Part shown: one piece after another, positions 1 to 64,000 of the stretch
Numbering within the stretch: the stretch's first letter is position 1
Layout: every line of letters starts with the position of its first letter
Sequence record: NZ_CP118990.1
Strand: one strand, 5' to 3'
Source of the DNA: a plasmid
Length of the DNA: 64,000 nucleotides
The notes under the pieces: generated by a model
Told to the model about the DNA's origin: nothing
The model's input: the letters and a program-made list of their open reading frames with translations, nothing else
The model's database searches: none
Program-made: the position numbers and the translations under genes

Positions 1-35
1 GACACCAGCATAGCCATTCAAACACTTCCATTCGT

Positions 36-67
36 AAGCCCGGTTAACTACCGGGCTTTTTTTTTTA
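36..67 (+). terminator. Rho-independent terminator of the upstream gene (outside window)
   Basis: GC hairpin aagcccgg/ccgggctt followed by a T10 run. Confidence 0.6.
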
Positions 68-157
68 CGATACCGCTGGATGTGACCAAAATGGGCCGTT
101 ACACAGTCGAGGCTATTTAATCCCCGCAGATACACTCCCAGCATCTAGGAGTTCGAC

Positions 158-883
158 ATGGGGGTAAACATGCTTGGAAAAATTCTTGGGGGGCTGATGG
201 TGCTAGGGGTCACAACCATCCCGGCTCCATTGGTTGCAGCCTCAAAGCTGGAAATTACAGATCCCAGGGCGGCCAAGATCAAGGAGATTGTGACCCTGCC
301 CATCAAGGGGATCAGAGCAGTCGAGAGTGATGGTCAGATCGTCTTCATCTCAGACAACGGTAGGTTTGTCATTACAGGGCAGATTTACGATGTGTGGGGT
401 AAAAAACCCCTCAGCTCGATGTCGGAAATGCGTGATGTCGCCGACCGCTTGCATCTCCAGGATATGGGAATGGATGTTGATAAGCTGAACACCATCTCGT
501 TCGGGCATGGGCCAAAGGATGTGGTTCTGTTTGTCGATCCACGCTGCGGTGTCTGCCACAAGTTGATTGGTGAGGCCAAGCCATTGGCTGAGGAATACAC
601 CTTCAAGATCGTCGTTATCCCTGCCCTAGGGGATGAATCAAACCAGCTTGCCAAAGCGCTGCACTGCGCGAAGGACAAAACCAATGCGCTGGATGCGCTC
701 TTGAATAACACCCTGGGTGCTCTCCCGTCAAAATCGCCATGCGATCCCGCTCAATATGACCAGACCCTGATGACAGCCCACCTGATCGGTATTCAGGGGG
801 TGCCTTTCGTCGTTGCACCCGATGGACGTGTAAGCAAGGGACGCCCTAATAACCTGAAAGCATGGTTGGAGAGTGCACAATGA
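158..883 (+). CDS. dsbC: DsbC-like periplasmic thiol:disulfide interchange protein of the conjugation cluster
   Basis: N-terminal signal peptide; thioredoxin-fold CGVC active-site motif (RCGVCHKL); AGGAG RBS 6 nt upstream; sits immediately upstream of traC as in SXT/R391 and F-type (TrbB) systems. Confidence 0.65.
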   Translation: MGVNMLGKILGGLMVLGVTTIPAPLVAASKLEITDPRAAKIKEIVTLPIKGIRAVESDGQIVFISDNGRFVITGQIYDVWGKKPLSSMSEMRDVADRLHLQDMGMDVDKLNTISFGHGPKDVVLFVDPRCGVCHKLIGEAKPLAEEYTFKIVVIPALGDESNQLAKALHCAKDKTNALDALLNNTLGALPSKSPCDPAQYDQTLMTAHLIGIQGVPFVVAPDGRVSKGRPNNLKAWLESAQ

Positions 884-3324
884 TCGTGACCATCAAGAAG
901 AAGCTCGACGGTGCGTTGATCCCGGAACATATGCGAGCCTCCGGAGTGATCCCTGTCCTGGCCTATAGCGAAGATGAACAGATATTCCTCATGGATGATC
1001 AGAGCGCCGGTTTCGGTTTTATCTGTGAGCCTCTGTGTGGGGCGGATGAAAAGGTGCAGGAGCGTATGAACGGCTTCCTGAATCAGGAGTACCCCTCCAA
1101 GACGACAATCCAGTTCCTGTTATTCAGATCCCCCGATATAAACCAAGAGATGTACCAGATGCAGGGGCTGCGTGACGGCTTCCGTCATAGCCTGCTGAGC
1201 TCCGTCATCCAAGAGCGAATCAGCTATCTCCAGCACCACACAACAGAAAGGATCATGGCGAGGACCAGCAAGGGCATCTACGACAACGGCCTGATCCAAG
1301 ACCTCAAATTGTTCGTTACGTGCAAAGTTCCCATCAAAGGCAACACCCCGAACGCGACTGAGCTCGCTGAGCTCGACCAATTGAAAACCAAGGTTGAGTC
1401 CTCTCTTCAAACGGTTGGCCTGCGGCCTAGGACAATGACCGCTGTGAACTATGTCCGAATCATGGGCACCCTTCTCAATTGGGGACCGGATGCTTCTTGG
1501 CGCCACGATGCCAGCCTATGGGAAACAGATAAGCCGATTTGTGAGCAACTCTTTGACTACGGTACAGACCTTGAAGTCAGTAAAAATGGCATTCGTTTGG
1601 GCGACTATCATGCCAAGGTGCTGTCAGCGAAGAAGCTACCGGATATTGCCTACTTTGGGGATGCGATCGCCTATGCAGGGGACCTGACGGGGGGTAACTC
1701 CAGCATCAAAGAGAACTACATCGTGGTTACCAACGTCTTCTTCCCCGAGGTGGAGAGCACCAAAAATACCCTTGAGCGCAAGAGGCAGTTTACGGTCAAC
1801 CAAGCTTACGGCCCGATGCTCAAGTTTGTCCCGGTCCTGGCAGACAAGAAGGAATCTTTTGACACGGTATATGAGTCCCTGAAAGAGGGGGCCAAACCGG
1901 TCAAGATAAGCTACTCCCTCGTGATTTTTGCCCCGACGAAGGAGAGAGTTGAATCGGCGGCAACAGCTGCACGGAGCATTTGGCGTGAGAGCCGTTTCGA
2001 GCTGATGGAAGATCGCTTTGTTGCCCTGCCGATATTCCTCAATAGCCTTCCGTTCTGCACCGACCGGGACGCAGTGCGTGATCTTTTCCGGTACAAGACC
2101 ATGACAAGCGAACAGGCAGCCGTCGTGCTACCGGTGTTTGGTGAGTGGAAAGGCACCGGCACATTTCATGCTGCTTTGATCTCCCGCAACGGGCAGCTCA
2201 TGAGCCTGTCGCTGCATGACAGTAACACCAACAAGAACCTTGTCATTGCCGCAGAGTCTGGTTCCGGCAAGTCGTTCCTGACCAACGAACTGATCTGCTC
2301 CTACCTCTCCGAGGGAGCTCAGGTGTGGGTTATTGACGCCGGTAAGTCCTATCAGAAAATGTCAGAGATGCTCAAGGGCGATTTTGTGCACTTTGAAGAG
2401 GGGACCCACGTTTGCCTCAACCCGTTTGAGCTGATCCAGAACTACGAGGATGAGGAGGATGCCATCGTGAGCCTGGTGTGCGCGATGGCTTCTTCCAAGG
2501 GGCTGTTGGTTGAGTGGCAAATCTCCGCACTGAAACAGGTGTTGTCCTCGATATGGGAAGAGAAGGGCACCGAGATGAAGGTGGACGACATCGCTGAGCG
2601 CTGCTTGGAGGGGGCGGATCAGCGCATGAAGGACGTGGGCCAGCAACTCTATGCCTTCACGTCAGGAGGTAGCTACGGCAAGTATTTCTCGCAGAAGAAC
2701 AACGTTTCTTTCCAGAACCAATTCACTGTGCTTGAGCTGGATGAGCTCCAGGGGCGAAAACACCTGCGGCAGGTAGTTCTGCTCCAGCTTATCTACCAGA
2801 TCCAACAAGAGGTGTTCCTAGGGGAGCGCAACCGCAAAAAAGTGGTGATCGTGGATGAGGCTTGGGACCTGCTGAAAGAGGGCGAAGTCTCGGTTTTCAT
2901 GGAACATGCCTACCGGAAATTCCGTAAATATGGTGGCAGCGTTGTCATCGCAACCCAGTCTATCAATGACCTGTATGAAAACGCAGTGGGACGGGCCATT
3001 GCTGAGAACTCAGCGAGCATGTACCTGCTCGGGCAGACAGAAGAGACCGTCGAATCAGTCAAACGAGCTGGTCGTCTGGCCCTCTCGGATGGCGGTTTCC
3101 ACACCCTCAAAACAGTTCACACCATTCAGGGTGTCTATTCAGAAATCTTCATCAAGTCGAAAGCCGGGATGGGCGTCGGCCGCCTGATCGTGGGTGACTT
3201 CCAGAAGCTTCTGTACTCGACAGACCCGGCGGATGTGAATGCCATCGATCAGTTCGTCAACCAAGGGCTCACTGTCCCAGACGCTATCAAAGCGGTGATG
3301 CAAGCCCGCCGACAAGCAGCATAA
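880..3324 (+). CDS. traC: TraC, F-type T4SS ATPase (VirB4 family)
   Basis: ~815 aa; Walker A AAESGSGKSFLT; Walker B-like VVIVDEAWDLL; start ATG overlaps the dsbC stop (ATGA) with a GGAGAG RBS. Confidence 0.85.
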   Translation: MIVTIKKKLDGALIPEHMRASGVIPVLAYSEDEQIFLMDDQSAGFGFICEPLCGADEKVQERMNGFLNQEYPSKTTIQFLLFRSPDINQEMYQMQGLRDGFRHSLLSSVIQERISYLQHHTTERIMARTSKGIYDNGLIQDLKLFVTCKVPIKGNTPNATELAELDQLKTKVESSLQTVGLRPRTMTAVNYVRIMGTLLNWGPDASWRHDASLWETDKPICEQLFDYGTDLEVSKNGIRLGDYHAKVLSAKKLPDIAYFGDAIAYAGDLTGGNSSIKENYIVVTNVFFPEVESTKNTLERKRQFTVNQAYGPMLKFVPVLADKKESFDTVYESLKEGAKPVKISYSLVIFAPTKERVESAATAARSIWRESRFELMEDRFVALPIFLNSLPFCTDRDAVRDLFRYKTMTSEQAAVVLPVFGEWKGTGTFHAALISRNGQLMSLSLHDSNTNKNLVIAAESGSGKSFLTNELICSYLSEGAQVWVIDAGKSYQKMSEMLKGDFVHFEEGTHVCLNPFELIQNYEDEEDAIVSLVCAMASSKGLLVEWQISALKQVLSSIWEEKGTEMKVDDIAERCLEGADQRMKDVGQQLYAFTSGGSYGKYFSQKNNVSFQNQFTVLELDELQGRKHLRQVVLLQLIYQIQQEVFLGERNRKKVVIVDEAWDLLKEGEVSVFMEHAYRKFRKYGGSVVIATQSINDLYENAVGRAIAENSASMYLLGQTEETVESVKRAGRLALSDGGFHTLKTVHTIQGVYSEIFIKSKAGMGVGRLIVGDFQKLLYSTDPADVNAIDQFVNQGLTVPDAIKAVMQARRQAA

Positions 3325-3337
3325 ACGAGAGAAGAGA

Positions 3338-3655
3338 ATGGACATCAAATCGATTGCAATCGCCGCGGTACTCGGTGCCGCTGGTGGCTTTAGTGGCAGC
3401 TATTACGTGCTGAATGAACAAACCTCGGCCATGCAAGAACGGCTGAACCAGTCTCCGCCCATCGTCGTCGTGGATTTCACCAAAGTTGCAGCCTCATATC
3501 CTGCTGGGGCCTCCGCAGAAGAGGTAGAGAAACTGATGGTCAAGACCAACGATGCGATCCTCAAACTCAAGGATGCGGGCTACTTGGTCCTCGATGCGGG
3601 ATCTGTGGTTGGTGCCCCTAGCGATGTCTACCTGCCGGAGGATTGGCTGAAATGA
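3338..3655 (+). CDS. Small secreted hypothetical protein of the tra cluster
   Basis: 105 aa with a hydrophobic signal-peptide-like N-terminus; RBS present; tightly packed between traC and the peptidase gene. Confidence 0.45.
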   Translation: MDIKSIAIAAVLGAAGGFSGSYYVLNEQTSAMQERLNQSPPIVVVDFTKVAASYPAGASAEEVEKLMVKTNDAILKLKDAGYLVLDAGSVVGAPSDVYLPEDWLK

Positions 3656-4185
3656 TCCAATCCCCGAAGGACTGGCTAGTGAAGAAGAGGGAGTCATGGC
3701 CGCGTTTTGGTATGAAAGCTGCCCTTGTGCTGCTGGCTCTGCTGGTGACGGGCAATGGGTTCATGAGCAGGTACCGCATTGGTATCGACCCGCAGAATGA
3801 AAAATGTCTCCCTGGGTACACGGTGTATTTGATCGATTTGAATGATCGGTCACTTCAAAAGGGAGCGATTTACTCCTTCCACGCAAAGAATCTCCAACCG
3901 CTCTACAAAGACGGCACCCGTATGGTCAAGATCTTGGCCGGAATGCCTGGGGACGTAGTGGAAGTTGACCAGTCATGGAATACCACGGTGAACGGGGAGG
4001 TCGTCGGGGAGGGGCTCCAGCTCGCTCGTAGGCTGCATCTCAATGAGAGCCAGTTTTACGGTAAGCGGACACTGACGGAAGGACACTACTGGTTTATGGG
4101 GAAGAGCCCATTCAGTTTCGACTCACGCTATTGGGGGACGGTGAACGATGAGCAAATCATTGGTCGCGCTTATCCCCTCCTATAA
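3652..4185 (+). CDS. trhF: TrhF/TraF-like signal-peptidase (S26) family pilus assembly protein
   Basis: N-terminal TM segment; conserved S26/TraF-type C-terminal motif (SFDSRYWG); GGAGGA RBS; position after traC. Confidence 0.6.
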   Translation: MIQSPKDWLVKKRESWPRFGMKAALVLLALLVTGNGFMSRYRIGIDPQNEKCLPGYTVYLIDLNDRSLQKGAIYSFHAKNLQPLYKDGTRMVKILAGMPGDVVEVDQSWNTTVNGEVVGEGLQLARRLHLNESQFYGKRTLTEGHYWFMGKSPFSFDSRYWGTVNDEQIIGRAYPLL

Positions 4186-5413
4186 GAGGATTGCGGTAGC
4201 AGTGCTGCTTGCCACGTCAGGCAATGCTTTCTCTCAAAATGCAGTCTTGACGGAGGAAGACATCGCCTTGATCGAGCAAGGGAGGTCTATCTCCAAAAAA
4301 GCGTCAGAGCTCGATCTATCGTTGCCCTTGCAGAATCGGCACATGAGTGAGGCTCAGAACGAAGCGAAGGATTTTTTCAGCCAGCTCCAGTCAACCGATA
4401 AAACCCTGAAAGAGATGCAGCGTAAGCAAGCGGAGAAGGGGGTATATACCGACCATCGGATGCTCGTCTTTGCTTCGCTCTCTTTGGGTGAGCAGGGGCT
4501 TGATGATGTGCTCTCCGCCGTATCAGGCCAGTCTGATGCGGTGATTGTGTTCCGGGGCATTCCTGAGGGGATGAACCTCGGCCAAGGGGTCAAGGCCATT
4601 CAGGATCTTGCGGCCAAGAAGGACCCGGTGCCGAACATTATCATCAATCCCCAGTTGTTCAAGCTGCACAATGTTACGTCGGTACCGACCGTCATCATAC
4701 TTGACGGCGAGCAACTGTTGGGCCAGCAACCAAAGGTGGTGGCCCAGGTTTCCGGTCTGGCGGATCCATCTTGGCTGGCTCGGGAGGTCAAAAGTGGGGA
4801 GGTGGGGGATCTTGGCGTGAGGGGGCCCGTGGAGGAGATCAGCGAACCTGACCTCATAGACGTTGCCAAAGCACGTCTTGCCAAGATCGATTGGGCGGAG
4901 AAGAAGAAACAAGCCATTGAGCGGTTCTGGAGCAAGCAGAACTTCCATGAGCTGCCTAGGGCGACTAAGGCACGGACTCGTGAAGTGGACCCAAGTGTCG
5001 TGGTGACGAAGGATATTGCAGCTGCGGATGGGTCAGTGTTCGCTCGGGCCGGTGAAGTGATCAACCCCCTGTGCGATCTCCGCATGGAATGTCAGCCAGG
5101 GACTCGCCCTTTCACGCAGGCGGTAGTCGTCTTCGATCCACAGGACAAAAAGCAGATGGCTCTGCTGGCGAAAGCTCTGCCAAAAATAAGGCTGGAGCCT
5201 GGGGTTCAAAGAATCACCTTCATAGCCACGGCCCTTGATAAAGACAAGGGATGGGACTCCTACAAGAGTGTCTCTGACCAGATTAACTCGCCAATTTACC
5301 TGTTGACCCCGGATCTCATTTCCAGATTCGAGCTGGAGCATACCCCGACAGTCATCACAGCCAAGAACCGGATGTTCATTGTCCGCGAGCTCGTAGAGGA
5401 AGCTGATAAATGA
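4148..5413 (+). CDS. traW: TraW-like periplasmic pilus assembly protein
   Basis: 421 aa with signal peptide; position between trhF and traU matches SXT/R391 gene order; identity inferred from synteny. Confidence 0.5.
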   Translation: MSKSLVALIPSYKRIAVAVLLATSGNAFSQNAVLTEEDIALIEQGRSISKKASELDLSLPLQNRHMSEAQNEAKDFFSQLQSTDKTLKEMQRKQAEKGVYTDHRMLVFASLSLGEQGLDDVLSAVSGQSDAVIVFRGIPEGMNLGQGVKAIQDLAAKKDPVPNIIINPQLFKLHNVTSVPTVIILDGEQLLGQQPKVVAQVSGLADPSWLAREVKSGEVGDLGVRGPVEEISEPDLIDVAKARLAKIDWAEKKKQAIERFWSKQNFHELPRATKARTREVDPSVVVTKDIAAADGSVFARAGEVINPLCDLRMECQPGTRPFTQAVVVFDPQDKKQMALLAKALPKIRLEPGVQRITFIATALDKDKGWDSYKSVSDQINSPIYLLTPDLISRFELEHTPTVITAKNRMFIVRELVEEADK

Positions 5414-6081
5414 TTTTCGCCCCGGCTTTCCAACCAATTAAACATGTCGGCACAGGATCCTTTGTCGCAGCGGAGGTTCTGGCTCGCTGGTATGACGAAG
5501 GCCGGGTGGTTGCGCCATCCAATATCAAGGTACCTTTGAACTGGGGGCTGGTGGATATAGAGGTAGCAAGGTTCATTCAAAACAACTTGCCATTTGGTCG
5601 AGTTCAACATCGTGCTCTATTCATTAATGTCTCGGAGCAAACTCTCGGTACGGACAGTATTTTTCAGACATGGGCAGGGATTATTAACCGAATTGCCAAG
5701 GATCGGGATACCCGAATTGTCATTGAAATTACAGAGGGCGTACAGGATACGTCTTTAGCCGAGAGATGGGATGCACTAGCAAATTTGGGGGGAGAGTTTG
5801 CACTCGATGATTACGGTGATAAGCACTCGTCCATGGCGAGGCTGAGTCAATACGTTTGGCATTATTGCAAGTTTGACGCAAGCAGGCTCCATTCTTTGGT
5901 GGACTATCCAGCAATTCAATATTGCCGCGAAAATGGAATTCAGCTGATTGCTGAGCAAATTGAAACTCCCCTCCAGGAAGAACGTGCCAAATTATTTGGG
6001 CTGTTGTTGCAGCAAGGTTTCTATCACGGGAAACCGACAGCTTTGGACGAATATATGAATTGCGTAAAGGCCTTATCATGA
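5410..6081 (+). CDS. Stand-alone EAL-domain protein (putative c-di-GMP phosphodiesterase, possibly degenerate)
   Basis: EAL-family motifs: FQPI..G.....EVLARW (EAL as EVL), DDYGDKHSS (DDFGTGYSS-like), ...IAEQIET...QGFYHGKP C-terminal motif; ATGA start/stop overlap with traW implies translational coupling inside the tra operon. Confidence 0.6.
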   Translation: MIFAPAFQPIKHVGTGSFVAAEVLARWYDEGRVVAPSNIKVPLNWGLVDIEVARFIQNNLPFGRVQHRALFINVSEQTLGTDSIFQTWAGIINRIAKDRDTRIVIEITEGVQDTSLAERWDALANLGGEFALDDYGDKHSSMARLSQYVWHYCKFDASRLHSLVDYPAIQYCRENGIQLIAEQIETPLQEERAKLFGLLLQQGFYHGKPTALDEYMNCVKALS

Positions 6082-7085
6082 TTACGAAAATCTTGAGAGT
6101 TATTGCCGTGAGTGCAGCGCTTTGGGGCGGTTCTGTCGCCGCCGACCCAGGATGCCAAAATGCCGATGTGATTAGTGGGAAGCTAATCACAGATGTCTGC
6201 TGGAGCTGCATTTTCCCTATCAAAATTGCAGGTGTCCCGATCAGTGGTCCTGGTGGGAGTTATCCCGATGACTCAGCCAAGAATCCGCTGTGTTTGTGCA
6301 ACGACAACTTGGGAGTCCCCCGACCGGGGGTAACCACCTCGATGTGGGAGCCAGCGAGACTCATCGAGTTCCAACGGGTACCGGGTTGCTCATCGGTTCT
6401 TAATGGCATGAGATTCCCATTTGACAGGACCAACCAGGGACACCACGGGGAAGGGGATATGGATGGTGGGGATGGGTCGTTCATGCACTACCACTACTAC
6501 GCCTTCCCGTTGCTGACGATGCTGGATCTCTTCGTCAAGCAAGCCTGTAATCCAGATGGTTACATGGACCTGGACATCATGTACCTCTCCGAACTGGACC
6601 CTACCTGGAACAACGATGAGTTGGCCTTCTTTACTAACCCTGAGGCGGCCCTGGTTGCGAACCCCGTTGCGGCAATGGCCTGTACCGCTGATGCAGTGTC
6701 ATCCACAGCGGGCAAGCCATTAAAGCAGATGTTCTGGTGCGCGGGCTCCTGGGGGACTCTGTACCCGCTGAGCGGTAACCAGAACGGAGGGAAGGGGGTG
6801 ATCAGGGATAGTTCTTTGCTGAGCGCTAGGGTGCTCACGGCGCTTCACCGCCGCGGCCTTGCATGGAAGACCATGGGAGATGAGGCGATGTGTCGGGGGG
6901 TGATTAGCCCGACGATGCCTAAGACACAGTATAAGTTCACGTTGTTGCATCCCGTGCCAGAGACAGATTCATCCCACGTCATCGGCGAATCTGCATTGAC
7001 TTGGGGCCTTTCCAAAACGATCCCAGCAATAGGTCAAGACCCAATCTATACCATCTGGCGATGGAACGACTGCTGCAACAGGTAA
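6078..7085 (+). CDS. traU: TraU-like pilus assembly protein
   Basis: Signal peptide; multiple conserved Cys typical of TraU; position between traW and traN. Confidence 0.55.
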   Translation: MITKILRVIAVSAALWGGSVAADPGCQNADVISGKLITDVCWSCIFPIKIAGVPISGPGGSYPDDSAKNPLCLCNDNLGVPRPGVTTSMWEPARLIEFQRVPGCSSVLNGMRFPFDRTNQGHHGEGDMDGGDGSFMHYHYYAFPLLTMLDLFVKQACNPDGYMDLDIMYLSELDPTWNNDELAFFTNPEAALVANPVAAMACTADAVSSTAGKPLKQMFWCAGSWGTLYPLSGNQNGGKGVIRDSSLLSARVLTALHRRGLAWKTMGDEAMCRGVISPTMPKTQYKFTLLHPVPETDSSHVIGESALTWGLSKTIPAIGQDPIYTIWRWNDCCNR

Positions 7086-7094
7086 GGACGTGAT

Positions 7095-9869
7095 ATGAAC
7101 AACCAATCGGTAGTCTACAAATTCATTGCAGCTACACTGACGCTCACCATTTCAATGCTGCCTGTGCATGGGTACGCCGCTGACGGCATCGCTAAAGTCG
7201 GAATGGAAGCTCAGGATCTGGGCAATGAGATGGCTAACTCATTCAAAGGATCGTCGGGTTCGGTGCAGAACGGGCAAATTACACTGCCATCCATCAAAGA
7301 TGGGAAATTTGATACATCAGGACAGGCTAGTTTTAGCGTCAATGAGCTATTCCCAGGTACTAGCGGTTCAAATTCTCAAGGGAGTAGCTACTACTTCCCG
7401 GATGCGAACAATCCGAACGTTGATAATTTAAAGGGTATGTACGACTCGAATACGAATATGGATTCGCAAGGCGGTAATGCTCAAGGTTCTCTTTATTCTG
7501 ATGCGAATGGTAGTAGTCCATCAATATCCGGTGCGGCATATAAAGTGTTGCTTGATGCAGCCAATCGCTCAAGGCCTGATTTCTCCAATGATCCGATGCT
7601 AAATATGAGCAAAGACACCTATGAGAATATAGATCTTATTTCACAGGGGTTTGGGGATTGCTCTGCTGAGTCAGTGATTAAAGACTCCACTCTAAATACT
7701 CATGTGCCGAAATATGAACGCTGCCAGAGAGTAATGGATCAGAGTGCTGACTGCGAGGTTCTTCATGATTATGATGCGTCGGTTGTGAAGCACTATGACG
7801 GTCCATACAACATAAAATCGTGCGGTGCTGACTGCACTGAATTATGGATTGGTCAGGTTGCGGATAACTACTGGAAAGGCTGGTGTACTATTTATGAAGA
7901 ATACACCAGAGTGATTGTTAGCAACCCTGAGGCAATTGTTTCTGCAACTTTGGAATACGCAAAGTATGACGATTACATGCAAGTTTGGGTAGGCAAATCA
8001 GGAGCGGAAACAAAAGTTTGGCAGGGGCCGAATAACGATTTTCCTCCAGAAACAGCTGGTGAATGTGAGTTGAATACAAGCTGGGAGCAAAACCCAAATG
8101 TAGACGTTACTAAATACTTTAAGAACGTTAACCCAGGGGATGTTGTTACATTTAAAATTAGAGTTTCGGTAGCTGATGAAGGTGAGGGGTTCGGGCGAAT
8201 TAAACTGAGATTTGACCCTTCTAAAACGGTCACAAAGGATACCTGGACTCCACAATCCTGTTTGGACTCGGCTAAAGGTGTCGTTGATAAATTTGCTAAG
8301 GGTTCTTTCGTGTGCAATGACATGCCTGTGGTTGATGCGGATAAATGCACAATTCTGAACGGCATTCGTGTTTGTGAAAGTGACCTTGCTGAATCCCCTC
8401 TGCCGGGGATTGATCGCTTGTGCAGAAAGGTACATGTCAAGGCTGACTGGGATTATTATAAGGGGCAAATGGAGTGCTGGGTTGACCCTCAAGGGGAAAA
8501 GCATTGCCCGGTTAATAATGGTGGAAATCTGAACTCATGCAAGCAGTATGAAAACAACCCTCAGTGTGGGTTCATCAGCTCAGAGTGTATTGACGGTGCA
8601 CAGGGTCAGTCAGGCACATGTTATGTGTTCAAGGATACCTACGATTGCGGCACAGATGTTAAAGTCCCCTCCATGGAGAAGGAGACAGAGTTCAAGTGTG
8701 GGGGACCTATTCGTTGCATGGGTGACGATTGTCTCGACATGACTAAGACGCAGAGCTCAGACTTTGCAAAAGCAACGGCATTGCTCAACGCCGCGCAGTT
8801 TATGACTCAAGATATGACTTGCACGGGCCAAGATGGAAATGACAAGCCTACGGGCGAAGAGAACGTTATTTGTTCCGCCTTTGCGGGAAAAAAAGGCGAG
8901 TGTAAAATTGCGGTCGGCGGCGTATCAGACTGCTGTGAAAAGCCGACCAATATTTCTTTGTCTGATTACCTCGCCTTGATCATGGCGGTGCCAAAGCTGG
9001 ATGGTGCTGTAATGAGCCTAAGTGACGGTAATGTGATGAAAGGGGCATATCAGGTAATCCGCGACCCGGCTGTCCAAGGATGGACCGAAGTTACTAAGCC
9101 ATTCACCAGTTACGTTGAAAACCTGTCAGGAAGTGTGGACTCATTCACTCAGCCAATTGAGCAGTTCGTTGATCAATTTATTGATCAGATTAAAGCTCAG
9201 ATAAAAGAAGTGATGATGGATGTGTTTAAATCAGCTGGGCAAGATGCTGCAACTGAACAGGCGGCCGCGGCCGCTTCCGAACAGGCAGCAGAGCAATTGA
9301 TGCAAAGCGCCGCCACATGGATGAGTACGGCAATGACCATTTATACAATTTATGTCGTTACAATGGTCATGATTCAAATGATCTGGAAGTGTGAAGAAGA
9401 TGAGTTCACTATGAATGCGCAACGTGCTTTGGATAATTGCACCTATGTTGGTTCATATTGTAAAACGAAAGTATTGGGTCAATGTATTGAGGAGCGAGAA
9501 GCTTATTGCTGCTTTAACTCCCCCCTTTCTAGAATTATCCAAGAGCAAGTTAGACCTCAGTTGGGACAAGACTTTGGCTCGGCAGAAAGCCCACAATGCC
9601 AAGGTATTCCTCTGGCTGACATTGGGAAAATTGACTGGAATAAAGTGGATTTGACCGAATGGCTCGGTATTTTACAGCAGAACGGGAAGTTTCCAAATCC
9701 ACAAGACATGGACATCAACAAGCTTACCGGTCAGGGCAGTGATTTTAATATTGATGGTGGAAGAAAAAATGCTCAGGAAAGAGCAACAGATAGACTAGAT
9801 GGTATTGATGTTGATGCTGTCAGGAAAAAGGTGACTGACAATATGGATGTTCCTACTGGTAGCAATTAA
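7095..9869 (+). CDS. traN: TraN, large cysteine-rich outer-membrane mating-pair stabilisation protein
   Basis: 924 aa; signal peptide; very Cys-rich C-terminal half (many CxxC/CC pairs) as in F-type TraN; followed by a terminator. Confidence 0.65.
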   Translation: MNNQSVVYKFIAATLTLTISMLPVHGYAADGIAKVGMEAQDLGNEMANSFKGSSGSVQNGQITLPSIKDGKFDTSGQASFSVNELFPGTSGSNSQGSSYYFPDANNPNVDNLKGMYDSNTNMDSQGGNAQGSLYSDANGSSPSISGAAYKVLLDAANRSRPDFSNDPMLNMSKDTYENIDLISQGFGDCSAESVIKDSTLNTHVPKYERCQRVMDQSADCEVLHDYDASVVKHYDGPYNIKSCGADCTELWIGQVADNYWKGWCTIYEEYTRVIVSNPEAIVSATLEYAKYDDYMQVWVGKSGAETKVWQGPNNDFPPETAGECELNTSWEQNPNVDVTKYFKNVNPGDVVTFKIRVSVADEGEGFGRIKLRFDPSKTVTKDTWTPQSCLDSAKGVVDKFAKGSFVCNDMPVVDADKCTILNGIRVCESDLAESPLPGIDRLCRKVHVKADWDYYKGQMECWVDPQGEKHCPVNNGGNLNSCKQYENNPQCGFISSECIDGAQGQSGTCYVFKDTYDCGTDVKVPSMEKETEFKCGGPIRCMGDDCLDMTKTQSSDFAKATALLNAAQFMTQDMTCTGQDGNDKPTGEENVICSAFAGKKGECKIAVGGVSDCCEKPTNISLSDYLALIMAVPKLDGAVMSLSDGNVMKGAYQVIRDPAVQGWTEVTKPFTSYVENLSGSVDSFTQPIEQFVDQFIDQIKAQIKEVMMDVFKSAGQDAATEQAAAAASEQAAEQLMQSAATWMSTAMTIYTIYVVTMVMIQMIWKCEEDEFTMNAQRALDNCTYVGSYCKTKVLGQCIEEREAYCCFNSPLSRIIQEQVRPQLGQDFGSAESPQCQGIPLADIGKIDWNKVDLTEWLGILQQNGKFPNPQDMDINKLTGQGSDFNIDGGRKNAQERATDRLDGIDVDAVRKKVTDNMDVPTGSN

Positions 9870-9883
9870 CCCGAATTGCGTGA

Positions 9884-9913
9884 AAAAGGGAGGCATGATG
9901 CCTCCTTTTTTAT
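9884..9913 (+). terminator. Rho-independent terminator after traN
   Basis: Hairpin aaagggagg-catgatg-cctccttt followed by a T-run. Confidence 0.7.
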
Positions 9914-9940
9914 TGGGTGCAGGTTGCTAGATCTAGCCCG

Positions 9941-10600
9941 CCAGCCGGGGGATCATGGCCGGGGGCCTGCGGCGGCCCCGGTTCCCGAGCGGCGGCGGCC
10001 GATGCCGGTGCGGCTGGATGCCGGAGCTCGCCCACCAGCCGGGGGATCATGGCCGAGGGCCTGCGGCGGCCCCGGTTCCTGAGCGGCGGAGGCCGGTACC
10101 GGTGCGGCTGGGTGCCGGAGCTGGCCCGCCAGCCGGGGGATCATGGCCGGGGGCCTGCGGCGGCCCCGGTTCCCGAGCGGCGGCGGCCGATGCCGGTGCG
10201 GCTGGATGCCGGAGCTCGCCCACCAGCCGGGGGATCATGGCCGAGGGCCCGCGGCGGCCCTGGTGCTCGATGGGCAGCAGCTGGTGGTGGGTATGGGGGG
10301 GGGGCCCGGAGCCGCCAGCCGGGGGGGATCATGGCCGAGGGCCCGCGGCGGCCCCGGTTCCCGAGCGGCGGCGGCCGATGCCGGTGCGGCTGGATGCCGG
10401 AGCTCGCCCACCAGCCGGGGGGGATCATGGCCGGGGGCCTGCGGCGACCCGGTAGCCGGTTCCAGCTCGGTGCCCTGGTGCTCTATGAGCAGCTGCCGGT
10501 GGACGGAGCCAGAGCTGGCTCACCAGCTGGGGGGATCATGGCCGGGGGCCTGCGGCGGCCCCGGCGAGCCGGTTCCCGCTCGGCGGTGGTCAGAGTGGGT
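9941..10600. repeat. GC-rich ~94-bp tandem repeat array, about 7 copies (first four near-identical, last three diverged)
   Basis: ccagccgggggatcatggcc recurs at 9941, 10035, 10129, 10223, 10315, 10412 and 10523; visibly much more GC-rich than flanking DNA; unit length not a multiple of 3. Confidence 0.85.
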
Positions 10601-10620
10601 GCTAAGACTGGTATTTGTAG

Positions 10621-10653
10621 ATAAAAAAATGGCCGCTAACAGATGGCGGCCAG
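10621..10653 (-). terminator. Rho-independent terminator of the minus-strand lipoprotein gene
   Basis: On the minus strand: hairpin tggccgc-catctgtta-gcggcca followed by a T-run. Confidence 0.6.
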
Positions 10654-10667
10654 AGAAGGGGCGATGT

Positions 10668-11531
10668 TTAAGAAGGATAAACAAAGAGCTCGGGTTTACC
10701 CTTTTCAAGCAGATATGGGAATTGGACCTTATCACCACTTTCCATAGTGACTTCTTTCGGAGCTAGATAGATGAAGCCCCAAGTCGGGAGGTTTTGGCTG
10801 ATTTTGGCATAGACAGCTTGTTCAGGAGCATGGCTTGCTGCGCCATTTGTGACATTGATGAAGTTAAACTGCGTTTCATGACCGGAAGTGAAGGCATACG
10901 CATCCCCTTGAACTCCAGTAATGAACGCTGGAGCTGTGCCCCGACTCGGTTCTACGACACGTACCTTGATGGAGCACATATCCGAAACCTTACTTTTACC
11001 ATTGATCCAAGTCGGGCAGCCCCATTCGTTCTTGTAAAATTGGTACGTCAGGTTGCCATCTTTGTCGTAGAGCAGAGTGAACTGCGCTCCTAGATCGGTC
11101 AGCGATGACTCGACAGAAAATTTCACATGTGAAATAAATTTGGCTTGAGCGTCAGCGGGAGATGCAGCCTCGCTTGCGGGCATCCAAGCAAGCAGGCTGT
11201 TACGGGAGCCATGCTGCTTGGGACCTATTGCCCAGTTAGCTAAATTGACCAGCCCGCCCTGCCAGTCAGATAACCCACTAACGCTCGGGGAGATATAGCC
11301 AGAGAGCACATAGGCGGCCCCAAAGGTTTTGGTATCTGTCAGTCGCTCCAACTGATCGCGTGGAACAGACGCATCCTGAATCCCTGTTTTCAGGTCACCG
11401 GCCTCGGCAATGTTGAAGGCGCGGCTGTGGTCAGTTTTGTAAGTTGCCGGTTCATAGCGGGCGCTCGTGCTTGCGCAACCAGAGAGCGTAGTCATGCACA
11501 GAGCTGTAGTGGCGATCAGTATCTTATTCAT
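10668..11531 (-). CDS. Lipoprotein of unknown function
   Basis: MNKILIATTALCMTTLSGCAS: signal peptide plus lipobox LSGC; AAGGAG RBS 6 nt upstream of the second Met; contains one copy of the ATTTCACATGTGAAAT palindrome. Confidence 0.6.
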   Translation of the reverse strand: MNKILIATTALCMTTLSGCASTSARYEPATYKTDHSRAFNIAEAGDLKTGIQDASVPRDQLERLTDTKTFGAAYVLSGYISPSVSGLSDWQGGLVNLANWAIGPKQHGSRNSLLAWMPASEAASPADAQAKFISHVKFSVESSLTDLGAQFTLLYDKDGNLTYQFYKNEWGCPTWINGKSKVSDMCSIKVRVVEPSRGTAPAFITGVQGDAYAFTSGHETQFNFINVTNGAASHAPEQAVYAKISQNLPTWGFIYLAPKEVTMESGDKVQFPYLLEKGKPELFVYPS

Positions 11532-11663
11532 TACGTTCTCCTTACTCACCTGAATGGGGTTTCACTTCATTGGCCTAGATAATATCACGGCATCAAAAAA
11601 TGCAACTGTAAAAAAAAGCCCCTCATTCAACTGAGGGGCAAGCACGGGTTGTTACAGGTTGTT

Positions 11664-12326
11664 CTATGCAACAGCTTTATCAGCCTGGTTCTCGATGTCA
11701 GCTTCGGCATCCAGCTCGTGTTGAGCGGCGACCGGGGCGGCTTGCGCAACTTCACTCTCTTTGCCCTTGGCATGAGCGGAGACTCTGGCCCGTTTTTCGA
11801 TGCCAATGATGCGGCCAGACAGTTTGAACAGGCGTTGTTGCCACTGATAGTTCGCTTCGGTCCGTTGCTTGTTGCTGAGGATGGCATTGAGCCAGAGTGT
11901 ATCGACGATACCCATCAAGCCATCAAGCTTGCGGATCAGATGAACAAACTGGGCCACTTGGGGAGAACTAATCTCGATGTCATAGGTGGTCGGATGGCTG
12001 TAGCCAGGCATACCGTCGATACCATTGTCTGCCATAACTTTCTTGAGTTGGGCGGTGCCCTTATCAAGATCTTCGGAAACCTTGGCGATGAGTTCCAGGA
12101 TGATAGCTTCAACCTGGTCGATTTCATCCTGTTCGCCGATGATGCGGAGGATAACATCAATAGAGAACAATGAGTTAGATACCCGGTCGAAACTGCGGTC
12201 CATGACACGTTGTGCCTGGAGGCTGTTCATTGTGACTGAGTTTTTAAACACCGGACGAGAGTAGTCCGGACGACTGATGTTAGGACGCGGCTGGCTTGCC
12301 GCGACAGCTATTTCTGCTTCTGCCAT
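11664..12326 (-). CDS. Hypothetical protein (acidic, coiled-coil-like)
   Basis: AAGGAG RBS before MAEAEIAV; no recognisable motif. Confidence 0.5.
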   Translation of the reverse strand: MAEAEIAVAASQPRPNISRPDYSRPVFKNSVTMNSLQAQRVMDRSFDRVSNSLFSIDVILRIIGEQDEIDQVEAIILELIAKVSEDLDKGTAQLKKVMADNGIDGMPGYSHPTTYDIEISSPQVAQFVHLIRKLDGLMGIVDTLWLNAILSNKQRTEANYQWQQRLFKLSGRIIGIEKRARVSAHAKGKESEVAQAAPVAAQHELDAEADIENQADKAVA

Positions 12327-12482
12327 TGATATGCTCCTTAGGGTACGGGGTAAACGCACGATAAGGATAAAGAGATTTTTTTCGTAATCAGATCGCTCAA
12401 GTTGCCCAAAATGGACACCTACAGCGTTTTCTATCCGAAATAGATCCGCTATATTTGAAGCATCTCAGTCGCTCTGCGACTT

Positions 12483-12520
12483 TGTGTGAGATAGCTGGTC
12501 TCCAAAAACAAACAGCATTC
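12483..12520 (+). promoter_or_regulatory. Partial copy of the conserved ATAGCTGGTC.CC.AAAACAAACAGCA module
   Basis: gagatagctggtctccaaaaacaaacagcattc matches the core of the ~135-bp module repeated at 22.1, 26.3 and 36.9 kb. Confidence 0.5.
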
Positions 12521-12614
12521 TGCTATGTGCCATCTGGCATTTTTAAACCCCACACCGGGGGCGTACTCCCGGTTATCGGGTGTTGCCCCTGTAATACCTT
12601 TCAGGAGTAACACC

Positions 12615-12977
12615 ATGCACATCATCACTTTCATTGCTGTTCTGTTCGTCGCTCTGGGTATGCTTTTCATCGGCGCGAAGGTCTTTGCACTTTCGTTTGT
12701 TGCCCTTGCCAAGCTGTTTCAGCGCGTCGGCTTGTTCCTCTGGAACAAGCTCCCAGTCGCTTCGATTGGTTTGTTCCTCAAGAACAAACTTGTCGAGCCA
12801 GCAATGCGGTCTTTGAAGGCCGTCATAACAAAGAACGTAGCCAAAGCCCGCAAGCCCAAAGCTACTGTTGTGTTTGAACCGCAAGCATTTAATGTTCCGC
12901 GTATTGATTTCGAGCTGGCCTATCCGGATCTCGATGTCCCTGCGTACTTGCGTAAGGGTACCAATATCGTCTGGTAA
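12615..12977 (+). CDS. Small membrane protein
   Basis: CAGGAG RBS; two predicted TM helices; preceded by module core and a GC hairpin. Confidence 0.45.
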   Translation: MHIITFIAVLFVALGMLFIGAKVFALSFVALAKLFQRVGLFLWNKLPVASIGLFLKNKLVEPAMRSLKAVITKNVAKARKPKATVVFEPQAFNVPRIDFELAYPDLDVPAYLRKGTNIVW

Positions 12978-13062
12978 CCTCGGTCGTCACTGACTGTTTT
13001 AACCCATCGGGGCAACTCTCCCCGCTGGGGATGTTGCCCCTTTTAACTCCAGGAGCAACATC

Positions 13063-13155
13063 ATGGAAATCGCTATCATCGCTACATGTATCCCTCCCGC
13101 CTGGTTCATCTCTCGCCCGCTGGTGAAGATTGCTGAGTGGTTTGGCTACCGCTGA
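13063..13155 (+). CDS. Possible 30-aa peptide
   Basis: CAGGAG RBS and ATG directly after an AACCC-GGGG/CCCC hairpin; short, so low confidence. Confidence 0.25.
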   Translation: MEIAIIATCIPPAWFISRPLVKIAEWFGYR

Positions 13156-13268
13156 TAGTTAATACAAAGAGAGAGGGTCACCTCTCTCTTTGGTCAAGCC
13201 TCTGTGGCTTGTCTTTAAAGCCCGCTGCATGAGCTGGCTTTGACGACAAGCTACAGGGGGAATGTCGA

Positions 13269-13448
13269 ATGCAACAACACGTATACGACGATAACAAGGG
13301 CGTCATCTACCTTGCCGACGGGCGCGAAGTTAGGTTTGACTCGACACTCTATTCCAGCGCAGAACTGGCGCATAGCGAAGCGGAGAGATGGGCCAAATTA
13401 ACGGGCGTCATCGGCCAGGACGACGATGTGATGATGTTCGTCCATTAA
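13269..13448 (+). CDS. Small hypothetical protein (59 aa)
   Basis: RBS-like AGGGGGA upstream; followed by strong hairpin ggtggcctc-acaaa-gaggccacc. Confidence 0.35.
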   Translation: MQQHVYDDNKGVIYLADGREVRFDSTLYSSAELAHSEAERWAKLTGVIGQDDDVMMFVH

Positions 13449-13516
13449 TAGGTGGCCTCACAAAGAGGCCACCTCTAACTTGAAGCAAGTCTGCTCACTC
13501 ATGGCTCGGTCATCAG

Positions 13517-13600
13517 TCAGTAGATTTTGTTCTCTTCGGAGAGCGAAAAAGTGCGATAGCTGGTCGCCAAAAACAAACAGCAAACGAACGTTTTTTTTCT
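13517..13600 (+). promoter_or_regulatory. B-type copy of the conserved promoter-like module
   Basis: agattttgttctcttcggagagcgaaaaagtgcgatagctggtcgccaaaaacaaacagcaaacgaacgttttttt; near-identical copies at 17794 and 31180. Confidence 0.55.
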
Positions 13601-13666
13601 AACCCATCCGGGTGCATCCTCCCGGTTCGGGAATAGATGCGCCTGCCATTTATAAGGAACGCATCT

Positions 13667-14635
13667 ATGTCTCAATACGCTCAATACTCAGTAAGCAAGG
13701 TCTTCGGTATGCCAAGCATCCCGGAAAAGGTTTTGGCTGTTGGCTATGCCGATACCACTAACCCGTTCATCCCTGCTACTGATCCCAACTACGTTTTCCG
13801 CAAAGAGTTTCTGCGAGAGGTTTTGGCCTTCCTCAAAGAACCTGGCGGTGACGGGTTGTTCACTACGGGCCCTACCGGGTCAGGTAAAACCTCTGGGATC
13901 ACTGAAATCGCGGGTCGTCTGAATTGGCCTGTACAGCAAATCACTGCCCATGGGCGGATGGAGCTGTGCGACCTGATCGGACATCACGCGCTGATTGCAG
14001 CTAACCCCGGTGAACCCCCTGTCATGAAGTTCATGTATGGACCGCTGGCAGTTGCCATGCGTGAAGGTCATATCCTCCTCATCAACGAGGTGGATCTGGC
14101 TGATCCTGCCGAACTGGCTGGTCTCAATGACGTCCTTGAAGGTCGTCCTCTGGTGATCGCTCAGAACGGTGGTGAAATCATCAAGCCGCACCCGATGTTT
14201 CGTGTGGCTGTTACCGGCAACTCTACTGGTTCCGGTGATGCTTCTGGTTTGTACCAGGGCGTGATGATGCAGAATATCGCCTCAATGGATCGCTATCGTT
14301 TCATCAAGGTGGGATATGCCGAAGATATTGCTGAACTCAGCATTCTTGGACGTGTCACTCCCAACCTGCCGGAGAACATCCGAAGTGGAATGGTGCGTAT
14401 CGCCAACCAGGTGCGCAAGCTGTTCCTCGGTGAGAACGGTGAAGATGGTCAGCTCAGCATTACCATGTCCACTCGGACGTTGGTGCGCTGGGCCAAGCTC
14501 TCTCTCGCCTTCCGTGGTGCCCCTAACGCTCTTGAGTACGCCTTGGATCAAGCTCTGCTTATCCGGGCCGCGAAAGAGGAACGTGAAGCTGTCCTGCGCA
14601 TTGCGAAGGATGTGTTTGGCGAACAGTGGCGCTAA
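13667..14635 (+). CDS. MoxR/CobS-like AAA+ ATPase
   Basis: Walker A GPTGSGKTS; Walker B ILLINEVD; sensor motifs; CobS-like proteins of this size occur in SXT/R391 ICEs and phages, paired with a VWA (CobT-like) protein. Confidence 0.75.
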   Translation: MSQYAQYSVSKVFGMPSIPEKVLAVGYADTTNPFIPATDPNYVFRKEFLREVLAFLKEPGGDGLFTTGPTGSGKTSGITEIAGRLNWPVQQITAHGRMELCDLIGHHALIAANPGEPPVMKFMYGPLAVAMREGHILLINEVDLADPAELAGLNDVLEGRPLVIAQNGGEIIKPHPMFRVAVTGNSTGSGDASGLYQGVMMQNIASMDRYRFIKVGYAEDIAELSILGRVTPNLPENIRSGMVRIANQVRKLFLGENGEDGQLSITMSTRTLVRWAKLSLAFRGAPNALEYALDQALLIRAAKEEREAVLRIAKDVFGEQWR

Positions 14636-14648
14636 GGGGAGGGCGGAT

Positions 14649-15545
14649 ATGAAGCTCAATGACTGTCTGTGCCGTCGTTACACCTTTTCTACTGTGACCG
14701 CTTGGCAAGTTAATCAAACGTTCATTGGTTTCAAAGTGCTGCGGGAGCCCAGCTCCTCAGCACCGGGCCAATTAGTGATGGTTGAAATTTGTCAGGTTGT
14801 TATAAATGGAAAGGCTCAAAATTGGTCCGAGCAGCAGCTTGGAAATACCTTTGAAGCCAACAGCTTTGAAACCATCCCGATGGTCTACCAAGACCAAGAA
14901 AAGCAGCATGTGTCGAAGTTAATCGAGCAGGGGTATGTCTACCTGGACGAGGTACTGGTAAACGCAACGACACGTATTGTGCAGGAAGTGGTAAAGGAGC
15001 GGGCGAACACCTCACCTGTGTGGTGTTCAGTCAACTGGTTGTTTACCCCTCCACCTGGAGGGGGAAAGATCTACAAAAAGTTTCTCAACAGAGTATTTGC
15101 CGAAGCCGCCACTTTGATTGAGTTTAAAGTTGAGCGAGATGGGAGCGATGATGAGCAACTATCCGGGGCATTGATGAGAACGGACAGTGGTTTTGAGCTG
15201 AGGGTAGATCGTAGTCTTGGCGAAAACACCATCCATCCTGACACGCTGGAAGGCGCTGGTGAGATTCGCTACGAACATGGTTATTTGCCGTTGCTGATCC
15301 TGATATACCTGCAACAGCAATATGCCTACCATTTCGTCGGTGTGAGCAATGCCCCATGGGTGACGTTCTGCGATGAGCAGGGCAACCCCTTTGAGTATTC
15401 GAACTTTGATTCGCTGGTACCCTTCATTGAGCGGTTCGGTTTCAGCTATGACGAGGTGAGGAAGGATGCGGAAAGGCTTGGCCTTGCGTCTGCACTGATC
15501 CGTCTGGCTGGGATTGAAACCGAGCAAGAGGACTTGTTCTTTTAA
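14649..15545 (+). CDS. Hypothetical protein
   Basis: GGGGAGGG RBS then ATG at 14649; the ORF-track start at 14316 overlaps the upstream gene and is rejected. Confidence 0.5.
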   Translation: MKLNDCLCRRYTFSTVTAWQVNQTFIGFKVLREPSSSAPGQLVMVEICQVVINGKAQNWSEQQLGNTFEANSFETIPMVYQDQEKQHVSKLIEQGYVYLDEVLVNATTRIVQEVVKERANTSPVWCSVNWLFTPPPGGGKIYKKFLNRVFAEAATLIEFKVERDGSDDEQLSGALMRTDSGFELRVDRSLGENTIHPDTLEGAGEIRYEHGYLPLLILIYLQQQYAYHFVGVSNAPWVTFCDEQGNPFEYSNFDSLVPFIERFGFSYDEVRKDAERLGLASALIRLAGIETEQEDLFF

Positions 15546-15650
15546 CCTTCGGAAGGGAGCTTTTCCCTTCCAAGTTACTTGTAATTAACCCTTCGGGGGC
15601 ACTACTGCCCCGAGGGGCATGGTGTCCCCCAATCACATTGGAGATACACC

Positions 15651-16655
15651 ATGTCTGAAACTAATTCCTTGGTTGTCCGTATGGCTTCCCGCTTCGGAGT
15701 CGATGGCGATAAGTTCTATGCAACGTTGAAAGCAACGGCATTCAAGCAGCGTGATGGCAGTGAGCCGACACATGAGCAGATGCTGGCGCTCATGGTTGTT
15801 GCGGAACAATACAACCTCAACCCCTTTACTCGGGAAATCTATGCGTTTCCTGACAAGCAGAATAAGGGGATTGTTCCGGTTGTTGGCGTTGATGGCTGGA
15901 GCCGTATCATCAATGACCACCCTCAGTATGATGGCGTCGAGTTCGTCTATACGGACAAAATGGTCAAAATGCCGGGGGCAAATGTCGAGTGCCCTGAGTG
16001 GATTGAGTGCGTGATTTACCGTAAGGACAGATCTCGCCCCACCCGCATCAAGGAGTTTCTCGATGAGGTCTATCGTCCGCCGTTTCAGGGGGATGGTGAG
16101 TATGGTGCGTACACAGTTAACGGTCCCTGGCAGACTCACACCAAGCGTCAACTCCGTCATAAAGTGTTGATTCAGTGTGCTCGGGTCGCGTTAGGTTTCT
16201 CTGGTATCTACGACCAGGATGAAGCCGAACGCATTCGCGAGATGGAGCAAGCTACGGCGATCAATCCCGCTGTAGCCAATCTTCCATCACCGGAAACCGT
16301 AAGTCAGATCGTGCCAGAGCCGGTTCAGGAAGTTGTGCTCATTGAGCACAAAGAAATGGACCCCATGCTGACCAAACTCGTTGGCCGCGCCATTAAAGGC
16401 AATGCCTGGTCTGCGGCACACGAGTATGTTGAAGAGCGATACAAAGGTACTCAGTTGGCGTATGCAGTTCACTACCTTCGTGAGAAGCAGATGGACCACA
16501 TGCCCCCCGCTGATGCCGACTACCAGGACATGCAAGGGCCGGTCATTGAACATGATCAGGCAGGTGCAGCACCGGTAGTTCAGGAATCCAATTCCCAACC
16601 ATCAAGTAAAGTGGAGGAGCCTCCCGTGATGGAAGAGGAAGTATGGTACGAGTAA
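15651..16655 (+). CDS. bet: Bet, RecT/Red-beta family single-strand annealing protein
   Basis: N-terminal region resembles lambda Bet / SXT-Bet (S065); acidic C-terminal tail; directly followed by exo. Confidence 0.75.
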   Translation: MSETNSLVVRMASRFGVDGDKFYATLKATAFKQRDGSEPTHEQMLALMVVAEQYNLNPFTREIYAFPDKQNKGIVPVVGVDGWSRIINDHPQYDGVEFVYTDKMVKMPGANVECPEWIECVIYRKDRSRPTRIKEFLDEVYRPPFQGDGEYGAYTVNGPWQTHTKRQLRHKVLIQCARVALGFSGIYDQDEAERIREMEQATAINPAVANLPSPETVSQIVPEPVQEVVLIEHKEMDPMLTKLVGRAIKGNAWSAAHEYVEERYKGTQLAYAVHYLREKQMDHMPPADADYQDMQGPVIEHDQAGAAPVVQESNSQPSSKVEEPPVMEEEVWYE

Positions 16656-16722
16656 TAAACCCCACCGGGGGGCTTCCCCCCTGTTGGGGGGATCTCCCTC
16701 CTAACCACTGGAGAGGTCCGTC

Positions 16723-17733
16723 ATGAAAATAGTCAACCTGTCGCAGCGCGAGGAGGATTGGCTTGCATGGCGGCGTCGAGGCATAACCGCCACCGACGCC
16801 GCTATCTTGCTCAATCGTTCTCCGTACAAAACCCGATGGAGACTGTGGGCCGAGAAGACCGGATATGCGCGAGAAGTCGATCTGAGTCTCAATCCTTTGG
16901 TTCGCCGAGGGGTTGCGAATGAAGATTTGGCAAGGCGAGCTTTCGAGGAGAAGCATGATGACATGCTGCTCCCGGTTTGTGTCGAATCGGTACAATATCC
17001 CCTCATCCGTGCTTCGTTGGATGGATTGAGGGATTGCGGTGAGCCGGTCGAGCTGAAATGCCCGAGCGCGACTGTCTGGCAAGACGTTTGTCTTGAGAAA
17101 GCAAACAGCAACGCATACAGGCTTTACTACCCGCAGGTGCAACATCAGCTCCTGGCTACGGGTGCAAAGCAAGGGTGGCTAGTCTTCTACTTTGAAGGCC
17201 TGATCCTGGAGTTCCCCATACTCCGTGATGAAGCCATGATTCAAGAAATCTTGGCTGAGGCACAGCGGTTCTGGCAGCAGGTGGTGGACAAGAAGGAGCC
17301 CGAAAAAGATCCGGAGAAAGACCTCTTTATACCGCAAGGTAAAGAGGTTAACGCATGGATCGCTGCGGCTGAGGAGTACCGTCTTTATGATGCAGAGGCT
17401 CAGGAGCTGAAACAGCGCTTGGCCGAGTTGCAAGAGAGGCAGAAACCTCACCTCGACACCATGAAGGCCCTCATGGGGCAATACTTCCATGCCGACTACT
17501 GTGGCGTGATGGTGACAAGGTACAAAGCGGCAGGTAGGGTGGACTACAAGAAGCTGTTGGCTGACAAGGCTGCGGGTGTTAAGCCCGAAGACATCGACCA
17601 GTACAGAGAAAACTCATCAGAGCGGTGCCGAGTGACGGTAACTGGCTCGGTGAAACCACGGTACATTGTGGATGATAGGGTCTTGGCCCCTCTCCAAAAT
17701 CTATCGGAAGAAGTAACGTCAAGTTGGTGGTAA
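16723..17733 (+). CDS. exo: Exo, YqaJ/lambda-Exo-like alkaline exonuclease
   Basis: N-terminal WLAWRRRGITATDAAILL...SPYKT motif typical of the YqaJ/lambda exonuclease family; partner of bet as in SXT (S066). Confidence 0.7.
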   Translation: MKIVNLSQREEDWLAWRRRGITATDAAILLNRSPYKTRWRLWAEKTGYAREVDLSLNPLVRRGVANEDLARRAFEEKHDDMLLPVCVESVQYPLIRASLDGLRDCGEPVELKCPSATVWQDVCLEKANSNAYRLYYPQVQHQLLATGAKQGWLVFYFEGLILEFPILRDEAMIQEILAEAQRFWQQVVDKKEPEKDPEKDLFIPQGKEVNAWIAAAEEYRLYDAEAQELKQRLAELQERQKPHLDTMKALMGQYFHADYCGVMVTRYKAAGRVDYKKLLADKAAGVKPEDIDQYRENSSERCRVTVTGSVKPRYIVDDRVLAPLQNLSEEVTSSWW

Positions 17734-17793
17734 GCGGGGATTTCCCCGCTTTACCCGTTTTCCACTGTGGACTCCATGAGTCTCCAATGGAAA

Positions 17794-17872
17794 GCAGATT
17801 TTGTTCTCTTCGGAGAGCGAAAAAGTGCGATAGCTGGTCGCCAAAAACAAACAGCAAACGAACGTTTTTTTC
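17794..17872 (+). promoter_or_regulatory. B-type copy of the conserved promoter-like module
   Basis: Near-identical to 13517-13600. Confidence 0.55.
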
Positions 17873-17936
17873 TAGCCCAACCGGGCGCATCCGCCCGGTA
17901 TGGGACGTGATGCGCCTCAAAAATATGGAGTGCATC

Positions 17937-19130
17937 ATGACTAAAGTGAACCACCTGAATCGCCTGTGCATCATTCACGTTGACTTCGACATCTGGAGCG
18001 GCCAGACCCGTTTGACCGCTGCGGACTTGAAGTTGGGAGTGGGCGGAGAAATCCCCCCCGAGAAGATTGCACTGCTCGGTAGTAAAAAAATCTGTGATCC
18101 GGCGAAGCTGAAAGGCTTCCATCGTCTGAAAACAGAAACTCGCCGTCTCCTGCTGAAATTCGGTATGCCGTTCATGAACGGTTTTGCCGTGCCGGTAGAG
18201 AAGGTCGATGAAATTACTGGAAAGCTCGATGATGTGGGCAGCCAGTTCAATGCTCTAAAACAAGACTTCATCAGGGGCTATAACATGGCTGTTGATGAGT
18301 GGTGTCTGGAGAACCCTGAATACGAAGGTGCTCTTCGCGCTGGCGCTCTCCCTAAGGAGACTGTCGAGAAGCGGATTGCCTTCGAATACCAGGCATTCAT
18401 GATCGTGGCCGATAGCGATAAAGGCCATGCAATGAAGCTCAACCGCAAGGTCGAGTGTCTCGGGGATGACCTCATTACCGAAGTTACCCAGGAAGCCAAT
18501 AAGTTCTACATGGAGCGTCTGGCGGGCCGTGATCAATGTGCTCTCACGACACGACAAACACTCCGGAACATCCGCGATAAAGTGGATGGGCTGAGCTTCC
18601 TGAACAGCGCGTTTACCCCACTGGTTAAGCTGCTCGATCAAACCCTCCGGGGTTACGATCAACATGCAGAGGGGCGAAATGTCGTTGCACCTTTCTTCTA
18701 CCAGGTTGTGGCCGCAGTGCTGATCATGAGCGATAAGGGGCGTATCGAACAATACGCCAACGGTTCGCTCACCGTGGAAGGGATGGCCGAGGGTGTGGTT
18801 GGTGCTGAGCTCGTTGCAAGCGCCGATCAGACGCCGCTCCATCAAAGTAATGCACAGCCTGCTGCACCTATTGCTCCCGAAATCGGGAACACCAATGCGC
18901 AAGCTGCTGAGGTGCTGGTTGATGAGGCTGACATCGATGCCTTCTTCAACAACTATGTAGAAAATCATGATGCTGGTGGTCAGAAAGAGGAGAAGACCGA
19001 GGCTGCACCGGTAGTACCGGACGTGGCTAAGGAACCTCTGGAAACCCCAGTGGAAAATGTAGTGGTGAATCAAACTCCCGTAGTTGAGACGCCACCGAAA
19101 GACGACGGCGTAAACGATCTTTACTTCTAA
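17937..19130 (+). CDS. Hypothetical protein with acidic/Pro-rich C-terminal tail
   Basis: ATGGAG RBS; the ORF-track start at 17724 runs through the module and hairpin and is rejected. Confidence 0.5.
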   Translation: MTKVNHLNRLCIIHVDFDIWSGQTRLTAADLKLGVGGEIPPEKIALLGSKKICDPAKLKGFHRLKTETRRLLLKFGMPFMNGFAVPVEKVDEITGKLDDVGSQFNALKQDFIRGYNMAVDEWCLENPEYEGALRAGALPKETVEKRIAFEYQAFMIVADSDKGHAMKLNRKVECLGDDLITEVTQEANKFYMERLAGRDQCALTTRQTLRNIRDKVDGLSFLNSAFTPLVKLLDQTLRGYDQHAEGRNVVAPFFYQVVAAVLIMSDKGRIEQYANGSLTVEGMAEGVVGAELVASADQTPLHQSNAQPAAPIAPEIGNTNAQAAEVLVDEADIDAFFNNYVENHDAGGQKEEKTEAAPVVPDVAKEPLETPVENVVVNQTPVVETPPKDDGVNDLYF

Positions 19131-19211
19131 GCGCCTCGTTCAATAAACCTACCCGGAGGGGATAGCCACCCTCCGGGATGGACTATCTCCTTCTCTACCT
19201 GGAGAAACGAT

Positions 19212-21008
19212 ATGTCCAAGAAAAGAACCATCTATAGCGCCTTGCCTATCGTGGCAGCTGCTTATGGAGAGAAGCTCGGTGTCAAAGTGGCGATCGGTAA
19301 CGATACCGCTTACACCGACGGAAAAACCATCGTGGTACCGAATATCCCTGACGATTATCCGAACATGGATGCCGTCTGGGGGTATTTGGCTCATGAGGCT
19401 GCCCACGTCCGTTTTACGGATTTTGGCGTGCATCGCCGTAAAGGCCTTCATGCTGAGCTGTCCAACATCCTGGAGGACTGCCGCATCGAACGGGCCATGA
19501 TGGATCTCTTCCCCGGTACCGCGCAAACCCTGAACGAAGTGGCTCGTTATATGGCGCAAGCAGGCCATTATGAGCATGTTACGGATGACGAGGCCCCGGC
19601 CTCGATCCTGACAGGGTTTTGCCTCTACTGGTTGCAAACCAAGGCTGTGGGCCAAACAGTCCTGCAACCCTACCTCGATTCGGCAACCACCGTTATCGGG
19701 CGAGTGTTCCCTCAAGGTGTCGTTGTGCGGCTCAACGCTTTGCTGCGTAAAGCCGTGAATACGAAATCCACCGCTGAGGTTATTTCCTTGACCGACGAGA
19801 TCATCAAAATGATTGAGGAGGAGAAGGAGAAAGAAGAGCAAAAATCCCAGAATGGTCAGGGTGATCAAAATCAGCAAAATGCAGGTGGCGAGCAACCTCA
19901 GAACAATCCGGGCGGGAGTGGGCAGGATCAAAATCAAAGCGCAGGTGGCAATGGTGGCGATCAGCAAGGCAAAGACCAGAAGCAAGAAGGGGCTGGTGGT
20001 CAGTCTGATCCGAAAGGACAAGGCGACCAAGGCTCATCGAATGCCGATGGGAGCACTCAGGCAGGACAGCAATCTGCTGGTGGTGATAATGGCACGTCCA
20101 AACAGGACGCGGCCAAGTTGCTCCAACAGGTTCTTAATGCCGGTGCAGGTGATTTGCGTGGTGACGCGCATGATGCACTGAAAGCTGAGCTCAACCAGGT
20201 GGCACAGGAGCAGGGCAACAGCAGCTATACGACTGTTCGCACTGCCAGTGACACTCACAACAACCCCATCGCAGGTAAAAGCCTGATTGGGAATGTAAAG
20301 AGCACCACGGCCAAGATCAGAACGCAGCTCTACGGCCTGGTACAAGCCAGCCAGCGAGTTGCTCATCGCACTCAGCGTTCAGGGAAGCGTGTTGACGCAC
20401 GGAAGCTACATCGCGTAGTTACCGGCGACACCCGCGTCTTCCTCAAACCGGAAGACAAGAAACGCCCGAACACGGCGGTTCACATCCTAGTTGATATGAG
20501 CTCGTCTATGTCCTATCGGGCAGCCAATGGGAAGGAGCGTCAGGACATCGCACGGGAAGCATCCCTCGCCATTGCTATGGCGCTGGAGGCGATCCCCGGA
20601 GTGAATCCGGCCGTTACCTTCTTTGGTGGCGACGATAATCAACCGGTGTTCAGTGCTGTGAAACATGGAGAGACTGTTCAGAATCGGGCCGGTCGGTTCG
20701 GGTTCAAAGCGAGAGGTAATACCCCGATGGCGGAAGCCATTTGGTATGCTGCCTTTGAACTCACTAAGACCCGTGAAGAACGAAAGATGTTGATCGTAGT
20801 GACAGATGGGGCACCTCAAAATGCCCCGGCCTGTAGCTCTGTCATCAACCTCTGTGAACGCAGTGATGTTGAAGTAATCGGCATTGGAGTTGAGACCAAC
20901 GCGGTAACAAGACTGTTCCCAACGAACATTGTCATTGATGACGCGGCGGCTCTCCAGCGCACGTTGTTCAAGTTGCTTGAGCGGTCCCTGACCTCTTTCG
21001 CGGCTTGA
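19212..21008 (+). CDS. CobT-like von Willebrand factor A (VWA) domain protein with Gln/Gly-rich low-complexity linker
   Basis: MIDAS motif DMSSSMS (DxSxS) at the start of a C-terminal VWA domain; repetitive QNGQGDQNQQNAGG... linker at ~19830-20110; partner of the AAA ATPase at 13667. Confidence 0.7.
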   Translation: MSKKRTIYSALPIVAAAYGEKLGVKVAIGNDTAYTDGKTIVVPNIPDDYPNMDAVWGYLAHEAAHVRFTDFGVHRRKGLHAELSNILEDCRIERAMMDLFPGTAQTLNEVARYMAQAGHYEHVTDDEAPASILTGFCLYWLQTKAVGQTVLQPYLDSATTVIGRVFPQGVVVRLNALLRKAVNTKSTAEVISLTDEIIKMIEEEKEKEEQKSQNGQGDQNQQNAGGEQPQNNPGGSGQDQNQSAGGNGGDQQGKDQKQEGAGGQSDPKGQGDQGSSNADGSTQAGQQSAGGDNGTSKQDAAKLLQQVLNAGAGDLRGDAHDALKAELNQVAQEQGNSSYTTVRTASDTHNNPIAGKSLIGNVKSTTAKIRTQLYGLVQASQRVAHRTQRSGKRVDARKLHRVVTGDTRVFLKPEDKKRPNTAVHILVDMSSSMSYRAANGKERQDIAREASLAIAMALEAIPGVNPAVTFFGGDDNQPVFSAVKHGETVQNRAGRFGFKARGNTPMAEAIWYAAFELTKTREERKMLIVVTDGAPQNAPACSSVINLCERSDVEVIGIGVETNAVTRLFPTNIVIDDAAALQRTLFKLLERSLTSFAA

Positions 21009-21113
21009 TTGAGCATAAAGCGGCTACCCCTGGGTAGCCGCCAGTTTTTGAACCCATCGGGGGCTGAGTTCCCCTAATGGGGATGAAGCCTCAATGTTTT
21101 TGAGGAAATCATC

Positions 21114-21314
21114 ATGGAAAACACCACAACCATCACGACCACGAAAGGCTACACACTGAAAGTGCTTCGTGAGGGTTTGTACTACCAATGCACACATCTG
21201 AATGGCGTCGAGTTGACGCCAGACTATCAAGATGTACTGGTACTGAAAACCGACGCTTCCTTCCTCTGCGGGGCGGCATACACCCCAGCAAACTGGGCCG
21301 GTGTGAAAGTGTAG
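21114..21314 (+). CDS. Small hypothetical protein
   Basis: GAGGAA RBS; preceded by AACCC hairpin. Confidence 0.4.
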   Translation: MENTTTITTTKGYTLKVLREGLYYQCTHLNGVELTPDYQDVLVLKTDASFLCGAAYTPANWAGVKV

Positions 21315-21447
21315 TGTGGGATCAATCTGGTCCCGTGCTGTGAAACGATAAGCGGTTACCCCTTGGGTCACCGCCCTTTATTAAAACCCACAGGGGGCTG
21401 ATTTCCCCCTGCTGGGGGATGAGGCCTCTGATTATCGAGGAATACTC

Positions 21448-21939
21448 ATGTCCATCATTTCTTTCAACATCCAAGTAGTGAAAAAGCTTGTAGACGAACT
21501 CAAAGCCACACAAGCCTACTCAGCCAGCACTGGTGATCTGTTCAATCCCGGTATGTATCCGGATGGCGTTCCACGCGATGAACATGGCCGCAGTGAGCAG
21601 GAAGCTGAGAAGTTAGGTGGGTTCTTTTGGCCGTCTTCAAAGTACATCGACCAGAGCAAAGTGAAGCCTTCGCTGGTGCTGGTAGGGGATCATGGCTTGT
21701 ACTTGATCACCAACGCAAAAGCTGAAGGTACTCCGGCCTCTCGTGGAACAGTGGTCTATGCAGCTGGTTGCAATCCCAAGCTGGATGATGACTTCTACGA
21801 GAATAAGTGCGACCTCTTTGGTGGTGATGATGGTTCGGTAAGCCTTCCTATGGAATGGGCCGAATGGGCTATCCAGAACAAGAAGAGAACTTTCCGCTTG
21901 AAATCCACCCGCGGCTCTATTTCGTTGGTGACTAAGTGA
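21448..21939 (+). CDS. Hypothetical protein
   Basis: GAGGAA RBS; preceded by AACCC hairpin. Confidence 0.5.
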   Translation: MSIISFNIQVVKKLVDELKATQAYSASTGDLFNPGMYPDGVPRDEHGRSEQEAEKLGGFFWPSSKYIDQSKVKPSLVLVGDHGLYLITNAKAEGTPASRGTVVYAAGCNPKLDDDFYENKCDLFGGDDGSVSLPMEWAEWAIQNKKRTFRLKSTRGSISLVTK

Positions 21940-22075
21940 GAAATGCACCCAACAGGGTGCAATAATCCAGACGGTTGTCCCCTTTGGGGATGGCCGTCTG
22001 TCACGGTTATTTCACCCGTAAAGGGCAGCTTGAGCGTTATCGCTTATGCTGTTGCTGTGCAACAATTTAAGCATG

Positions 22076-22212
22076 AGGGGGGGGTCCCCTCCTGCTTTCC
22101 TAGGGGCATAAAATTTCACATGTGAAATTGTTTGTGTCACTCGGAAAGCAAGATTTTGCTCTTTGTCGAGAGTGAAGCGTGAGATAGCTGGTCTCCCAAA
22201 ACAAACAGCAAT
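22076..22212 (+). promoter_or_regulatory. Full A-type copy of the conserved ~135-bp module
   Basis: GGGG..CCCC hairpin-ctgctttcc-ataaaatttcacatgtgaaat-tcggaaagcaagattttgctct(hairpin)gagagtgaa-cgtgagatagctggtctcccaaaacaaacagcaat; copies at 26281 and 36871. Confidence 0.65.
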
Positions 22213-22280
22213 CTACCTCAGCCCCTCGGGCGCACAGCGCCCGTTGGGTCATGTGCGTCCTCAACACTTAAGGAACGCAT

Positions 22281-22820
22281 ATGACTAACATCGAAAAAAT
22301 CAAAGCAGAAATGCTGAGCATCTCCAAGAAGAACAAGCTGCCGGAATTTTACGTGGAGGATTTGTCTAAGGACTTATCCCTCGTAGAGACGTTCAGCGGT
22401 CACAAGTTGGTATGGGTACTCCGCACTTGCGGGTCTGCCCTGGTGCCGACAAAGGTTGGGGTTCACCCCACTCATGTGACTCACTGGATCTGGGGGAACT
22501 CAGGACAGCAAATCATTACGTACTCGGTTGATACCCTTAGCGGCGTCATCGAGAAGATCGACTTCGAAGAAGCGGAACGCATGATCATGCAGCCGCCACG
22601 CCAGCTCACTCTTTCCCTCGGGAAGGAGGCTATATCCAAACAGGTCAACGAAGTGTTGGCTCTTGGGTGTGACCTCAAGGTCTGGGGGATTTTCGAGTCA
22701 CCGTCCAACGTTGACTCGATAGGTGGCTGGGCTCAGTGGCAGCAATATTTCCTGACCTCCGGAAATCACCTGATGGCTGATTTCGTGGGCAAGGCAATTC
22801 GCTTCACTAGCCAGCGCTGA
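22281..22820 (+). CDS. Hypothetical protein
   Basis: AAGGAA RBS; first gene after the A-type module. Confidence 0.5.
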   Translation: MTNIEKIKAEMLSISKKNKLPEFYVEDLSKDLSLVETFSGHKLVWVLRTCGSALVPTKVGVHPTHVTHWIWGNSGQQIITYSVDTLSGVIEKIDFEEAERMIMQPPRQLTLSLGKEAISKQVNEVLALGCDLKVWGIFESPSNVDSIGGWAQWQQYFLTSGNHLMADFVGKAIRFTSQR

Positions 22821-22933
22821 TAGGAGGCGATCATGATCGAACCTATCCGGTACTACTGACACTCAATAACAACCCTCTGGGGCCATGCTGCCCCAAGGGG
22901 CTGGTGGCTCCAAAACATCACTAAGGAGCCCCT

Positions 22934-23428
22934 ATGAACAACCTATCCACCTTGGAAACGATGATCACCCGTGACAGTGCGGCTCTTCGCTTTGTCGAAC
23001 AGCTCGATAAGAACGAACTGAGCTCTCTATCCGGGGAGATTTTTGCCAAGTTCTACTGGTACAAACGTAATCCCCAGTGGTTCAAAAAAGATACCAACCG
23101 ACAATTCGCTCGGCTTCGTTGGATCTGGCGCATCATCAAGAAACGCCTGAGTACCGGGCGGGCCAAGCCTGAATTGACTGTGCATGGTTCCGAGATGGAG
23201 CGCTTCAAACACCTCGGTGGAGATGCCTGGATGTTTTTCCGACATCACCTCGGAACCGGTTGGGAGATCGCTTTCGTGCCATCTCCTTACAGTGGTTTTT
23301 GGGTAAACGTGCATGAGCTACAGCTCTGTACCTACTGCGAAGGTGATGTGGTCATGATGAGGTCTCCTGATGAAGGATCCTTCGAACGTGATTACGGTCG
23401 TCTGTGCCAGTGGTACGAGGACAATTAA
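22934..23428 (+). CDS. Hypothetical protein
   Basis: AAGGAG RBS; preceded by AACCC hairpin. Confidence 0.5.
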   Translation: MNNLSTLETMITRDSAALRFVEQLDKNELSSLSGEIFAKFYWYKRNPQWFKKDTNRQFARLRWIWRIIKKRLSTGRAKPELTVHGSEMERFKHLGGDAWMFFRHHLGTGWEIAFVPSPYSGFWVNVHELQLCTYCEGDVVMMRSPDEGSFERDYGRLCQWYEDN

Positions 23429-23494
23429 TCCCTAACCAGGGGCGAACATGCCCCTGACGGGGGCAGGTGCGCCCCATCCAAAATGGAGGACACC

Positions 23495-24379
23495 ATGTTC
23501 AAATCGTCAGTATGCTCCTATGAAAATCGGGGGCCTTATGGAAACAACAAGTATCGCGGCAACTGCACGGGTCACATCGTAAAAGACTTTATCGAGTCTT
23601 ACATGAGAAAGCCCGAAGGCCTGGTTGCAGACCCCAGTATCGGGGGAGGATCCAGTGTCGATGTCGCCAACGAACTTGGTGTTCGTTTCAAAGGCACAGA
23701 CCTGCACCAGGGGTTCAATCTGTTGCGGGACGACTTCCGGGCGTTTCTCGGAGAGCCTGCCCATCTAATCTGGTGGCATCCACCTTACTGGGACATGATC
23801 CAATATTCCGGTGAGCAGTGGGGAGAGCCACATAAGTGGGATATGAGTCGAATGACCTTACCTGCCTTTGTGGAAGCGCTGGAGCTCGCAATCATGAATA
23901 TTCATGATGCTTGCGAACCGGGCGGCCACTACGGGATCTTGATGGGCAATCTGAGGCGGGAAGGGGACTACTACAACCTGTCCAGTCTCGTTGAGCGTCT
24001 GGCTCCTGGGAAGCTGGTGGATGAGATCATCAAGACGCAGCACAACTGTGTCAGTGATCGCACCCAGTATGCCGGGAAGCTAGTCCGTATCTCACATGAA
24101 AAGCTCCTCGTGTTTCGTCGTAGTGATTCCACTACATCGCTTCGTCTTCTTCCTGCTGTTGACCGTAGAGCCACCAAATCGGTTGCGACTACCTGGAGTG
24201 CAGCGATAAGGCGTGTGATGCAGGGAAAGACGTTAACGCTAGAGCAGATTTATCAAGAGATGGAGGCTTATGCGAAACACTTTGATAGTCAGTATTGGCG
24301 TGAAAATGTCAGGCAAATTATCGAAGACAGTAAGTTTTTTGTTCAACGCGAGGCCGGTGTCTATGCACTTGCTGAGTAG
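23495..24379 (+). CDS. Putative orphan DNA methyltransferase (N6-adenine/N4-cytosine type)
   Basis: Motif I-like DPSIGGGSS followed ~45 aa later by the catalytic (D/N/S)PP(Y/F/W)-type motif WWHPPYW; GGAGGA RBS. Confidence 0.5.
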   Translation: MFKSSVCSYENRGPYGNNKYRGNCTGHIVKDFIESYMRKPEGLVADPSIGGGSSVDVANELGVRFKGTDLHQGFNLLRDDFRAFLGEPAHLIWWHPPYWDMIQYSGEQWGEPHKWDMSRMTLPAFVEALELAIMNIHDACEPGGHYGILMGNLRREGDYYNLSSLVERLAPGKLVDEIIKTQHNCVSDRTQYAGKLVRISHEKLLVFRRSDSTTSLRLLPAVDRRATKSVATTWSAAIRRVMQGKTLTLEQIYQEMEAYAKHFDSQYWRENVRQIIEDSKFFVQREAGVYALAE

Positions 24380-24443
24380 CCCTTCCGTGGCGTGACTTCC
24401 CGGATGGGCTGGTCACGTTCTCTTAACCCTAAGGAACATGACC

Positions 24444-24668
24444 ATGAATATTGAGCTCCGTGCCAGCAGTGATGTGCTGTTGGTTCAGATCGAACGCAAG
24501 GGCCTTACTGTCGAAACACATTGTCGCAGTGGCTTTTGTGGCATGTGTAGGACTCGTCTCGTCAAAGGCCAAGTCGCCTATGAAGAGATGCCGATAGCAT
24601 TTGTGAACGAAGGGGAAGTATTGGTTTGTTGCGCTAAAGCAAAGACTGACGTGACCCTTGAAATTTAA
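24444..24668 (+). CDS. YfaE-like 2Fe-2S ferredoxin
   Basis: CRSGFCGMCRTRLVKGQV...VLVCC closely parallels the E. coli YfaE ferredoxin (CREGYCGSCRTRLVAGQV...ILPCC) that maintains the class Ia RNR diferric-tyrosyl cofactor. Confidence 0.55.
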   Translation: MNIELRASSDVLLVQIERKGLTVETHCRSGFCGMCRTRLVKGQVAYEEMPIAFVNEGEVLVCCAKAKTDVTLEI

Positions 24669-24728
24669 CCCACCCGGAGGGGCCAACCCCCGAGGGGTGA
24701 GGTTCCTCTGAAATATGAGGAAAAGAAT

Positions 24729-25133
24729 ATGTCCACCAAAACTCAACTGGAACAGATCGCCTACAACCACGCTGCCGCGATGATGCTCAGTGATCTGGGA
24801 ACGCATGAAAATGGCTATTCAGCCTATCTGTATTTGTGCGAGCTGGCTGAAAAAAGTGAAGATTCCAACGAACAGCTACCCGACGATATTTCTGCTTGGG
24901 GGCCCTTCGAAAATTGGAATTTGCTCGATGTTCTGAATCAGATCGACTGTGAGGCCGAAGCGCTGCTTCCCACGCTGGAGACTGTTCTGACATTCGCTCA
25001 CAAAGGCATTGTGCAATCTGCTATTGATTGCACCCTGGATTCGGACATGAACCTGCTTGATCTGAAAGATATGGTCGAAAAGGGGAGTGAGCTCGAACAG
25101 GCGGAGACTGTTGGAGGTGTGTATGCAGCTTAA
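24729..25133 (+). CDS. Acidic hypothetical protein
   Basis: RBS; preceded by AACCC hairpin. Confidence 0.45.
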   Translation: MSTKTQLEQIAYNHAAAMMLSDLGTHENGYSAYLYLCELAEKSEDSNEQLPDDISAWGPFENWNLLDVLNQIDCEAEALLPTLETVLTFAHKGIVQSAIDCTLDSDMNLLDLKDMVEKGSELEQAETVGGVYAA

Positions 25134-25575
25134 TCGATTCACAGCTCAAGGTGCCGACAAAAGCCGGATCCTGCGAGCCATCGGTTGGTGCCGACGTAAC
25201 CACCTTTCACTGGCTGGTCTGCCGTTTGATGAGAAGCTGTCCGGGAGTGAAGGGATCAACCTGGAGATTATTTCTCCTCCGGGTGTGTCGCGTGAAATGC
25301 TGACCCAGGCCATTAGTGAAGGCTACTCCGAGCGTGATGTCGTCAGGCATCGCATTTTGGAGTGTCCTCTAGGTTGGTTCATGGAGGCGGAAGGCCGGTC
25401 CTTTGATCAGGACATGTTCCATGACTATGTGGTTGCACATGGTTATGGAGAGCCTTCCACCGAAGCCTATGAGCTGGCAGAGAAGTGGTTCTGGCAAGGC
25501 CATGATTATGCAGTGATCGCCGCAGAAGTCGTTGCGCGTGACCTCTGCATCTGTGATGACGACGATGATGACTAA
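25123..25575 (+). CDS. Hypothetical protein with poly-Asp C-terminus (CDDDDDD)
   Basis: GGAGGTG RBS; overlaps the upstream stop. Confidence 0.45.
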   Translation: MQLNRFTAQGADKSRILRAIGWCRRNHLSLAGLPFDEKLSGSEGINLEIISPPGVSREMLTQAISEGYSERDVVRHRILECPLGWFMEAEGRSFDQDMFHDYVVAHGYGEPSTEAYELAEKWFWQGHDYAVIAAEVVARDLCICDDDDDD

Positions 25576-25675
25576 GCCAATGGCCGTGATCACCGAGTTG
25601 TTGCTCATGAACTGTTAACCCACGGCGCCACTCGCCCTGATGGGGGAGGGTCCTCTGTTCACAATGGAGAAGACC

Positions 25676-25867
25676 ATGACAGAACACAGTCAACTGATAG
25701 TGTTTCCAGGGAACAATTCTGAGTCGGTTGCAGAGGCCAGGGCCATGCTGAGCGCGGTGTCGAAAGATGCCAGCCGAGCAAGCAATCCGGAGCATAAACG
25801 TGACCTTGAATCGCTTTACGACTGGCTGGAGGAGAATATCAATTCTCGTCTGGTGGGCGCGAAGTAA
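25676..25867 (+). CDS. Small hypothetical protein
   Basis: GGAGAAG RBS. Confidence 0.35.
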   Translation: MTEHSQLIVFPGNNSESVAEARAMLSAVSKDASRASNPEHKRDLESLYDWLEENINSRLVGAK

Positions 25868-25934
25868 CGATGACTCTAACCCTACCGGGGCACTGTGCCC
25901 TGTTGGGGACATGGTGCCCGTCTAAGGAGCTACC

Positions 25935-26288
25935 ATGAGTGCAGTGAAACTGATCCAGAATGTAAACCAGCTTGAGCTACAACTTTTCTTTCTGGAAGAG
26001 ATGCCTAAAACCGCAGAAATTATCCCGTTAGAGCCGAAGCTTGAATGGACTGATGATGAGGTTTGGCAATTACGAGACGGACTGCTCTGGCATAGCCTGA
26101 GAGTCCTGGCCGATGGTCGAGCTGGAGTGGAGATCAAACGGGAGACGATGGGGTGGATGATGTCAGATGACATCCATCCGTTCTCGTTCGTCGTCTGTTG
26201 CGCTCAAGCGGGCTATGACCCATCTGGTATTAGGGAAGGCGTTGAGTCTATCCTAAACCGCCTTGCGCGGGTTAAAGTGGGGGGGTAA
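25935..26288 (+). CDS. Hypothetical protein
   Basis: TAAGGAG RBS. Confidence 0.45.
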   Translation: MSAVKLIQNVNQLELQLFFLEEMPKTAEIIPLEPKLEWTDDEVWQLRDGLLWHSLRVLADGRAGVEIKRETMGWMMSDDIHPFSFVVCCAQAGYDPSGIREGVESILNRLARVKVGG

Positions 26289-26412
26289 CCCCCTGCTTTC
26301 CCAGAGGCATAAAATTTCACATGTGAAAATTTTTTGTGTCTCTCGGAAAGCAAGATTTTGCTCTCTGTCGAGAGTGAAACGTGAGATAGCTGGTCTCCCA
26401 AAACAAGCAGCA
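26281..26412 (+). promoter_or_regulatory. Full A-type copy of the conserved module
   Basis: See 22076; includes the tttcacatgtgaaa palindrome. Confidence 0.65.
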
Positions 26413-26517
26413 TATAGCCTATCCTGACCGGCATCTCCGGTCAGACCATCAAAAACCCATTGGGACGTACACTCCCTTTCGGGTCGTGCGTCCTTCTTTA
26501 CCCCTAAGGAGTACGCC

Positions 26518-26847
26518 ATGAATGTAAATATCAAAACCCTGGTTCTTGAGGCGATCAAAGAAACACTTCGCGTGGCTCAACGCCAAACTCAGAAGCAGCG
26601 GCCAATCGACAACCTCGATGCCGAGTCTATTTGCCACCGCTTCCTCACTGAAAAGGAGGATGCGCTCACCCATGGTACCGATAGCTATGGCTACTGGTTG
26701 ACCGCCTTCATCGAAAGCGATGCTGGTCTGGATGAGGCTGTCGAACTTGATGAAGTAGTTGCCAAGTTGAAGGATGGATTCACTTCCGGCTTCGGCTCTT
26801 GTGAATCAGGGCAGTATTGTTTTGATGTTCACGAGCAGGCTCATTAG
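26518..26847 (+). CDS. Hypothetical protein
   Basis: TAAGGAG RBS. Confidence 0.45.
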   Translation: MNVNIKTLVLEAIKETLRVAQRQTQKQRPIDNLDAESICHRFLTEKEDALTHGTDSYGYWLTAFIESDAGLDEAVELDEVVAKLKDGFTSGFGSCESGQYCFDVHEQAH

Positions 26848-26917
26848 AAATCCAACCCAATCAGGGCGCATACCCTGCTGGGATACTGCGTCCTATTCTT
26901 GATAGGAGTGCACGACC

Positions 26918-27187
26918 ATGGCATACGCAAGTTTGCTACCAGATCAACGGTTCAATGAGATCTACGACTTGCTGAACCAACGAGTGGCTGCGGCCGCCAA
27001 CGCTGCGTATAACGCGAAGCTGGCGAAAGCGAAAACCCGTAAGCAGCGTGAGTCCTGTGCAGGGCACTACCCAAGCGACTGGTCAGTTCTATTTGGCCTG
27101 TGGTGTCGGGACAAAGTGACGAACTTGCATGTGCTTGACTGCCTGCGATTGGGTCATGTCTACAGCGGCCAGGATCTGGCTAGTTAG
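26918..27187 (+). CDS. Hypothetical protein
   Basis: TAGGAG RBS. Confidence 0.45.
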   Translation: MAYASLLPDQRFNEIYDLLNQRVAAAANAAYNAKLAKAKTRKQRESCAGHYPSDWSVLFGLWCRDKVTNLHVLDCLRLGHVYSGQDLAS

Positions 27188-27273
27188 ACTGTCCGTAATC
27201 AACTCAATTAACGCCAACCGGCGCATCCGCCCGGTTGGGACGTGATGCGCTCACAATTTACTTGGAGAGCATC

Positions 27274-27579
27274 ATGGAAAAATTACACCTCAAAGACGGG
27301 TACAGCATTTATTTTGCCGATGTCTATTTTGACGACGTGATCTATTCGATGGGTACCGGGCTGGGGTTCACCGACGTGATTTACGGCTATTCATTAGGCC
27401 GCGATCAACAGGAAGCCGAACAGCTGGTGACCGAGAAGTACAATGGAAAAGTTTCTGCAAAGCCCAACGGTGACGAGGTGCGGGTGAAGAAGGTCTATCT
27501 GCGACTCGCTCGCAGTCAGGACATCAACCGCTACACCTTCCCCGAGAACATGGCTGGGTACTCCCACGCCATTCAGTAA
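27274..27579 (+). CDS. Hypothetical protein
   Basis: GGAGAG RBS. Confidence 0.45.
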   Translation: MEKLHLKDGYSIYFADVYFDDVIYSMGTGLGFTDVIYGYSLGRDQQEAEQLVTEKYNGKVSAKPNGDEVRVKKVYLRLARSQDINRYTFPENMAGYSHAIQ

Positions 27580-27675
27580 TGCAGATCGCTTTGTACTGAC
27601 AACACACAAACCCAATTGGGGGCCACCACCCCCCGCTTGGGCCGGTAGTGGCCTCTCTTGCTAAAGGAGAAGGCT

Positions 27676-27972
27676 ATGTCCGGAATGAAATACATGAACA
27701 GCTGTGTGAATTGGCCGCAACATGATGTCAGCGCCGAAGGCGGATTGTCAGACATGGTGGATCTGTCCAGAGATGTCTCACGCAGTACCTTTTTGAAGCA
27801 TGTAGACCAGGCAGACCTCCACGAGTTGGAGGCTTGTTTAGGTTACTCACGCTCACCCAGGCAGGGTATGACCATGGCGGACGATTACCACGTCAGCTAC
27901 CACCGGTCGAAACTGCATGGTGACACCGTGTATTACTTGAAGCACTCAGCTATTGAGTACGTTTTCGCGTGA
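27676..27972 (+). CDS. Hypothetical protein
   Basis: AAAGGAGAAGG RBS. Confidence 0.45.
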   Translation: MSGMKYMNSCVNWPQHDVSAEGGLSDMVDLSRDVSRSTFLKHVDQADLHELEACLGYSRSPRQGMTMADDYHVSYHRSKLHGDTVYYLKHSAIEYVFA

Positions 27973-28055
27973 TACAACAAACACATTAACCCACTCGGGG
28001 CCACACCTCCCGACTGGGGCGGTAGTGGCTCTCCCGACACCAAGGAGATACAAAT

Positions 28056-29680
28056 ATGGCTACTATCGTTAACACCAAATTAGGGGAACATCGGGGCAAA
28101 CCGCGTGTGTGGCTGGAAGGCTACAAGCTGTTGCGTGAAGGCTACTCGCCTGGCACTAAGTTCGATCTGGAGTTGAGAGACTCTCAAATCGTTCTTCGGG
28201 TCAAGGAAGAGGGCAAGTTCACGGTCAGCAAGCGGGAGCGTAATGGCCGTGTCACCCCCATCATCGATTTGAACGCGCAGGAGCTCGCTACCGTCTTTGA
28301 CGGGGTTGAGATGCTCCGGGTGTTCATTCGTCAAGGCGCGATTCTGATCTCTGCTCATCATCAACATGAGCGAGTCGTTGAGCGTGTCAACCGCCTCACC
28401 AGCAAACTGGAGAAGGGAGAGCCTCTTTCGGTATGCAGCCTCTTCCATGGGGGCGGTGTGCTGGATAAAGCGATCCACGCGGGGTTTAAGAGATCGGGTA
28501 TCGCAAGCTCTATCGCGGTTGCTGTCGAGATGGAAGGGTCATATCTTGACTCGTCCCTCGCCAACAACCCTGAGCTGTGGGATGAAAACTCGATAGCTAT
28601 TGAGTCACCCATCCAGGCCGTGAACCTGAGCAGGAATCCCACGCAATGTGAGATCGTGATCGGCGGGATCCCCTGCACTGGAGCTTCTAAGAGTGGTCGT
28701 AGTAAGAACAAACTGGAATATGCCGAATCCCACCAGGATGCCGGAGCACTGTTCTTCAACTTCCTTGAGTTTGTCAAAGCTCTCAATCCAGCAATGGTTC
28801 TGATTGAGAACGTTCCCGAGTACCAGAAAACCGCCAGTATGGAGGTGATCCGGTCTGTGCTCTCCTCGCTAGGATACTTCGTGCAGGAACGCATACTCGA
28901 CGGTAATGAGTTCGGTGTCATTGAATGTCGCAAGCGTCTTTGCGTCGTTGCGCTTTCCCACGGGATTGATGGGTTTGACCTTGAACAGGTTCAGCCAGTC
29001 CGTACCAAAGAAAGCTGCATCAAAGACATTCTTGAGCCTGTCCCACTCGATTCTCAACGTTGGAAGTCATTCGACTATCTGGCGGATAAAGAATTGAGGG
29101 ACAAGCCGCAGGTAAGGGATTCGCACGTCAGCTCCTGACAGGTGATGAAGCTTTCTGCGGCACGGTAGGCAAGGGGTACTCAAAGTGTCGCTCAACCGAG
29201 CCGTTCATTGTTCATCCGGAGCAGAGTGAGCTATCCAGGCTCTTCACCCCAGCCGAACATTGTCGGATCAAGGGGATACCCGAGGAGCTGATTGATGGCC
29301 TGTCGGACACGACTGCTCACGAGATCCTCGGGCAGTCGGTTGCTTATCCTGCGTTCGAGGCCTTGGCCTCATCGCTTGGTAACAGCCTCTGGAGCTGGAG
29401 AGGTATGAAGCCACTCATAGTTGAGCTGGTGGATGATTCTCAGCCGACTATCGGTGGAGGAGACTTCCATTGGGCAACTGCTCTGGTTGACCTGAAAGGT
29501 ACCCTCACGCTATCGCCGACGGCGAAAAAGCTGGGGATGCCTATCCACGTTCGGGACGGCCAACTGGCCGTTTACTCCCGCACTGGTTCGAAGACAAGCC
29601 ACGGCCATGCGCCATGTGAGTATCTCCCGGTCATGCAGTCCGGAGATGCGATCATGGTTCAGTCGTCGCTTGTCCATTAG
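28056..29680 (+). pseudogene. C5-cytosine DNA methyltransferase (Dcm-like) interrupted by a frameshift near 29090-29140
   Basis: Frame A (28056-29138) carries motif I LFHGGGVLD, motif IV GIPCTGASKSG and IENVPEY. Frame B (open from 29090 to 29680) carries the C-terminal motifs RLFTPAEHCRIKGIPEEL and ILGQSVAYP (GNxV-like). The two halves overlap by ~50 nt in different frames. Confidence 0.6.
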
Positions 29681-29740
29681 CAACTCACCGGGGTAATGCC
29701 GAAAGGCAATTACCCCGGCCTATCCGAAAAGGAGTGAGTC

Positions 29741-30172
29741 ATGAAAATCGAAATGGTTGTGCCCCTACCTGTAGAGGATTCGGGGCTTCAACACAGCATT
29801 GCCAGGTTCCATAATTTTAACATGGACTCAAAGAGGCAAGATAAAGCCAGGTTCTTCCGCAGGGAACCGGTTGTCATCGTAAACCCCGAGACCAAAGCGA
29901 AGGTGTTGCGGTATGCGATGGGTAACCCTGGTGGGCTTTCTATCACCAAGGGAGCGATAGCGTTGGATTACGATGCGGTCGATGCGCTTGGTGTCCGGTT
30001 CAAAGGCGCTGTAGAGCTTGAGGTTCGCAGGGCTAAGCGCTGGGAAGTATGGCAATGGTTCTGGAACCATCGGGATCAGAGCGTTCAGCTGTCAATCAAG
30101 ATGGGCGTAGTCGGTACAGTTCTGGGAGTCCTTGGCTTCCTGACTGGGCTTGCACCGTACCTTCTTGGGTAA
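29741..30172 (+). CDS. Hypothetical protein with C-terminal TM helix
   Basis: AAAAGGAG RBS. Confidence 0.45.
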   Translation: MKIEMVVPLPVEDSGLQHSIARFHNFNMDSKRQDKARFFRREPVVIVNPETKAKVLRYAMGNPGGLSITKGAIALDYDAVDALGVRFKGAVELEVRRAKRWEVWQWFWNHRDQSVQLSIKMGVVGTVLGVLGFLTGLAPYLLG

Positions 30173-30245
30173 TTCAAAAAAACCTTATCGGGCAAAGTAG
30201 GCCCGGTACGGGGCTTGCTTTGCTCTCCCTTCAAGGAGAACAGAC

Positions 30246-30644
30246 ATGGCATATCAAGCAACACTCGCGCCTCTTTCTAAAGAAGAGCTGCTGACAATCC
30301 CTTGCTACCGGTACATCAACTTGGAAGTGCAGGAAGCGGATCTCGAACAATGGGATCAGTGGTTCATGCAGTACCGGCGCAAGCCTCATGTCTACAGCAC
30401 CAAGCGCCAGGGATGCAGCACCTTTCGTGCAGAAATCCAGGGTGACTACGTGAATGTTGACTGGCGGGTTTACCGGACCTGGTGTAACACCTTCCATCTT
30501 CGGTACGCACCGTTGCTTAACGAGCTCGGCGTGAAGGTAACAAACCCTCACATCGGTTCGGAAACACAGTTTCTGGTCGCGAAGCTGATGGACAATGGTT
30601 GGCGCCCCAAAGCGCTGGCCGATTGTACTGTCGGAACCAACTAG
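30246..30644 (+). CDS. Hypothetical protein
   Basis: CAAGGAGAA RBS. Confidence 0.45.
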   Translation: MAYQATLAPLSKEELLTIPCYRYINLEVQEADLEQWDQWFMQYRRKPHVYSTKRQGCSTFRAEIQGDYVNVDWRVYRTWCNTFHLRYAPLLNELGVKVTNPHIGSETQFLVAKLMDNGWRPKALADCTVGTN

Positions 30645-30720
30645 CCAGATCTCAATACAAACCCAGAGGGGAACATGCCCCTTTGGGCCATGTTCCCTCC
30701 CCATCATGAAGGAAGAGAAC

Positions 30721-31089
30721 ATGGGATTACCCGATTCGTATACCCTGACGGAAACGCTGGATAAGCTGCGTTATGTGCTGACAGAGACCCGCAGAACCGG
30801 CGCCCTTGAGTTGTTGGATAAAGCCGTAAGCAAGTCTCGCGAAGACGACGCTTATGCCAAGCAACTGGAAGTGGCGTTGCTGCGCGGTTCAACGTTGGAG
30901 TGCCGGGAGTTGTTCGCGGTGTTTGGTGATTACATCGCCCCACCAAGAGAGACTTTCCCCCCGTATCCACATATGGATGCAGTCAACGGGATAGACTCTG
31001 GCATGTTGGCGGTGAAACTCGAAGGTCAGACGCCAGGTGCAATGCAAGAGAGCATCGATTTCGTCAAGCTGATGAGAGGTATCGCCTGA
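30721..31089 (+). CDS. Hypothetical protein
   Basis: AAGGAAGAG RBS; preceded by long perfect GGAACATGCCCC/GGGCCATGTTCC hairpin. Confidence 0.45.
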   Translation: MGLPDSYTLTETLDKLRYVLTETRRTGALELLDKAVSKSREDDAYAKQLEVALLRGSTLECRELFAVFGDYIAPPRETFPPYPHMDAVNGIDSGMLAVKLEGQTPGAMQESIDFVKLMRGIA

Positions 31090-31117
31090 GCCAATCCGGC
31101 TCAGTCATTTGTCTTAA

Positions 31118-31258
31118 AGGGCAGGGGGAAACCCCTGCTTTCACCACAGTCTACTTACCCATGGCCGCGCCATCGGTAAGCAGATTTTGTTCTCCCTGGA
31201 GAGCGAAAACGTGCGATAGCTGGTCGCCAAAAACAAACAGCAAACTATCAATTTTTTT
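31118..31258 (+). promoter_or_regulatory. B-type copy of the conserved module (with A-type GGGGG-aaa-CCCC head)
   Basis: ggcagggggaaacccctgctttc...gcagattttgttctccctggagagcgaaaacgtgcgatagctggtcgccaaaaacaaacagcaaac. Confidence 0.55.
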
Positions 31259-31320
31259 ATTAACCCACTGGGGGAACGTGCCCCTGATGGGGCCGTTCCT
31301 TCTCCTACCGGAGAAGAACG

Positions 31321-32388
31321 ATGACTAATTACGTGCAATGCAGTGACCTTCCTGTGGAAGTTCAGCAGATGATGAAATACAAAGCCGCTACCGTCGAAGA
31401 CGCCATTGCCATGCACCGTCAAGGACATGTGACAATCGTGGACAACGGCGTGAGCTGGAGTGTGTATCGGCTGGGAGAATACCTCGGTGTCGTGACTTGG
31501 GAGGGCCATAAAGGAACTCCGAGGAATGTGCCTTGTGTACCCCGCAAGAAATACCAGGACAAAGTGAGCCAGTACCGATTGTTGAGTGTCGAGCTGGTTT
31601 CCGAATCTCAGCTACGGGATGAGGGCATTGAGCTGACCATGGCTCAAATGCTTGAACAGCTTGTTGTGGATGGGCCTCGCTTGGTATTGCCAACATCGGT
31701 CACCTTCGCACCGCATTCCTATCAGGTACTGAAAAAAGCGCTGATAAAGGCAAATGGGAAGTATCAAGGCTCCTCGTTTGGTTTTGATAGTCAAGCAACT
31801 GCAACCGATGTTCTGACCCGGCTTATGCAGGGGGAGGACATCAACATCAAGAAGACCCTCCAGTATTATCCGACCACGGATCCTGCTGGTGATCGTCTTC
31901 TGGATGGTGTGAAGCTCAACGGCAAGGTGGTTTGCGAACCGTCGGCCGGAGAGGGTTACATTGTTCGTCGGGCTCTCGCTGCCGGAGCTAAAGAGGTGTT
32001 GGCCGTGGAGCTCTATGAGCCGTTCCATGAACCTCTCCGGCGAGCTGGTGGCCGTATCATCGGGTGTAACATCTTCGATGTCACCCCGGATGATGTCGCC
32101 AATGTAGATGTCGTGCTCATGAACCCGCCATTCTCTGGCGCTCAGGATGTGAAGCACGTTGAGTATGTCCTTTCTATTGTGCCTGATCGTGTGGAGGTCC
32201 ACGCCATCATGTCAGGGGCGGTAAAGGACAACACAAGCCGGATCTATACGGGTTTTCGAACCTTGCTGGATGCGTTTGGAATAAAGCCGGAAGACCTGCC
32301 TGCTGGAACCTTCAAGGACTCCGGCACTCAAGTTAAAAGCTGTATCGTTCGGATACCTAGCCGCCGCAAAGCTACGCTGGCTGCATAA
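31321..32388 (+). CDS. Putative orphan N6-adenine DNA methyltransferase
   Basis: SAM-binding motif I-like VCEPSAGEG and catalytic motif IV VLMNPPFS (NPPF); N-terminal extra domain. Confidence 0.55.
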   Translation: MTNYVQCSDLPVEVQQMMKYKAATVEDAIAMHRQGHVTIVDNGVSWSVYRLGEYLGVVTWEGHKGTPRNVPCVPRKKYQDKVSQYRLLSVELVSESQLRDEGIELTMAQMLEQLVVDGPRLVLPTSVTFAPHSYQVLKKALIKANGKYQGSSFGFDSQATATDVLTRLMQGEDINIKKTLQYYPTTDPAGDRLLDGVKLNGKVVCEPSAGEGYIVRRALAAGAKEVLAVELYEPFHEPLRRAGGRIIGCNIFDVTPDDVANVDVVLMNPPFSGAQDVKHVEYVLSIVPDRVEVHAIMSGAVKDNTSRIYTGFRTLLDAFGIKPEDLPAGTFKDSGTQVKSCIVRIPSRRKATLAA

Positions 32389-32470
32389 GTGTCGTTGAAA
32401 CAAAACCCTCACCGGGGTGCTTACCCGGAAGGGGAGGGCACCCTGCTTATTGATAATCAGGAGGCCCTCT

Positions 32471-34921
32471 ATGCAACATTCACTGAACTTTGACGTACCG
32501 GCACAACCTCACCCAGTCCTTCTTCGGGGGGACAAGTGGGATTCGGTATGGTCAACACTGGCGGATAACGAGGATCTGAACTTCGTGGACGCGAGTCGAG
32601 GTACCAGTCTTGCATCGTTGATCACCTCGTCCGTAGAAGCGATTCATACCGCTTTACTGGACGGCTGGACAATGATGGTAGGGTACTCTAGTGGCAAAGA
32701 CTCTGAAACGGTGTTGCACTTGTTCCTGATGGCCCTTATCCGGGCTGTTCGGACAGGACAAACCATCAGTCAGCACCACTTTATTCTTCATACTGACACG
32801 CTAATCGAGAGCCCAGAGGTTCGCTGGTTGGCGGATATGAAACTGGCTGCCCTGGAACGCTTCATCGCGAAGGAGAACCTTCCGTTGACTATCGTTCTGG
32901 CAAAGCCAGGGATCACTCAAAGTTGGACTGGCCGCATCTTAACTGGGCGCGGATTGCCAACTTTTTCCAACAGTAGCGCCAGGCAGTGTAGTGCTGATTT
33001 GAAAATTTCGTCTGCCAAAAGGGCCAAGGCAGCCTACATGCGAGACCTTCCCAAGGAGGTGCGTGAGAGGGTTTGCCTGATGCTCGGTAGTCGTGATGCT
33101 GAGAGCAGCATTCGTGCGGCCAACATTGCCAAACAGCAAGGAAACTCCACTCGTGTCGTAAAGACAAAGGAGGGAGGTGAGTTGTATGTGGTGAAGCAAT
33201 GGCTGGCAAGCGACGTGTGGGAGTTGCTACTGTCCTCAGGAATGGGGGCGGCTTACCCTTTGCCAAGTTACTTGGAGAGCAACACCGAAACGGCGGAACT
33301 CTACAAGGCGGCGACAGGGGAATGTGTCTGGTCGGCCAATGATAAGAAGAAAAGCGACGCCTGTGGCGCCCGCTTTGGTTGTTGGGCCTGCCAGGCTGTT
33401 GGGTTAGACAAGTCGATGGAGACCCTACTCGCCACCGATCCTGAAAAACACAACTACATGAAGGGCCTGAATAGCATCCAGCGGTACCTTGCTAAGCGGC
33501 GTTACGCCTGGGAGGATCGTCATCCGGTCGGGAGAACGATCTATGCGGGCGGGTACATCAAAATTCAGCCAGACGTCTACCACCCCAAGTTCATCGAGAG
33601 GTTGCTCCATGTTTGTTGCAGCATGGACTTTATAGAGCAGCAGAGAGCCGAAAAGCAGGCTGATATGCTGGCTATGGGCCTGATCGAGGATAACGAGTGG
33701 AATCGTCGTATGGCTGAACCGCAGTTCCGGATCGTGTCGGAACAAGCGTTGGTGCACATCGACTTTATGTGGTCGTTCCATCACTTCAACGACAAACCGT
33801 TCCGGGCCCTGGAGATTTATCACAGGGTCTGGTCCTTTGGTGAGTTGGATTTGTTGGAGGATGAAGCTGAGTGTGAAACCTTTCCCCAGACGCCGATCCC
33901 CAAGCCCCTGTGGCTAAAGGTGGCCCGTTGGGGAGATGGCTCGCTCTCTGACGGCCTGGCCGATCCTATGGCGGAAATGACCTACTTTGACGGTGGCGAT
34001 GACCCAGCAGCAGTGCGGGTAATCAATACCGCGGACGGGAAAAGGCGGGTTGTTTGTTTCGCAGAAGATGACGAGGTGACGGTCGATCCGGATTCCGCCG
34101 CGTTCATTATCTGGGAGGAGTACCCGCGATTGCGTGAATCTGTACTGGCAGGACAATACACCCCCGGCAGTGCAGCGCAGTTCTACCTCAGGTTTGGAGT
34201 AATCCAGCTTGCGAAGGGGAAGGGCGCTCTGTATCACAGAATGATGCAGCGCGGCCAGACCTACCATCAAATGGGCCTCACCGGGTACCAGACGATGGAA
34301 GGCCTCCAGCAGCGCAAGGATGTCAAGGTGCTCAGCGATGCTAAGTACCGGGATCTGGTGAAACGAAAAATCAAAGGGAAACTGGCAACGGTGCGCTGGT
34401 GGCTGAATCTGGATCTCGCGTTCAGATACCACCTCCACCACAAAACGCCGATAGGCCTGTTCATCCAGGCTCGTCTTGATGCGGAAGCTCAGGCGGAGGC
34501 ACAGCAGCACCAAGCTCGTTGGTTTAACAACGTATCCGGTGCAATGCTTGGCTACTCCAGTGCTTTTGGCATGAGTGTCATGGAAGGGAGGGAAGGTGCC
34601 GGTAATACGGACATCCGTCGCTACATGATCGCCACACGAAGGAAGGCCTATAAGGCTCTCAACGAGCTTCTGGAACATGCTGGCATTGATTGGGCTGGCA
34701 AGGTTATCCATGAGCTTGTGAAAGAGTATGAAGGCATCCTGGCTGCGCTTAACGAGGGTTCAGCGTTAGCGCTGAGTCTGGACTGGTTGAATTTACTGTC
34801 AAAGCGTCATCCTGAGGCTCTGCATCGGCATGTCAGAACGATGATCAAGGCAATCCATCGCCAAGAGCATCTGCATGGTAAGCCGCACAGGGGACAGGTT
34901 GGCCTGTCTTTGGCCGCATAA
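32471..34921 (+). CDS. Large PAPS-reductase/PP-loop family protein (~816 aa), DndC/DUF3440-like
   Basis: PP-loop-like motif MVGYSSGKDSE (SGGxDS family) near the N-terminus; Cys cluster CGARFGCWAC; CAGGAGG RBS; followed by a strong terminator. Confidence 0.55.
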   Translation: MQHSLNFDVPAQPHPVLLRGDKWDSVWSTLADNEDLNFVDASRGTSLASLITSSVEAIHTALLDGWTMMVGYSSGKDSETVLHLFLMALIRAVRTGQTISQHHFILHTDTLIESPEVRWLADMKLAALERFIAKENLPLTIVLAKPGITQSWTGRILTGRGLPTFSNSSARQCSADLKISSAKRAKAAYMRDLPKEVRERVCLMLGSRDAESSIRAANIAKQQGNSTRVVKTKEGGELYVVKQWLASDVWELLLSSGMGAAYPLPSYLESNTETAELYKAATGECVWSANDKKKSDACGARFGCWACQAVGLDKSMETLLATDPEKHNYMKGLNSIQRYLAKRRYAWEDRHPVGRTIYAGGYIKIQPDVYHPKFIERLLHVCCSMDFIEQQRAEKQADMLAMGLIEDNEWNRRMAEPQFRIVSEQALVHIDFMWSFHHFNDKPFRALEIYHRVWSFGELDLLEDEAECETFPQTPIPKPLWLKVARWGDGSLSDGLADPMAEMTYFDGGDDPAAVRVINTADGKRRVVCFAEDDEVTVDPDSAAFIIWEEYPRLRESVLAGQYTPGSAAQFYLRFGVIQLAKGKGALYHRMMQRGQTYHQMGLTGYQTMEGLQQRKDVKVLSDAKYRDLVKRKIKGKLATVRWWLNLDLAFRYHLHHKTPIGLFIQARLDAEAQAEAQQHQARWFNNVSGAMLGYSSAFGMSVMEGREGAGNTDIRRYMIATRRKAYKALNELLEHAGIDWAGKVIHELVKEYEGILAALNEGSALALSLDWLNLLSKRHPEALHRHVRTMIKAIHRQEHLHGKPHRGQVGLSLAA

Positions 34922-34925
34922 CATG

Positions 34926-34953
34926 GACCTCCCTTCGGGGAGGTTTTTTTTGC
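34926..34953 (+). terminator. Rho-independent terminator
   Basis: acctccc-ttcg-gggaggt followed by T9. Confidence 0.7.
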
Positions 34954-35036
34954 GCCCCAAAAAGGCATTTACAGCGTTTTACAAAAAGACCTGGGGCACA
35001 TAATATTTTCCCATTGTCAGCGCTTGCTGGCTCAAT

Positions 35037-35060
35037 GGTAGCTGGCCCAAAACAGCAAAA
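35037..35060 (+). promoter_or_regulatory. Partial copy of module core (tagctggcccaaaacagcaaaac)
   Basis: Matches ATAGCTGGTC.CCAAAACAAACAGCA core; sits after the terminator and before the next gene block. Confidence 0.4.
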
Positions 35061-35126
35061 CTTCCTCAATCCGGAGAGCCCTCTCTGGGGGCGATCCAAA
35101 TCCCCCCCCATCAAGGAGAATGCCTC

Positions 35127-35324
35127 ATGGAAAAATTGAACTCACTCGTTTCTCAACTTGAGAACGTCCAGACCGAACTTGATGATGAAATCATCGAAGA
35201 GGTCATCAACGTCATTCAAACCCGAGAGCAAGGCTTGGCGCTGGAATTAGTTGGCTCGTTACCCGCGAACCATCCCTTCACGCCGTTTGTTGTCGCCCTC
35301 GCGCACAAGATCAACAATAAGTGA
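35127..35324 (+). CDS. Small acidic hypothetical protein
   Basis: AAGGAGAA RBS. Confidence 0.4.
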   Translation: MEKLNSLVSQLENVQTELDDEIIEEVINVIQTREQGLALELVGSLPANHPFTPFVVALAHKINNK

Positions 35325-35447
35325 CTGCTTGGCACCTCTCTAGCAAAATGCCGTGAGAGCACCAACCCACCTATCTCACTTTTACCCACCGGGTACATCA
35401 TGCCCCGGTCGGGCTTGGCGTACCTCCAACATCCAATTGGAGTCAAT

Positions 35448-35735
35448 ATGTCCGATATAGCCACACGCAGCCCTGGTCCTGGCTACCTCAAAATTAAGGA
35501 TTTTGGTTGTGACAAGCTCTTTCAATCTGTCGATGAGCTCAAAGGCGTATTGTCTGAACAGTACAAAGGCAAACACGTCACCATCGTTTACCCGTTGAAA
35601 AGCGGGATTCATAGAATGCTACTCGTCAGCATCAACGCAGAAGGTTGCGTCAATGAGACCTATGGGCAACAGAGGCCGATCGACTTCGCTGCTATCAACG
35701 CTGAACGTCAACTTGCAGAGGTGGTACTCGTATGA
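35448..35735 (+). CDS. Hypothetical protein
   Basis: TGGAGT RBS; preceded by AACCC-type hairpin. Confidence 0.4.
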   Translation: MSDIATRSPGPGYLKIKDFGCDKLFQSVDELKGVLSEQYKGKHVTIVYPLKSGIHRMLLVSINAEGCVNETYGQQRPIDFAAINAERQLAEVVLV

Positions 35736-35950
35736 GTTATCGTCAGGTAGTGCTCGATTCTGATGAATGGCATAGCATGTGGGCCGAGCTGGCGTCTGAG
35801 GAGATCAACTCTGGCGATCCAGCGTGTGTCCATCCAGAAACTCAGGAAGCCTGGCAGTACATGGGTACCAGTAATGGCGTCCATTCGTTCCGTCATCGCA
35901 ATCATCCGGTAACTGGCACAAGAGAATATCGCCACGTTCCAATGAAGTAA
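35732..35950 (+). CDS. Small hypothetical protein
   Basis: ATGA start/stop overlap with the upstream gene. Confidence 0.4.
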   Translation: MSYRQVVLDSDEWHSMWAELASEEINSGDPACVHPETQEAWQYMGTSNGVHSFRHRNHPVTGTREYRHVPMK

Positions 35951-36020
35951 TCCATTAACCCCACCGGGGACATCCGTCCCCGAGGGGAGGGTGTCTCCCA
36001 CTGAAAATCAGGAGATACCT

Positions 36021-36866
36021 ATGATTAAGCAACATTTTCAAAATGAACTGGTCAAGCACGGCTACCCCGCAGATCTGACTATCGAATACAGTCTGGGATA
36101 CTGTCAGGGAGATGGCATGGCCTTCTACGGAAGCCTGGGTGTTGATGACGTTCAGGCACTGATGAAGCGTTTGTTCGGTACCGAGCAGGGCTCAGCCGAT
36201 GCAGTTCGCCGAGTGAAGAACCTGATGGCGCAAAAGGACATCGATCACATGATTAATGTTCTTCGCGATTACGGTAACTGTGACCTATCTATAACTCGAA
36301 ACAGCTTCGGTCAGCATTACAGTCACTGGAATACGATGAGAATCGATAGCAACGTGGACTTCACCGGGGTTTTCCCTGATGAAGAGACCATGCTGGGAAC
36401 TGGCATTGAGGGTATCAACCCTGAGATGTTGGAACGCTGGCAAGGTATCTGGGATCGCTTCATTGACGCGCTCCAGGACGACGTAAAGAGCTTATCCAAG
36501 AGGCTTGAAGCTGATGGATATAAGCTGATCGAAGCTACCCCGTATGAAGAGACAGTTGTTTGGCAACGAACTACTGAAAGCTACCAGGTACGTGTCATCG
36601 AGCTCCCTGAACACGAGTTTGACATGGATGACTGGGATGCAGATTGTCGAGACCAGACCATTCGCGATCTCCTGGATGGGAGTCAGCGAGTGCTGGGCCT
36701 ACGTGTTGAGGTTCGTGATCATGATGGCGATTACATCTTGGCTGACAACAGCATGTATGGTCTGACCCTATCCATCGATGATAAGAAGTACGATGGATAC
36801 AGACGTGAGATGCTCCGGGATGTGATAACGCAGGTCAGATTACTTAACGACCTTAAAGCGGCATGA
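36021..36866 (+). CDS. Hypothetical protein (281 aa)
   Basis: AGGAGATA RBS. Confidence 0.5.
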   Translation: MIKQHFQNELVKHGYPADLTIEYSLGYCQGDGMAFYGSLGVDDVQALMKRLFGTEQGSADAVRRVKNLMAQKDIDHMINVLRDYGNCDLSITRNSFGQHYSHWNTMRIDSNVDFTGVFPDEETMLGTGIEGINPEMLERWQGIWDRFIDALQDDVKSLSKRLEADGYKLIEATPYEETVVWQRTTESYQVRVIELPEHEFDMDDWDADCRDQTIRDLLDGSQRVLGLRVEVRDHDGDYILADNSMYGLTLSIDDKKYDGYRREMLRDVITQVRLLNDLKAA

Positions 36867-36870
36867 TGAA

Positions 36871-37006
36871 GGCAGGGGGAAACCCCCTGCTTTCCAGGTG
36901 GCATAAAATTTCACATGTGAAATTTTTGTGTTACTCGGAAAGCAAGATTTTGCTCTCTGCTGAGAGTAAATCGTGAGATAGCTGGTCTCCCAAAACAAAC
37001 AGCAAT
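36871..37006 (+). promoter_or_regulatory. Full A-type copy of the conserved module
   Basis: See 22076. Confidence 0.65.
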
Positions 37007-37076
37007 TTTATTAACCCCTGCGGGTACATCATCCCGCTCGGGATCGGTGTACCCACCACAAAATGGAGTACACCTT

Positions 37077-37457
37077 ATGAACAAAGTTATTTTGGACCCT
37101 ACCCACATCCGTCAACAAGCTATCGATGATGAGCTGCTGGTGGACCATTCAGCGTTAGCTGAAAAAGCTGGTTTCCTAACTGGTGTGGCCGTCACTAAGG
37201 CGGTCTACCTCGGTGTTATCGGACTCAGCAGTAAAAACGTAGACGACCATCAGCTTCTGTTTTTGCAAGTCTGTTCAGCACAAACAAAGGTTGCGCTCAC
37301 CGACTACAAGCAGTGGCAGCGGATACGCTTTTACTACCCCATACCAACTTCTGACGGATTTTTCATTCCGAAGGAAGTGGTCATTAAATGCGATGTTAAT
37401 CACTCATTCGTCACGATCATGTTGGCCTCGGAAGAGGGCACTCAACTGTTTCTGTGA
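37077..37457 (+). CDS. Hypothetical protein
   Basis: ATGGAG RBS. Confidence 0.45.
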   Translation: MNKVILDPTHIRQQAIDDELLVDHSALAEKAGFLTGVAVTKAVYLGVIGLSSKNVDDHQLLFLQVCSAQTKVALTDYKQWQRIRFYYPIPTSDGFFIPKEVVIKCDVNHSFVTIMLASEEGTQLFL

Positions 37458-37629
37458 TGATCCTAATCGGCCTCCCTTCGGGGGCTGATTTTTAAACCCC
37501 TGCCGGGGAGAGCTCCCCGGTTGGGGTGCCTCCTTGGCGTATCTGCCCGGTGTCGGGGTTTCCTTAAACCCCTTGCAACGGGGGGATTAAGGAAGCCTCG
37601 ATGCCGGGGTTATCGCTAAGGAGAAACCT

Positions 37630-39321
37630 ATGTCTTATTACAAAGCTGATACCGTTCGTAATGCAGCAGTCGGAAATTGGTTGTTCATCCTGGCGGCCCT
37701 GGCGCCCCATCTTGAACCCTCGCTCCGTAAGCCAGGTCGTCATGTTAGTTGCCCAATTCATGGGGGGCGTGATGGCTTTCGGTTGTTCAAAGATGTCCAT
37801 CAAACAGGAGGCGGTGTATGTAACACATGCGGTGCTTTCCATGATGGTTTTGAGCTGCTGATGTGGGTCAACAATCTTGACTTTAAGCAGTGTCTGATTG
37901 AAGTAGGTGAGTACCTGGGTGTCGAGAAAGAAGATAACCAGACTCAACAGCCGTCGGTGAAACCAGCGCAAGTTCCTGTACAGGCAAGTCCTGTTCAGCA
38001 AGGACCTGTAATGGTGAATAACAAACTTCGCGAGGGTAAACCTCACAAGGTTGTCAGCGGCACTCTTATTGCTCACGGCCAAGCGCCGTTTGACCATAAA
38101 GAGGAGAACGAGCTCAATTACTTCGCAGTGCTCCGTACCAAGTCCAATCATGAGCGGACTTGTTGGGGAGTGGATCTTGAGCGGGCCATTAGTGAATGTG
38201 GTGTTGAACTGGGCGAAGACATCATCATGACAAACCTCGGGCGCGAGCCTGTCACTGTCCTCATCCAAGTCAAGGATGAACAGGGGAATGTCGTGAAGGA
38301 ACAACCCATGCAAACCCACCGTAACACCTGGGTGGTAGAACGCAGTAATGCGACGGTGACAGCGCTTCGCGCTCGCTCAAACGGCGGTGTAGAACCTGTA
38401 GTCGGAAGTGAAGTGGCCATGTCTGTGGCCGCAGAACAACCGGTCGTGCCGGAAGCCCCAGCTGCAATAACCAACCAGAAGGTTGTTCCGATGTTCCGTG
38501 AACAACCGAAACCCTGGTTACTCGAACTTCAAGAGGAAATGGCGAAGCGTATGGAGCGTGAACGCGCCTACAGCGCTCGTCTTCGCGAGAAGATTGAGAA
38601 AATCTGGGAGGGGTGTGTTCCATATTCCTGCCGGATTACTGAGCCAATGAGGCTCTACCTCCAAAGCCGTGAACTCGTGTTCAACGTGGATGAGGTAGAG
38701 AAATCAGACTGCTTGCGGTTCCATCCAGAAATGGCCTACTACGACGAAGATGGCAATGAGGTCGGGAAGTTCCCGGCCATCGTTTGCGCCATCCGAGACG
38801 TTGACGGTAATTTGGTTACGCTCCACCGTACCTACCTGAGCAAAAGCGGTAAAAAGGCCAAGGTAGTTAACGCCAAAAAGATGATGCCAATTCCCGATGG
38901 ATTGGATGTCAATGGCGCGGCGGTGAGACTGGGTGAACCGACAGAAGGGATTCTGGGTCTGGCCGAAGGGCTCGAAACAGCGCTCTCGGCTTATCGAGTG
39001 ACTCAGATACCCGTCTGGTCAACGGTGAACGCAACCCTGATGGAGTCTGTCGAGATTCCGGCCGGTGTGCACACCGTCTTGATCTGGGCTGATAAAGACA
39101 AGTCGGTAACCGGCGAGAAGTCAGCAAACGTGCTGAAAGCCAAGCTGGAAAAGCTGGGCATTCAGGTTTACGTGCTGCTGCCTAAACTCCCGATCCCGGC
39201 AAAGGCGAAAGGCGTTGACTGGAATGACGTTCTGATGAGCCAGGGGACTCTCGGTTTCCCGAATGCTCGCTATCTGCGCGATTTTATTGCCAGAAGGAGA
39301 GCTGAATATGGCCGTTCTTAA
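37630..39321 (+). CDS. DNA primase: N-terminal zinc-binding (CHC2/P4-alpha-like) domain plus C-terminal Toprim domain
   Basis: Zn motif HVSCPIHGGRDGFRLF...GGGVCNTCG; Toprim motifs LAEGLETALS (catalytic Glu) and VLIWADKDKS (DxD); TAAGGAGAAA RBS. Confidence 0.65.
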   Translation: MSYYKADTVRNAAVGNWLFILAALAPHLEPSLRKPGRHVSCPIHGGRDGFRLFKDVHQTGGGVCNTCGAFHDGFELLMWVNNLDFKQCLIEVGEYLGVEKEDNQTQQPSVKPAQVPVQASPVQQGPVMVNNKLREGKPHKVVSGTLIAHGQAPFDHKEENELNYFAVLRTKSNHERTCWGVDLERAISECGVELGEDIIMTNLGREPVTVLIQVKDEQGNVVKEQPMQTHRNTWVVERSNATVTALRARSNGGVEPVVGSEVAMSVAAEQPVVPEAPAAITNQKVVPMFREQPKPWLLELQEEMAKRMERERAYSARLREKIEKIWEGCVPYSCRITEPMRLYLQSRELVFNVDEVEKSDCLRFHPEMAYYDEDGNEVGKFPAIVCAIRDVDGNLVTLHRTYLSKSGKKAKVVNAKKMMPIPDGLDVNGAAVRLGEPTEGILGLAEGLETALSAYRVTQIPVWSTVNATLMESVEIPAGVHTVLIWADKDKSVTGEKSANVLKAKLEKLGIQVYVLLPKLPIPAKAKGVDWNDVLMSQGTLGFPNARYLRDFIARRRAEYGRS

Positions 39322-39586
39322 TGCTGCGAAAGTTAACACTACGCCTGGCAATGACGCTGTGTGCCCCTTCTCACCCCCTTTGGGGTGGGAAGGTGACTCG
39401 GCGGCCTATATGGTATTGATGCGTTCTCGGTACACCGACTTGATGCACGGGCAGCGAATGTTGTTCATCAGCTCCTTCTCCAGAAGAGGGAACCTGGTGG
39501 AGATAGTCGGACCCTATGCAGAAGAGGCAACCAGGATCATTGAAGCCATGCACAACAAGCCAAAGGCCCTCAAGGCCTCGGCTTAA
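39308..39586 (+). CDS. Small hypothetical protein translationally coupled to the primase
   Basis: ATG overlaps the last codons of the primase. Confidence 0.4.
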   Translation: MAVLNAAKVNTTPGNDAVCPFSPPLGWEGDSAAYMVLMRSRYTDLMHGQRMLFISSFSRRGNLVEIVGPYAEEATRIIEAMHNKPKALKASA

Positions 39587-39654
39587 TTTTTAAACCCTTA
39601 GGGGGGCAAAGACCCCTGAGGGGGTCATGCGCCCTCCAATTTTTGGAGAGAATG

Positions 39655-39903
39655 ATGAAGAAGTTTTTGCGCATGAAAATGTGGTGGGTGCTGTTATTGG
39701 CCCCTGGCAAGAAGACACTAATGGCTATCGGCGACGACCTGCGTAAGGTCGGGGTCAACGCTCTGAGTGTCGGCATTGTCGGCGTGGTTGTCACTGGTGA
39801 TACAATAACCGGTGACGAAGCCTTGCTCGTACTGCTGGGTGGGGTTATCCTTTGGTTAACAGGGGTAATCCTGACCGGTATGGGCAATAGGGAGGATGAA
39901 TGA
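39655..39903 (+). CDS. Small membrane protein
   Basis: GGAGAG RBS; two TM segments. Confidence 0.4.
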   Translation: MKKFLRMKMWWVLLLAPGKKTLMAIGDDLRKVGVNALSVGIVGVVVTGDTITGDEALLVLLGGVILWLTGVILTGMGNREDE

Positions 39904-40019
39904 GCAGCATCGCCATCTTGGTCGGTCTGTTTGGATTCTTAATATTGTTTGCGATTGGAAGTGCATACCTTTTCCATGAGCGCGAAAAGCAAAAAAAGCA
40001 TCCTCACGGCCATCCGTGA
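39900..40019 (+). CDS. Possible 39-aa single-TM peptide
   Basis: GGGAGGA RBS; overlaps the upstream stop; immediately followed by a terminator. Confidence 0.3.
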   Translation: MSSIAILVGLFGFLILFAIGSAYLFHEREKQKKHPHGHP

Positions 40020-40032
40020 ATCACGATGATAA

Positions 40033-40066
40033 AAAGGGGTCAGCATAAGCTGACCCCTTTTTTTAT
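40033..40066 (+). terminator. Strong rho-independent terminator ending the conserved plus-strand gene array
   Basis: aggggtcagc-ataa-gctgacccct followed by T7. Confidence 0.75.
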
Positions 40067-40152
40067 GCTCCAAATCCTGGGGGAAGGCACCAGCCCATGG
40101 TTACCCTTCATGAACACCTGATGGGATTTGTTTGGTCTCAGCGAACTAATCT

Positions 40153-40178
40153 TGGTGTGGGATGAAAATATTTTCATC
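40153..40178. repeat. Perfect 26-bp palindrome GTGGGATGAAAATATTTTCATCCCAC
   Basis: Exact inverted repeat; the same GGGATGAAA motif recurs inside the ISAs1-like MITE at 46.3-46.5 kb. Confidence 0.6.
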
Positions 40179-40204
40179 CCACACTTGGGATTAAACTAGG
40201 TAGA

Positions 40205-40240
40205 CATATTTGACTGGTAAGCAAGCCGGGGTTAAAGTGG
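40205..40240 (+). promoter_or_regulatory. Candidate sigma70 promoter (TTGACT-17-TAAAGT)
   Basis: ttgactggtaagcaagccggggttaaagtg, 17-nt spacer, upstream of the 40.3-42.5 kb small-gene block. Confidence 0.35.
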
Positions 40241-40356
40241 ACATATATGACAGTGCTAATCCGTAAGAAGTATCAAGGAACGGCAATGTATTGCCCTGCA
40301 TGAGTTGTTGTCCGCTTCCATACTTCGGCGATGCGGCTCCCGAGCTTGGAGATGAA

Positions 40357-40644
40357 ATGGCCGCCGATGTGATAGCTGCTTTAAAGCGTATATCTTCAAG
40401 TAGTCAGGCAGATAAAGGGGTAATCATGACAGTAGAGCAGCTTTTGAAGATGGCCCCAGATGCCGCGATGGCTTGGGTGCAGGAGAACCGTGCAACATTT
40501 GAGCTCGTGCCTTTAACCCCTTCTGATGAAATGATCAAAGCCGCAGCGGGGCCCGATTATAGCCAAGAAGATCGTGAGTTGGTTACTCGGGAATGGGTAG
40601 ACATGATCGAGACGCACCGCCACGGCTATTCCATCGTGGCCTAA
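40357..40644 (+). CDS. Hypothetical protein (start uncertain; alternative ATG at 40426)
   Basis: Open frame; shares the MAADVIAA motif with the 41300 ORF. Confidence 0.35.
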   Translation: MAADVIAALKRISSSSQADKGVIMTVEQLLKMAPDAAMAWVQENRATFELVPLTPSDEMIKAAAGPDYSQEDRELVTREWVDMIETHRHGYSIVA

Positions 40645-40659
40645 ATCAGAGGGAAAGCT

Positions 40660-40887
40660 ATGAAATTGGTACGCATCACTCTCCCTGGTTACATGCTGAA
40701 AGGCGAAGCTGAATGCCTGCACTGTGATTACGTGAAGCCATACAGTATGAATCGTGAGGGAATGGCTCGTGGAACAGCGCTTGATAAGGCCCGTGCGGCT
40801 GTAGCGGCCCTCTGCTGCCCGTCATGCGGTACGAGCGATGATGGTTGTATAGCCGTACTGAGCCCCGGCCAGACCGGCGATAAGTAA
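40660..40887 (+). CDS. Small hypothetical protein
   Basis: GAGGGAAAG RBS. Confidence 0.4.
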   Translation: MKLVRITLPGYMLKGEAECLHCDYVKPYSMNREGMARGTALDKARAAVAALCCPSCGTSDDGCIAVLSPGQTGDK

Positions 40888-40900
40888 GAGGATAAACGGC

Positions 40901-41149
40901 ATGGAACACACAGAAGGCCCTTGGGTCGTCAACGAAAAGCATCCTGCTCGTAGCAGCGACGCTGAGGTTATCATCGAGCAGAAGGGGGGCAGTGCCCCTA
41001 TCGCGATCTGCCCACCTATTTATGGTGGCCAGCAGAAAGCTAACGCCCGGCGCATCGTGGTCTGTCAGAAAATCTGCCGAGGTTACTCGACTGATGAACT
41101 CGAACAGAGAGGGCTCGTTGCCCTCGTCGGCGACGAGCTGCTGAAATAG
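40901..41149 (+). CDS. Small hypothetical protein
   Basis: GAGGA RBS. Confidence 0.4.
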   Translation: MEHTEGPWVVNEKHPARSSDAEVIIEQKGGSAPIAICPPIYGGQQKANARRIVVCQKICRGYSTDELEQRGLVALVGDELLK

Positions 41150-41299
41150 GATGGACTGCTCAAGAGCATCAGGGAGCGAATCCGCGACTGGACTTCGATG
41201 ACCCCAGCCGACATGAAAGCCGCTCTGTCCGACATTGAGGACGAGATCTCCGCAGCCGAACTGCTGTGAGCGCGATAAGAGTTAAGGGAAAGACAGACC

Positions 41300-41620
41300 A
41301 TGGAAATGACTTTTACAGCCCTGATAGCCCTTGGCGTGAGCTGGTCAGCCGGTGCCGTTCTTGAGGTGTCATCGCATGACGCGGATGTGCGGAAGATGGT
41401 TCTTGATGATATAGCCGAGGACGGCGACAAGGAATTTATTGATGCTCTCGGCGCTGGTCTGCCAAAGTCGGGCCTTATCAAGGTTCATGCCGAACTGGTC
41501 GGCTGGCCGAGCGAGTATGAGGCGGGCGAGTACAGGCTAATCAGCGCCACGACAGTATTGGCTCCTGAGCTGGCTAATGTCATGGCGGCTGATGTGATCG
41601 CCGCAGCAAGCAACTGCTAG
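41300..41620 (+). CDS. Small hypothetical protein
   Basis: AAGGGAAAG RBS. Confidence 0.4.
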   Translation: MEMTFTALIALGVSWSAGAVLEVSSHDADVRKMVLDDIAEDGDKEFIDALGAGLPKSGLIKVHAELVGWPSEYEAGEYRLISATTVLAPELANVMAADVIAAASNC

Positions 41621-41790
41621 GGTGTTCATGCTCCGTCATGCGGCTAGCCGGTTGCTGGATCTGGAGTCAACTGAACTGACAGAGGGGGCCGATGGCCGCC
41701 CCGATCCGGTGAAGCTCAAAGAGGCCCAGGCAGTCGCCAAACGCCTTGAAGCGATGGCCGATAGGCTGGAATCCAAGGGATAGAGGAACA

Positions 41791-42087
41791 ATGGGAACAC
41801 TGATTTTTTACTCTAATGACCCCGCGATATTGCCACGGGTTTCCTCGAACGCCCGCGGGGCGGAGAGTTGGAGCGGACTTAGAGTTGATCAGCTTTCCGA
41901 AGAGCAAATAGAGCAGCTCTTTCGATACTGCCGCACGGAAGGATACCGGCAGGGGTGGAATGACGCTGTTGGTCGGCGCATGGGTGACAGCAGGAAGGGG
42001 CCATTCCATCCAGAACTACTGGGTGGGAAACCCAGTAAGTTGTGGCAGGAAAGCTATGACGATGGAACGGAGGAGAGGGGCGCATAG
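41791..42087 (+). CDS. Small hypothetical protein
   Basis: AGAGGAA RBS. Confidence 0.4.
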   Translation: MGTLIFYSNDPAILPRVSSNARGAESWSGLRVDQLSEEQIEQLFRYCRTEGYRQGWNDAVGRRMGDSRKGPFHPELLGGKPSKLWQESYDDGTEERGA

Positions 42088-42191
42088 CCAATTCCCCACA
42101 GGCTCTCCATCCACATGCTGGCTGGGATGAACTGTGAATATATTCGCGTTCCTTTGGAAGATAATTATGACGAGAGGTAAGCCAGACACCT

Positions 42192-42554
42192 ATGACTAGC
42201 ACTAGCAAAGCTAACGGACCATTCCACCAGATCATTCGGGGGAAAGGTTGGACGCTGGTTGAGGTCGGCCTGCGCTGGGGGATTAAAGAACGGCAGATGA
42301 GCCGCATCGCAAACTCGGCAAAGCAAAGAGACCTTGATGCCGCCAACGGTCTACCGTTGAATGACAAAAATGCCTCAAAGATGGTGGGCGAGCCCATGCA
42401 CCAGCACATCCGGGGTAAAGGCTGGACGTTGACCGAGGTAGGAGAACGATGGGGCGTCGCTAAACGGCAAATGAGCCGCATCGTGAAGGCGGGCAAGCCA
42501 AAAGATCTTGATGCCGCAACCGGCTTGCCTCACCAAGACAAGTCAGCCAAGTGA
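42192..42554 (+). CDS. Tandem-duplicated helix-turn-helix (XRE/Cro-like) protein
   Basis: Two ~55-aa repeats IRGKGWTL.EVG.RWG...RQMSRI...K..DLDAA.GLP; pattern matches HTH of XRE-family regulators. Confidence 0.5.
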   Translation: MTSTSKANGPFHQIIRGKGWTLVEVGLRWGIKERQMSRIANSAKQRDLDAANGLPLNDKNASKMVGEPMHQHIRGKGWTLTEVGERWGVAKRQMSRIVKAGKPKDLDAATGLPHQDKSAK

Positions 42555-42741
42555 TGGTCTCTAGGAGGTGTGGTGCGGGCATAGCCCATGCAGCCCCAGC
42601 CGAACCGGCTGGGGCTGGGTTTTATTGCGTTTTGCATATGCAGTTGCATTTTGAGATGCAGTGGTACCATTGAATAAAACATTAAGGGGGATTTGACGGT
42701 GAGACCGATCAACACCCTACAACACTAACGAGGTAAGTATC

Positions 42742-43467
42742 ATGATGACATTGACCACTGTCGCCAAAAAGACATCCAACAACTCAGCCCTGGTATTCTG
42801 GCGCGTAGGTACGAAACGCAAGGGCATTCTGGACGTTCGCACGGACTTCGAGCATGAGGAATCTGACCTCCTCGCAGAGTTGATCGCGATTCGACACCTG
42901 GCATTGGATAAGCAGGTATTCTGCCGGGAGCCAGGCGCCGGAGCTGGTTACAAGCTGGTGGTTTCGAAAGGTGCGATCAAGAAACTAGCGTTGGGGAAAT
43001 CAAGTAAGGCATTCGCCGCTAAGTTTGCATCCTTCCTGACTGGCAGGATGCAGGGGGCCACTATTGAAGTGGCCCAAGGCATGGATTACATGGATGAGCC
43101 CGGTGAGAGTAACATCGAACTCCTTGATGTGGACAAGCAGGCATTCACTCAAACCTATGATGAGATCAATACACCTGCTATTGGCCCAGTGCTTGTAACT
43201 CAACATGCCCTCAGCCAATATCAAGCTAGGATCACATCTGGTGACCCCAAGAAACCTTGGGCTTCGCTTGTCGGCCGCCTCAAGCACCCGGAGCTACAGT
43301 TGCAACCATTCGATGAGAGGGTGGCCCGCCACAAAGCAATGAGGTATGGCCGCGTGGATAACGTGGAAGTCTGGGGGCACCGGGATTCTAAATTCAAATA
43401 TCTGATGGTCATCAATGACGATAATAAGAAGCGGGTATTGGTAACTGTATTTGAACGAAAGGAATAG
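42742..43467 (+). CDS. Hypothetical protein (241 aa); last ~25 codons lie in a 162-bp direct repeat
   Basis: GAGGTAAG RBS; no motif recognised. Confidence 0.5.
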   Translation: MMTLTTVAKKTSNNSALVFWRVGTKRKGILDVRTDFEHEESDLLAELIAIRHLALDKQVFCREPGAGAGYKLVVSKGAIKKLALGKSSKAFAAKFASFLTGRMQGATIEVAQGMDYMDEPGESNIELLDVDKQAFTQTYDEINTPAIGPVLVTQHALSQYQARITSGDPKKPWASLVGRLKHPELQLQPFDERVARHKAMRYGRVDNVEVWGHRDSKFKYLMVINDDNKKRVLVTVFERKE

Positions 43468-43551
43468 TTGAGTAATTTGTCATATAGATCTTATTCTGCA
43501 AGGTGTAAAAAATCGGTGCCGACTAGGCAGTTATCGGACAGATCGCCTTGA
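43389..43551. repeat. Direct repeat copy 1 (~162 bp), second copy at 46609-46770
   Basis: taaattcaaatatctgatggtcatcaatgacgataataag...ggacagatcgccttgaa identical at both sites. Confidence 0.85.
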
Positions 43552-43826
43552 ATGTGGATAGTCGATGAACGATCTCCGGGTTGATAGGAGCGACGCAGGG
43601 TCTTGCCATCAACGGCAATCAATGCCCCATCCATCTGCTGCTGGATGGCCTGGGTCCAGCGAATGAATGCTGCCTGAAACTGCTCTGGCTGGATGCGGGA
43701 GATGATCCTGGCGATGGTGTCATGCACAGGAATACCATTTAGAAACAGTCCCTTATCTTGAAGCCATGCCAGATGGACCTCGCCAAAGTCTTCGATGTCC
43801 TCCCACCCCTGAGCGCCACCAATCAC
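43491..43826 (-). pseudogene. ISAs1 (H-repeat) family transposase N-terminal fragment, truncated at both ends and fused to the duplicated 3' end of the 46711 gene
   Basis: GAQGWEDIEDFGEVHLAWL...NGIPVHDTIARIISRIQPEQFQAAFIRWTQ...AVDGKTLRRSY matches the conserved N-terminal region of ISAs1/H-rpt transposases; lacks ~35 N-terminal aa and the entire catalytic region. Confidence 0.6.
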
Positions 43827-43873
43827 AGCGCAAACGGTCAGAAACAGGACATCGTAAAAGGGATAAGAGATTT

Positions 43874-44437
43874 TTGGATGATGTCACACTGGTGGTTTCA
43901 GAAGGGGATACGACGCAGATAGACCACATTGTCGTTGCTCCAACCGGAATATTTGTCGTCGAGACAAAGTTCTATAAAGGCCGGATTTATGGCAAGGAAT
44001 CAGACAAGCAGTGGACCCAGAAAATCTTCAAGAACACCTATAAGTTCCAGAACCCGTTTCGTCAGAACTACAAGCATGTGAAGGCTATTGAGGCACTTCT
44101 TCCCAACATTGGGTTGGCAAACATTCATTCCGTGGTTGTCATGCTCGGGGAATGTGAGTGGGCAAGCAAAGATCGACCAGCAGCTCTCTTCACTTCCGGG
44201 TGGAAAGCGGCGGACTACATTAACGACATGATTGCCAGTGGACAGAAGGTGCTCGATGTCGAAGAGGCCTCTGCGAGGCTCCAGAGTCTCAGGCTAAATG
44301 TTTCTCGAAAGGCTGGGCGCGGTGGTAGGACTATTGCAGAGGCAGTTAAAGAAGGTATTAATGTTCGTGTAATACAAGAATCTAATGGTGATATTGTTTC
44401 GGGTTTTCCAACAAACGTACCAAGGAATCCAAAATGA
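43874..44437 (+). CDS. NERD (nuclease-related domain) protein, apparently N-terminally truncated (TTG start?)
   Basis: QIDHIVVAPTGIFVVETKFYKG...W.Q......YKFQNPFRQNYKH matches the NERD family core; no upstream TM/N-terminal region; abuts the transposase fragment. Confidence 0.55.
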   Translation: MDDVTLVVSEGDTTQIDHIVVAPTGIFVVETKFYKGRIYGKESDKQWTQKIFKNTYKFQNPFRQNYKHVKAIEALLPNIGLANIHSVVVMLGECEWASKDRPAALFTSGWKAADYINDMIASGQKVLDVEEASARLQSLRLNVSRKAGRGGRTIAEAVKEGINVRVIQESNGDIVSGFPTNVPRNPK

Positions 44438-44709
44438 AAAATGAATATAGAGAAATTGAATCCACGCTAGATCTTTTGCTTATGGTGCTGTCTGATTCGT
44501 TTTCTGAATCTGAAAGTATAGAAGTGCAAGAATTTATTGATGTGGGTGAGTATGGAATCGCACTAGAAACTATCATTGACATTATTAATGAAGAGTCAAA
44601 GAACATAACAAATGAAGCTGAGTTTCTGATTGAAAAAGCAGGGAGGATAATGAATATGGATACTGCATCCATTGTGGATAAGATTTCAAAACATATAGAT
44701 AAAGAATAA
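44434..44709 (+). CDS. Small acidic cytoplasmic protein (immunity-like)
   Basis: ATGA overlap with the NERD gene stop; visibly AT-rich coding sequence. Confidence 0.45.
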   Translation: MKNEYREIESTLDLLLMVLSDSFSESESIEVQEFIDVGEYGIALETIIDIINEESKNITNEAEFLIEKAGRIMNMDTASIVDKISKHIDKE

Positions 44710-44710
44710 G

Positions 44711-44953
44711 ATGAAAAAAATCGGTTTAAAATATAGAGCAGTATATCTGCTTGGATTTCCGTTAGCTGGAGTCCTTATAGGGATTGCAGTGTTCGCTTTA
44801 TTCAACTATGTGAATGGGCCTCTAAGTAAATTCGCCTTATATCTGTCCGTTGGTGTTTGGGGGGGGTATGGAGTGTTCTCAGGAACCTATGGATACTTAA
44901 ATCTAAGGAAAATATTAAAGTTAAAGAGAGCTAATGAGGAATCCAAGGATTAA
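44711..44953 (+). CDS. Small two-TM membrane protein
   Basis: Hydrophobic; AT-rich cassette. Confidence 0.4.
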   Translation: MKKIGLKYRAVYLLGFPLAGVLIGIAVFALFNYVNGPLSKFALYLSVGVWGGYGVFSGTYGYLNLRKILKLKRANEESKD

Positions 44954-45000
44954 TTACGGCTCACATGGTTCTGCTATTGGCGTAGCTTTGGGGACGGTTT

Positions 45001-45300
45001 ATGGAAATCAATAACTGGTTTGATTTTATTATATACACAATTTATTTCTTTGGGGTTGTGATAGTTATCCTTCCTACTGGGGTTATCTTTCTTTGGTTGA
45101 CATTGAAAAATCTTGTCAAAATGAGAACCCCGAGATACGAAATAAAGCACTACAAGTATTTCTCTGCAAGAAATATATTTGAAGTGTGTGTTGCAGGTGT
45201 TTTTTCTGTGGCTTTTTCTGTTTGGTATCTGTTTTTTGCCAAAGGGGGAAATCTGTTTCTTTATCCGTCAGAGGTAATGAGATTTTTTTCAGGCGGATGA
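45001..45300 (+). CDS. Small membrane protein
   Basis: Hydrophobic; AT-rich cassette; stop abuts the Rhs fragment. Confidence 0.4.
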   Translation: MEINNWFDFIIYTIYFFGVVIVILPTGVIFLWLTLKNLVKMRTPRYEIKHYKYFSARNIFEVCVAGVFSVAFSVWYLFFAKGGNLFLYPSEVMRFFSGG

Positions 45301-45303
45301 TAG

Positions 45304-45759
45304 TGTGGATCAGGCTCTGGCGTTGGCCCGGCCGCCGTCAGCGGCCAAGTGGTTTGGAAGGCGAGCTACAGCCCGTTCGGTAAGGCCAGCGTCACCACCC
45401 AGGGGCCAACCTTCAACCTGCGATTCCCAGGACAGTATTACGACGCGGAGACCGGGCTCCATTACAACTGGCATCGCTACTATGACCCAGCACTTGGCCG
45501 TTACTTACAATCAGACCGCCTTGGCCTGTTCGATGGGGTGGATACCTATGGGTATGTTCGCGCAAACCCTTTATCTGCCGGAGCGGCGGCTGGTGCGGGT
45601 ATAGCCAGCCTGCTTGGTCAAAGTGCTGGTCTATATGTTTCAGGAAAGGATGTTACTGATTACTGTAATTATGATTTTTCCGCTGTGGCTGGAGCTGCGC
45701 TGGGAGGGGCTTTAGGAGGACCTCTAGGAAGTACAATAGGGCGTTATATTAGCCCTTAG
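45304..45759 (+). CDS. Orphan Rhs C-terminal fragment: end of the RHS core plus a short Gly-zipper C-terminal (toxin) domain; no canonical start
   Basis: SYSPFGKA....[38 protein letters not shown] is the hallmark RHS core terminus (PxxxxDPxGL region); followed by a ~75-aa G/A-rich tail; the frame opens directly after the stop of the preceding gene. Confidence 0.65.
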
Positions 45760-45886
45760 CGCTTTACAATCATTGGACGTCCATTAAGTTCATCAGGGAT
45801 AAATAAAATTCCGGGAAATACTGTTGGCTCTGTGGTTGAAGGTGTTACCGTTGGCTCGGGTGAATTATTTGGTAAGGGGTTTTAAT

Positions 45887-46239
45887 ATGATGTGGATTGT
45901 TACGGCCATGTACTTTGTTGTTGTATCAGGTCTTTTATTAGTAGGGTTCGTTGTTTATGGGAAAACTCTATTTTTCCTGGGTAGGTCCGGTGCCTTTGCT
46001 AAATATGTGGGGGGGGGGGTATTGTTTACGTGTTGTTTGCGTGTGTATTGGTTGCACCGTTATTTATTGCTCCCGTGTTTATCAATGGGTGGCGTGAAGC
46101 TTTTAATTCTAATGTGGTTTATGCAGTTTATTTTATGGTGCTTTTTGTTTTAGCAGCATTACCGGGTGGGCTGTATTTCAAAAAGAATTTCTTATCTCGT
46201 CTGAGAAGGCTTGGCTACTTTAAGAAAAGGCAGTATTGA
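45887..46239 (+). pseudogene. Putative membrane immunity protein split by a frameshift at a G11 homopolymer (46009-46019)
   Basis: AAGGGG RBS and ATG at 45887; a hydrophobic N-terminal ORF and a hydrophobic C-terminal ORF (46030-46239) overlap in different frames exactly across the G11 tract. Confidence 0.45.
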
Positions 46240-46287
46240 GAACGGCTTGAAATATTGCCACCAGCGGTTAAGCCTGCTGGTGGCGTA

Positions 46288-46607
46288 GGGAAGGTGCGAA
46301 TAAGTCACCAAACATAAAAATGTGTGGGATGAAAATAAAGTTTCATCCTTGCAAATAAAGTGTCATCCCAACGGGATGAAAGCATTGATTTTGCTGGGCT
46401 GTAGCCGTTCTTACTGCTCAAATCACTGACTTTAGGATGAAACTTTAACCATCGTAGCGGGCTGGATCGCAACGTAATTTCTGGGTTTCAAGGCGGCGAA
46501 AGGATGAAACTTTATTTTCATCCAACAAAATGCGCCCTTGTAAGTATTTGAATTTAATGAACTAAATTTTTCTGTTTCGTTGTGGAGGGTGCTTATTCGC
46601 ACCCTCC
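46288..46607. mobile_element. ISAs1-family-derived miniature element (MITE): terminal inverted repeats GGGAAGGTGCGAATAAG / GGAGGGTGCGAATAAG, no transposase
   Basis: Left end gggaaggtgcgaataagtcacc at 46288; right end (reverse complement) ggagggtgcgaataagcaccc at 46607; interior carries GGATGAAA inverted-repeat motifs (46326, 46360, 46437, 46501). Confidence 0.5.
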
Positions 46608-46608
46608 A

Positions 46609-46770
46609 TAAATTCAAATATCTGATGGTCATCAATGACGATAATAAGAAGCGGGTATTGGTAACTGTATTTGAACGAAAGGAATAGTTGAGTAATTTGT
46701 CATATAGATCTTATTCTGCAAGGTGTAAAAAATCGGTGCCGACTAGGCAGTTATCGGACAGATCGCCTTG
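46609..46770. repeat. Direct repeat copy 2 (~162 bp)
   Basis: Identical to 43389-43551; begins immediately after the MITE right end. Confidence 0.85.
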
Positions 46771-47253
46771 AAAAAGCAGAGTAGAGATCTCTTGCTCTGT
46801 AATTAAATTATTGCTTTTAAGAACATTTATTAAGGCTGTATCAGCAATATCGTGGAATCCCTCAATAAGGTCTTCCACCATTGCGGCAGCCTTTCGTTCT
46901 TCTTCGCTTTTCCCCATCGACCCGTCGCAGAGCCAATCTTCCACATTGCCGTATTGGGCAACGTAACTGAGTTGTTCGCACTCATGCGCAATCAGCCCAG
47001 TAACTCTCTCCATGAGTAGGTCATCGTAGGTGGGGAGTACCAGCACTGCGCCATGGCCTGGGATGTTGCGTTGGACCGTCGCCTCACTCTGAGGGCTACT
47101 TTTGAGCCATGAGAAGGCCCAAAGACCAGAACCGATCTTTTCAAGAAATATGCCTCGCTCGGAGAAGAAATCGGAGACATTTTTGAAGATGGTGCCACCT
47201 GGAGCGGCCATCGAATAGATGGATGCCATTAGCTCATCCTGACTCATGTACAT
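46711..47253 (-). CDS. Hypothetical protein (180 aa)
   Basis: AGAGG RBS before MYMSQDEL; C-terminal 18 aa identical to the fused tail of the transposase fragment because of the direct repeat. Confidence 0.5.
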   Translation of the reverse strand: MYMSQDELMASIYSMAAPGGTIFKNVSDFFSERGIFLEKIGSGLWAFSWLKSSPQSEATVQRNIPGHGAVLVLPTYDDLLMERVTGLIAHECEQLSYVAQYGNVEDWLCDGSMGKSEEERKAAAMVEDLIEGFHDIADTALINVLKSNNLITEQEISTLLFQGDLSDNCLVGTDFLHLAE

Positions 47254-47644
47254 TCACACACACCTCTTGACTTGTTAATTTGTTTGTATAAGCGACCATC
47301 ACCGGGTCGATAATAAATCACGATCCTTGTACTAGACTTGTATAAGCAAAGATTGTACCAGTAGTACGGATTTCGAGTTAGGTTGCACAGTAAACTACCC
47401 GACAGACTATGACTGATAAAATTAAACTGCATCAGATTTTAGTCTATTCGATTGTAGACTGCTGAAAAGAGGATTAGCTCAAAGTGCGGGGGGAACTTAA
47501 ATGGCTCATTGCGCTGAGTGTTTCTACACAATGAGCCATTTAATTGACCCTCTACAAGGGGAGGGAGTGACTGTTGGGGCTTTGAAGAGGCACCTAAGAC
47601 AATAGGCGTAAACCGCCAACTATTGGGCGGAAGCGACACGTCTG

Positions 47645-48676
47645 TCAGGCGTCTTTCTTTACCTTGTGGAAGGAGCTGGTGACGTCGTTGCGCCAAGCGT
47701 CATAGGCTAGGTGCAGCACTTCTCCCTCAACCCGGAACCCTTCACCATCAAATTCGATCTTACCAATAGTCACTGGGCTCAGTGCCTTCGGCGGCCAAGT
47801 CTTCACATCCCAAGAGCCGGATACCAAACCGCAGTTATGAGCTTGGTGTCCGCCCATGCGGGGGGAACGAGCGAATTCTAACAAAGCAGCAATGAAAAAG
47901 CCCAGTTCGATCTGACTGACTGACTTGAGGGACATGCGGTGCTCCATCACTGTACCGGCGCAGATCGCCTCGTATTGGTCGATGGGGCGACGTATAGACT
48001 CCCGAGCCTCCCCCTTCTGATCTTTGCGATCTTGGATTTGTGCGTCCAATGCCGCGAGCTGGTCAAACAACACCCTTTTCTCGTCGTTCGGAGCCGTTTT
48101 CAACTGTTTTTTCAGCTCTTTTTGCTTGTCCTTCAATACTCCGACGTCGGCGGAGGCAAGGGTCTGCTCTTCCAAAATGGTTTGGAGCCGGTTTCTTTCC
48201 GACTGATCCAGTGTTTCGAGGAGCTCCGGGGAGCGTTCAAACATGATGGTGCGAGCACCACCACCAAACATGGCCGTTGCATTGGCCGTGATGGGGAAGC
48301 CGTTCCCTATGTTAGCTTTTGATGGAAGCCCCCATATGCCGAAGAGACTCAGCATCGGGTTGCCTTCGCGCAAGTGTCGATCAGAGTTCACCTCGTCGTC
48401 GGCAGGGGCAGAAATATCTCCCACAATGTCTACCCCTTGGGCCAACATGAAATGCTCTGCCAGGTCAAATGGTGGGCGTTGATTGTCTTCATTGAACATC
48501 AACACAACCCGGTGCGCAGCATGGCGCAATGAACCACGGGTAGTCGTTGCAGGCCAATAAGCTGGGGCATCGAACCCGCCATTACGTGGCAGGCGGCCCT
48601 GGGTGTTTTTTATGGTGACGGTCAAGGGCTCAACTGCGGTCAGGTGGCCGTCGAAAACAAAGGTACTTTGAGTCAT
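47645..48676 (-). CDS. csf2: Csf2, type IV Cas7-like backbone protein
   Basis: RAMP-like G-rich region PATTTRGSLRHAAHRVV; size 343 aa; last gene of a csf1-cas6-dinG-csf3-csf2 operon. Confidence 0.6.
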   Translation of the reverse strand: MTQSTFVFDGHLTAVEPLTVTIKNTQGRLPRNGGFDAPAYWPATTTRGSLRHAAHRVVLMFNEDNQRPPFDLAEHFMLAQGVDIVGDISAPADDEVNSDRHLREGNPMLSLFGIWGLPSKANIGNGFPITANATAMFGGGARTIMFERSPELLETLDQSERNRLQTILEEQTLASADVGVLKDKQKELKKQLKTAPNDEKRVLFDQLAALDAQIQDRKDQKGEARESIRRPIDQYEAICAGTVMEHRMSLKSVSQIELGFFIAALLEFARSPRMGGHQAHNCGLVSGSWDVKTWPPKALSPVTIGKIEFDGEGFRVEGEVLHLAYDAWRNDVTSSFHKVKKDA

Positions 48677-48694
48677 GGAAATTCCTTGTTGATG

Positions 48695-49393
48695 TTAAAT
48701 CAGCTGGTGAAGCATTTCAGAACGGACCCTTTGGGGGGCGACAATGGGCATTTTTTCTTTTGAGTAATACGGAGGGAGCAGTGGCGATAGGCCTGGTACC
48801 CCATCGATCCCGGATGATACCGGGAGTGGTCGATTAGCCTTATCCAACAGGATAAGGCTGGCATCTTCCTGCATGGGGGTGATGATCAGATTATCAAAGG
48901 CTCCCATCTGGCAGTTCTGAGCGTCGTAACCTAAGCCCAGAACGAAAAAATCCAGCAACCCCTTTATCAGGTAGGGATTCCCCAATCCATCGAACACTGC
49001 AAAAGGGGCTTGGTAAGCGGGCATCTCCCGCAAGCGTCGTTTGGTCGGTCCTCCCTTGAGCTTGATCTTCACATAGCGTCCTTTGCCGTTGGGGGCAAAC
49101 ATCGCCGGAGATAGTTTCTCGGGAGTATGCCGATCTGCTCTGACGTAGCTGCCGACAGTCAAGCCAACGGCCATCGTGACACCGAATCTCATTGCCGAGG
49201 CATGGAAGACACCAAGTTGGTCGTTATAGAGAAGGTAGTTGCTCATTTCCTGCAAGAGTTCTTCCCTGCTGGCAAGTGGGGAGCGCTGGCTCAGAGCCTC
49301 AAAAACCAAAGCATCAAGAGTTGGGGGGTAGTCAGTTAATACCACCGGGGTCTTTAACGACATGACCAGGCGAAAGGGTTCAAATTCGAACAT
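48695..49393 (-). CDS. csf3: Csf3, type IV Cas5-like protein
   Basis: N-terminal LKTPVVLTDYPPTLDALVFEAL pattern typical of Csf3/Cas5; 232 aa; start overlaps the dinG stop. Confidence 0.55.
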   Translation of the reverse strand: MFEFEPFRLVMSLKTPVVLTDYPPTLDALVFEALSQRSPLASREELLQEMSNYLLYNDQLGVFHASAMRFGVTMAVGLTVGSYVRADRHTPEKLSPAMFAPNGKGRYVKIKLKGGPTKRRLREMPAYQAPFAVFDGLGNPYLIKGLLDFFVLGLGYDAQNCQMGAFDNLIITPMQEDASLILLDKANRPLPVSSGIDGVPGLSPLLPPYYSKEKMPIVAPQRVRSEMLHQLI

Positions 49394-51342
49394 CAGAAGT
49401 AAACCTCCAATGGAGTTGCAGGTGATTGCTCGCCGTCAGTTAACAGCCCTTTGGCCTGCCGGTACTGTTGCAGAAACCGAACGGGAATGATGTTTCGCAG
49501 GATGGCGTGTTTGGACGACAAATCGTGAGACAGTGGGAAACGGGGATCGAGAATATCGACTTCAATGCAATCGTCAGGTGAACGGATCCCGCGGCCAATG
49601 GCTTGTCGCATCAACCGAATAACGGCGTTTTGAGTACGCATATACTCCTGCTTGTAGAGCTGTTTACTCAGGTCAGTCTTCTTGGTCTTCTTGTAGAAAC
49701 TTACCAACGCTTCGACTTCGGAAGTGCGTGGTTGGCCGTAGGCAATTCGAGTGATCATCAGGCGATCGAATCCAACTGAGCCAGCGTCATCGGTGATATT
49801 GAGCCCGGTATGGCCCGCAGCGGTGATCATTACTCCCCGGCCATGATGTCTGCATACCTTCTTGAACTCTTCAATCAATGATTTGAGTGGGGTGCCACGC
49901 TGGTGGACCAGCACCTGCCGATGCTCAATTTGAGCCAAAACTGCGGCCAATTTACGGCTCTCTTCATGTGAAGCTGTCAGCACAACCACCCGTCCGCATC
50001 GGTTGGTGATCTGATGTGCGACTGCTTGCAACCATTTTTCAGAAAGGGCAGGGGCATTCCCCTCAGAGGACGGTCTTGAGTAGATAGCCGGGAACGAGGG
50101 GCCCGCCAGAGTCAGGGTCATGCTCCCATATTTTTTCGGGGAGAAAAGGGCAATGGCGCCGAGCATGGTGTCATCAATACCAAGTTCCATTCGCAACGAA
50201 GTGGTACCATTCACTGGCTCAGGCGTGATACTCAGTGTGCCGGAGGTGAGGAGAACAGACTCAAAAGCTGAGGTCGCGTATTTCCCGAAGAACCGAACAA
50301 ACCACGGGGAGAGTGAGACGATGGCCGGTTCCCGGCGTATCAGTGAAACGCCGATCCCCATGGACGAGGTTTGCATCATCAGGAGCTGCTGCTGCAAAGA
50401 TGTTGAGACATCCTTATCCAGGTTATTCAACCGGCAAATCTTCTCGATCTTTCCAATGGTGGCCCGCGCCAGTTCCGCCAGCTCGGTATCCCAGGCATAT
50501 TGCTGCATCCCCAGCCGCTCTTGGATTGTCTTAATTGAATTAGCAAGAGGGGCTAATTGCCGAGCTGATAGTTGCTCGCCCAACTGGGAGGCGACACGAA
50601 CAAGATTCAGGCGCCGCTGAGTCCATTCTTGCAACCGATTCACCAGGGCATCAGCTTCATCAACAATCAGCACTGTCGGCCGTGACTTATCGGCCAAAAG
50701 CGCATTATTTCGCAGCATGTCTACTGCGATCATGGCATGAGTTGTGACCACGATGTCGCATTTAGATTCAGCCTGTTGCTGTTCGTCAAATGCCTCATTT
50801 TCACACTCAGCCGTCAGGCAAATTTGAGAGGCCAACAAGTCGCAGGGGAGTCCGCCAAACTCATCCTCAAATTCTGCAATCGTCCCTGACCAGTCACGCA
50901 AAGTAGCCACTTCGCGCTCCTCTAGGGCTGACAGAGAGCGGTTGGTGAGGGCAATATTGATCCGCTTTGGCGATACGAAATTGACCCGTCCGAGAAGACG
51001 GCCGATAGACAACGGTCTATGTCCATAATGACGGGCGACTTTGGTCAGCAGCACACTGTCTTTTTCGAGAAGTTGTTGCATCAGTGCGTGGCTGTGTGTT
51101 GCGACGATAACCCGAGGGCGACGTGGGTCGCAGAGTGCAAACTGCATGGCTGGCAAGAGATAGCCCAGCGACTTTCCGAGGCCGGTGTCAGCGTGAAGAA
51201 GCGATATTTTCCCGGTGTCAGCCAGCACTTGCTCAATCATTAGCGCATATTGGGTCTGCTCATCCCGAGCGATGAGGCCGCCAGCGGCCATCAGCTCTCC
51301 GAACTTGGCTGTGTGGATCCCGTCCTCTGGCAAGGGGCTCAT
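49393..51342 (-). CDS. dinG: Csf4/DinG, type IV-A Rad3/XPD-like helicase
   Basis: Helicase motif I HADTGLGKSLGYLLPA; motif II VLIVDEADALV; DinG/Rad3-like insert regions; 649 aa. Confidence 0.75.
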   Translation of the reverse strand: MSPLPEDGIHTAKFGELMAAGGLIARDEQTQYALMIEQVLADTGKISLLHADTGLGKSLGYLLPAMQFALCDPRRPRVIVATHSHALMQQLLEKDSVLLTKVARHYGHRPLSIGRLLGRVNFVSPKRINIALTNRSLSALEEREVATLRDWSGTIAEFEDEFGGLPCDLLASQICLTAECENEAFDEQQQAESKCDIVVTTHAMIAVDMLRNNALLADKSRPTVLIVDEADALVNRLQEWTQRRLNLVRVASQLGEQLSARQLAPLANSIKTIQERLGMQQYAWDTELAELARATIGKIEKICRLNNLDKDVSTSLQQQLLMMQTSSMGIGVSLIRREPAIVSLSPWFVRFFGKYATSAFESVLLTSGTLSITPEPVNGTTSLRMELGIDDTMLGAIALFSPKKYGSMTLTLAGPSFPAIYSRPSSEGNAPALSEKWLQAVAHQITNRCGRVVVLTASHEESRKLAAVLAQIEHRQVLVHQRGTPLKSLIEEFKKVCRHHGRGVMITAAGHTGLNITDDAGSVGFDRLMITRIAYGQPRTSEVEALVSFYKKTKKTDLSKQLYKQEYMRTQNAVIRLMRQAIGRGIRSPDDCIEVDILDPRFPLSHDLSSKHAILRNIIPVRFLQQYRQAKGLLTDGEQSPATPLEVYF

Positions 51343-51911
51343 AACACCTCCAGGTTCGACAACTGGCCGTAGCCAAATACCCGCTTACGGCCAATGCCAT
51401 AAACAACAGCCTGCTCGGCCAGCGCAACATCCTTGATCTCAGCAACGACACTGACCGGGTTGCACTGGAGGGTGAAGCTCTGTTTTTTCTTGAGGTAGCG
51501 CTCCAGGTAGGGGCTGTTGGCTGAGTGGCTCTGGAGCGAGAGTCCTGCCCCTTCGCACTGCCTGGCTAGAACATCAGGCAAGATGGCCATCGGCAGATTC
51601 ATCGACCGTTTTTTGGTGGTGCCTGGGATCGGATGCTTGATTGGGAAGCAGAAGTTGAGGTTGAACATGACTGCATCTGCCACGTTCAGTTCAAGTTGTA
51701 CGGCTTGTTCGCCAGCTAGGCCAAGTTGCGTTGCCGATCGCAAGTAGATAACGGTTGTGTTGGGCTCATGAGGGTGAGCAATCCGCCGCCAGCTATAGGG
51801 GACTTTACAGCGCAATGTCTCCTGTACCAAATAATCAAGACGCTGGTGGACCAGATACGGAAGAGACGGGTCAGTTTCACGCAGTTTGAGGGTGTTTTCA
51901 TAGTAAATCAT
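51339..51911 (-). CDS. cas6: Cas6-family crRNA endoribonuclease (Csf5; Cas6e-like)
   Basis: C-terminal glycine-rich loop GIGRKRVFGYGQLS characteristic of Cas6; 190 aa; CRISPR repeats nearby are I-E-like. Confidence 0.6.
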   Translation of the reverse strand: MIYYENTLKLRETDPSLPYLVHQRLDYLVQETLRCKVPYSWRRIAHPHEPNTTVIYLRSATQLGLAGEQAVQLELNVADAVMFNLNFCFPIKHPIPGTTKKRSMNLPMAILPDVLARQCEGAGLSLQSHSANSPYLERYLKKKQSFTLQCNPVSVVAEIKDVALAEQAVVYGIGRKRVFGYGQLSNLEVL

Positions 51912-52744
51912 TGGAGCTTGTCCGCGATGTGAATCAGCTTGAGGCGCTGGTGGGGGTCCGCCGGTAAAGTGCGAAATATCGTGCCGAACGATGGTTTTTT
52001 GCTGATCTGTTCACTGGCCTGCTGGGGGGTAATGCGTCCGTTCGAGAGGCCAACGACTAACTTATTGAAGGCGTTGCGTTCCTGACTTGTTAGTGTGTTG
52101 AGCCCCCCTGATAGCCGCATGGCCGCATCCAGATTAACCGTGCATTCGACTCGGGTAACTGAATCCATACCGGCGTCACTACAGCAGTAGAGCGCCTGCG
52201 GTGACAGAGATATGGTCAACCCTCGCATAAGCGCCGCGGTTTTACGTCCGAAAGATTCGATGTATAGCAGAGGGAATTTTGCATTCTCTGCGATCCATGG
52301 CAGGTGACCACCAACGGTAATCTTCACCACATCGACGTGCTCTAAAAATGATGCAGGGAACTTGTCATACACCCCTGGTGGGGCTAGGAGCGTTGAACGC
52401 TGAGGCTTACCTGGGACATCTGCAATTTCGTGCACCCAACCGACACCACTCATCATTCCAAAGCGCTGGCCCACCTTCTTGTCGCTTTTCCCGGCAGTTC
52501 GCTCATTACCCATGATGTTGGGGTCGGTCACAAACATGGCCTGGCAAGGAGCACAGTGGTTGAACGGCGTTTTATAGCTATCCAGACCTTGATAACCCAC
52601 ACGGTCAAACGAGCTTGCAGGGCGCTTGCAGCAAGAACATGCCGCACCAGTCTTTACAGCTTCTCCCAAGGCTGGAGCCAAAATATGGGTGAGGTTGGCA
52701 TAAAGAAGATCAATTGGATGTTGCACGTCACCTCCGAGAAACAT
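51908..52744 (-). CDS. csf1: Csf1, type IV large-subunit-like protein with zinc finger
   Basis: Cys cluster CSCCKRP...CAPC near the N-terminus; 278 aa; first gene of the operon. Confidence 0.55.
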   Translation of the reverse strand: MFLGGDVQHPIDLLYANLTHILAPALGEAVKTGAACSCCKRPASSFDRVGYQGLDSYKTPFNHCAPCQAMFVTDPNIMGNERTAGKSDKKVGQRFGMMSGVGWVHEIADVPGKPQRSTLLAPPGVYDKFPASFLEHVDVVKITVGGHLPWIAENAKFPLLYIESFGRKTAALMRGLTISLSPQALYCCSDAGMDSVTRVECTVNLDAAMRLSGGLNTLTSQERNAFNKLVVGLSNGRITPQQASEQISKKPSFGTIFRTLPADPHQRLKLIHIADKLQ

Positions 52745-52865
52745 TCTGAAACAGTTTCACATAAGATAATAGATTTCTTTTTTTTGTAAAGAGGCAGGTC
52801 CTTGATAATCGACCGTTTTTAGTGGCCTGGTAGAAACGGGTGCTGTATAAGCTAAAACCTCGGTA

Positions 52866-52989
52866 TGCCGCCCTTTGGCGGGGGTTAGCGGTTTGAGCCA
52901 GCGCAAAAACAAGCCAGAGCAGAGCCATGCTGGAGTGCCTCCCAGTGGCGGGGGTTAACAGATGAATGGCAACCTCTGGGGTTGAACGG
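52866..52989 (+). CRISPR. Vestigial CRISPR mini-array: 2-3 degenerate repeats adjacent to the cas operon start
   Basis: tgccgccctttggcgggggttagcgg (52866), tgcctcccagtggcgggggttaacag (52936), ctctggggttgaacgg (52971) resemble the main-array repeat ..CCCCCGCAGGCGGGGGTTAACGG. Confidence 0.4.
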
Positions 52990-53088
52990 AGGTAAAGCTC
53001 CGGGGGCCATAGCCCCTATGTTGGGAGCGCCATGTTCAGTGACATTTTACCAACGGAACAAAGTTCTGGTGTTATTTCAGGGGGAAGT

Positions 53089-53751
53089 ATGAAGGGTAAT
53101 ATAATTTCATGGAAAGATGAAAAAGGCTTCGGCTTTATAAAAAATGATGAGAATGGCGAACATATATTTTTTCATATATCGAGCGTTATAAAAGGGACGA
53201 GGCAGCCTATTGTTGGTGATGCAGTTACATTTGATGTAGGGGTTGATTCCAGCAACCGAAAAAAAGCAAAAGATATTTTTATTGAAGGGGTGTCATTTAC
53301 CAATATCCCAAGGCGAGTATTTACGGAAAAGGTTAAGCGCGACCGTTTCGATTATTATTGTTACGTCGCGATAGTGTTATCAGTGGCAATAACACTCGCT
53401 GTGTATATTAAAATGGGGCAGCCTCGACTGGCATTATTTCCCGCCGCCGTTGCTATAATGCTGTTTTTGTATATCTCCGTCCGTACTAAAAAACCTGCAA
53501 ATGACATATTCTCATGCGGGAAATGCTCATCAGTGGTTAGACATGACGCAAGAACCATTCGGGCATGGAATAAGGGTGCGTGTAAATTATATTGCAGAAC
53601 CTGCAATCAGAACTGGCATCGTGAAAAGCCACAAAGGGATAGCACTAAAAAATATAATCGCCCTCAGAAGTCTGGATGTCTAGGGGTATTATTATTTATA
53701 ACATTCGTGCCGGTATTTTTAATTTCAAGCATCATCACCTTACTGGTGTAG
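53089..53751 (+). CDS. Cold-shock-domain protein fused to a membrane (DUF1294-like) region with a CxxC...CxxC zinc-ribbon insert
   Basis: N-terminal CSD KGFGFI...GEHIFFHISS; two or more TM helices; CGKC...CRTC. Confidence 0.55.
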   Translation: MKGNIISWKDEKGFGFIKNDENGEHIFFHISSVIKGTRQPIVGDAVTFDVGVDSSNRKKAKDIFIEGVSFTNIPRRVFTEKVKRDRFDYYCYVAIVLSVAITLAVYIKMGQPRLALFPAAVAIMLFLYISVRTKKPANDIFSCGKCSSVVRHDARTIRAWNKGACKLYCRTCNQNWHREKPQRDSTKKYNRPQKSGCLGVLLFITFVPVFLISSIITLLV

Positions 53752-53793
53752 AAAGAAATGTTGAAGCCTTGTTGCCTGGACTATTAACTGAAT

Positions 53794-53827
53794 GAGCCTC
53801 ATCATAATCATGGGTGAGGCTTTTTTA
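53794..53827 (+). terminator. Rho-independent terminator
   Basis: gcctca...tgaggc hairpin followed by T6. Confidence 0.55.
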
Positions 53828-53907
53828 ATGGCCCGATAAAGGGCGAAAAGTGTCGCTCTCAAATTGCCACGCACTGACCGCGTTTCCCAAGTCGATGACA
53901 CTGAATA

Positions 53908-54040
53908 GTGTACAAACTTTATTATGCAAGTGACTGATCTGTAGTGTCCGTTGTGTACAAACTTTACTGTCCGAGTCACCGCTACGCCGTGTTTGCTGCG
54001 TACAAACTTCATTGTCACTGTACTGCTTGCGCAGCCTAAC
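53908..54040. repeat. Three direct repeats with 45-bp period carrying G(T/C)GTACAAACTT
   Basis: gtgtacaaactttat at 53908, gtgtacaaactttac at 53953, gcgtacaaacttcat at 53998. Confidence 0.7.
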
Positions 54041-54222
54041 GGCGCCTGCGGCCACAGTACAGACAACCCCGCATTGCGTACTTCTCCATGCCCTCCTTCA
54101 CACACAGAGGCTCAAGCGTGTCTCTGTGTGTCTCTACTTATTAAAATGATTCTTTGAAAAAGTAGTGTTTATAAAATAGGATAGTTGGCAGGAAAGTCCT
54201 TCATTTTTCACGGAGAGAACGC

Positions 54223-54753
54223 ATGAGAGAGGTGCACTTCATTAGCCAGGTCGAGGCCGAAAAACTGGCGCCGGTTGCCGGTGCGGCGATGATCTCGATC
54301 ACCGACCCGGACAAACCGGAGGCGGCCCTGGGAGATTGGCAACTCTTGTATCGGGACAGCTTTTACGATGGTGGCTACAGTGAGGACACCATCCGTACCA
54401 TGAAAGGGTCTTTTCGGATGAGCTACGCATCCTACATTGACTCCCATCAGGCGAAGAACCTATCCAACTACATCGATGAGCTGGTGCAGAGCGGCATCAG
54501 CCAGATCTTTGTTCACTGCTACTACGGGGAATCCCGAAGTGGCGCGATTGCTTTGTATCTGTGCAACAAACATGGATTCACCTCGAACAAGCCCATCACC
54601 AAGCCTAACAGGACGGTCTACGATCTCCTCTGCTCCCCTTTGAAATATGAAGCACTGATACAGAGTTACGAAACACAAGATGCTGCGCCTACCGAGAGTA
54701 TCTACACCAAGATATGGGATTTATTGCTCGTGGCTATCGGTGTTAGGAGGTAA
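54223..54753 (+). CDS. CX5R protein-tyrosine/dual-specificity phosphatase-like protein
   Basis: Active-site signature VHCYYGESRSG (HCxxGxxRS); GGAGAG RBS. Confidence 0.5.
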   Translation: MREVHFISQVEAEKLAPVAGAAMISITDPDKPEAALGDWQLLYRDSFYDGGYSEDTIRTMKGSFRMSYASYIDSHQAKNLSNYIDELVQSGISQIFVHCYYGESRSGAIALYLCNKHGFTSNKPITKPNRTVYDLLCSPLKYEALIQSYETQDAAPTESIYTKIWDLLLVAIGVRR

Positions 54754-54755
54754 CT

Positions 54756-55760
54756 TTGCACCAACGGAACAACCGCGACACCACTGAACTTTCACACGCG
54801 AAAGTCATTGTCTTGCCAGAACAAACCTCAGGTGGAGGCCTCCCGCAAGTCACCGGGGGGCTCAGAAGCGCACAAGATAATCCGGCAGTTGCATACCTGA
54901 TCAGCCTTGGCTCCAGGCGCAGTCGGCAAACCATGGGCTCATTTCTCAGCATTGTTGCTCGGATGATCGGGTACCAAAACCTGCGTGATTGCGCGTGGGA
55001 GTCGATGCGGCGGCATCATGTCCAAGCTGTGATCCAAATGCTCAGTGACTCTGACCGAGCGCCAGCTACGATCAATACCTACCTGGCAGCGCTGAAAGGA
55101 GTTGCCCTGGAAGCGTGGACAATGAAGCTGATTGATACCGACAGTTACCAGCATATCAAGCAGGTGCGTTCGGTGAGAGGCTCTCGTTTACCCAACGGGC
55201 GGGCCCTCGAAAAGCACGAGGTCAGAGCCCTTTATTTCACATGTGAAAACGATCGGAGCTCCAAAGGGCTGCGTGACGCAGCCATCCTTGCTGTTTTAGT
55301 CGGGTGCGGACTTCGGCGCTCAGAGGTTGTCGCCCTCGATATGGAATGTGTCATCACCAGGGATCAGGCACTTCGTGTGCTCGGTAAGGGCAATAAAGAA
55401 CGCATCGCCTATGTGCCTGACGGGGCATGGCAGCGGCTTATGCGGTGGGTGGAGGAGGTTCGTGGTGATCAGCCGGGATCGCTGTTTCAGCGGATCAGGC
55501 GGTTTGATGATGTCACCGCCGACAGAATGACTGACCAGGCTATCTATCACATTCTTGAAACGAGAAGGATTGAGGCGGGGCTGGAAAAATTCGCTCCTCA
55601 TGATCTCCGCAGAACCTTTGCATCGGCCATGCTGGATAATGGCGAGGACATCATCACGGTCAAGGATGCGATGGGCCATGCCAGTGTCACGACCACGCAG
55701 AAGTATGATCGTCGGGGAGATGAGCGATTGAAACAGGCCAGTCGGCGACTCGATTTTTGA
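54756..55760 (+). CDS. Tyrosine recombinase/integrase (XerD/phage-integrase family)
   Basis: C-terminal catalytic motifs HDLRRTFAS...GHASVTTTQKYDRR (R..HxxR..Y); TTG start with AGGAGG RBS 5 nt upstream; overlaps the upstream stop; contains one ATTTCACATGTGAAAA palindrome. Confidence 0.75.
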   Translation: MHQRNNRDTTELSHAKVIVLPEQTSGGGLPQVTGGLRSAQDNPAVAYLISLGSRRSRQTMGSFLSIVARMIGYQNLRDCAWESMRRHHVQAVIQMLSDSDRAPATINTYLAALKGVALEAWTMKLIDTDSYQHIKQVRSVRGSRLPNGRALEKHEVRALYFTCENDRSSKGLRDAAILAVLVGCGLRRSEVVALDMECVITRDQALRVLGKGNKERIAYVPDGAWQRLMRWVEEVRGDQPGSLFQRIRRFDDVTADRMTDQAIYHILETRRIEAGLEKFAPHDLRRTFASAMLDNGEDIITVKDAMGHASVTTTQKYDRRGDERLKQASRRLDF

Positions 55761-55888
55761 GTCGGAAGACCAATGTTAATCAGTTGCGCACTCAGAATTT
55801 AAGAGGTAAATTTCAGCCACCAATCCTCAAGTGTGCGAACATCGCTGAACGTGACCTAATCTTGATGGTAATTGTTGACTTGGTAAGT

Positions 55889-56584
55889 ATCGCCCCCCCG
55901 CAGGTGGGGGTTAACGGGCGTGTAAAGCGTCCAACGTGACTTACAGAAAATCGCCCCCCCGCAGGTGGGGGTTAACGGAGTGGATGCATTTGCTGACTTC
56001 CACCGATGAATCGTCCCCCGTGCCTGGGGGTTAACGGTACTCGGCCTGGCACAACATGGACCTCACCCGATTTCTCCCCCGCAGCTGGGGGTTAACGCCG
56101 CGAGGGGAGCTGTTGCTATAGCGGGAATGAATCCCCCACCGCAGGCGGGGGTTAACGGCGTCAGCACATCACACAGCTATTGAGCACCAGATCGATCCCC
56201 CGCAGGCGGGGGTTAACGGTTTTCGATGATGTCGGTGGCGTTTGCCATCATATCGCCCCCCGCAGGCGGGGGTTAACGGACGCTGATAACGCATATCGAC
56301 GACGGATTTGAATCACCCCCCCGCAGGCGGGGGTTAACGGCCCGCGGGATAGAGAAGTGGTGCCATCAGCGCATCTCTCCCCCGAGCCTGGGGGTTAACG
56401 GTGCCCTTTTTGTGCACAAACAAAAAAATCAAAATCCATCCCCCTGTTACGGGGGTTAACGAAGCGGGACGTCGTGGTGCTGTGCTGCGGCTGCATCTCC
56501 CCCCAGCAGGCGGGGGTTAACGTTAGCTTCACACCAGGCCTTGATAGCATCGCCGATCTATCCCTCGCGACTGGGGGTTATCGG
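55889..56584 (+). CRISPR. CRISPR array, 12 repeats of 28-29 bp with 11 spacers of ~32 nt; consensus ATCGCCCCCCGCAGGCGGGGGTTAACGG; repeats unusually heterogeneous
   Basis: Period ~61 bp; conserved 5' ATC + C-run and 3' GGGGGTTAACGG; loop and stem flank vary between units; terminal unit degenerate (ttatcgg); geometry and stem-loop resemble type I-E/IV-A3 repeats; AT-rich leader-like 128 bp upstream. Confidence 0.8.
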
Positions 56585-56772
56585 GAGGAAGCATGGCACA
56601 ACAGAACGTTTTCCTTCTTCGATTGAGGGTTATGCGCGAAATGGCCGCCGACACCGACTCGGTGATCTCTGCCGTCACGGCCGAGCTGCCAGTCGGTTTC
56701 CCTGAGCACATTAGCAAGGCCATTTTTTCTGGGTTGTCGGCTCAAGCAGCCAAGCTTCTGAGAGGGTGAGAA

Positions 56773-57270
56773 ATGGCTGAAATGAGCAATTTTGGGGAAA
56801 GCTTCAAGCTTTATTCCGACGGGCAACGAGATCCTGTCAAGCGCACAGGCCTGAACGTCCAGTACACAGAGACTCGGGCCAACTACCCGACAATCAGCAT
56901 CGAGATCGCTCCCATCCGGGCGGCAGGAGCAAAAGCAGACTGGGAGCAGAAGATCACAGTACAACTGACCAGGGCAGAGCTGACCGCGTTCTGCGGTGTG
57001 ATGTTTGGGCTCAGGAAGGATGCCACAGGGTCATACCATGGTGACGCCAACAACAAGAGCTTCGCGACATACTGCAACGGCAAGTCCGGCGTCGCCATCC
57101 TTCTCATGGCACGAGGGAACCAGTACCAGCACCTCATTACACCCGATGACCGAATGGAGCTAGCTGTATTCGCGATAAGGAGGTTGGCTGAGGCATGGAA
57201 GGTCACCCCTTCTGATGCGATTGCGATGCTCCGTCAAGGGGCGTGGATGAGCAAGAATCAGGTAAATTAG
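56773..57270 (+). CDS. Hypothetical protein (165 aa)
   Basis: GAGGGTGAGAA RBS; followed by terminator. Confidence 0.45.
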   Translation: MAEMSNFGESFKLYSDGQRDPVKRTGLNVQYTETRANYPTISIEIAPIRAAGAKADWEQKITVQLTRAELTAFCGVMFGLRKDATGSYHGDANNKSFATYCNGKSGVAILLMARGNQYQHLITPDDRMELAVFAIRRLAEAWKVTPSDAIAMLRQGAWMSKNQVN

Positions 57271-57285
57271 AATGGGTTAGATAAT

Positions 57286-57312
57286 GAAAATCCCGCTTGA
57301 GCGGGCTTTTCG
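57286..57312 (+). terminator. Rho-independent terminator
   Basis: aatcccgc-ttga-gcgggctttt. Confidence 0.6.
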
Positions 57313-57524
57313 AAATTTGGGGTGGCCCTGCATGACAGGGCCAGTACGAACCTAGTGTCATCACCAGTAAGGTAGCTGGGAGAGGACGGAGCCTAGAAGT
57401 AGAGATCCCGCTAGGTCCTCTTATTTTCAATTGGCTACTCTTGTCTGCTCTTGATTTGCACTTGTTTAATACTGATTCCGCCGCGGTTACTCTCCTCCTG
57501 CACCTGACCAAACGGAGAGAAATT

Positions 57525-58070
57525 ATGCGCTATCACTCACCTCTGCACGACCCGCTGACTCAAGATGAACTCAATGCACTTAGAGCCTCACTCTCTGCAA
57601 AAGAGTTCCAGCATGACTTATTCCGAGCATTCCTGTTCGTATGCGAGACAGGGTTGAGTTGGGAGGATGTTTACCTCCTAAAGTGGACGCAAATCGATAG
57701 GGAAAACCACCTGCTGGTTCACGACTATGAACGAATCAATGGACATCAAACCCAACGCCTTTCGCAGTTCGCATTGAATGTTTTGCCCGAGCAGAGCAGC
57801 AGCAAGGTCTTTCCTGATCTACATTTCGAGCTCATTCAAGACCGATATGGGGAATGGTGCTCGTCTGACCTATGGGTCTGGGGGAAGAGATCAAATATCA
57901 AGCGCGGGTTTTGTCTTGAGGCTGCTGGGGCCACCTTCGTTACCAAAATGACAGCTCAACACGTTGATGAGCATGAGCTCGCAAAAATGCTGAACATTAC
58001 CGAGCTCGACTTACGTTGGATTTACCCAATACGTTCATTTAACCCGATTGACCTAATGTTCCTCTCCTAA
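57525..58070 (+). CDS. Short tyrosine-recombinase-catalytic-domain-like protein, probably degenerate
   Basis: FLFVCETGLSWEDVYLLKWTQID resembles the first conserved box of tyrosine recombinases but with His in place of the box-I Arg; only 181 aa; GGAGAG RBS. Confidence 0.3.
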   Translation: MRYHSPLHDPLTQDELNALRASLSAKEFQHDLFRAFLFVCETGLSWEDVYLLKWTQIDRENHLLVHDYERINGHQTQRLSQFALNVLPEQSSSKVFPDLHFELIQDRYGEWCSSDLWVWGKRSNIKRGFCLEAAGATFVTKMTAQHVDEHELAKMLNITELDLRWIYPIRSFNPIDLMFLS

Positions 58071-58107
58071 ACGTTGTCCTGAGCGAACAAGGAAACCTGA
58101 TCGCATC

Positions 58108-59220
58108 ATGCCGCTAAAGTGCTTGCACCACCACACCACCATCTTCGCCTTTGATTTCGATGCAGCAGGTTGGGAGAAACTGAAAGCCAGCAACCGAGCA
58201 GATGCCGGCCTCATAATGACATGCTGCCAGGCCCGAGCGGTCCCGAAGGTATCCAAGCTCGGCACCCGGTTCTTTGCACATCACAAGAGTGGCGAATGTA
58301 CCAGCACACCGGAGACAGCGGAGCACCTATGGGCCAAGACCATCGTCTGTCAGGCTGCCCGAGCGGCAGGGTGGACAGCCGATACGGAGGTAAGGGGCCA
58401 AACTCCGGCCGGTGAAGACTGGGTGGCCGATGTGCTATCCACCAAAGGCAGCGCTAAGGTCGCCATCGAGATCCAGTGGTCACGCCAAGGCACCGAAGAG
58501 ACCCAGCGCCGTCAGCGTCGCTATGCCGACTCTGGAGTGCGAGCATTATGGCTACTGCGTCACCCTGACCTGCTGGTGGAGCGGGGCACGCCATCGTTCT
58601 TGTTGGATGTCCGAGCGAGTGAGTCAGCAGCCTTCGTGCGACTCCCATCAAGCCAATTCGATCCGCGCTGGGTCACCAACCGCAACAAGAGCGAAGCGGA
58701 ATATTGGCAGCAAACCATCGCGCTGGAGACGTTCGTCCGTGGAGCCCTGACCGGCTCATTAAAGTTCGCCCCGGCGATTGACCAGCCCATACCGGTGACC
58801 ATCAGTGCCACAAAGATCCGGTGCTGGCGCTGTAAGCGTGAGACCTGGACGGTACAAGGGCTTACCCTGGAGGTCAGTACGCGGTTCGCGGGTCACCCAG
58901 ACCTGCACACGAGCCTTGAAGAGCTCGATAGCGGGGAGGAGACTGCACCGTGGCTGGCTAACTTGTTCCCGGCCGCACTGTTGAAGCAACACGGGATAGG
59001 CGTGATCAAGCCGCGCTTTAGCCGCACAGCAGGATGCAGCTATCTATCGAACGGCTGTACACACTGCGACGCCCTCCAGGGTCGCCACTTTGACCACGAC
59101 GATTACCAGGAAGCGACCGACGTCTGCCAGTATGAAGTCACCCTGAGTAGTGAGTTGCTAGAGCAACTGGCTACCGTGGGCAACGATATTGCCTATCGCT
59201 GGTGGTTTGCAGAGAGGTAA
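58108..59220 (+). CDS. CoiA-like (competence protein CoiA family) putative nuclease
   Basis: CoiA-like architecture with CxxC..HFAH...ES.EH...K region and AIEIQWS core. Confidence 0.5.
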   Translation: MPLKCLHHHTTIFAFDFDAAGWEKLKASNRADAGLIMTCCQARAVPKVSKLGTRFFAHHKSGECTSTPETAEHLWAKTIVCQAARAAGWTADTEVRGQTPAGEDWVADVLSTKGSAKVAIEIQWSRQGTEETQRRQRRYADSGVRALWLLRHPDLLVERGTPSFLLDVRASESAAFVRLPSSQFDPRWVTNRNKSEAEYWQQTIALETFVRGALTGSLKFAPAIDQPIPVTISATKIRCWRCKRETWTVQGLTLEVSTRFAGHPDLHTSLEELDSGEETAPWLANLFPAALLKQHGIGVIKPRFSRTAGCSYLSNGCTHCDALQGRHFDHDDYQEATDVCQYEVTLSSELLEQLATVGNDIAYRWWFAER

Positions 59221-59329
59221 ACGTGGCCGGTTTCTTCATAAATTAGACCATCATGCAGCGAGGGGTAGAAAGCCCCACACCAACCCCCGAGGCCTACCTT
59301 TTACCCCGGCGCCGCTCCACTGAGCGCGT

Positions 59330-59366
59330 CTCTTCTTTCTCTCTCTTTTTCTCTCTTTCTCAATCT
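59330..59366. repeat. CT-rich low-complexity tract
   Basis: tctcttctttctctctctttttctctctttctc. Confidence 0.7.
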
Positions 59367-59582
59367 AATCTCCCGCGAGCGCGGGCCTAGCACAGGGGCT
59401 GAGCTCGTTCGGGGGTAAGGCTCACCGGGTCCAACATTGTCACGATAAAACATCGGGCTCACCCTCCCCCGACGCCGCGCAGCGGCGGCGATCATCTCTT
59501 ATACCCCTCGTTGCATGATGGTCTAATATTGCCTATTCTCTAACCAATATTCTATCGGTACAAACCCCAGGTAAGGACCTCC

Positions 59583-60464
59583 ATGCAGACTAACTTCATC
59601 TCCGAACAGTACACAGCCATCACCCGTGACCTCGATCGCCTCGCAACTCTCATCCGGCGCCTGCCCCATCGCGACGCCCGTGTCGCGGCCATCACACCCA
59701 CGGCCAAAGGCTCCGAAAGCGAGCCTACAACCAACATTGTTGTCCTGGAACAAACCGGGAGCGATGCCCTGGCGCTCGCCGCCGACTGCTACCGGGATCT
59801 CCACATCATCCCCCAGCTCTCCCAGAAGTCGGCCCGCCGAACCGTCGGCGTATTGTGGCTCTCCCCTTCCCAGAGCGGCGCGGCCGCCACTGACGAGCTC
59901 CGGCAGCTGGTGGACCGCATCAACACCGCCAAGGCCGGTATCGAGACGTTCATCGTCTCCAACTACGGCACCCGCCAGGAGCGTTTTGAGGCACTCCGGG
60001 CCGAATGCCCCGGCGTGATGACCCTGCACCTGTACCGGCAGATCCGGTGCTATGCCGAGGGGGACGTGGATTCTATCCGGTTCACCTGGCAGCAGAAGGA
60101 CTCGCTCAAACGGCCCGACAAAGATGAGCTGATGCGCCGGATCCGGGTTGAACTGGAGAAAGCAGGGCCAGATTTTCGGCCGCAGCTGGAGGAGCTGCTC
60201 GACAAGATTTCCGGCACCCCCGAGGCAGCGCTGCGCGAGCGCCGGGAGGTAAAGGTGCAGCCGGTGGCAAACATCATGGCCGCGGGGGCACTGAGAACGG
60301 TGACGGCACCGATGCCTCTGATCCTGCTCCAGGATGCTGATGCCAAGATCAAGATGCTCAAGTCGTTTGACCCGAAGGCAGGGCGCAAAACGCGGAACGA
60401 CCGGGTGGAATCCCGTGTTATCGGGACATTTTGCGGGGTCGCCATCGAGGCATTTCCGTTGTGA
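59583..60464 (+). CDS. Hypothetical protein (293 aa), GC-rich
   Basis: AAGGACCTCC RBS; no motif recognised. Confidence 0.45.
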   Translation: MQTNFISEQYTAITRDLDRLATLIRRLPHRDARVAAITPTAKGSESEPTTNIVVLEQTGSDALALAADCYRDLHIIPQLSQKSARRTVGVLWLSPSQSGAAATDELRQLVDRINTAKAGIETFIVSNYGTRQERFEALRAECPGVMTLHLYRQIRCYAEGDVDSIRFTWQQKDSLKRPDKDELMRRIRVELEKAGPDFRPQLEELLDKISGTPEAALRERREVKVQPVANIMAAGALRTVTAPMPLILLQDADAKIKMLKSFDPKAGRKTRNDRVESRVIGTFCGVAIEAFPL

Positions 60465-60602
60465 TGACATGACGGGATAAGCAAGGTGGGCCGTTGAAAA
60501 CGGCCATATCCGGGGTTTGGGGAGCAATGGAACCAAAAACCAACGTAAGCTCTGAATCCCACCGTAAAGGGGCTTTCCGATCTCCAGCTCACCCGCCAGG
60601 CA

Positions 60603-61004
60603 TTACTCTCTGATCAGTGCCTCGATGATCGGGCAGATCGTTCCGCCGTCTCCCGCATCACATTGCTGCACCAGTTCGCCTAACAGTTGCTGCATGACGA
60701 CCAAGTCGGCCATCTTCTGCTCGATCAACGCGAGCTTGCGTGCAGCCCGTGCTCGCGTTTCGGCACAGGCGCACGACTCATCCAGCGTCAGCAGTCCACC
60801 GACTTCCGAGAGCGTGAAACCCAGCGCCTGAGCCCGCTTGATGAAACGCAGTCGCTTCACCATGTCCACCGGATAGCGCCGATGGCCACCCAAGGGTTTG
60901 GCTGGTTCATCCAGCAGCCCGCGTCGCTGGTAGTAGCGGATCGTCTCGACGTTCACCCCGGCGGCGTCTGCCAGCTTGCCAATGGTCAGCTCTGTGGCCA
61001 TCAC
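60603..61004 (-). CDS. merR: MerR, Hg(II)-responsive transcriptional regulator
   Basis: N-terminal HTH GVNVETIRYYQRRGLL and C-terminal metal-binding Cys pattern (C..C, CP) closely parallel Tn21/Tn501 MerR; divergent from merTP. Confidence 0.85.
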   Translation of the reverse strand: MMATELTIGKLADAAGVNVETIRYYQRRGLLDEPAKPLGGHRRYPVDMVKRLRFIKRAQALGFTLSEVGGLLTLDESCACAETRARAARKLALIEQKMADLVVMQQLLGELVQQCDAGDGGTICPIIEALIRE

Positions 61005-61069
61005 TTTCTCCTTGATTCCGTACTTTGGTACGGAGTTTAGAATAGCACCTAGGCAATCAGGCTCAGGAG

Positions 61070-61426
61070 ATGGGAATGGGGATGCAACTCACCGGGAAAG
61101 GCTCGCTGGTCGCGAGTTCGCTGACCGCCATCGGTGCGTCGGTGTGCTGTGTCGGGCCACTGGTGCTGTTGGCACTCGGTGTCGGCGGTACGTGGGTGGG
61201 CGCTCTGACCATGATGGAGCCACTACGCCCCCTCTTCATCGGGTTGACTCTACTGTTCCTGGGATTGGCATTCCGCAAGCTCTACCTGGTGCCACAGGTT
61301 TGTACGCCAGGTACACCCTGCGCCGATCCGCGCACGCTCGTGCGACAGCGACTCGTGTTCTGGATCGTCAGCGTGCTGCTGCTCGGCCTATTGGCCGTGC
61401 CGTGGCTCGCCCCGCTGTTCTACTGA
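61070..61426 (+). CDS. merT: MerT, mercuric ion transport membrane protein
   Basis: Conserved first-helix CC pair (ASVCCVGPLVL) and second Cys pair; length and TM pattern as Tn21 MerT. Confidence 0.8.
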   Translation: MGMGMQLTGKGSLVASSLTAIGASVCCVGPLVLLALGVGGTWVGALTMMEPLRPLFIGLTLLFLGLAFRKLYLVPQVCTPGTPCADPRTLVRQRLVFWIVSVLLLGLLAVPWLAPLFY

Positions 61427-61438
61427 AGGAGATTAACC

Positions 61439-61714
61439 ATGCGCAAACTGCTGATCGCCGTGCTTTTCGCCTTGCCCTTCGTGGCGCTGGCGGCTCCCCC
61501 GAAAACCGTCACGCTCGACGTGCAGAACATGACGTGCGGACTCTGTCCGATCACGGTCAAGAAGTCGCTGGAGAAGGTGTCCGGCGTGAGTGACGTCCAG
61601 GTCAATTTCGACCAGAAGACGGCGACCGTCACCTACGATCCCGATAAGGCCCAGCCCGAGGCACTGACTGAGGCGACCGCGAACGCGGGATACCCCTCCA
61701 CAGTGCAGAAGTGA
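61439..61714 (+). CDS. merP: MerP, periplasmic mercury-binding protein
   Basis: Signal peptide plus HMA motif GMTCGLCP. Confidence 0.85.
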   Translation: MRKLLIAVLFALPFVALAAPPKTVTLDVQNMTCGLCPITVKKSLEKVSGVSDVQVNFDQKTATVTYDPDKAQPEALTEATANAGYPSTVQK

Positions 61715-61721
61715 GGTCACG

Positions 61722-61934
61722 ATGAGCGCCATTGTCCTTGAGTCCGTGCTGACTTGCCCGCGCTGCGGCTTCGCCAAGCCGGAAACCATGCCCACGGACG
61801 CCTGCCAGTTCTATTACGAGTGCAGCAACTGCAAGGCGCTGCTGCGCCCCAACCCAGGGGATTGCTGCGTTTTCTGTTCGTTCGGCTCGGTGAAGTGCCC
61901 GCCGATCCAGCAGCAGCTTGGGTGTTGCTCATAG
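61722..61934 (+). CDS. Small Cys-rich (zinc-ribbon-like) protein in the merA position
   Basis: CPRCG...CSNCK...CCVFC; 70 aa; is not MerA/MerC/MerF by inspection. Confidence 0.35.
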   Translation: MSAIVLESVLTCPRCGFAKPETMPTDACQFYYECSNCKALLRPNPGDCCVFCSFGSVKCPPIQQQLGCCS

Positions 61935-61946
61935 CGTTTAGGGGGA

Positions 61947-64000
61947 TCACAGGTCGTCGTCTGGATTACGCAGTGGCCGCAGCTCGCCGCGCGCAACTTC
62001 TTCCGGTACCGCAAAGGAATACCGCCCGAGCATGTTGATGTGCTCGTAGATCAGCGGCGATAGCCGGGCCAAATCCTCTTCCAGCACTGGATAGCCGTGC
62101 TGCTTGAGCCGTTCCACGGCCGCCGTCATGTAGAGGGTGTTCCACAGCACGATGATGTTCACCACCAGGCCCAGAGCACCGAGCTGGTCTTCCTGGCCTT
62201 CGCGGTAGCGCTGGCGGAGCTCGCCGCGTTTGCCGTGGAACACGGCGCGGGCCAGGCTGTGCCCGCCTTCGCCTCGGTTCAACTGGGTCAGGGTGGCGCG
62301 GCGCTTGGACTCGTCGTCGATATAGGTCAACGTGTGCAGAGTCTTTTCGATCCGCCCGAATTCGGCCAGCGCCTGGGCCAGCCGGGTGGGTCTATCTCCC
62401 GTTTGCAGCGTGCGCATGATGCCAGTCGCCGGCACCCGGCCGAGTTTGAGCGAGCCGGCCAGGCGCAGCAGGTCGTCCCAGTGCTCGGCGATCAGGTCGA
62501 GTTTGACCGACTGGCGGGCCAGCCCGTTGAGCTTGCCGTAGTCCGCGTCCGGGCGCGTGCGCCAGAAGCGGGTACCGCCGACATCGGCCAGCCGCGGACT
62601 GAAGTGGTAGCCAAGTAGGCGGAAGAGCCCGAACACCACATCGCTGTAGGCCCCGGTGTCGGTCATGATTTGCGTCGGCTGCAACTCGGTCTGCTGTTCC
62701 AGCACGACCGCCAGCAACACCAGGCTGTCGCGCAGCGTGCCGGGCACGGTGATGGCGTTGAGGCCGGAGAATTGGTCGGAAATCAGGTTGTACCAGGTGA
62801 CACCCCGGCCGGTGCCGAAATACTTCGGATTGGGGCCGGCATGCACGGTGCGCACCGGTATGACGAAGCGCATGCCATCGGCGGAGGCGACCTCGCCGCC
62901 ACCCCAGACTTGGGCCAGTTCCAGTTGGCTTTGCGCTCCGACCAGGATGGCGTTAGCCGCTGACAGGGTGTCGTCGCGGATATAATTCTGGCTGACCCAG
63001 GACAGCCGGTCACGGCGCAGCGCCGGGTTGTCGGTGCGGATCAAGGGCTCCAGGCCGGTGTTGCAGGCCCCGCCCAACAGCACCGCGCAGAGGCTGGTGA
63101 CCAGGTTGTCGGCGCGTGCATTGCGTTCGGAGACATGGGTGAAGGCCTCGGAAAAGCCAGTGCGGGCGGCGATTTCCAAGAGGATTTCCGGCAGATCGAC
63201 ACGCGGCATCAGGTCAGACACGGCCGCCCGCAGTTGCAGCAACGAGCAGGGCTCGTCCAGCTTGTCCAGCGCCCCGAGCGACAGTTCGGTCTTGCCCTCG
63301 GTGTTCTCGCTCAGTTGAATCGCCGGGTTGTCGGGCAGGCGCGCGGCTACTGCCAGCCAGGTTGCATCCAGCTCGACGGACAAGGCGTCCAGGGTGGTTT
63401 TGGCGTCGATGGTCACGCCCAGTGACCGGCAGATGATCGGTCGCGCCGCCAGCCATTCGGCACCGTCGAGCAGGCCAAGGCGCGGGTCGGCATAGCGCCA
63501 ACTGGGCGAGACGAAGACATCGCGGCGGCGCAGGGCCGTGCGCAGCGCATCGAGCGTGCAGAACACATAGGCACCCATGTCGAGGGAGCCATCTTCGCGG
63601 GTGATGTGCTTCTGCCAAGCCTTGGCCACGATCTCCTGCGGCGCGTCATCCTCTGGCTTCCGGCGCGGCAGGTTCAGTTGCAGCCACTCCAGACTAGCCG
63701 CCACGCCCTTGCCGGCCGGGCTGAAGCCGAAGCGGATGTGCTTGAGCAGGTCGGGCAGGAAGCGGCGCACGCTGCGGTAGCGCGCTTCCAATGCAAGAAA
63801 ATAGACGTCATCTACCGGGCGGATCAGCGCGTTGACCTCTTCCAGGGCCTTTTCCAGGGTGGTCCTCGGCAGGTCGTTGAACAGCCGGGCGCGCACGTTG
63901 TCATCGCTGATCGAGCTGTCCAGCACGACCTTGCACGCGGCGGCGAGCGTCGCGGCCGACCGATCCAGGTCTTTCAGGCTGCGCATGCGGGCTTTCTTGT
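61947..64000 (-). mobile_element. tnpA: Tn3-family transposase TnpA, C-terminal ~680 aa (N-terminus beyond window end)
   Basis: C-terminal region ...VNIIVLWNTLYMTAAVERLKQHG...SPLIYEHINMLGRYSF parallels the Tn21/Tn501 TnpA C-terminus; ORF runs off the window edge. Confidence 0.85.

Follow-up and report, generated by a model that had tools for sequence, protein, structure and literature searches.

The five minus-strand genes at 47645–52744 were confirmed at the level of sequence as a type IV-A3 CRISPR-Cas effector operon. Taken together, the data very probably describe a plasmid-borne Aeromonas IV-A3 system in the variable region of an ACL plasmid, with a detached, divergent array and a proposed Klebsiella-like mechanism directed against competing plasmids.

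Genes and Flanks of the cas Operon

In the window (the whole 64-kb stretch of DNA analyzed), five intact and closely packed ORFs encoded Csf1/Cas8, Cas6, CasDinG, Csf3/Cas5, and Csf2/Cas7. The overlapping starts and stops described in an earlier sequence-only reading were found, with overlaps of 4, 4, and 1 nt at the csf1–cas6, cas6–dinG, and dinG–csf3 junctions and an 18-nt gap before csf2. That reading had proposed a type IV-A operon of csf1, cas6, dinG/csf4, csf3, and csf2; subtype-specific PADLOC profiles fitted all five proteins over their full length, and four of them also fitted the Klebsiella IV-A3 complex (PDB 8rc2, 8s35). The csf1 gene (51908–52744, 278 aa), for the Cas8-like large subunit with its zinc finger, matched Csf1_2_IVA3 (2e-65) and, over residues 8–276, PDB 8rc2_G (4.7e-57), with all four CxCC...CxxC cysteines aligned; the identity to Klebsiella Csf1 was 39%. 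The CasDinG helicase gene dinG/csf4 (49393–51342, 649 aa) matched Csf4_0_IVA (4e-154) and PDB 8s35_M (1.4e-97, residues 19–631). Csf3 (Cas5; 48695–49393, 232 aa) matched Csf3gr5 (2e-72) and, over its full length, PDB 8rc2_F (6.3e-60). Csf2, the Cas7 backbone subunit (47645–48676, 343 aa), matched Csf2_1_IVA3 (2e-103) and a single PDB sequence, 8rc2_A (1.4e-100), and was 50% identical to Klebsiella Csf2 and 73% to that of A. media pAeme3. The Csf assignments of the 278-, 232-, and 343-aa proteins were thus upheld by their profiles, and not another family. Pfam and NCBIfam were too insensitive for Csf1, Csf2, and Csf3; recognizing these took the subtype-specific models of PADLOC and the sequences of PDB entries.

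The cas6 gene (51339–51911, 190 aa) was predicted to encode a Cas6e-like crRNA endoribonuclease. Its product matched Cas6_0_IVA3 (1.5e-23), with Cas6e models as runners-up, and aligned over its full length with Klebsiella IV-A3 Cas6 (29% identity, E 6e-20), including the YxxHQ motif and the G-rich C-terminal loop. The match to Pfam CRISPR_assoc (PF08798) was weak (3.8e-4, below the cut-off), and a PDB sequence search gave no match for Cas6. The motifs pointed out earlier were all present in the translations: the 649-aa CasDinG contains GLGKS (Walker A) and VDEADAL (DEAD), the 278-aa protein contains CSCC...CAPC, and the 190-aa protein has GIGRKRVFGYG at its C-terminus.

The GTG at 52726 (272 aa) appeared to be a more likely csf1 start than that of the 278-aa ORF, because a GGAGG site precedes it, the alignments to the profile and to the PDB sequence cover the longer ORF only from residue 8 onward, and several gene callers gave 272 aa. 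A sigma-70-like promoter of the operon was predicted by consensus scan at 52763–52790 on the minus strand (TTTACA, 16 nt, TATCTT). This stretch, which may have promoter activity, lies at the very end of the region shared with L014 and L015, the sister loci of 90% identity, as homology stopped at 52797, and it was also kept in L016–L018. About 100 nt 3′ of the csf2 stop, a 22-nt inverted repeat (pair I3, 47490–47550) was a possible terminator of the operon; the terminator scan did not detect it.

Subtype Assignment and Comparison With Klebsiella

A DinG-family helicase (Csf4) in the operon separates IV-A from IV-B, IV-C, and IV-D. A Cas8-like large subunit with a zinc finger separates IV-A3 from IV-A2 (PMC7038947). 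The sequence contained the set expected of IV-A3, that is, Csf2/Cas7 with Csf3/Cas5, DinG, a zinc-finger Cas8-like Csf1, and a Cas6e-like Cas6. The array likewise had an I-E-like 29-nt repeat, spacers of ~32 nt, and 5′-AAG before the single protospacer found, in an atypical position. The gene order csf1-cas6-dinG-csf3-csf2 had been regarded as a departure from common IV-A loci; it was instead canonical for IV-A3 and identical to that of Klebsiella pneumoniae pRHBSTW-00867_2. The lack of cas1, cas2, and cas3 held within the 64-kb window among the matches listed. For the 60 further ORFs, no Cas family (cas1/cas2, Cas3, or other nuclease) occurred among the best 25 of 32 Pfam families or the best 25 of 54 PADLOC families, lists which reach down to about 1e-9 to 1e-11.

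The reference system was the IV-A3 system of K. pneumoniae IncHI1B/IncFIB plasmids (p1530; PDB 8rc2, 8s35–8s37; Newire, 2020; Benz, 2023/24; Cepaite, 2024). Both systems had the same five genes in the same order, a zinc-finger Cas8-like Csf1, a Cas6e-like Cas6, and CasDinG, with neither an adaptation module nor a nuclease. They also shared a 29-nt repeat with a CCCCC/GGGGG hairpin and a TTAxCGG tag, ~32-nt spacers, an AAG PAM (a single case here), a MOBH/MPF_F conjugative plasmid as carrier, and spacers matching plasmid conjugation genes. However, the proteins were only 29% (Cas6) to 50% (Csf2) identical, and the present system was found in the genus Aeromonas on an ACL (pAsa4-family) carrier. 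The array was divergent and 3.1 kb upstream of csf1, whereas in Klebsiella the array directly follows csf2 and shares its strand. Further differences were the additional, degenerate mini-array beside the cas promoter and the heterogeneous main-array repeats.

Carrier Plasmid

The carrier had been read as an SXT/R391-like ICE and not a plasmid, a view that the backbone comparison did not support. Positions 1–19 kb of the window were 92% identical to pAsa4-family plasmids (pAsa4, pAsa4b, pAsa4c) over 95% of their length, and 71% of positions 20–45 kb was covered at 91.6% identity; IncC plasmids matched the window at about 80% identity over about 25%. The window contained dsbC-traC-trhF-traW-traU-traN, bet/exo (RecT, YqaJ), DUF3150/VWA, and toprim genes. 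This conjugation and repair gene set is common to SXT/R391 ICEs and IncA/C-type plasmids, which would explain the earlier impression.

Location of the cas system in an accessory hotspot of an SXT/R391-type ICE was most improbable. Such a location would suit the gene set and the fact that the window is a fragment. The closest DNA relatives, however, were all plasmids (in a collection of plasmids without chromosomal ICEs), and synteny with the plasmids pAsa4 and pWP8-W19-CRE-03_1 ran through the exact cas insertion site. Moreover, no SXT-type int/xis or attachment site (prfC or other att) was found within the 64-kb window, and the sole tyrosine recombinase in the window, among the matches listed, was a 334-aa backbone gene also present on these two plasmids. 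As the window is a 64-kb fragment, the circular plasmid status was taken from the relatives and is probable on that basis. The syntenic dsbC-traC-trhF-traWU-traN and bet/exo backbone and the high identity to the pAsa4 variants placed the carrier in the ACL/pAsa4 family, with the replicon lying outside the window. ACL plasmids are untyped IncA/C-like conjugative plasmids having conjugation and repair genes in common with IncA/IncC plasmids (PMC11493245).

Three plus-strand genes lay between the cas operon and the main array (53032–55760) and are outside the CRISPR system. They encoded a cold-shock-domain membrane protein (53032–53751, likely start 53089), a 176-aa protein (54223–54753), and the 334-aa tyrosine recombinase (54756–55760); the last two also belong to the backbone of pAsa4 and pWP8-W19-CRE-03_1, which lack cas genes. 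No transposon-like ends were found around the cas module. A 23-nt direct repeat at 53039 and 54750, assessed as a candidate recombination site, was no more than expected by chance.

CRISPR Arrays and Spacer Targets

The main CRISPR array (55889–56584, plus strand) comprised 12 repeats of 29 nt and 11 spacers of 30–32 nt, and its pattern gave 25 matches against 1.8 expected by chance. It was located 3.1 kb upstream of csf1, in divergent orientation, beyond the three genes described above. The earlier reading made no mention of CRISPR arrays. The leader-proximal repeat copy was ATCGCCCCCCCGCAGGTGGGGGTTAACGG, with the same architecture as the Klebsiella repeat GTATTCCCCCCGTGTGCGGGGGTTATCGG and a similar hairpin fold; the repeats were unusually heterogeneous. 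The Rfam search, CRISPR-DR models included, matched no family. The leader (55761–55888, plus strand) had the motifs CACCAA... and AACATCGCTGAA, plus TAAG close to the first repeat, in common with other Aeromonas IV-A3 array leaders (alignment A1), and the promoter scan gave no strong plus-strand sigma-70 match within it.

A target was detected for one of the 11 main-array spacers. Spacer S06 (56220–56250, plus strand) matched the pilin gene traA of other large Aeromonas plasmids, with 29/31 identity (two mismatches) to six plasmids including pAeme3, and AAG preceded the protospacer. Spacers of the sister arrays matched small Aeromonas plasmids at 97–100% and traC at 91%. The spacer matching suggested earlier thus gave a plasmid target, and these matches support the idea that type IV systems mediate competition between mobile elements. 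No target for the spacers was found in the phage collection, none of the 11 spacers nor the mini-spacer had a self-match within the window, and a local search for reciprocal targeting among the fetched loci gave nothing beyond S06 against traA. The spacer content was mosaic, in that the sister-plasmid arrays differed yet shared ordered spacer blocks.

A second, degenerate array of two repeats was located beside the csf1 promoter (52862–52961, plus strand), with R1 at 52862–52891, a 41-nt “spacer” at 52892–52932, and R2 at 52933–52961. By our own count, R1 agreed with the repeat of Klebsiella at 23 of 29 positions, compared with 18 of 29 for the main-array repeat. The R2 hairpin was canonical and that of R1 was shifted, and the TTTTAGTGGC leader motif was present at a similar distance (46 nt vs 48 nt). 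The mini-array is most likely a decayed array. It occurred, with one SNP in R2, in all ten contigs encoding the identical DinG and was absent from L014/L015.

Presumed Pairing of the Main Array With the Operon

Because the main array is at a distance from the cas operon and is found on cas-less plasmids as well, and the L007 locus has the operon without it, Cas6 is treated here only as presumably cognate with the main-array repeat. The alternative that the two are not a working pair, the array being an orphan backbone feature and the operon a separate acquisition whose own array decayed to the two-repeat remnant, with an effector that is idle or uses crRNAs in trans, was considered unlikely. 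It would account for the orphan arrays with shared spacers at the same position after the recombinase on three complete cas-less sister plasmids, and for L007, where the operon, mini-array, and cold-shock-domain gene were kept at 98.6% identity with no main array after the recombinase. It is also consistent with a mini-array repeat of a different type, closer to that of Klebsiella, beside the similarly spaced leader motif, and with a Csf2 tblastn search that found no Aeromonas plasmid besides two A. media plasmids. On the other hand, the 90%-identity sister operon of L014 was paired with an array of this type in the same location, and the hairpin and 7-nt tag, the parts that Cas6 and Cas5 read, were conserved across the mini-array, main-array, and Klebsiella repeats. 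All five cas genes were intact and an identical DinG was present in 87 collection blocks, which argues for maintenance over decay. That guide store and effector are uncoupled, with the array as a backbone feature kept by cas-less sisters and the operon as a separate module traveling with the two-repeat unit, is quite unlikely. If co-resident orphan arrays were read in trans by this effector, a shared-effector, distributed-array arrangement would result.

The two-repeat unit could instead encode a crRNA-like regulator, either a cas autorepressor of the CreR/CreA type or a guide silencing a host gene; this was very unlikely. In the IV-A1 system of P. oleovorans, a guide that silences a host gene has reportedly been described. 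In types I-B, I-E, and V-A, cas promoters are regulated by degenerate mini-CRISPRs, according to a paper in which type IV goes unmentioned (bioRxiv 2023.03.10.532045). The unit resembled these mini-CRISPRs as a degenerate repeat-spacer-repeat beside a cas promoter, in a divergent promoter region, with the canonical R2 hairpin, and IV-A effectors repress transcription (PMC11519345). Its retention in the ten contigs also points this way; since these are near-identical (98–100%), it carries no evolutionary weight. Unlike in CreR/CreA, a search for a PAM-flanked, partly complementary site at the cas (or toxin) promoter found none: the best matches of the 41-nt segment in 52560–53200 did not exceed those of shuffled spacers, and there were none elsewhere in the window. 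Furthermore, the segment had no target in the plasmid or phage collections and is of abnormal guide length, the R1 hairpin was shifted, and the 90% sister lineage lacked the unit. When 185,579 genomes were scanned with a seed from the segment, ten matches were obtained, in unrelated taxa and without PAM or extension. They varied at the three wildcards, which fell on every sixth base and hence on third positions of codons in the corresponding frame. The matches resemble a conserved coding motif (F-E/D-P-A-Q-K/N-Q-A) and not a target. If the unit did yield a crRNA-like regulator with a 41-nt guide, type IV would gain its first natural regulatory mini-array.

Proposed Mechanism

The stoichiometry of the complex, the 7-nt tag, the way the PAM is read, the recruitment of DinG, and interference at the level of transcription have been described for Klebsiella IV-A3 (PMC11519345; bioRxiv 2023.06.23.546257). 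By analogy, Cas6 would cleave the transcribed array at the base of every CCCCC/GGGGG hairpin and leave the 7-nt TTAACGG 5′ tag. Csf3 (Cas5), about six Csf2 (Cas7), Csf1 (Cas8), and Cas6 would then assemble on the crRNA, and the 5′-AAG PAM would be read by the Csf1 zinc-finger domain and Csf3. Once an R-loop has formed, CasDinG would be recruited and would block transcription of the target without cutting it. Probable targets are competing plasmids, for instance those of the pAeme3 type, at their traA pilin gene. Any new spacers would have to come from host Cas1-Cas2 in trans or from recombination between arrays.

Related Loci in Aeromonas

In previous descriptions, type IV-A3 was, to our knowledge, all but restricted to the IncHI1B/IncFIB plasmids found in Klebsiella and other Enterobacteriaceae. 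The locus and its relatives show that a diverged IV-A3 clade circulates on Aeromonas IncA/C-like conjugative plasmids, which are important resistance-gene carriers in aquaculture and wastewater. With spacers against other Aeromonas plasmids, the picture of inter-plasmid warfare reaches another plasmid family and host genus; nothing in current understanding is overturned. The natural variants (detached divergent array, orphan arrays, and heterogeneous repeats) are useful for asking about the Cas6 and leader requirements of IV-A3.

The Cas proteins belong to an Aeromonas clade and are 29–50% identical to the Klebsiella system. A megablast search of the operon against plasmids gave no match, blastn gave two A. 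media plasmids only (66% identity), and a DinG-based search of genome contigs for related loci gave no confirmed relative. Other Aeromonas IV-A3-like loci were those of A. media pAeme3/pAeme-like plasmids, the A. caviae contig L016, and the A. veronii contigs L014 and L017, annotated as hypothetical proteins and a helicase only. They were alike in gene order, in arrays opposite to the cas genes, and in leader motifs, and their proteins were 54–97% identical. A divergent array upstream of csf1 recurred in L014 and L016–L018; in contrast to the window, that of L016–L018 directly abutted csf1. pAeme3 (L001) differed from the window in having two arrays, one convergent and 3′ of csf2 and the other divergent and ~5 kb upstream of csf1. 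Compared with these loci, the cold-shock-domain gene and the mini-array occurred only in the lineage of the window.

Identity of the Cas Proteins

The five minus-strand ORFs proposed in the sequence-only reading were confirmed at exactly the same coordinates, namely, csf1 (52744-51908, 278 aa), cas6 (51911-51339, 190 aa), dinG (51342-49393, 649 aa), csf3 (49393-48695, 232 aa), and csf2 (48676-47645, 343 aa). The successive junctions were overlaps of 4, 4, and 1 nt, followed by an 18-nt gap. All quoted motifs were likewise present on translation: GLGKS and VDEADAL, paired cysteines in the first protein, and a C-terminus rich in glycine in the second. The true start of csf1 was probably the GTG at 52726, which gives 272 aa, because GGAGG precedes this codon, the profile and PDB alignments leave out the first seven residues of the longer form, and the 272-aa form was called by several gene callers.

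The general profile libraries were nearly blind to these proteins. Pfam returned helicase domains, a sub-threshold Cas6e match, and nothing else, and the NCBIfam matches to Csf2, Csf3, and Csf4 were all sub-threshold. The subtype-specific PADLOC models were decisive: Csf1_2_IVA3 (2e-65) for the csf1 protein, Cas6_0_IVA3 (1.5e-23) for the cas6 protein, Csf4_0_IVA (4e-154) for the dinG protein, Csf3gr5 (2e-72) for the csf3 protein, and Csf2_1_IVA3 (2e-103) for the csf2 protein. According to the PDB sequence search, four of the five proteins aligned full length with subunits of the solved Klebsiella pneumoniae IV-A3 complex: Csf2 with 8rc2_A (1.4e-100), Csf1 with 8rc2_G (4.7e-57, with the CxCC...CxxC cysteines aligned), Csf3 with 8rc2_F (6.3e-60), and DinG with 8s35_M (1.4e-97). 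This search matched Csf2 and Csf3 to no protein besides the 8rc2 subunits, found no second DinG sequence at E <= 1e-5, and gave no match for Cas6. The identity to the Klebsiella IV-A3 proteins was 39% for Csf1, 29% for Cas6, 33% for DinG, 43% for Csf3, and 50% for Csf2; within Aeromonas, the same proteins were 54-97% identical. The Cas6 alignment (E 6e-20) was end-to-end and included both the YxxHQ motif near the N-terminus and the G-rich loop at the C-terminus. The Csf assignments thus held in both the PADLOC and PDB matches, the gene set was intact, and all testable defining features of type IV-A3 were present.

The gene order csf1-cas6-dinG-csf3-csf2, which had been considered unusual, was the same as that of Klebsiella pRHBSTW-00867_2 and of every Aeromonas relative fetched. 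The dinG-first order belongs to the Thioalkalivibrio-type IV-A locus (PMC7434947). The system differed from Klebsiella IV-A3 in its host genus, plasmid family, array placement, and an extra mini-array. A full-text literature search found no description of type IV-A in Aeromonas, and the GenBank relatives were annotated merely as hypothetical proteins and a helicase. The IV-A3 classification was solid, and the biology matched expectation. Three features were noteworthy rather than surprising: the mini-array, the detachment of the main array, and the presence of orphan arrays on sister plasmids.

By analogy with the Klebsiella system, Cas6 would process the array transcript to a 7-nt tag, and the complex would comprise Cas5 (Csf3), Cas8, approximately six Cas7 (Csf2), and Cas6. 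The zinc-finger domain of Cas8 and Cas5 would jointly read the PAM, after which DinG would be recruited for transcriptional interference. Spacer uptake would use the host Cas1-Cas2 in trans.

Main CRISPR Array and Its Separation From the Cas Operon

The sequence-only reading had recognized the cas operon and missed two arrays. The repeat-core pattern matched the window 25 times, whereas chance alone would give 1.8 matches. The main array (55889-56584, plus strand) consisted of 12 repeats, each 29 nt long, and 11 spacers of 30-32 nt, and its leader-end repeat was ATCGCCCCCCCGCAGGTGGGGGTTAACGG. The repeat was designed like the Klebsiella IV-A3 repeat GTATTCCCCCCGTGTGCGGGGGTTATCGG, in that a 7-nt tag follows a C5/G5 hairpin in both and the two fold similarly; hence, the transcribed strand was the plus strand, opposite to the cas genes. 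In the Klebsiella system, the array directly follows csf2 on the same strand, whereas this array was located 3.1 kb upstream of csf1 on the opposite strand. The three intervening plus-strand genes encode a membrane protein with a cold-shock domain, a protein of 176 aa, and a tyrosine recombinase of 334 aa. Opposite orientation of array and cas genes was the rule among the Aeromonas relatives, and their array leaders had common motifs and a TAAG near the first repeat. The array position varied: adjoining csf1 in three related loci (L016-L018), after the recombinase in the A. veronii contig L014, and in two copies in A. media pAeme3. Both pAeme3 arrays (5337-5790 and 16240-16650) were encoded opposite to the IV-A3-like cas operon of that plasmid: a convergent array just downstream of csf2 and a divergent array approximately 5 kb upstream of csf1.

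The identical DinG protein occurred in 87 indexed blocks of the public collection, and a comparison of spacer numbering showed that the arrays of the sister elements were mosaics. With the window spacers numbered 1-11, the order in the cas-less plasmid A. veronii pWP8-W19-CRE-03_1 (pWP8) was 22, 1, 23-28, 20, 4, 5, 6, 8-11, and that in contig L004 was 2, 3, 6, 12, 13, 9, 10, 7, 14. In the pWP8 array, the first nine (leader-end) repeats were near-uniform, and the trailer-side repeats were heterogeneous and common to the window. The mosaic spacers and this repeat pattern therefore indicate that the arrays change by addition and by rearrangement.

Three complete Aeromonas IncA/C-like (ACL) plasmids, NZ_AP022282.1 (8903-9911), NZ_AP022242.1, and NZ_AP019196.1, carried the main-array type without a cas operon. 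Their 17-repeat orphan arrays followed the same tyrosine recombinase and had eight spacers in common with the window. Contig L007 (from SRR7796540) was 98.6% identical to the window across the cas operon, mini-array, and cold-shock-domain gene but had no array after the recombinase; the sequence past the recombinase stop (L007 1-1113) was unrelated. At least two variants of the backbone bear the cas module. In the sister lineage at 90% identity (L014/L015), the DNA common with the window was limited to 47520-52797, stopping immediately before the -35 box on its upstream side, and the mini-array and cold-shock-domain gene were absent. The cas-less arrays, the array-less L007, and these homology limits therefore indicate that the effector module and the array act as separable units.

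Mini-Array Beside the csf1 Promoter

The second, degenerate unit lay beside the csf1 promoter and consisted of R1 (52862-52891), a 41-nt segment, and R2 (52933-52961). By our own count, R1 agreed with the Klebsiella repeat at 23/29 positions, compared with 18/29 for the main-array repeat. The TTTTAGTGGC motif was located 46 nt upstream of R1, compared with 48 nt in the Klebsiella leader. The R2 hairpin was canonical, and the R1 hairpin was shifted. The simplest reading of these features is that the mini-array is probably a decayed remnant of an array that formerly adjoined csf1, as in L016-L018. A role as a CreR/CreA-like regulator was also tested, and four results counted against it. The PAM-flanked partial matches of the 41-nt segment near either divergent promoter were not above the shuffled-spacer expectation, and the segment had zero matches elsewhere in the window. 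The plasmid and phage collections gave no target for it, and a seed scan of representative genomes returned unrelated matches only, which resembled a conserved coding motif. The mini-array was present in all ten near-identical contigs, a conservation that carries no evolutionary weight.

Several gene finders also called a 66-aa ORF at 52728-52928 (minus strand), which is probably spurious; it extends from the "spacer" of the mini-array across R1 and the csf1 promoter and ends within csf1. The divergent neighbor of csf1, the cold-shock-domain gene (53032-53751), encodes predicted membrane segments and CxxC pairs. All contigs encoding the identical DinG had this gene next to csf1.

Spacer Targets

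In a search of 72,556 plasmids, the main-array spacer S06 (56220-56250) matched six large Aeromonas plasmids at 29/31 positions, and the match fell in traA (pilin) wherever the gene was annotated. The protospacer in traA of pAeme3, which bears its own related IV-A3 system, was preceded by AAG, the IV-A3/I-E PAM. Moreover, three additional targets were identified with 17 further spacers taken from the sister arrays. Two were small plasmids, one of 3 kb from Aeromonas (97%) and one of 7.5 kb from A. hydrophila (100%), and the third was traC on a 67-kb A. salmonicida plasmid (91%). No spacer matched the phage collection or the window itself, the latter indicating no self-targeting. The suggested competition between mobile elements was supported by these plasmid matches, traA and traC included, and such plasmid-against-plasmid targeting is the pattern reported for IV-A3.

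Probable Carrier Plasmid

The plasmid pAsa4c is an untyped ACL conjugative plasmid that has syntenic conjugation, repair, and regulation genes in common with IncA and IncC plasmids (PMC11493245). The window at 1-19 kb was 92% identical to pAsa4-family plasmids with a coverage of 92-95%, and 71% of the 20-45 kb region matched pAsa4 at 91.6%. IncC plasmids reached approximately 80% identity over approximately one-fourth of the query. The Pfam families of 60 further ORFs included DsbC, TraC, S26 peptidase, TrbC, TraU, TraN, TraG, RecT, YqaJ, DUF3150, VWA, cytosine methylase, toprim primase, one tyrosine recombinase, and a Tn3/mer transposon at the window end. SXT/R391 ICEs have much of this IncA/C-type gene set in common, which would explain why the operon had been placed in such an element. 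That placement was made unlikely by the backbone match and by synteny at the insertion site. The best description of the carrier, as read from the 64-kb fragment, is an ACL plasmid that bears the cas operon in one of its variable regions, because the same backbone genes flank the site in pAsa4 and pWP8 (241-aa and 182-aa genes on one side, the 176-aa gene and recombinase on the other) and no SXT-type integrase or attachment site occurred within the window.

Several repeats and mobile elements were observed along this backbone. The Tn3-family transposon (60513-64000), with merR and mer genes, had 99.9% identity to elements found on E. coli plasmids and has recently inserted into the Aeromonas backbone. 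A 166-nt direct repeat (43400-43565 and 46620-46785, 96% identical) flanked a 3.06-kb insert containing a NERD-domain protein (43766-44437), small ORFs, and an RHS/YD-shell tip fragment (45349-45759). In the sister contigs L003, L005, and L006, position 43552 was joined directly to 46609; the insert was therefore gained or lost by recombination between the 166-nt repeats. Nested inverted repeats at 46286-46610 (19 nt at 46286/46592; 28 nt at 46323/46500, 96% complementarity) formed a MITE-like element of approximately 325 nt in the AT-rich gap before a 180-aa gene. Furthermore, a GC-rich (66%) 94-nt tandem repeat of 5.5 copies (9936-10450) lay inside the ORF at 9917-10624, just after traN. A copy of its unit also occurred where the unrelated L007 sequence ends, and it is therefore a dispersed repeat.

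Follow-up and report, generated by a model that had tools for sequence, protein, structure and literature searches.

The window, a 64-kb stretch (64,000 nucleotides) of the plasmid record NZ_CP118990.1, contained a cas operon on the minus strand that matched five Csf/Cas6 models. These were csf1 (Cas8-like; positions 51908–52744; PADLOC Csf1_2_IVA3, 2.2e-65), cas6 (Cas6e-like, IV-A3; 51339–51911; PADLOC Cas6_0_IVA3, 1.5e-23), csf4 encoding the DinG helicase (49393–51342; PADLOC Csf4_0_IVA, 3.9e-154; Pfam DEAD and Helicase_C_2), csf3 (Cas5; 48695–49393; PADLOC Csf3gr5, 2.2e-72; NCBIfam cas5_csf3) and the type IV-A3 csf2 (Cas7; 47645–48676; PADLOC Csf2_1_IVA3, 2.1e-103; NCBIfam cas7_csf2). With all five models in one operon the locus is type IV-A3 by gene content, and the order csf1–cas6–dinG–csf3–csf2 is the same as in the Klebsiella plasmid pKOX-ea2b. 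The true start of csf1 is likely the GTG at 52726, which is preceded by a GGAGG ribosome-binding site and gives a protein of 272 aa, the length of the csf1 gene calls in near-identical contigs. A candidate promoter of the operon (TTTACA-16-TATCTT, a consensus match on the minus strand at 52763–52790) lies within a conserved block that the window shares with the related loci L015 and L020. Among the ORFs scanned from 46.7 to 57.3 kb there was no family match to cas1, cas2 or a nuclease. The scan with the 3′ motif of the CRISPR repeat found no repeat motif near 47254–47644, downstream of csf2; the array is not placed there, a departure in arrangement that leaves the assignment by gene content unchanged. 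The left anchor of the cas slot is a hypothetical backbone gene of 180 aa (46711–47253, minus strand) with 78% nucleotide identity to positions 4131–4798 of pAsa4 (L005) and 72% amino acid identity to its homologue in L015.

The main CRISPR array (55889–56584, plus strand) included 12 repeats of 28–29 nt and 11 spacers of 30–32 nt with a period of 60–61, and the repeats form a hairpin with a C5/G5 stem. As the first-pass annotation had correctly placed it, the array begins 128 nt after the stop codon (55760) of a TTG-started recombinase gene, and these 128 nt (55761–55888, plus strand) are its leader. The leader was 97–99% identical in L020 and L009 and shares AACATCGCTGAA with both leaders of the plasmid pAeme3; the region upstream of a small array beside csf1 is without it. 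Only three of the 72,556 PLSDB plasmids contained the leader, and none of the three has a DinG homologue. Because the main array has a genuine leader of its own, it is a separate array rather than the outer part of one that was cut in two. Spacer 6 matched traA of six Aeromonas plasmids (29 of 31 positions, next to a 5′ AAG PAM), and pAeme3 is itself a target of this spacer. The other spacers had no match in PLSDB. An AAG motif and a role in conflicts between plasmids have been reported for IV-A3 systems (doi 10.1101/2023.06.23.546257), and the traA target of spacer 6 fits both.

Downstream, the array is followed by a 58-aa ORF (56593–56769, plus strand) that is a remnant of the C-terminal part of hipA, with 68% identity over 47 aa to the HipA of L015. 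Homology to pAsa4 resumes within hipA at 56632 and continues into a hypothetical backbone gene of 165 aa (56773–57270, plus strand; homologous in pAsa4 and L015), the right anchor of the array slot. Both pAsa4 and pRA1 carry hipBA where the window has the array, and the surviving hipA remnant thus indicates that the array displaced hipBA.

The small array beside csf1 consisted of a relic repeat A (52863–52891; GTATGCCGCCCTTTGGCGGGGGTTAGCGG), a spacer-like stretch of 41 nt (52892–52932) and a relic repeat B (52933–52961; GAGTGCCTCCCAGTGGCGGGGGTTAACAG), all on the plus strand, followed by a doubtful third unit C (52961–52989, plus strand) that abuts B without a spacer. In the repeat search of the window, positions 52867–52892 and 52937–52962 clustered together with the array repeats (family D3). 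The 12-nt motif at the 3′ end of the repeat, GGGGGTTAACGG, searched with up to two mismatches allowed, gave 20 matches against 4.2 expected, a number not reached in any of 100 shuffles; on the plus strand it was found in the 12 array repeats and at 52880, 52950 and 52978, the last one, with two mismatches, in unit C. When a position weight matrix constructed from the 12 array repeats was scanned over both strands of the 64-kb window, A (16.3 bits) and B (13.2 bits) were the two best matches outside the array, the maxima in random windows being 6–16 bits. Unit C is weak on its own since it was absent from the top weight-matrix matches. The hairpin of B is in the same register as in the array repeats and that of A is shifted. 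Thus, of the three repeat-like units reported in the first-pass annotation as lying upstream of csf1 in the orientation of the main array, two were confirmed and the third was doubtful.

Comparison with related loci supports A and B as real but degenerate CRISPR repeats, vestiges of a native array that ran divergently from csf1. L015 has four units in the orthologous intergenic region, evenly spaced with a period of about 62 nt, and in the sister clade L023/L025 an array of more than 40 units is present at the same position, directly upstream of csf1 and divergent from it; the earlier description of the units as vestigial was therefore well founded. In L020/L022 the units are absent, and the cas operon and the array are intact. 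Judged from these sequence comparisons, the units beside csf1 are what is left of a second array and not a piece of the main one. Repeat A together with the following 30 nt agreed with unit 3 and spacer 3 of L015 at 44 of 52 positions (85% identity), a divergence equal to the background between the two loci. The 41-nt stretch looks chimeric, its first 30 nt resembling spacer 3 and its 3′ end the end of spacer 2 of L015, and searches of the plasmid database, the window and the related loci compared gave no match to it.

The next gene on the plus strand (53089–53751) codes for a protein of 220 aa with a cold-shock domain (CSD; Pfam CSD, 2.5e-10; PADLOC CSD_V, 7.7e-8). The real start is probably 53089 and not 53032, the start of the longest ORF; the start codon and the ribosome-binding site are conserved with L015. 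The domain is N-terminal, and the protein has hydrophobic stretches at residues 87–133 and 193–221 according to hydropathy and also a Cys-rich segment. A candidate terminator, a hairpin followed by a T-run read from the sequence, was present after the gene (53794–53827, plus strand). Homologues elsewhere were found in chromosomal contexts without cas genes, which speaks against the gene being an accessory of the CRISPR locus. Since backbone homology begins only at 54132, the gene lies on the accessory side, where it is lineage-specific cargo. Two lineages with 17% divergence have both retained it beside the relic array, and this could point to a functional link.

Between the CSD gene and the beginning of backbone homology, three copies of GTACAAACTTYAYTRT, 45 bp apart, were detected (53910–54015, plus strand; three matches against 0.09 expected). 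They are probably what remains of one end of a Tn7-like transposon, oriented with the interior of the element leftwards, toward the CSD gene and the cas operon; the repeat core presumably resembles the TnsB sites of Tn7. At this site the IncC plasmid pNDM-KN has a complete TnsABCD element bounded by the same end repeats, with intact termini, a 5-bp target duplication, GGCAT, in comparison to pRA1, and defence cargo. The repeats were also found in L013/L014 and L033. A related element is inserted in L013/L014 at the equivalent of window position 54109, and a related element also forms the end of a restriction-modification island on a chromosome of A. sobria. Several end repeats of the GACAATAAAGT type are located by the terminus, as they are in Tn7-like transposons that carry defence cargo. 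The window differs from them in having a single end, without tns genes, of which three internal repeats are present and the terminus itself has decayed, as against the TGT...ACA termini of Tn7-like elements. The relic end seems to mark where accessory DNA gives way to backbone.

Homology to pAsa4, L015, L020 and pRA1 begins at 54132 with a conserved promoter/operator region containing the dyad CTACTTATTAAAATGA...CTTTGAAAAAGTAG (54132–54222, plus strand). It is followed by two genes on the plus strand. The first (54223–54753) encodes a protein of 176 aa, a putative Cys-based phosphatase, of which the motif HCYYGESRSG fits HCX5R(S); the Pfam DSPc score of 21.6 bits fell short of the gathering score (33.5 bits), and there was no sequence match in the PDB. 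The gene is conserved in 78 plasmids at 81–99% nucleotide identity. The second (54756–55760) starts with TTG and encodes a XerD-like tyrosine recombinase (Pfam Phage_integrase, 3.4e-32) of 334 aa, as in the PGAP gene call in relatives. In the alignment with E. coli XerD (1a0p) the catalytic motifs GLRxSE, GKGNKER, PHxLRxxFA and GH...Y were conserved. The protein matched the NCBIfam models of both XerC and XerD below their equivalog cut-offs, which indicates a member of the family and not an orthologue of either.

The region 54132–55760 was present with the same synteny in 78 PLSDB plasmids, at 92–99% identity in Aeromonas plasmids of the pAsa4 type and at about 81% in the IncA plasmid pRA1 and in IncC plasmids. 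Of these plasmids, 75 have no such array, and among the matches listed the CRISPR-less ones end at the recombinase stop codon. In local blastn comparisons the order was collinear: the 180-aa gene, a slot, the 176-aa gene and the recombinase, a slot, and the 165-aa gene. By synteny, the 176-aa gene and the recombinase are thus backbone of the pAsa4/IncA/IncC conjugative plasmids and not CRISPR parts. The left junction of the cas block is common to the window, L015 and L020 lineages, lying at about position 4930 of L005 in relation to pAsa4, and falls inside backbone-like sequence; the cas operon, the relic array and the CSD gene replace or join two backbone hypotheticals in the left slot.

The same split layout was found in three diverged lineages. 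The gene order of L015 is that of the window, with hipBA intact, and the two share 83% nucleotide identity in the cas operon, 85–90% amino acid identity in the Cas proteins and 81% nucleotide identity in the backbone pair. In L020/L022 the order is cas, a 276-aa gene, a 213-aa gene, the 176-aa gene, the recombinase and the array, with 87% identity to the window in the cas operon and 92% in the backbone pair. As the layout is common to lineages about 13–19% diverged, it is old. By parsimony the CRISPR-less state would be ancestral, which is not proof; the alternative is loss from pAsa4, pRA1 and the IncC plasmids. The leader junction at the recombinase stop is identical in the three lineages; a site-specific event in which the recombinase took part could be behind this.

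Very probably, then, the IV-A3 components occupy two variable slots of the backbone flanking the plasmid's own 176-aa gene and recombinase. The left slot would have received csf1–cas6–dinG–csf3–csf2 with the now decayed native array and the CSD gene as cargo, the Tn7-like end closing the block. The second array with its leader would have been inserted in the right slot, from the recombinase stop codon, upstream of hipBA, and later, in this lineage, hipB and most of hipA would have been lost by deletion at the array. Cas6 and the Csf proteins would act in trans on the transcripts of the array 3 kb away, which is feasible because crRNA processing and loading require no physical linkage. By analogy with known systems, the Csf complex with DinG may silence or exclude rival conjugative plasmids, and new spacers could be acquired through host Cas1–Cas2 in trans; the relic units beside csf1 probably supply no useful guides any more.

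The first-pass annotation had read the locus in another way, as an array or leader split from csf1 by an inserted mini-element of about 3 kb that carried an integrase together with the phosphatase-like and CSD genes. The repeat-like units left beside csf1 in array orientation and the start of the leader where the recombinase gene ends agree with this, but it is highly improbable in the light of the other plasmids, as the CRISPR-less pAsa4, pRA1 and IncC plasmids have the pair in that very position, with the same backbone neighbours, and a conserved leader belongs to the main array itself. The interval is composite and not one module, with backbone homology from 54132 and the CSD gene on the accessory side, missing in L020. 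The att-like direct repeats expected at the junctions were not found: no word longer than 9 nt was shared between 52745–53100 or 53700–54230 and 55650–55900, and the repeat search of the window gave no repeat family of that kind. A comparison with loci lacking the segment had been suggested; it is the recombinase pair that was present throughout, in 78 plasmids, and the CRISPR parts that were missing from 75. Related loci, in lineages 13–19% diverged, have the same gene content and layout with no sign of an insertion. The other option raised earlier, that the recombinase, phosphatase-like and CSD genes are accessories of the CRISPR locus, is contradicted by the occurrence of the pair without CRISPR in 75 of the 78 plasmids and by the lack of the CSD gene in L020/L022.

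Other explanations concern the left slot. The relic units might be a working mini-array of the CreR/CreTA type, whose crRNA-like RNA would direct the Csf complex to repress the cas promoter or the CSD gene, or Cas6 cleavage there might control the CSD mRNA. Two degenerate repeats flank one spacer-like stretch by the cas promoter, as described for CreR and CreTA, B retains the canonical hairpin, and units and CSD gene are both present in the window and L015, with the gene next on the same strand and no promoter detected in between. Also, type IV-A represses rather than cleaves (doi 10.1101/2023.06.23.546257; PMC10120712). The idea is nevertheless improbable: the partial promoter complementarity with a PAM that characterises CreR/CreTA was not found, the 41-nt stretch having neither an AAG-flanked seed match nor complementarity of at least 8 nt to the cas and CSD upstream regions in the window and L015. 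The divergence of the spacer equals the neutral background rate, the sequence seems chimeric, the unit spacing is irregular (70 and 28 nt), and the units decay and are lost among close relatives, L020/L022 having neither units nor CSD gene and yet an intact cas operon and array. Mini-arrays were present in only 6% of the IV-A loci surveyed (PMC10120712). It is unlikely, though less so, that a Tn7-like transposon, which homed to the promoter region of the phosphatase–recombinase operon and later lost its tns genes, brought in the cas operon, native array and CSD gene as its cargo. The orientation of the three end repeats toward these genes, the complete TnsA/B/C/D element with the same termini at the homologous site of pNDM-KN, and the related elements in L013/L014 and A. 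sobria speak for such an origin. Against it, the window has yielded neither tns genes nor an opposite transposon end, the cas block has its left junction within backbone-like sequence, and pAsa4 carries the same solo end without cas genes, so that the end may predate the cas operon. The transposon origin is compatible with the preferred reading of two occupied backbone slots and would account for how the left one was filled.

In comparison to the type IV-A3 systems of Klebsiella and other enterobacterial plasmids (pKOX-ea2b; p1530 of Benz et al.), the locus has the same operon gene set and order, repeats of about 29 nt ending in GGGGGTTAnCGG and spacers of about 32 nt, no adaptation genes found beside the operon, an AAG PAM and plasmid-targeting spacers (doi 10.1101/2023.06.23.546257). 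It differs from them in the DinG, which is only about 35% identical, in the main array, which lies 3.1 kb upstream of csf1 on the far side of two backbone genes, its transcription heading away from the operon, and in the second, decayed array adjoining csf1. The closest annotated plasmid relative was pAeme3 of Aeromonas media (NZ_CP038446; DinG 62%), which likewise has a pair of arrays, with about 5 kb between one of them and the operon. Its backbone, however, is another one, and its arrays are located downstream (convergent) and far upstream of the operon, with no recombinase pair between. The pAsa4, IncA (pRA1) and IncC backbones share with the window the operon of the 176-aa gene and recombinase, the 180-aa and 165-aa neighbours and Tus downstream, but have hipBA at the array site and unrelated genes or a Tn7-like restriction-modification island at the cas site.

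The locus adds a member to the known type IV-A3 systems. A bolder generalisation, at present rather doubtful, is that IV-A3 modules on A/C-type plasmids are built from separately mobile pieces, a Tn7-borne block of cas genes, array and CSD gene and an exchangeable leader–array unit. If this were true, a Tn7-like element would home to the promoter region of the phosphatase–recombinase operon with the cas block as cargo, and in a stronger version the relic array and the CSD gene would form a Cas6-coupled unit. Sister plasmids without cas genes would then keep an orphan array and use the Cas proteins of co-resident plasmids.

The locus belongs to type IV-A3, and its layout, although unusual, can be explained. 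The minus strand carries, from 52744 to 47645, a complete effector operon in the order csf1, cas6, dinG, csf3 and csf2, which is identical to the order in Klebsiella oxytoca pKOX-ea2b. Subtype-specific PADLOC models recognized csf1 (2e-65), cas6 (1.5e-23), dinG (3.9e-154), csf3 (2.2e-72) and csf2 (2.1e-103), and NCBIfam and Pfam concurred with these identities. The likely true start of csf1, GTG at 52726 behind a GGAGG site, differs from that of the longest ORF and gives the 272 aa called in relatives. The plus strand then has a gene for a membrane protein with a cold-shock domain (CSD) and hydrophobic stretches (longest ORF from 53032), a gene for a 176-aa phosphatase-like protein with the active-site-like loop HCYYGESRSG, and a TTG-initiated gene for a 334-aa tyrosine recombinase, whose alignment to E. 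coli XerD shows every catalytic motif kept. The likely true start of the CSD gene is ATG at 53089 after a GGGGGAAG site, both conserved in the relative locus L015. A leader of 128 nt separates the recombinase from the main array of 12 repeats and 11 spacers (55889–56584), both also on the plus strand. The Rfam scan of 52600–56700 gave no match, repeats included, and the PDB sequence search with the 176-aa protein was uninformative. Tandem Repeats Finder reported nothing, even for the main array, because the spacers interrupt the identity.

Megablast of the region 47000–57500 against PLSDB matched 78 plasmids, essentially through positions 54132–55760 alone, comprising the 176-aa gene and the recombinase gene. 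The identity of this pair was 92–99% in Aeromonas pAsa4-type plasmids and about 81% in the IncA plasmid pRA1 and many Enterobacterales IncC plasmids. In the CRISPR-less records among the matches listed, the alignment stops at the recombinase stop codon, and no plasmid record found with the full 10.5-kb query contained the cas operon. Both pAsa4 and pRA1 have hipB and hipA behind the pair and unrelated hypothetical genes in front of it. Local blastn showed the window to be collinear with pAsa4 on both flanks, the conserved elements being a 180-aa gene (46711–47253 in the window), the pair from 54132, and a 165-aa gene (56773–57270). Between them are two variable slots: the left contains a 276-aa and a 213-aa gene in pAsa4 and the cas operon, repeat-like units and CSD gene in the window, and the right contains hipBA in pAsa4 and the leader and array in the window. 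A 58-aa ORF straight after the last repeat (56593–56769) is what remains of the C-terminus of HipA, sharing 68% identity with the L015 HipA across 47 aa, and therefore the array displaced hipBA. L015 retains an intact hipBA behind its array.

The first-pass annotation had proposed that the CSD, phosphatase-like and recombinase genes form one module of about 3 kb, an integrase-bearing mini-element inserted into the array or leader. The comparison contradicts this, as the same pair is present in 78 PLSDB plasmids, CRISPR-less records included. The interval is also composite, with backbone homology covering the 176-aa gene and the recombinase, from 54132. Neither the repeat search nor the junction comparison revealed att-like direct repeats linking the proposed junctions at ~52.99 and ~55.76–55.89 kb; a 23-nt pair (53039/54750) and a 10-nt pair of TTCACACACA were rejected as lying at chance level and off the homology boundaries. 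Plasmid architecture has here placed an integrase beside the CRISPR leader by accident of position, and reading this adjacency as a new mechanism of adaptation or mobility, however tempting, would be wrong. Literature searches yielded no account of what the IncC recombinase does.

The 176-aa gene is preceded by an imperfect dyad, CTACTTATTAAAATGA...CTTTGAAAAAGTAG (54135–54168), which is conserved from pRA1/IncC to the window plasmid and looks like a putative operator; in pNDM-KN a Tn7-like element parts the dyad from the operon. The variant contig L009 (7481–8999), 98% identical to the window, has the 176-aa gene split into ORFs of 59 and 105 aa, a recombinase called as 348 aa, a different spacer order and an HTH gene after the array. 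Left of the cas operon, about 3 kb of the window (43553–46608) is missing, as a backbone indel, from the otherwise 99–100% identical contigs L007, L011 and L012, where 43552 and 46609 are joined and overlap by 164 nt. The 176-aa protein following the cas operon of L023 proved unrelated to its namesake by length in the window, and in the cas-less plasmid L001 the two hypothetical proteins encoded to the left of the phosphatase-like gene were related neither to Csf1 nor to the CSD protein.

The observation of repeat-like units beside csf1, in the same orientation as the array, was confirmed. The repeat 3' motif GGGGGTTAACGG, with at most two mismatches, matched the plus strand at 52880, 52950 and 52978, and in the whole window it had 20 matches against 4.2 expected, a number reached in no shuffle. 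When a weight matrix from the 12 array repeats was run over both strands of the 64 kb, the top two matches outside the array were unit A at 52863–52891 (16.3 bits) and unit B at 52933–52961 (13.2 bits); the third, unit C (52961–52989), is weak and was not among the top matches of this search. The hairpin of unit B is in the canonical register and that of unit A is shifted. The units are spaced by 70 and 28 nt, not 61, and thus do not form an intact array.

The orthologous intergenic region of L015 includes four units with a period of ~62 nt on the strand directed away from csf1. Unit A with the next 30 nt matched L015 unit 3 and its spacer in 44 of 52 positions (85%), which equals the neutral background divergence of the two loci, and the 41-nt "spacer" of the window resembles a fusion of pieces from two L015 spacers. 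The sister clade L023/L025, whose Csf1 is 66% identical, has more than 40 units in an array directly upstream of csf1, divergent from it and with the leader adjoining csf1. Together, the L015 units, the alignment of unit A and the L023/L025 array indicate that the small array is the decayed native array of the cas block, and the earlier reading of the repeats as vestigial was right. The main array is separate from it. The main leader is 97–99% conserved in L020 and L009, and it has the motif AACATCGCTGAA found in both leaders of A. media pAeme3, a plasmid with two arrays like the window; the region upstream of the relic units has no such similarity to the pAeme3 leaders.

Some further features of the arrays were seen in these relatives. 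The repeats of the L023/L025 array (7228–9801) are identical at the leader end and progressively degenerate distally, and an HD-domain gene follows csf2. In L015, repeats of the large array (11783–13031) end in TTGTCGG and those of the small array beside csf1 (7735–7950) in TTAACGG, the ending also seen in pAeme3, L023 and the window, so that two repeat variants accompany a single cas operon.

A degenerate mini-array could also act as a CreR/CreTA-type regulator, its spacer partly matching a promoter beside a PAM. AAG-flanked seed matches were sought for the relic spacer within the window and for the L015 small-array spacers within L015, and none was found; with the regions upstream of cas and CSD, these spacers had no shared stretch of at least 8 nt, and PLSDB contained no match to the relic spacer. 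Nor did the search for full-length relic-spacer matches with at most 30% mismatches in the window and fetched loci give anything meaningful. As L020 furthermore lacks the units and the CSD gene, yet retains the cas operon and array, a regulatory role is unlikely on the sequences searched, and decay of a native array is the preferred reading. The comparative evidence also contradicts the proposal that the three genes are accessory parts of the CRISPR locus: the pair is present in CRISPR-less plasmids, the CSD gene is absent from L020, and no cas genes were found around CSD homologues in Stutzerimonas, a metagenome contig and two Aeromonas chromosomes. The CSD family is widespread (119 homologues), and the members with context examined are chromosomal. 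Between the window and L015 the CSD protein is 56% identical, the Cas proteins 85–90%. Cargo is the best reading of the CSD gene; the CSD_V model of PADLOC recognizes the cold-shock domain of its product (8e-8), and the protein may possibly have its own role in defence.

Three copies of GTACAAACTTYAYTRT, at exact intervals of 45 bp (53910, 53955 and 54000) and against 0.09 expected by chance, lie between the CSD terminator and the onset of backbone homology. pAsa4 and L015 have one copy with the terminus ...TTGTCACTGCACA at the same place, and L020 has five copies in both orientations. Up to 54109, contigs L013/L014 match the window at 99.9%; beyond this point they have the repeat twice in inverted orientation, then genes for a 399-aa protein, which matches TniQ weakly, and for a type I methylase. 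A restriction-modification island in an A. sobria chromosome terminates in this end as well. A complete element is present at the homologous site of the IncC plasmid pNDM-KN, upstream of the operon of a 178-aa gene and the recombinase; it is annotated with TnsA, a DDE transposase, an ATP-binding protein and a TnsD-family protein, has the termini TGTGCAGCGACAATAAAGTTTGTACAC...GTCGCTGCACA, and shows a 5-bp duplication, GGCAT, in comparison to the empty site in pRA1. The window repeats are therefore end repeats of a Tn7-like transposon family, and the relic is a boundary mark between accessory DNA and backbone. The family end repeat, a 16–25-nt motif GTGTACAAACTTTATTGTCAC present threefold at a 45-bp period at 53910–54015, was also located in pAsa4 (L005, 6944), L015 (~9925), L020 (4986–5242), L013 (7022–7071), L033 (11283–11332) and L035 (503–560 and 19305–19382). 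The interior of the relic element is on the side of the CSD gene and cas operon, and the cas block could have arrived as Tn7-like cargo; this is a rather improbable reading and only a lead, because neither tns genes nor the opposite end were found in the window. A candidate left-hand end near 47345 (AAAGATTGTAC) was too weak to claim and is conserved in all lineages, pAsa4 included.

In the assembly collection, 68 blocks contain the exact CSD protein, and the longer contigs among them reproduce the window layout. L015, found through its CSD homologue (56% aa), has the cas operon, four-unit small array, CSD gene, 276-aa gene, 176-aa gene, recombinase, large array and hipBA, with identities to the window of 83% (nt) for the cas operon, 85–90% for the Cas proteins and 81% (nt) for the backbone pair. 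L020/L022 of Aeromonas veronii, found through a Csf1 homologue (88% aa), have the cas operon, 276-aa, 213-aa and 176-aa genes, recombinase, leader with a nine-repeat array and a hipA remnant, and both the small array and the CSD gene are absent; here the cas operon is 87% and the backbone pair 92% identical (nt). The left junction relative to pAsa4 is identical in all cas-bearing lineages. Given this shared junction and the similar divergence of cas operon and backbone pair, the arrangement predates the split of the lineages, and the split layout is old and stable. The leader and array search also found three complete PLSDB Aeromonas plasmids (NZ_AP022242, NZ_AP019196 and NZ_AP022282; e.g. A. 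caviae pWP8-S18-CRE-01_1) with the same leader and a 17-repeat array (10753–11757 in L001/L002), with eight spacers in common with the window and pAsa4-type genes to the left. No cas operon or DinG homologue was present anywhere on these plasmids, and the arrays are thus orphans beside the backbone recombinase. The DinG search of genome contigs gave no confirmed locus.

Spacer 6 (56220–56250) matches the traA pilin gene of six Aeromonas plasmids, pAeme3 included, in 29 of 31 positions. The target has the PAM 5' AAG on the spacer-identical strand, and the plus strand is therefore the transcribed strand. The matches suggest possible plasmid-against-plasmid targeting. In Klebsiella IV-A3 the AAG motif, plasmid targeting and in-trans spacer acquisition have been shown, and the window array, with AAG and a plasmid target, is consistent with these features (doi 10.1101/2023.06.23.546257). 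pAeme3 has a related type IV-A3 system of its own. Among near-identical plasmids the spacer content differs, leader end included, so turnover is ongoing. Two spacers are common to the window (55918–55949 and 56220–56250) and L015 (12724–12755 and 12663–12693) with 1–2 mismatches and in different order, in loci otherwise 17–19% different, which suggests that plasmids exchange arrays or spacers, or that the same protospacers were used more than once for acquisition.

Literature searches yielded no account of type IV systems on Aeromonas or pAsa4-type plasmids. IV-A3, studied so far on enterobacterial IncHI1B/IncFIB-type plasmids, is also present on Aeromonas plasmids of the pAsa4/IncA/IncC family, a backbone important as a vehicle of antibiotic resistance. 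Upstream of its phosphatase-recombinase operon these plasmids have a Tn7-like attachment hot spot that gathers defence cargo. Linkage of cas and array is apparently not needed, and backbone genes can separate them over long evolutionary time; the three database plasmids with an array and no cas genes are candidates for using Cas proteins supplied in trans.

What the first reader, a model, noticed from the sequence alone, without database searches (positions are those of the whole stretch)
55889..56584. CRISPR array with I-E-like geometry but unusually heterogeneous repeats that keep a C-run/G-run stem while the loops vary
Twelve 28-29 bp repeats and ~32-nt spacers give a 61-bp period, as in type I-E and IV-A3 arrays. 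The 5' ATC + C5-7 and the 3' GGGGGTTAACGG are conserved. The loop and inner stem differ among units (cgcaggcg, cgtgcctg, cgcagctg, cgagcctg, ctgttacg, cagcaggcg, tcgcgactg). Genuine arrays usually have near-identical repeats. The stem is kept despite sequence drift, which suggests selection only for Cas6 hairpin recognition and the 3' handle. Alternatively the array is old and decaying. Either way, crRNA processing here must tolerate loop variation.
Basis: seen in the sequence. Interest (0 to 1): 0.65.

Follow-up and report, generated by a model that had tools for sequence, protein, structure and literature searches.

The report
Plasmid type IV-A3 CRISPR array, drifted repeats
This is a genuine CRISPR array of a plasmid-borne type IV-A3-like system in Aeromonas; its repeats vary much more than usual, but only at positions the crRNA machinery should not need, and that looks like an extreme case of a pattern already seen in Klebsiella type IV-A3 arrays.

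Summary
There are 12 repeats (11 distinct) and 11 unrelated spacers of 30-32 nt, with a 59-61 bp period, on the + strand at 55889-56584.

The array belongs to a type IV-A3-like cas operon (csf1, cas6e-like, dinG, csf3, csf2) at 47645-52744 on the minus strand. The host is an IncA/C-like conjugative Aeromonas plasmid.

Repeat variation is about 125 changes per 1000 nt. The published I-E average for internal repeats is about 5, and one Klebsiella IV-A3 array gives about 45. The variation is sharply partitioned. The 5' flank and loop are 33-40% non-consensus. The G-run shows 0 changes in 60 positions and the TTAACG handle 1 in 72 (Fisher p = 3e-17). This argues for purifying selection on crRNA processing and loading, not decay.

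Sister plasmids and metagenome contigs carry the same variant repeats with the same trailer-end spacers. They differ by gain at the leader end, internal deletions and chimeric repeats. One spacer matches the traA pilin region of rival Aeromonas plasmids, next to an AAG motif.

Best reading: a long-lived, recombining plasmid-versus-plasmid array in which unconstrained repeat positions have drifted. It is a new member of a known kind, of moderate-to-low interest. No crRNA data exist. Drift alone may not explain how fast the loops change.

The parts
55761..55888 (+). Leader of the array, running from the stop codon of the tyrosine recombinase gene to the first repeat. It contains the motif AACATCGCTGAACGTG, which is conserved in the leaders of related Aeromonas-type arrays.
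   Evidence: it is identical or near-identical in sister plasmids and in L061; the motif is conserved in L039, L040, L042 and pAeme3 although those arrays sit at different places. The consensus scan found no sigma-70 promoter on the + strand.
55889..56584 (+). CRISPR array: 12 repeats and 11 spacers, read on the + strand.
   Evidence: Three things set the orientation. The repeat resembles the I-E and Klebsiella IV-A3 repeat as written from the leader. Sister plasmids have an extra spacer next to the leader. The last repeat is degenerate.
55889..55917 (+). R1, ATCGCCCCCCCGCAGGTGGGGGTTAACGG, the leader-proximal repeat. It is identical to R2.
   Evidence: hairpin -13.2 kcal/mol.
55950..55978 (+). 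R2, ATCGCCCCCCCGCAGGTGGGGGTTAACGG.
56010..56037 (+). R3, ATCGTCCCCCGTGCCTGGGGGTTAACGG. Its loop type is the same as in the leader-proximal repeats of L039 and L041.
56070..56098 (+). R4, ATTTCTCCCCCGCAGCTGGGGGTTAACGC. The last base is C.
   Evidence: In L001 and L039 the 3' half stays with the downstream spacer, while the 5' half differs along with the upstream spacer.
56131..56158 (+). R5, ATCCCCCACCGCAGGCGGGGGTTAACGG.
   Evidence: It is identical in L001 and L061.
56191..56219 (+). R6, ATCGATCCCCCGCAGGCGGGGGTTAACGG.
56220..56251 (+). Spacer 6, TTTTCGATGATGTCGGTGGCGTTTGCCATCAT. It is the only window spacer with a database target.
   Evidence: It matches 30 of 32 bases in the traA / 'pili assembly chaperone' gene of six large Aeromonas plasmids, with AAG immediately 5' of the protospacer.
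56252..56279 (+). R7, ATCGCCCCCCGCAGGCGGGGGTTAACGG, the medoid of the array.
56312..56340 (+). R8, ATCACCCCCCCGCAGGCGGGGGTTAACGG. Spacer 7 and R8 are absent from L001, L002 and L061.
56373..56401 (+). R9, ATCTCTCCCCCGAGCCTGGGGGTTAACGG.
56434..56462 (+). R10, ATCCATCCCCCTGTTACGGGGGTTAACGA. It has a 5-bp stem and a 6-nt loop, and its last base is A.
56495..56523 (+). R11, ATCTCCCCCCAGCAGGCGGGGGTTAACGT. The last base is T.
   Evidence: In L039 the T travels with spacer 11 after a deletion.
56556..56584 (+). R12, ATCTATCCCTCGCGACTGGGGGTTATCGG, the terminal repeat. Its TTATCGG handle is the Klebsiella IV-A3 consensus.
51908..52744 (-). csf1 (cas8-like), 278 aa.
   Evidence: E = 4.7e-57 to PDB chain 8RC2_G, 'CRISPR type AFERR-associated protein Csf1'.
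51339..51911 (-). cas6e-like (csf5), 190 aa, the presumed pre-crRNA endonuclease.
   Evidence: PF08798, E = 3.8e-4, below the curated cut-off. (29% identity, E = 6e-20 to the Klebsiella IV-A3 Cas6). (invariant H22 and G172-x-G174...G180-x-G182). Only 5 homologues were found in 5.8 billion protein clusters.
49393..51342 (-). dinG (csf4) helicase, 649 aa.
   Evidence: TIGR03117 cas_csf4 E = 3.3e-30; DEAD and Helicase_C_2 domains.
48695..49393 (-). csf3 (cas5), 232 aa.
   Evidence: TIGR03116, E = 3.4e-8, over the whole length.
47645..48676 (-). csf2 (cas7), 343 aa.
   Evidence: TIGR03115, E = 9.4e-10; about 50% identity over 97% of its length to Csf2 of more than 400 Klebsiella IV-A3 plasmids, and 73.5% to A. 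media pAeme3.
52866..52989 (+). A degenerate second mini-array in the csf1 upstream region: two repeat-like units and one partial unit.
   Evidence: At the same place L040 has 4 units and L042 has a bona fide array. Function is unknown. Its 'spacer' has no above-chance match in the window.

Best explanation
The locus is the working CRISPR array of a type IV-A3-like CRISPR-Cas system. The system is carried in an accessory island of an IncA/C-like (MOBH/MPF_F) conjugative Aeromonas plasmid.

**Inferred mechanism**, by homology with Klebsiella IV-A3 and type I-E:
- The + strand is transcribed from the leader or by read-through from the recombinase gene.
- Each repeat folds into a C5/G5 hairpin.
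- The Cas6e-like protein cuts at the 3' base of that hairpin.
- The resulting crRNAs carry a UUAACG 5' handle, then one variable base, then the spacer, and end in the next repeat's hairpin.
- Csf1/Csf2/Csf3 assemble on the crRNA.
- Together with DinG they repress or exclude rival plasmids that carry matching protospacers.
- The system has no cas1/cas2 of its own, so new spacers enter at the leader end through a host adaptation module acting in trans.

**Proposed origin of the repeat heterogeneity.** Only the first repeat has to serve spacer integration. Older repeats need only the stem and the handle. Their 5' flank, C-run length and loop are therefore free to change. Trailer-end units persist for a long time. 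Deletions between repeats, and recombination between the arrays of related plasmids, shuffle units and create chimeric repeats.

The array is therefore a mosaic record of repeat variants, not a decaying relic.
For: **Shown here**
- The array, its periodicity and its unrelated spacers are real.
- The cas operon is intact, has the IV-A3 gene order and is homologous to IV-A3. Csf1 matches 8RC2_G at E = 4.7e-57. Csf2 is 50% identical to Klebsiella Csf2. The order csf1, cas6, dinG, csf3, csf2 is the same as in a Klebsiella IV-A3 plasmid.
- The repeat is a close variant of the Klebsiella IV-A3 repeat GTATTCCCCCCGTGTGCGGGGGTTATCGG.
- Variation is partitioned. The 5' flank has 29 of 72 non-consensus positions, the loop 16 of 48 and the closing pair 7 of 24. 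The C-run has 3 of 60, the G-run 0 of 60 and TTAACG 1 of 72, that one being in the terminal repeat, whose handle is never used. Fisher p = 2.6e-17.
- All 12 repeats fold into the hairpin, at -7.1 to -13.2 kcal/mol. Across the family 93.7% of stem cells pair, against 70% or less in slid registers.
- Divergence from the first repeat tends to grow along the array. Spearman rho is 0.80 (p = 1e-4) in L001 and 0.63 (p = 0.002) in the Klebsiella array. In the window it is 0.56 (p = 0.056), short of significance.
- L001 and L002 share window spacers 4-6 and 8-11, each with its own variant repeat. They carry one extra spacer at the leader and lack S7/R8.
- L061 equals the window array without S7/R8.
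- L039 shows deletions that leave chimeric repeats: the 5' half comes from one unit and the 3' half plus last base from another.
- Spacer 6 matches traA of rival Aeromonas plasmids at 30 of 32 bases with a 5' AAG. Two spacers of the sister array match small Aeromonas plasmids.
- No window spacer matches the window itself.

**From the literature**
- Klebsiella IV-A3 crRNAs are cut at the hairpin base and have a 6-nt handle (10.1101/2023.06.23.546257).
- In that system Cas1/2e act in trans and incorporate the G of the PAM, and interference works by transcriptional repression (same preprint).
- The 6-nt handle plus a PAM-derived base fits the invariant TTAACG plus one variable base seen here.
Against: - There are no RNA data, so transcription and processing of this array are not shown. 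The simple scan found no sigma-70 promoter in the leader.
- The PAM is supported by only 1 of 3 protospacers. The other two have GCA and TGG.
- Ten of the 11 window spacers have no match in the plasmid or phage collections.
- No compensatory covariation supports the stem.
- The sister plasmids keep, and even extend, the array without any csf2 (one search finds csf2 in only two Aeromonas plasmids). Persistence of the array therefore does not require the cis operon.
- Simple in-place drift is hard to square with the tempo. Free positions differ about 33-40% within the array, as much as 4-fold sites differ between the window and L040 lineages (34-43%). Yet arrays of plasmids only 0.6% apart already share just half their spacers.
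- The first repeat itself differs (GCAGGT versus GTGCCC loop region) between the window and L039 despite that 0.6% divergence. This forces recombination, or some faster process, into the explanation.
- No host adaptation module has been identified.
Confidence: 0.7

Rival explanations
1. The loop and 5'-flank variability is not passive drift. One possibility is a repeat-specific mutational process, such as hairpin-templated strand switching or slippage during gap-filling after spacer integration. Another is selection: dissimilar repeats recombine less, which would protect hard-to-replace spacers on a plasmid that lacks its own cas1/cas2.
For: - Free positions inside the array are as diverged (33-40%) as 4-fold sites between lineages whose Cas6 is 85% identical (34-43%). 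Yet arrays turn over within 0.6% divergence.
- The first repeat changed at 4-5 positions between plasmids that are 0.6% apart.
- One L040 unit has its 5' half replaced by the reverse complement of its 3' half plus the start of the spacer, giving a perfect 19-bp palindrome. That is a template-switch signature.
- C-run length varies from 5 to 8, and some L040 repeats have collapsed loops.
- The Klebsiella array has 7 tetraloop variants on an otherwise invariant repeat.
- Published work proposes that repeat mutations lower the rate of recombinational spacer deletion (PMC12839519).
Against: - Orthologous units in window, L001 and L061 have identical variant repeats, so no ongoing hypermutation is visible.
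- The loop variants are not simple inversions of each other, as checked by inspection.
- Recombination between diverged arrays explains the mosaic pattern without a new process.
- Deletions between variant repeats still occur (S7/R8; S6-S10 in L039), so any protection is at best partial.
Confidence: 0.15
2. The array is a non-functional fossil that is simply eroding. It is no longer transcribed into working crRNAs.
For: - Eleven of the 12 repeats are distinct.
- Only one of the 11 spacers has a known target, and that one has 2 mismatches.
- No consensus promoter was found.
- The array lies 3.1 kb from the operon and on the opposite strand.
- Sister plasmids carry the array without cas genes.
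- A clearly degenerate mini-array lies nearby.
Against: - Erosion would hit all positions. Here the G-run and the TTAACG of the 11 handle-giving repeats show 0 changes in 121 positions, against 33-40% in the loop and flank.
- All five cas ORFs are intact.
- Relatives show leader-end gain with exact copies of the first repeat.
- The leader motif is conserved across lineages.
Confidence: 0.12
3. It is not CRISPR at all. It is a degenerate tandem repeat or a cluster of REP-like hairpins, or the heterogeneity is an assembly or homopolymer artefact.
For: - C and G homopolymers are error-prone in long reads. L039 and L041 visibly suffer from this.
- Unrelated hairpin tandem repeats ending in GGGGGTTAACGG exist in metagenomes.
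Against: - The spacers are unrelated to each other.
- Tandem Repeats Finder finds nothing.
- A spacer matches a foreign plasmid gene next to AAG.
- A IV-A3 cas operon lies alongside.
- Identical variant repeats occur in three finished plasmids and one metagenome contig.
Confidence: 0.02

Closest known systems
Type IV-A3 CRISPR-Cas of Klebsiella pneumoniae IncHI1B/IncFIB plasmids (Newire et al. 2020, PMC7434947; Benz et al. preprint 10.1101/2023.06.23.546257; PDB 8RC2)
   Same: - The gene order is the same: csf1, cas6e-like, dinG, csf3, csf2.
- Csf1 matches 8RC2_G at E = 4.7e-57. Csf2 is about 50% identical.
- There are no adaptation genes nearby.
- It sits on a large MOBH/MPF_F conjugative plasmid.
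- The repeat is 28-29 nt with a C-run, tetraloop and G-run hairpin and a TTAxCG handle, and the period is 61 bp.
- Repeats vary in the loop within one array.
- A spacer targets a conjugation gene of another plasmid next to AAG.
   Different: - Cas6 is only 29% identical.
- The handle is TTAACG rather than TTATCG, except in the terminal repeat.
- The array is not directly downstream of csf2. It lies 3.1 kb upstream of csf1 on the other strand, behind a tyrosine recombinase gene. Its leader does not align with the 65-bp Klebsiella leader.
- Repeat mutation density is about 2.8 times higher, and it extends to the 5' flank.
- A second, degenerate mini-array sits at the csf1 promoter region.
- The host genus is Aeromonas.
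Type I-E CRISPR arrays (E. coli / Thermus Cas6e substrates)
   Same: - 29-nt repeat, 32-nt spacer, 61-bp unit.
- Hairpin followed by a short handle.
- Cas6e-type endonuclease with an N-terminal catalytic histidine and a C-terminal GhGxxxxxGhG loop (PMC5965381).
- A last repeat base that behaves as if derived from the PAM.
   Different: - No cse1, cse2, cas3, cas1 or cas2 lie next to the array.
- The effector genes are csf-type with DinG.
- The repeat sequence differs.
- No Rfam CRISPR-DR family matches.
Aeromonas media pAeme3 type IV-A3-like locus (NZ_CP038446.1)
   Same: - It is the closest annotated plasmid relative of the cas operon, with Csf2 73.5% identical and the same gene order.
- The handle is TTAACG followed by a variable last base.
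- The leader motif is the same.
   Different: - Its array is convergent and lies just downstream of csf2.
- Its repeats are nearly homogeneous (28 per 1000 nt).
- Its stem is longer, CTCTCCCG/CGGGAGGG, and in a different register.
- That plasmid is itself a target of window spacer 6.

Membership tests
CRISPR array (generic) | Three or more direct repeats of 23-55 nt at regular spacing | tested here: met
   12 repeats of 28-29 nt with a 59-61 bp period.
CRISPR array (generic) | Spacers of uniform length that are unrelated to each other | tested here: met
   Spacers are 30-32 nt. Their pairwise similarity equals that of shuffled spacers, and Tandem Repeats Finder is silent.
CRISPR array (generic) | Spacers match foreign mobile elements next to a consistent motif | tested here: inconclusive
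   One of 11 window spacers matches, at 30 of 32 bases, traA of Aeromonas plasmids with AAG. Two sister-array spacers match small plasmids with GCA and TGG. There are no phage hits.
CRISPR array (generic) | Polarised turnover: gain at the leader end and a shared trailer end among relatives | tested here: met
   Comparison of window, L001/L002, L061 and L039/L041.
CRISPR array (generic) | Transcription and processing into crRNAs | not testable with these tools
   No RNA data are available. No consensus promoter was found in the leader.
Type IV-A3 CRISPR-Cas | csf1, cas6e-like, dinG, csf3, csf2 operon in that order | tested here: met
   ORFs of 278, 190, 649, 232 and 343 aa on the minus strand. 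Family hits. The order is identical in Klebsiella L044.
Type IV-A3 CRISPR-Cas | Sequence homology of the effector subunits to characterised IV-A3 | tested here: met
   Csf1 matches 8RC2_G at E = 4.7e-57. Csf2 is about 50% identical over 97% of its length. Cas6 is 29% identical, E = 6e-20. All NCBIfam scores are below the curated cut-offs, so it is a divergent member.
Type IV-A3 CRISPR-Cas | No own adaptation module (cas1/cas2) and no cas3 | tested here: inconclusive
   None was found among the ORFs checked between 42.7 and 64 kb. Positions 30000-47269 match known pAsa4-like backbone. Positions 1-30000 were not annotated gene by gene.
Type IV-A3 CRISPR-Cas | I-E-like 29-nt repeat related to GTATTCCCCCCGTGTGCGGGGGTTATCGG | tested here: met
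   Alignment A1.
Type IV-A3 CRISPR-Cas | Array directly downstream of csf2 with the conserved 65-bp leader | tested here: not met
   Only a solitary repeat-like hairpin follows csf2. The array is divergent, 3.1 kb beyond csf1. Its leader does not align with the Klebsiella leader.
Type IV-A3 CRISPR-Cas | Carried by a large conjugative plasmid and targeting other plasmids | tested here: met
   The nearest relatives are MOBH/MPF_F conjugative Aeromonas plasmids. The spacer targets are plasmids.
Type I-E CRISPR-Cas | cse1, cse2, cas7e, cas5e, cas6e with cas3 and cas1-cas2 adjacent | tested here: not met
   The neighbouring genes are csf-type plus DinG.
Cas6e (CasE/Cse3) endoribonuclease, for the 190-aa protein | Pfam PF08798 above threshold, or a Cas6e fold | tested here: inconclusive
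   PF08798 scores 21.2 bits against a cut-off of 25. There is no PDB sequence hit, even with a profile. The AlphaFold model is unusable, with pLDDT 36.8. The catalytic-position His22 and the G-rich loop are present and invariant in 5 homologues.

The most novel reading that the evidence does not exclude
Repeat loops and 5' flanks in type IV-A3-type arrays may change by a dedicated fast process. Candidates are hairpin-templated strand switching or slippage when the repeat is duplicated by a foreign Cas1-Cas2, or gene conversion between arrays. The resulting dissimilarity may then be kept by selection because it slows recombinational loss of spacers that the plasmid cannot easily re-acquire. The array would then be an example of adaptive repeat diversification, not drift.
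Probability: 0.15. Interest if true: 0.6.

Novelty: new member of a known kind. Interest (0 to 1): 0.33.

Why it matters
The locus extends the clinically studied Klebsiella type IV-A3 plasmid-warfare system to IncA/C-like Aeromonas plasmids, which are important carriers of resistance genes in water and wastewater.

It also offers a natural mutational scan of the repeat. Twelve units in one array, and about 37 distinct variants across the family, indicate which repeat positions the Cas6e-like nuclease and the Csf complex can do without (5' flank, loop, C-run length). They also indicate which cannot change (G-run and the TTAACG handle). That is directly useful for designing minimal or recombination-proof synthetic IV-A3 arrays.

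The mismatch between fast array turnover and deep repeat divergence gives a concrete system for testing whether repeat polymorphism stabilises spacers.

Tried and rejected
- **Species-representative genomes.** A scan with CCCCCNNNNNNGGGGGTTAACG gave 33 single chance hits and no array.
- **Rfam.** At E <= 1 there was no CRISPR-DR or other family over 52700-56700.
- **Covariation.** There are no pairs with changes on both sides, and the shuffles are equal to the observed value. The stem rests on conservation only.
- **Cas6 against PDB.** The single sequence and a 5-sequence profile both gave nothing meaningful. An AlphaFold2 model from a 6-sequence alignment had pLDDT 36.8, so no fold search was run.
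- **Protospacer searches.** All window and sister spacers against phages gave no match. Thirty-two further spacers from L040, pAeme3, L039, L042 and the mini-arrays against plasmids returned only their own array.
- **Self-regulation idea for the mini-array 'spacer'.** Its best match in the window is 20 of 32 bases, against 19-22 for shuffles. Rejected for lack of evidence.
- **Self-targeting or reciprocal targeting within the window.** None was found.
- **Loop variants as simple inversions of each other.** Checked by eye; they are not.
- **Promoter in the leader.** The consensus scan found none on the + strand.
- **Literature on type IV-A in Aeromonas.** No relevant paper was found.
- **Metagenome scan.** The two-repeat pattern gave one true relative (L061) and one further lineage (L052/L057). 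The remaining hits are unrelated hairpin tandem repeats.
Full report
**1. What is there**

Reading 55600-56900, the repeat finder and a parse anchored on the conserved 3' block all show 12 repeats of 28-29 nt on the + strand. They run from 55889 to 56584 and are separated by 11 spacers of 30-32 nt, with a 59-61 bp period. R1 and R2 are identical (ATCGCCCCCCCGCAGGTGGGGGTTAACGG). The other ten all differ from each other.

The spacers are no more alike than shuffled versions of themselves, and Tandem Repeats Finder finds nothing. The 'degenerate tandem repeat' alternative therefore fails.

**2. Context**

- Directly upstream, on the same strand, a XerC/D-like tyrosine recombinase gene (54756-55760) ends 128 bp before R1.
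- Further left, on the minus strand, lie five intact genes: csf1, cas6e-like, dinG, csf3 and csf2.
  - csf1 is 278 aa and matches PDB 8RC2_G 'Csf1' at E = 4.7e-57.
  - The Cas6e-like protein is 190 aa.
  - DinG/Csf4 is 649 aa.
  - Csf3/Cas5 is 232 aa.
  - Csf2/Cas7 is 343 aa.
- A Klebsiella IV-A3 plasmid fetched for comparison has the same order.
- Csf2 is about 50% identical to that of more than 400 Klebsiella IV-A3 plasmids and 73.5% identical to that of Aeromonas media pAeme3.
- Cas6 is 29% identical to the Klebsiella IV-A3 Cas6. It keeps an invariant His22 and a C-terminal G-I-G-RKRVF-G-Y-G loop. These are the Cas6 hallmarks summarised in PMC5965381.
- The Cas6 family is rare, with five homologues in 5.8 billion protein clusters.
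- The surrounding DNA is backbone of pAsa4-like (IncA/C-like, MOBH) Aeromonas plasmids up to about 47269, where the cas island begins.
- No cas1, cas2 or cas3 was seen among the neighbours checked.

**3. Is the heterogeneity unusual?**

Yes, in degree. The table gives edit distance to the array medoid for internal repeats.

| Array | Edits per 1000 nt |
|---|---|
| Window | 125 |
| Sister plasmid L001 | 98 |
| Klebsiella IV-A3 (L044) | 45 |
| pAeme3 | 28 |

A survey of 4418 I-E arrays reports 5.3 per 1000 nt for internal repeats and 28.6 for terminal repeats (PMC12839519).

The kind of variation is not new, however. The Klebsiella array has 12 distinct repeats among 21, with seven different tetraloops on an otherwise constant repeat. 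Newire et al. already drew loop 'wobbles' in the IV-A3 repeat logo. The window array extends this to the 5' flank and to the length of the C-run.

**4. Where the variation falls**

The table counts non-consensus residues among the 12 repeats.

| Region | Non-consensus / positions |
|---|---|
| 5' flank | 29 / 72 |
| Loop | 16 / 48 |
| Closing pair (G-C versus G-U) | 7 / 24 |
| C-run | 3 / 60 |
| G-run | 0 / 60 |
| TTAACG | 1 / 72 |
| Last base | 3 / 12 |

- Free regions against constrained regions give Fisher p = 2.6e-17.
- The single TTAACG change is in the terminal repeat, whose handle is never part of a crRNA.
- Every repeat folds into the hairpin, at -7.1 to -13.2 kcal/mol.
- Across 37 distinct repeats of the family the six stem pairs are 93.7% paired, against 70% or less when the register is slid. 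No pair has changes on both sides. The stem is supported by conservation, not by covariation.
- Small-RNA sequencing of Klebsiella IV-A3 showed cleavage at the base of the hairpin and a six-nucleotide 5' handle. It also showed Cas1/2e-mediated acquisition that brings in the G of the AAG motif.
- That matches the pattern here of six invariant bases (TTAACG) followed by one variable base.

**5. History of the array**

Close relatives were found in the following places:
- three finished Aeromonas plasmids (L001, L002, AP022282);
- four contigs reached through Cas6 homologues (L039-L042);
- one metagenome contig (L061).

What they show:
- L001 and L002 have 17 repeats. Their trailer half carries window spacers 4-6 and 8-11, each with exactly the window's variant repeat.
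- Their leader half is nine near-identical copies of the R1 type.
- They have one spacer more than the window next to the leader, and they lack S7/R8.
- L061 is the window array minus S7/R8.
- L039 and L041 share spacers 2, 4, 5 and 11. They show deletions whose junction repeats are chimeras. For example, the 5' half of R6 is joined to the TTAACGT end of R11, which is followed by spacer 11.
- Divergence from the first repeat tends to increase along the array. Rho is 0.56 (p = 0.056) in the window, 0.80 (p = 1e-4) in L001 and 0.63 (p = 0.002) in the Klebsiella array.
- The variants are therefore inherited, mostly old, and reshuffled by leader-end gain and by deletion between repeats.

The terminal repeats of both the window array and the L040 array carry TTATCG. 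That is the Klebsiella consensus, not their own lineage's TTAACG or TTGTCG. It suggests the arrays preserve an ancestral repeat state.

**6. A tension**

- At 4-fold degenerate sites the window and L039 operons differ by 0.6%. The window and L040 differ by 34-43%.
- Free repeat positions within the window array differ by 33-40%, as much as in the deep split.
- Yet arrays of plasmids 0.6% apart already share only about half their spacers. Even their first repeats differ (GCAGGT versus GTGCCC loop region).
- Spacer 2 is flanked by an R1-type repeat upstream in the window but by a GTGCC-type repeat in L039.
- Plain in-place drift cannot produce this. Recombination between arrays of diverged plasmids is the simplest addition.
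- A repeat-specific mutational process remains possible. One L040 unit has been converted into a perfect 19-bp palindrome, a template-switch signature. C-run lengths vary and some loops have collapsed.

**7. Function**

- Window spacer 6 matches, at 30 of 32 bases, the traA / pilin-region gene of six large Aeromonas plasmids, with AAG immediately 5' of the protospacer. One of these plasmids is pAeme3, which has its own related IV-A3 system.
- Two sister-array spacers match small Aeromonas plasmids, at 32 of 32 and 28 of 29 aligned bases, but next to GCA and TGG.
- Nothing matches phages.
- Spacers from the other relatives have no database match.
- No spacer matches the window itself.
- This fits the plasmid-versus-plasmid role shown for Klebsiella IV-A3, which acts by transcriptional repression with DinG. 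Here that role is inferred.

**8. Differences from Klebsiella IV-A3**

- The array is not downstream of csf2. Only a solitary repeat-like hairpin is there (47633-47605, minus strand).
- The array lies 3.1 kb beyond csf1, on the other strand, behind three genes: a cold-shock-domain protein, a phosphatase-like protein and the recombinase.
- Its leader does not align with the Klebsiella leader. It does share a motif (AACATCGCTGAACGTG) with the leaders of L039, L040, L042 and pAeme3, even though those arrays sit at three different positions relative to the operon.
- A degenerate mini-array occupies the csf1 upstream region (52866-52989). In L042 the real array is at that spot.

**9. Verdict**

This is a genuine array, probably functional, of a divergent type IV-A3-like system on an Aeromonas conjugative plasmid. 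Its repeat heterogeneity is real and extreme in degree. It is confined to positions that the processing and loading machinery should not need. It is shared with relatives and continuous with what is known for IV-A3. I rate it a new member of a known kind, of moderate-to-low interest. One open point deserves a test: whether drift plus recombination fully accounts for the speed of loop change.

Noticed in passing
window 52866-52989 (+): There is a degenerate mini-array in the intergenic region upstream of csf1. It consists of TATGCCGCCCTTTGGCGGGGGTTAGCGG, then 44 nt, then TGCCTCCCAGTGGCGGGGGTTAACAG, then a partial CCTCTGGGGTTGAACGG. L040 has four units at the same place, and its last 'spacer' is homologous to the window's. 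L042 has a bona fide array there, divergent from csf1. The 'spacer' has no above-chance match in the window (20 of 32; shuffles give 19-22).
   Followed up: partly
window 47633-47605 (-): A solitary repeat-like hairpin, CTTCCGCCCAATAGTTGGCGGTTTACGCC, lies just after the csf2 stop codon. pAeme3 has CATCCACCCGTGCGCGGGTGGTTATCGG at the same place, and the Klebsiella IV-A3 array starts there. It could be a relic of the ancestral array position, or a Cas6 or terminator site for the cas mRNA.
   Followed up: no
L040 about 4233-4300 (minus strand of the locus), in its array: In one unit the 5' half of the repeat is replaced by the reverse complement of its 3' half plus the first bases of the next spacer: CCAATCCCCGACAACCCCC-GTGGGC-GTGGGGGTTGTCGGGGATTGG. 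This gives a perfect 19-bp palindrome, which is a template-switch signature. Three other L040 repeats have collapsed loops and are 24-25 nt long.
   Followed up: no
window spacers 1 and 6 (55918-55949, 56220-56251) versus L040; L040 spacers at 4422 and 3810; L044 spacers 1 and 2: The same protospacers recur as slightly different spacers.
- Window S1 and S6 appear in the L040 array with 1-2 mismatches, in reversed order and flanked by different repeats.
- L040 holds two variants of one spacer (27 of 30 identical).
- The Klebsiella array begins with two variants of one spacer.
This suggests repeated acquisition from hot-spot sites of variant target plasmids.
   Followed up: partly
L001/L002 (NZ_AP022242, NZ_AP019196) and NZ_AP022282: The sister plasmids carry a longer version of this array (17 repeats) but no csf2. 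tblastn finds csf2 in only two Aeromonas plasmids, both of the pAeme3 type. Copies of IS66-family ISAs21 and Mu-like genes lie where the operon would be. These are orphan arrays that may have kept acquiring spacers, since they carry one leader-end spacer the window lacks.
   Followed up: partly
window 56556-56584 and the terminal repeat of L040: Both terminal repeats have a TTATCG handle, the Klebsiella IV-A3 consensus. The younger repeats of the two lineages have TTAACG and TTGTCG. Two L040 repeats have TTACCG, a possible intermediate. The arrays seem to record the evolution of the handle.
   Followed up: no
window 53032-53751 (+): A 239-aa protein lies between the cas operon and the array. 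It has an N-terminal cold-shock domain (PF00313, E = 2.5e-10) and a weak match to the retron Se72 effector family (NF038236, E = 6.5e-6, below the cut-off). L039, L040 and L041 have a comparable gene at this place; in L040 it carries a CSD Pfam hit. It may be a defence or regulatory gene.
   Followed up: no
window 54223-55760 (+): A 176-aa protein with a weak dual-specificity-phosphatase match, followed by a XerC/D-like tyrosine recombinase, sits immediately upstream of the leader. L040 and the sister plasmids have the same pair; L039 and L041 have a comparable pair of genes there that carry no family annotation. In A. salmonicida plasmids (NZ_CP049831, NZ_CP050188) the match to the recombinase gene stops at its stop codon, and no leader or array match follows.
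   Followed up: partly
L049, L053, L054, L056, L058, L059, L060, L062 (metagenome contigs): These contigs carry unrelated tandem hairpin repeats with periods of 29-32 and 60-64 nt that end in GGGGGTTAACGG. Examples are GGAGCATCCCCCATAGAGGGGGTTAACGG and GGGACGGAGTCCCCTGTGGGGGTTAACGG. Their period is too short for CRISPR, and their nature is unknown.
   Followed up: no
window 58000-64000: G+C content rises from about 0.53 to 0.59-0.66. This stretch holds a CoiA-like nuclease-domain protein (58108-59220), a Tus/Ter replication-terminus protein (59583-60464) and a Tn3-family transposase (61947-63986, minus strand). It is probably the edge of a transposon. A NERD-domain protein lies at 43766-44437.
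   Followed up: no
window 56593-56769 (+): A small ORF with a GGAGGA ribosome-binding site starts 9 bp after the last repeat. It is annotated as a 58-aa hypothetical protein in the sister plasmids. Read-through of the array would run into it.
   Followed up: no
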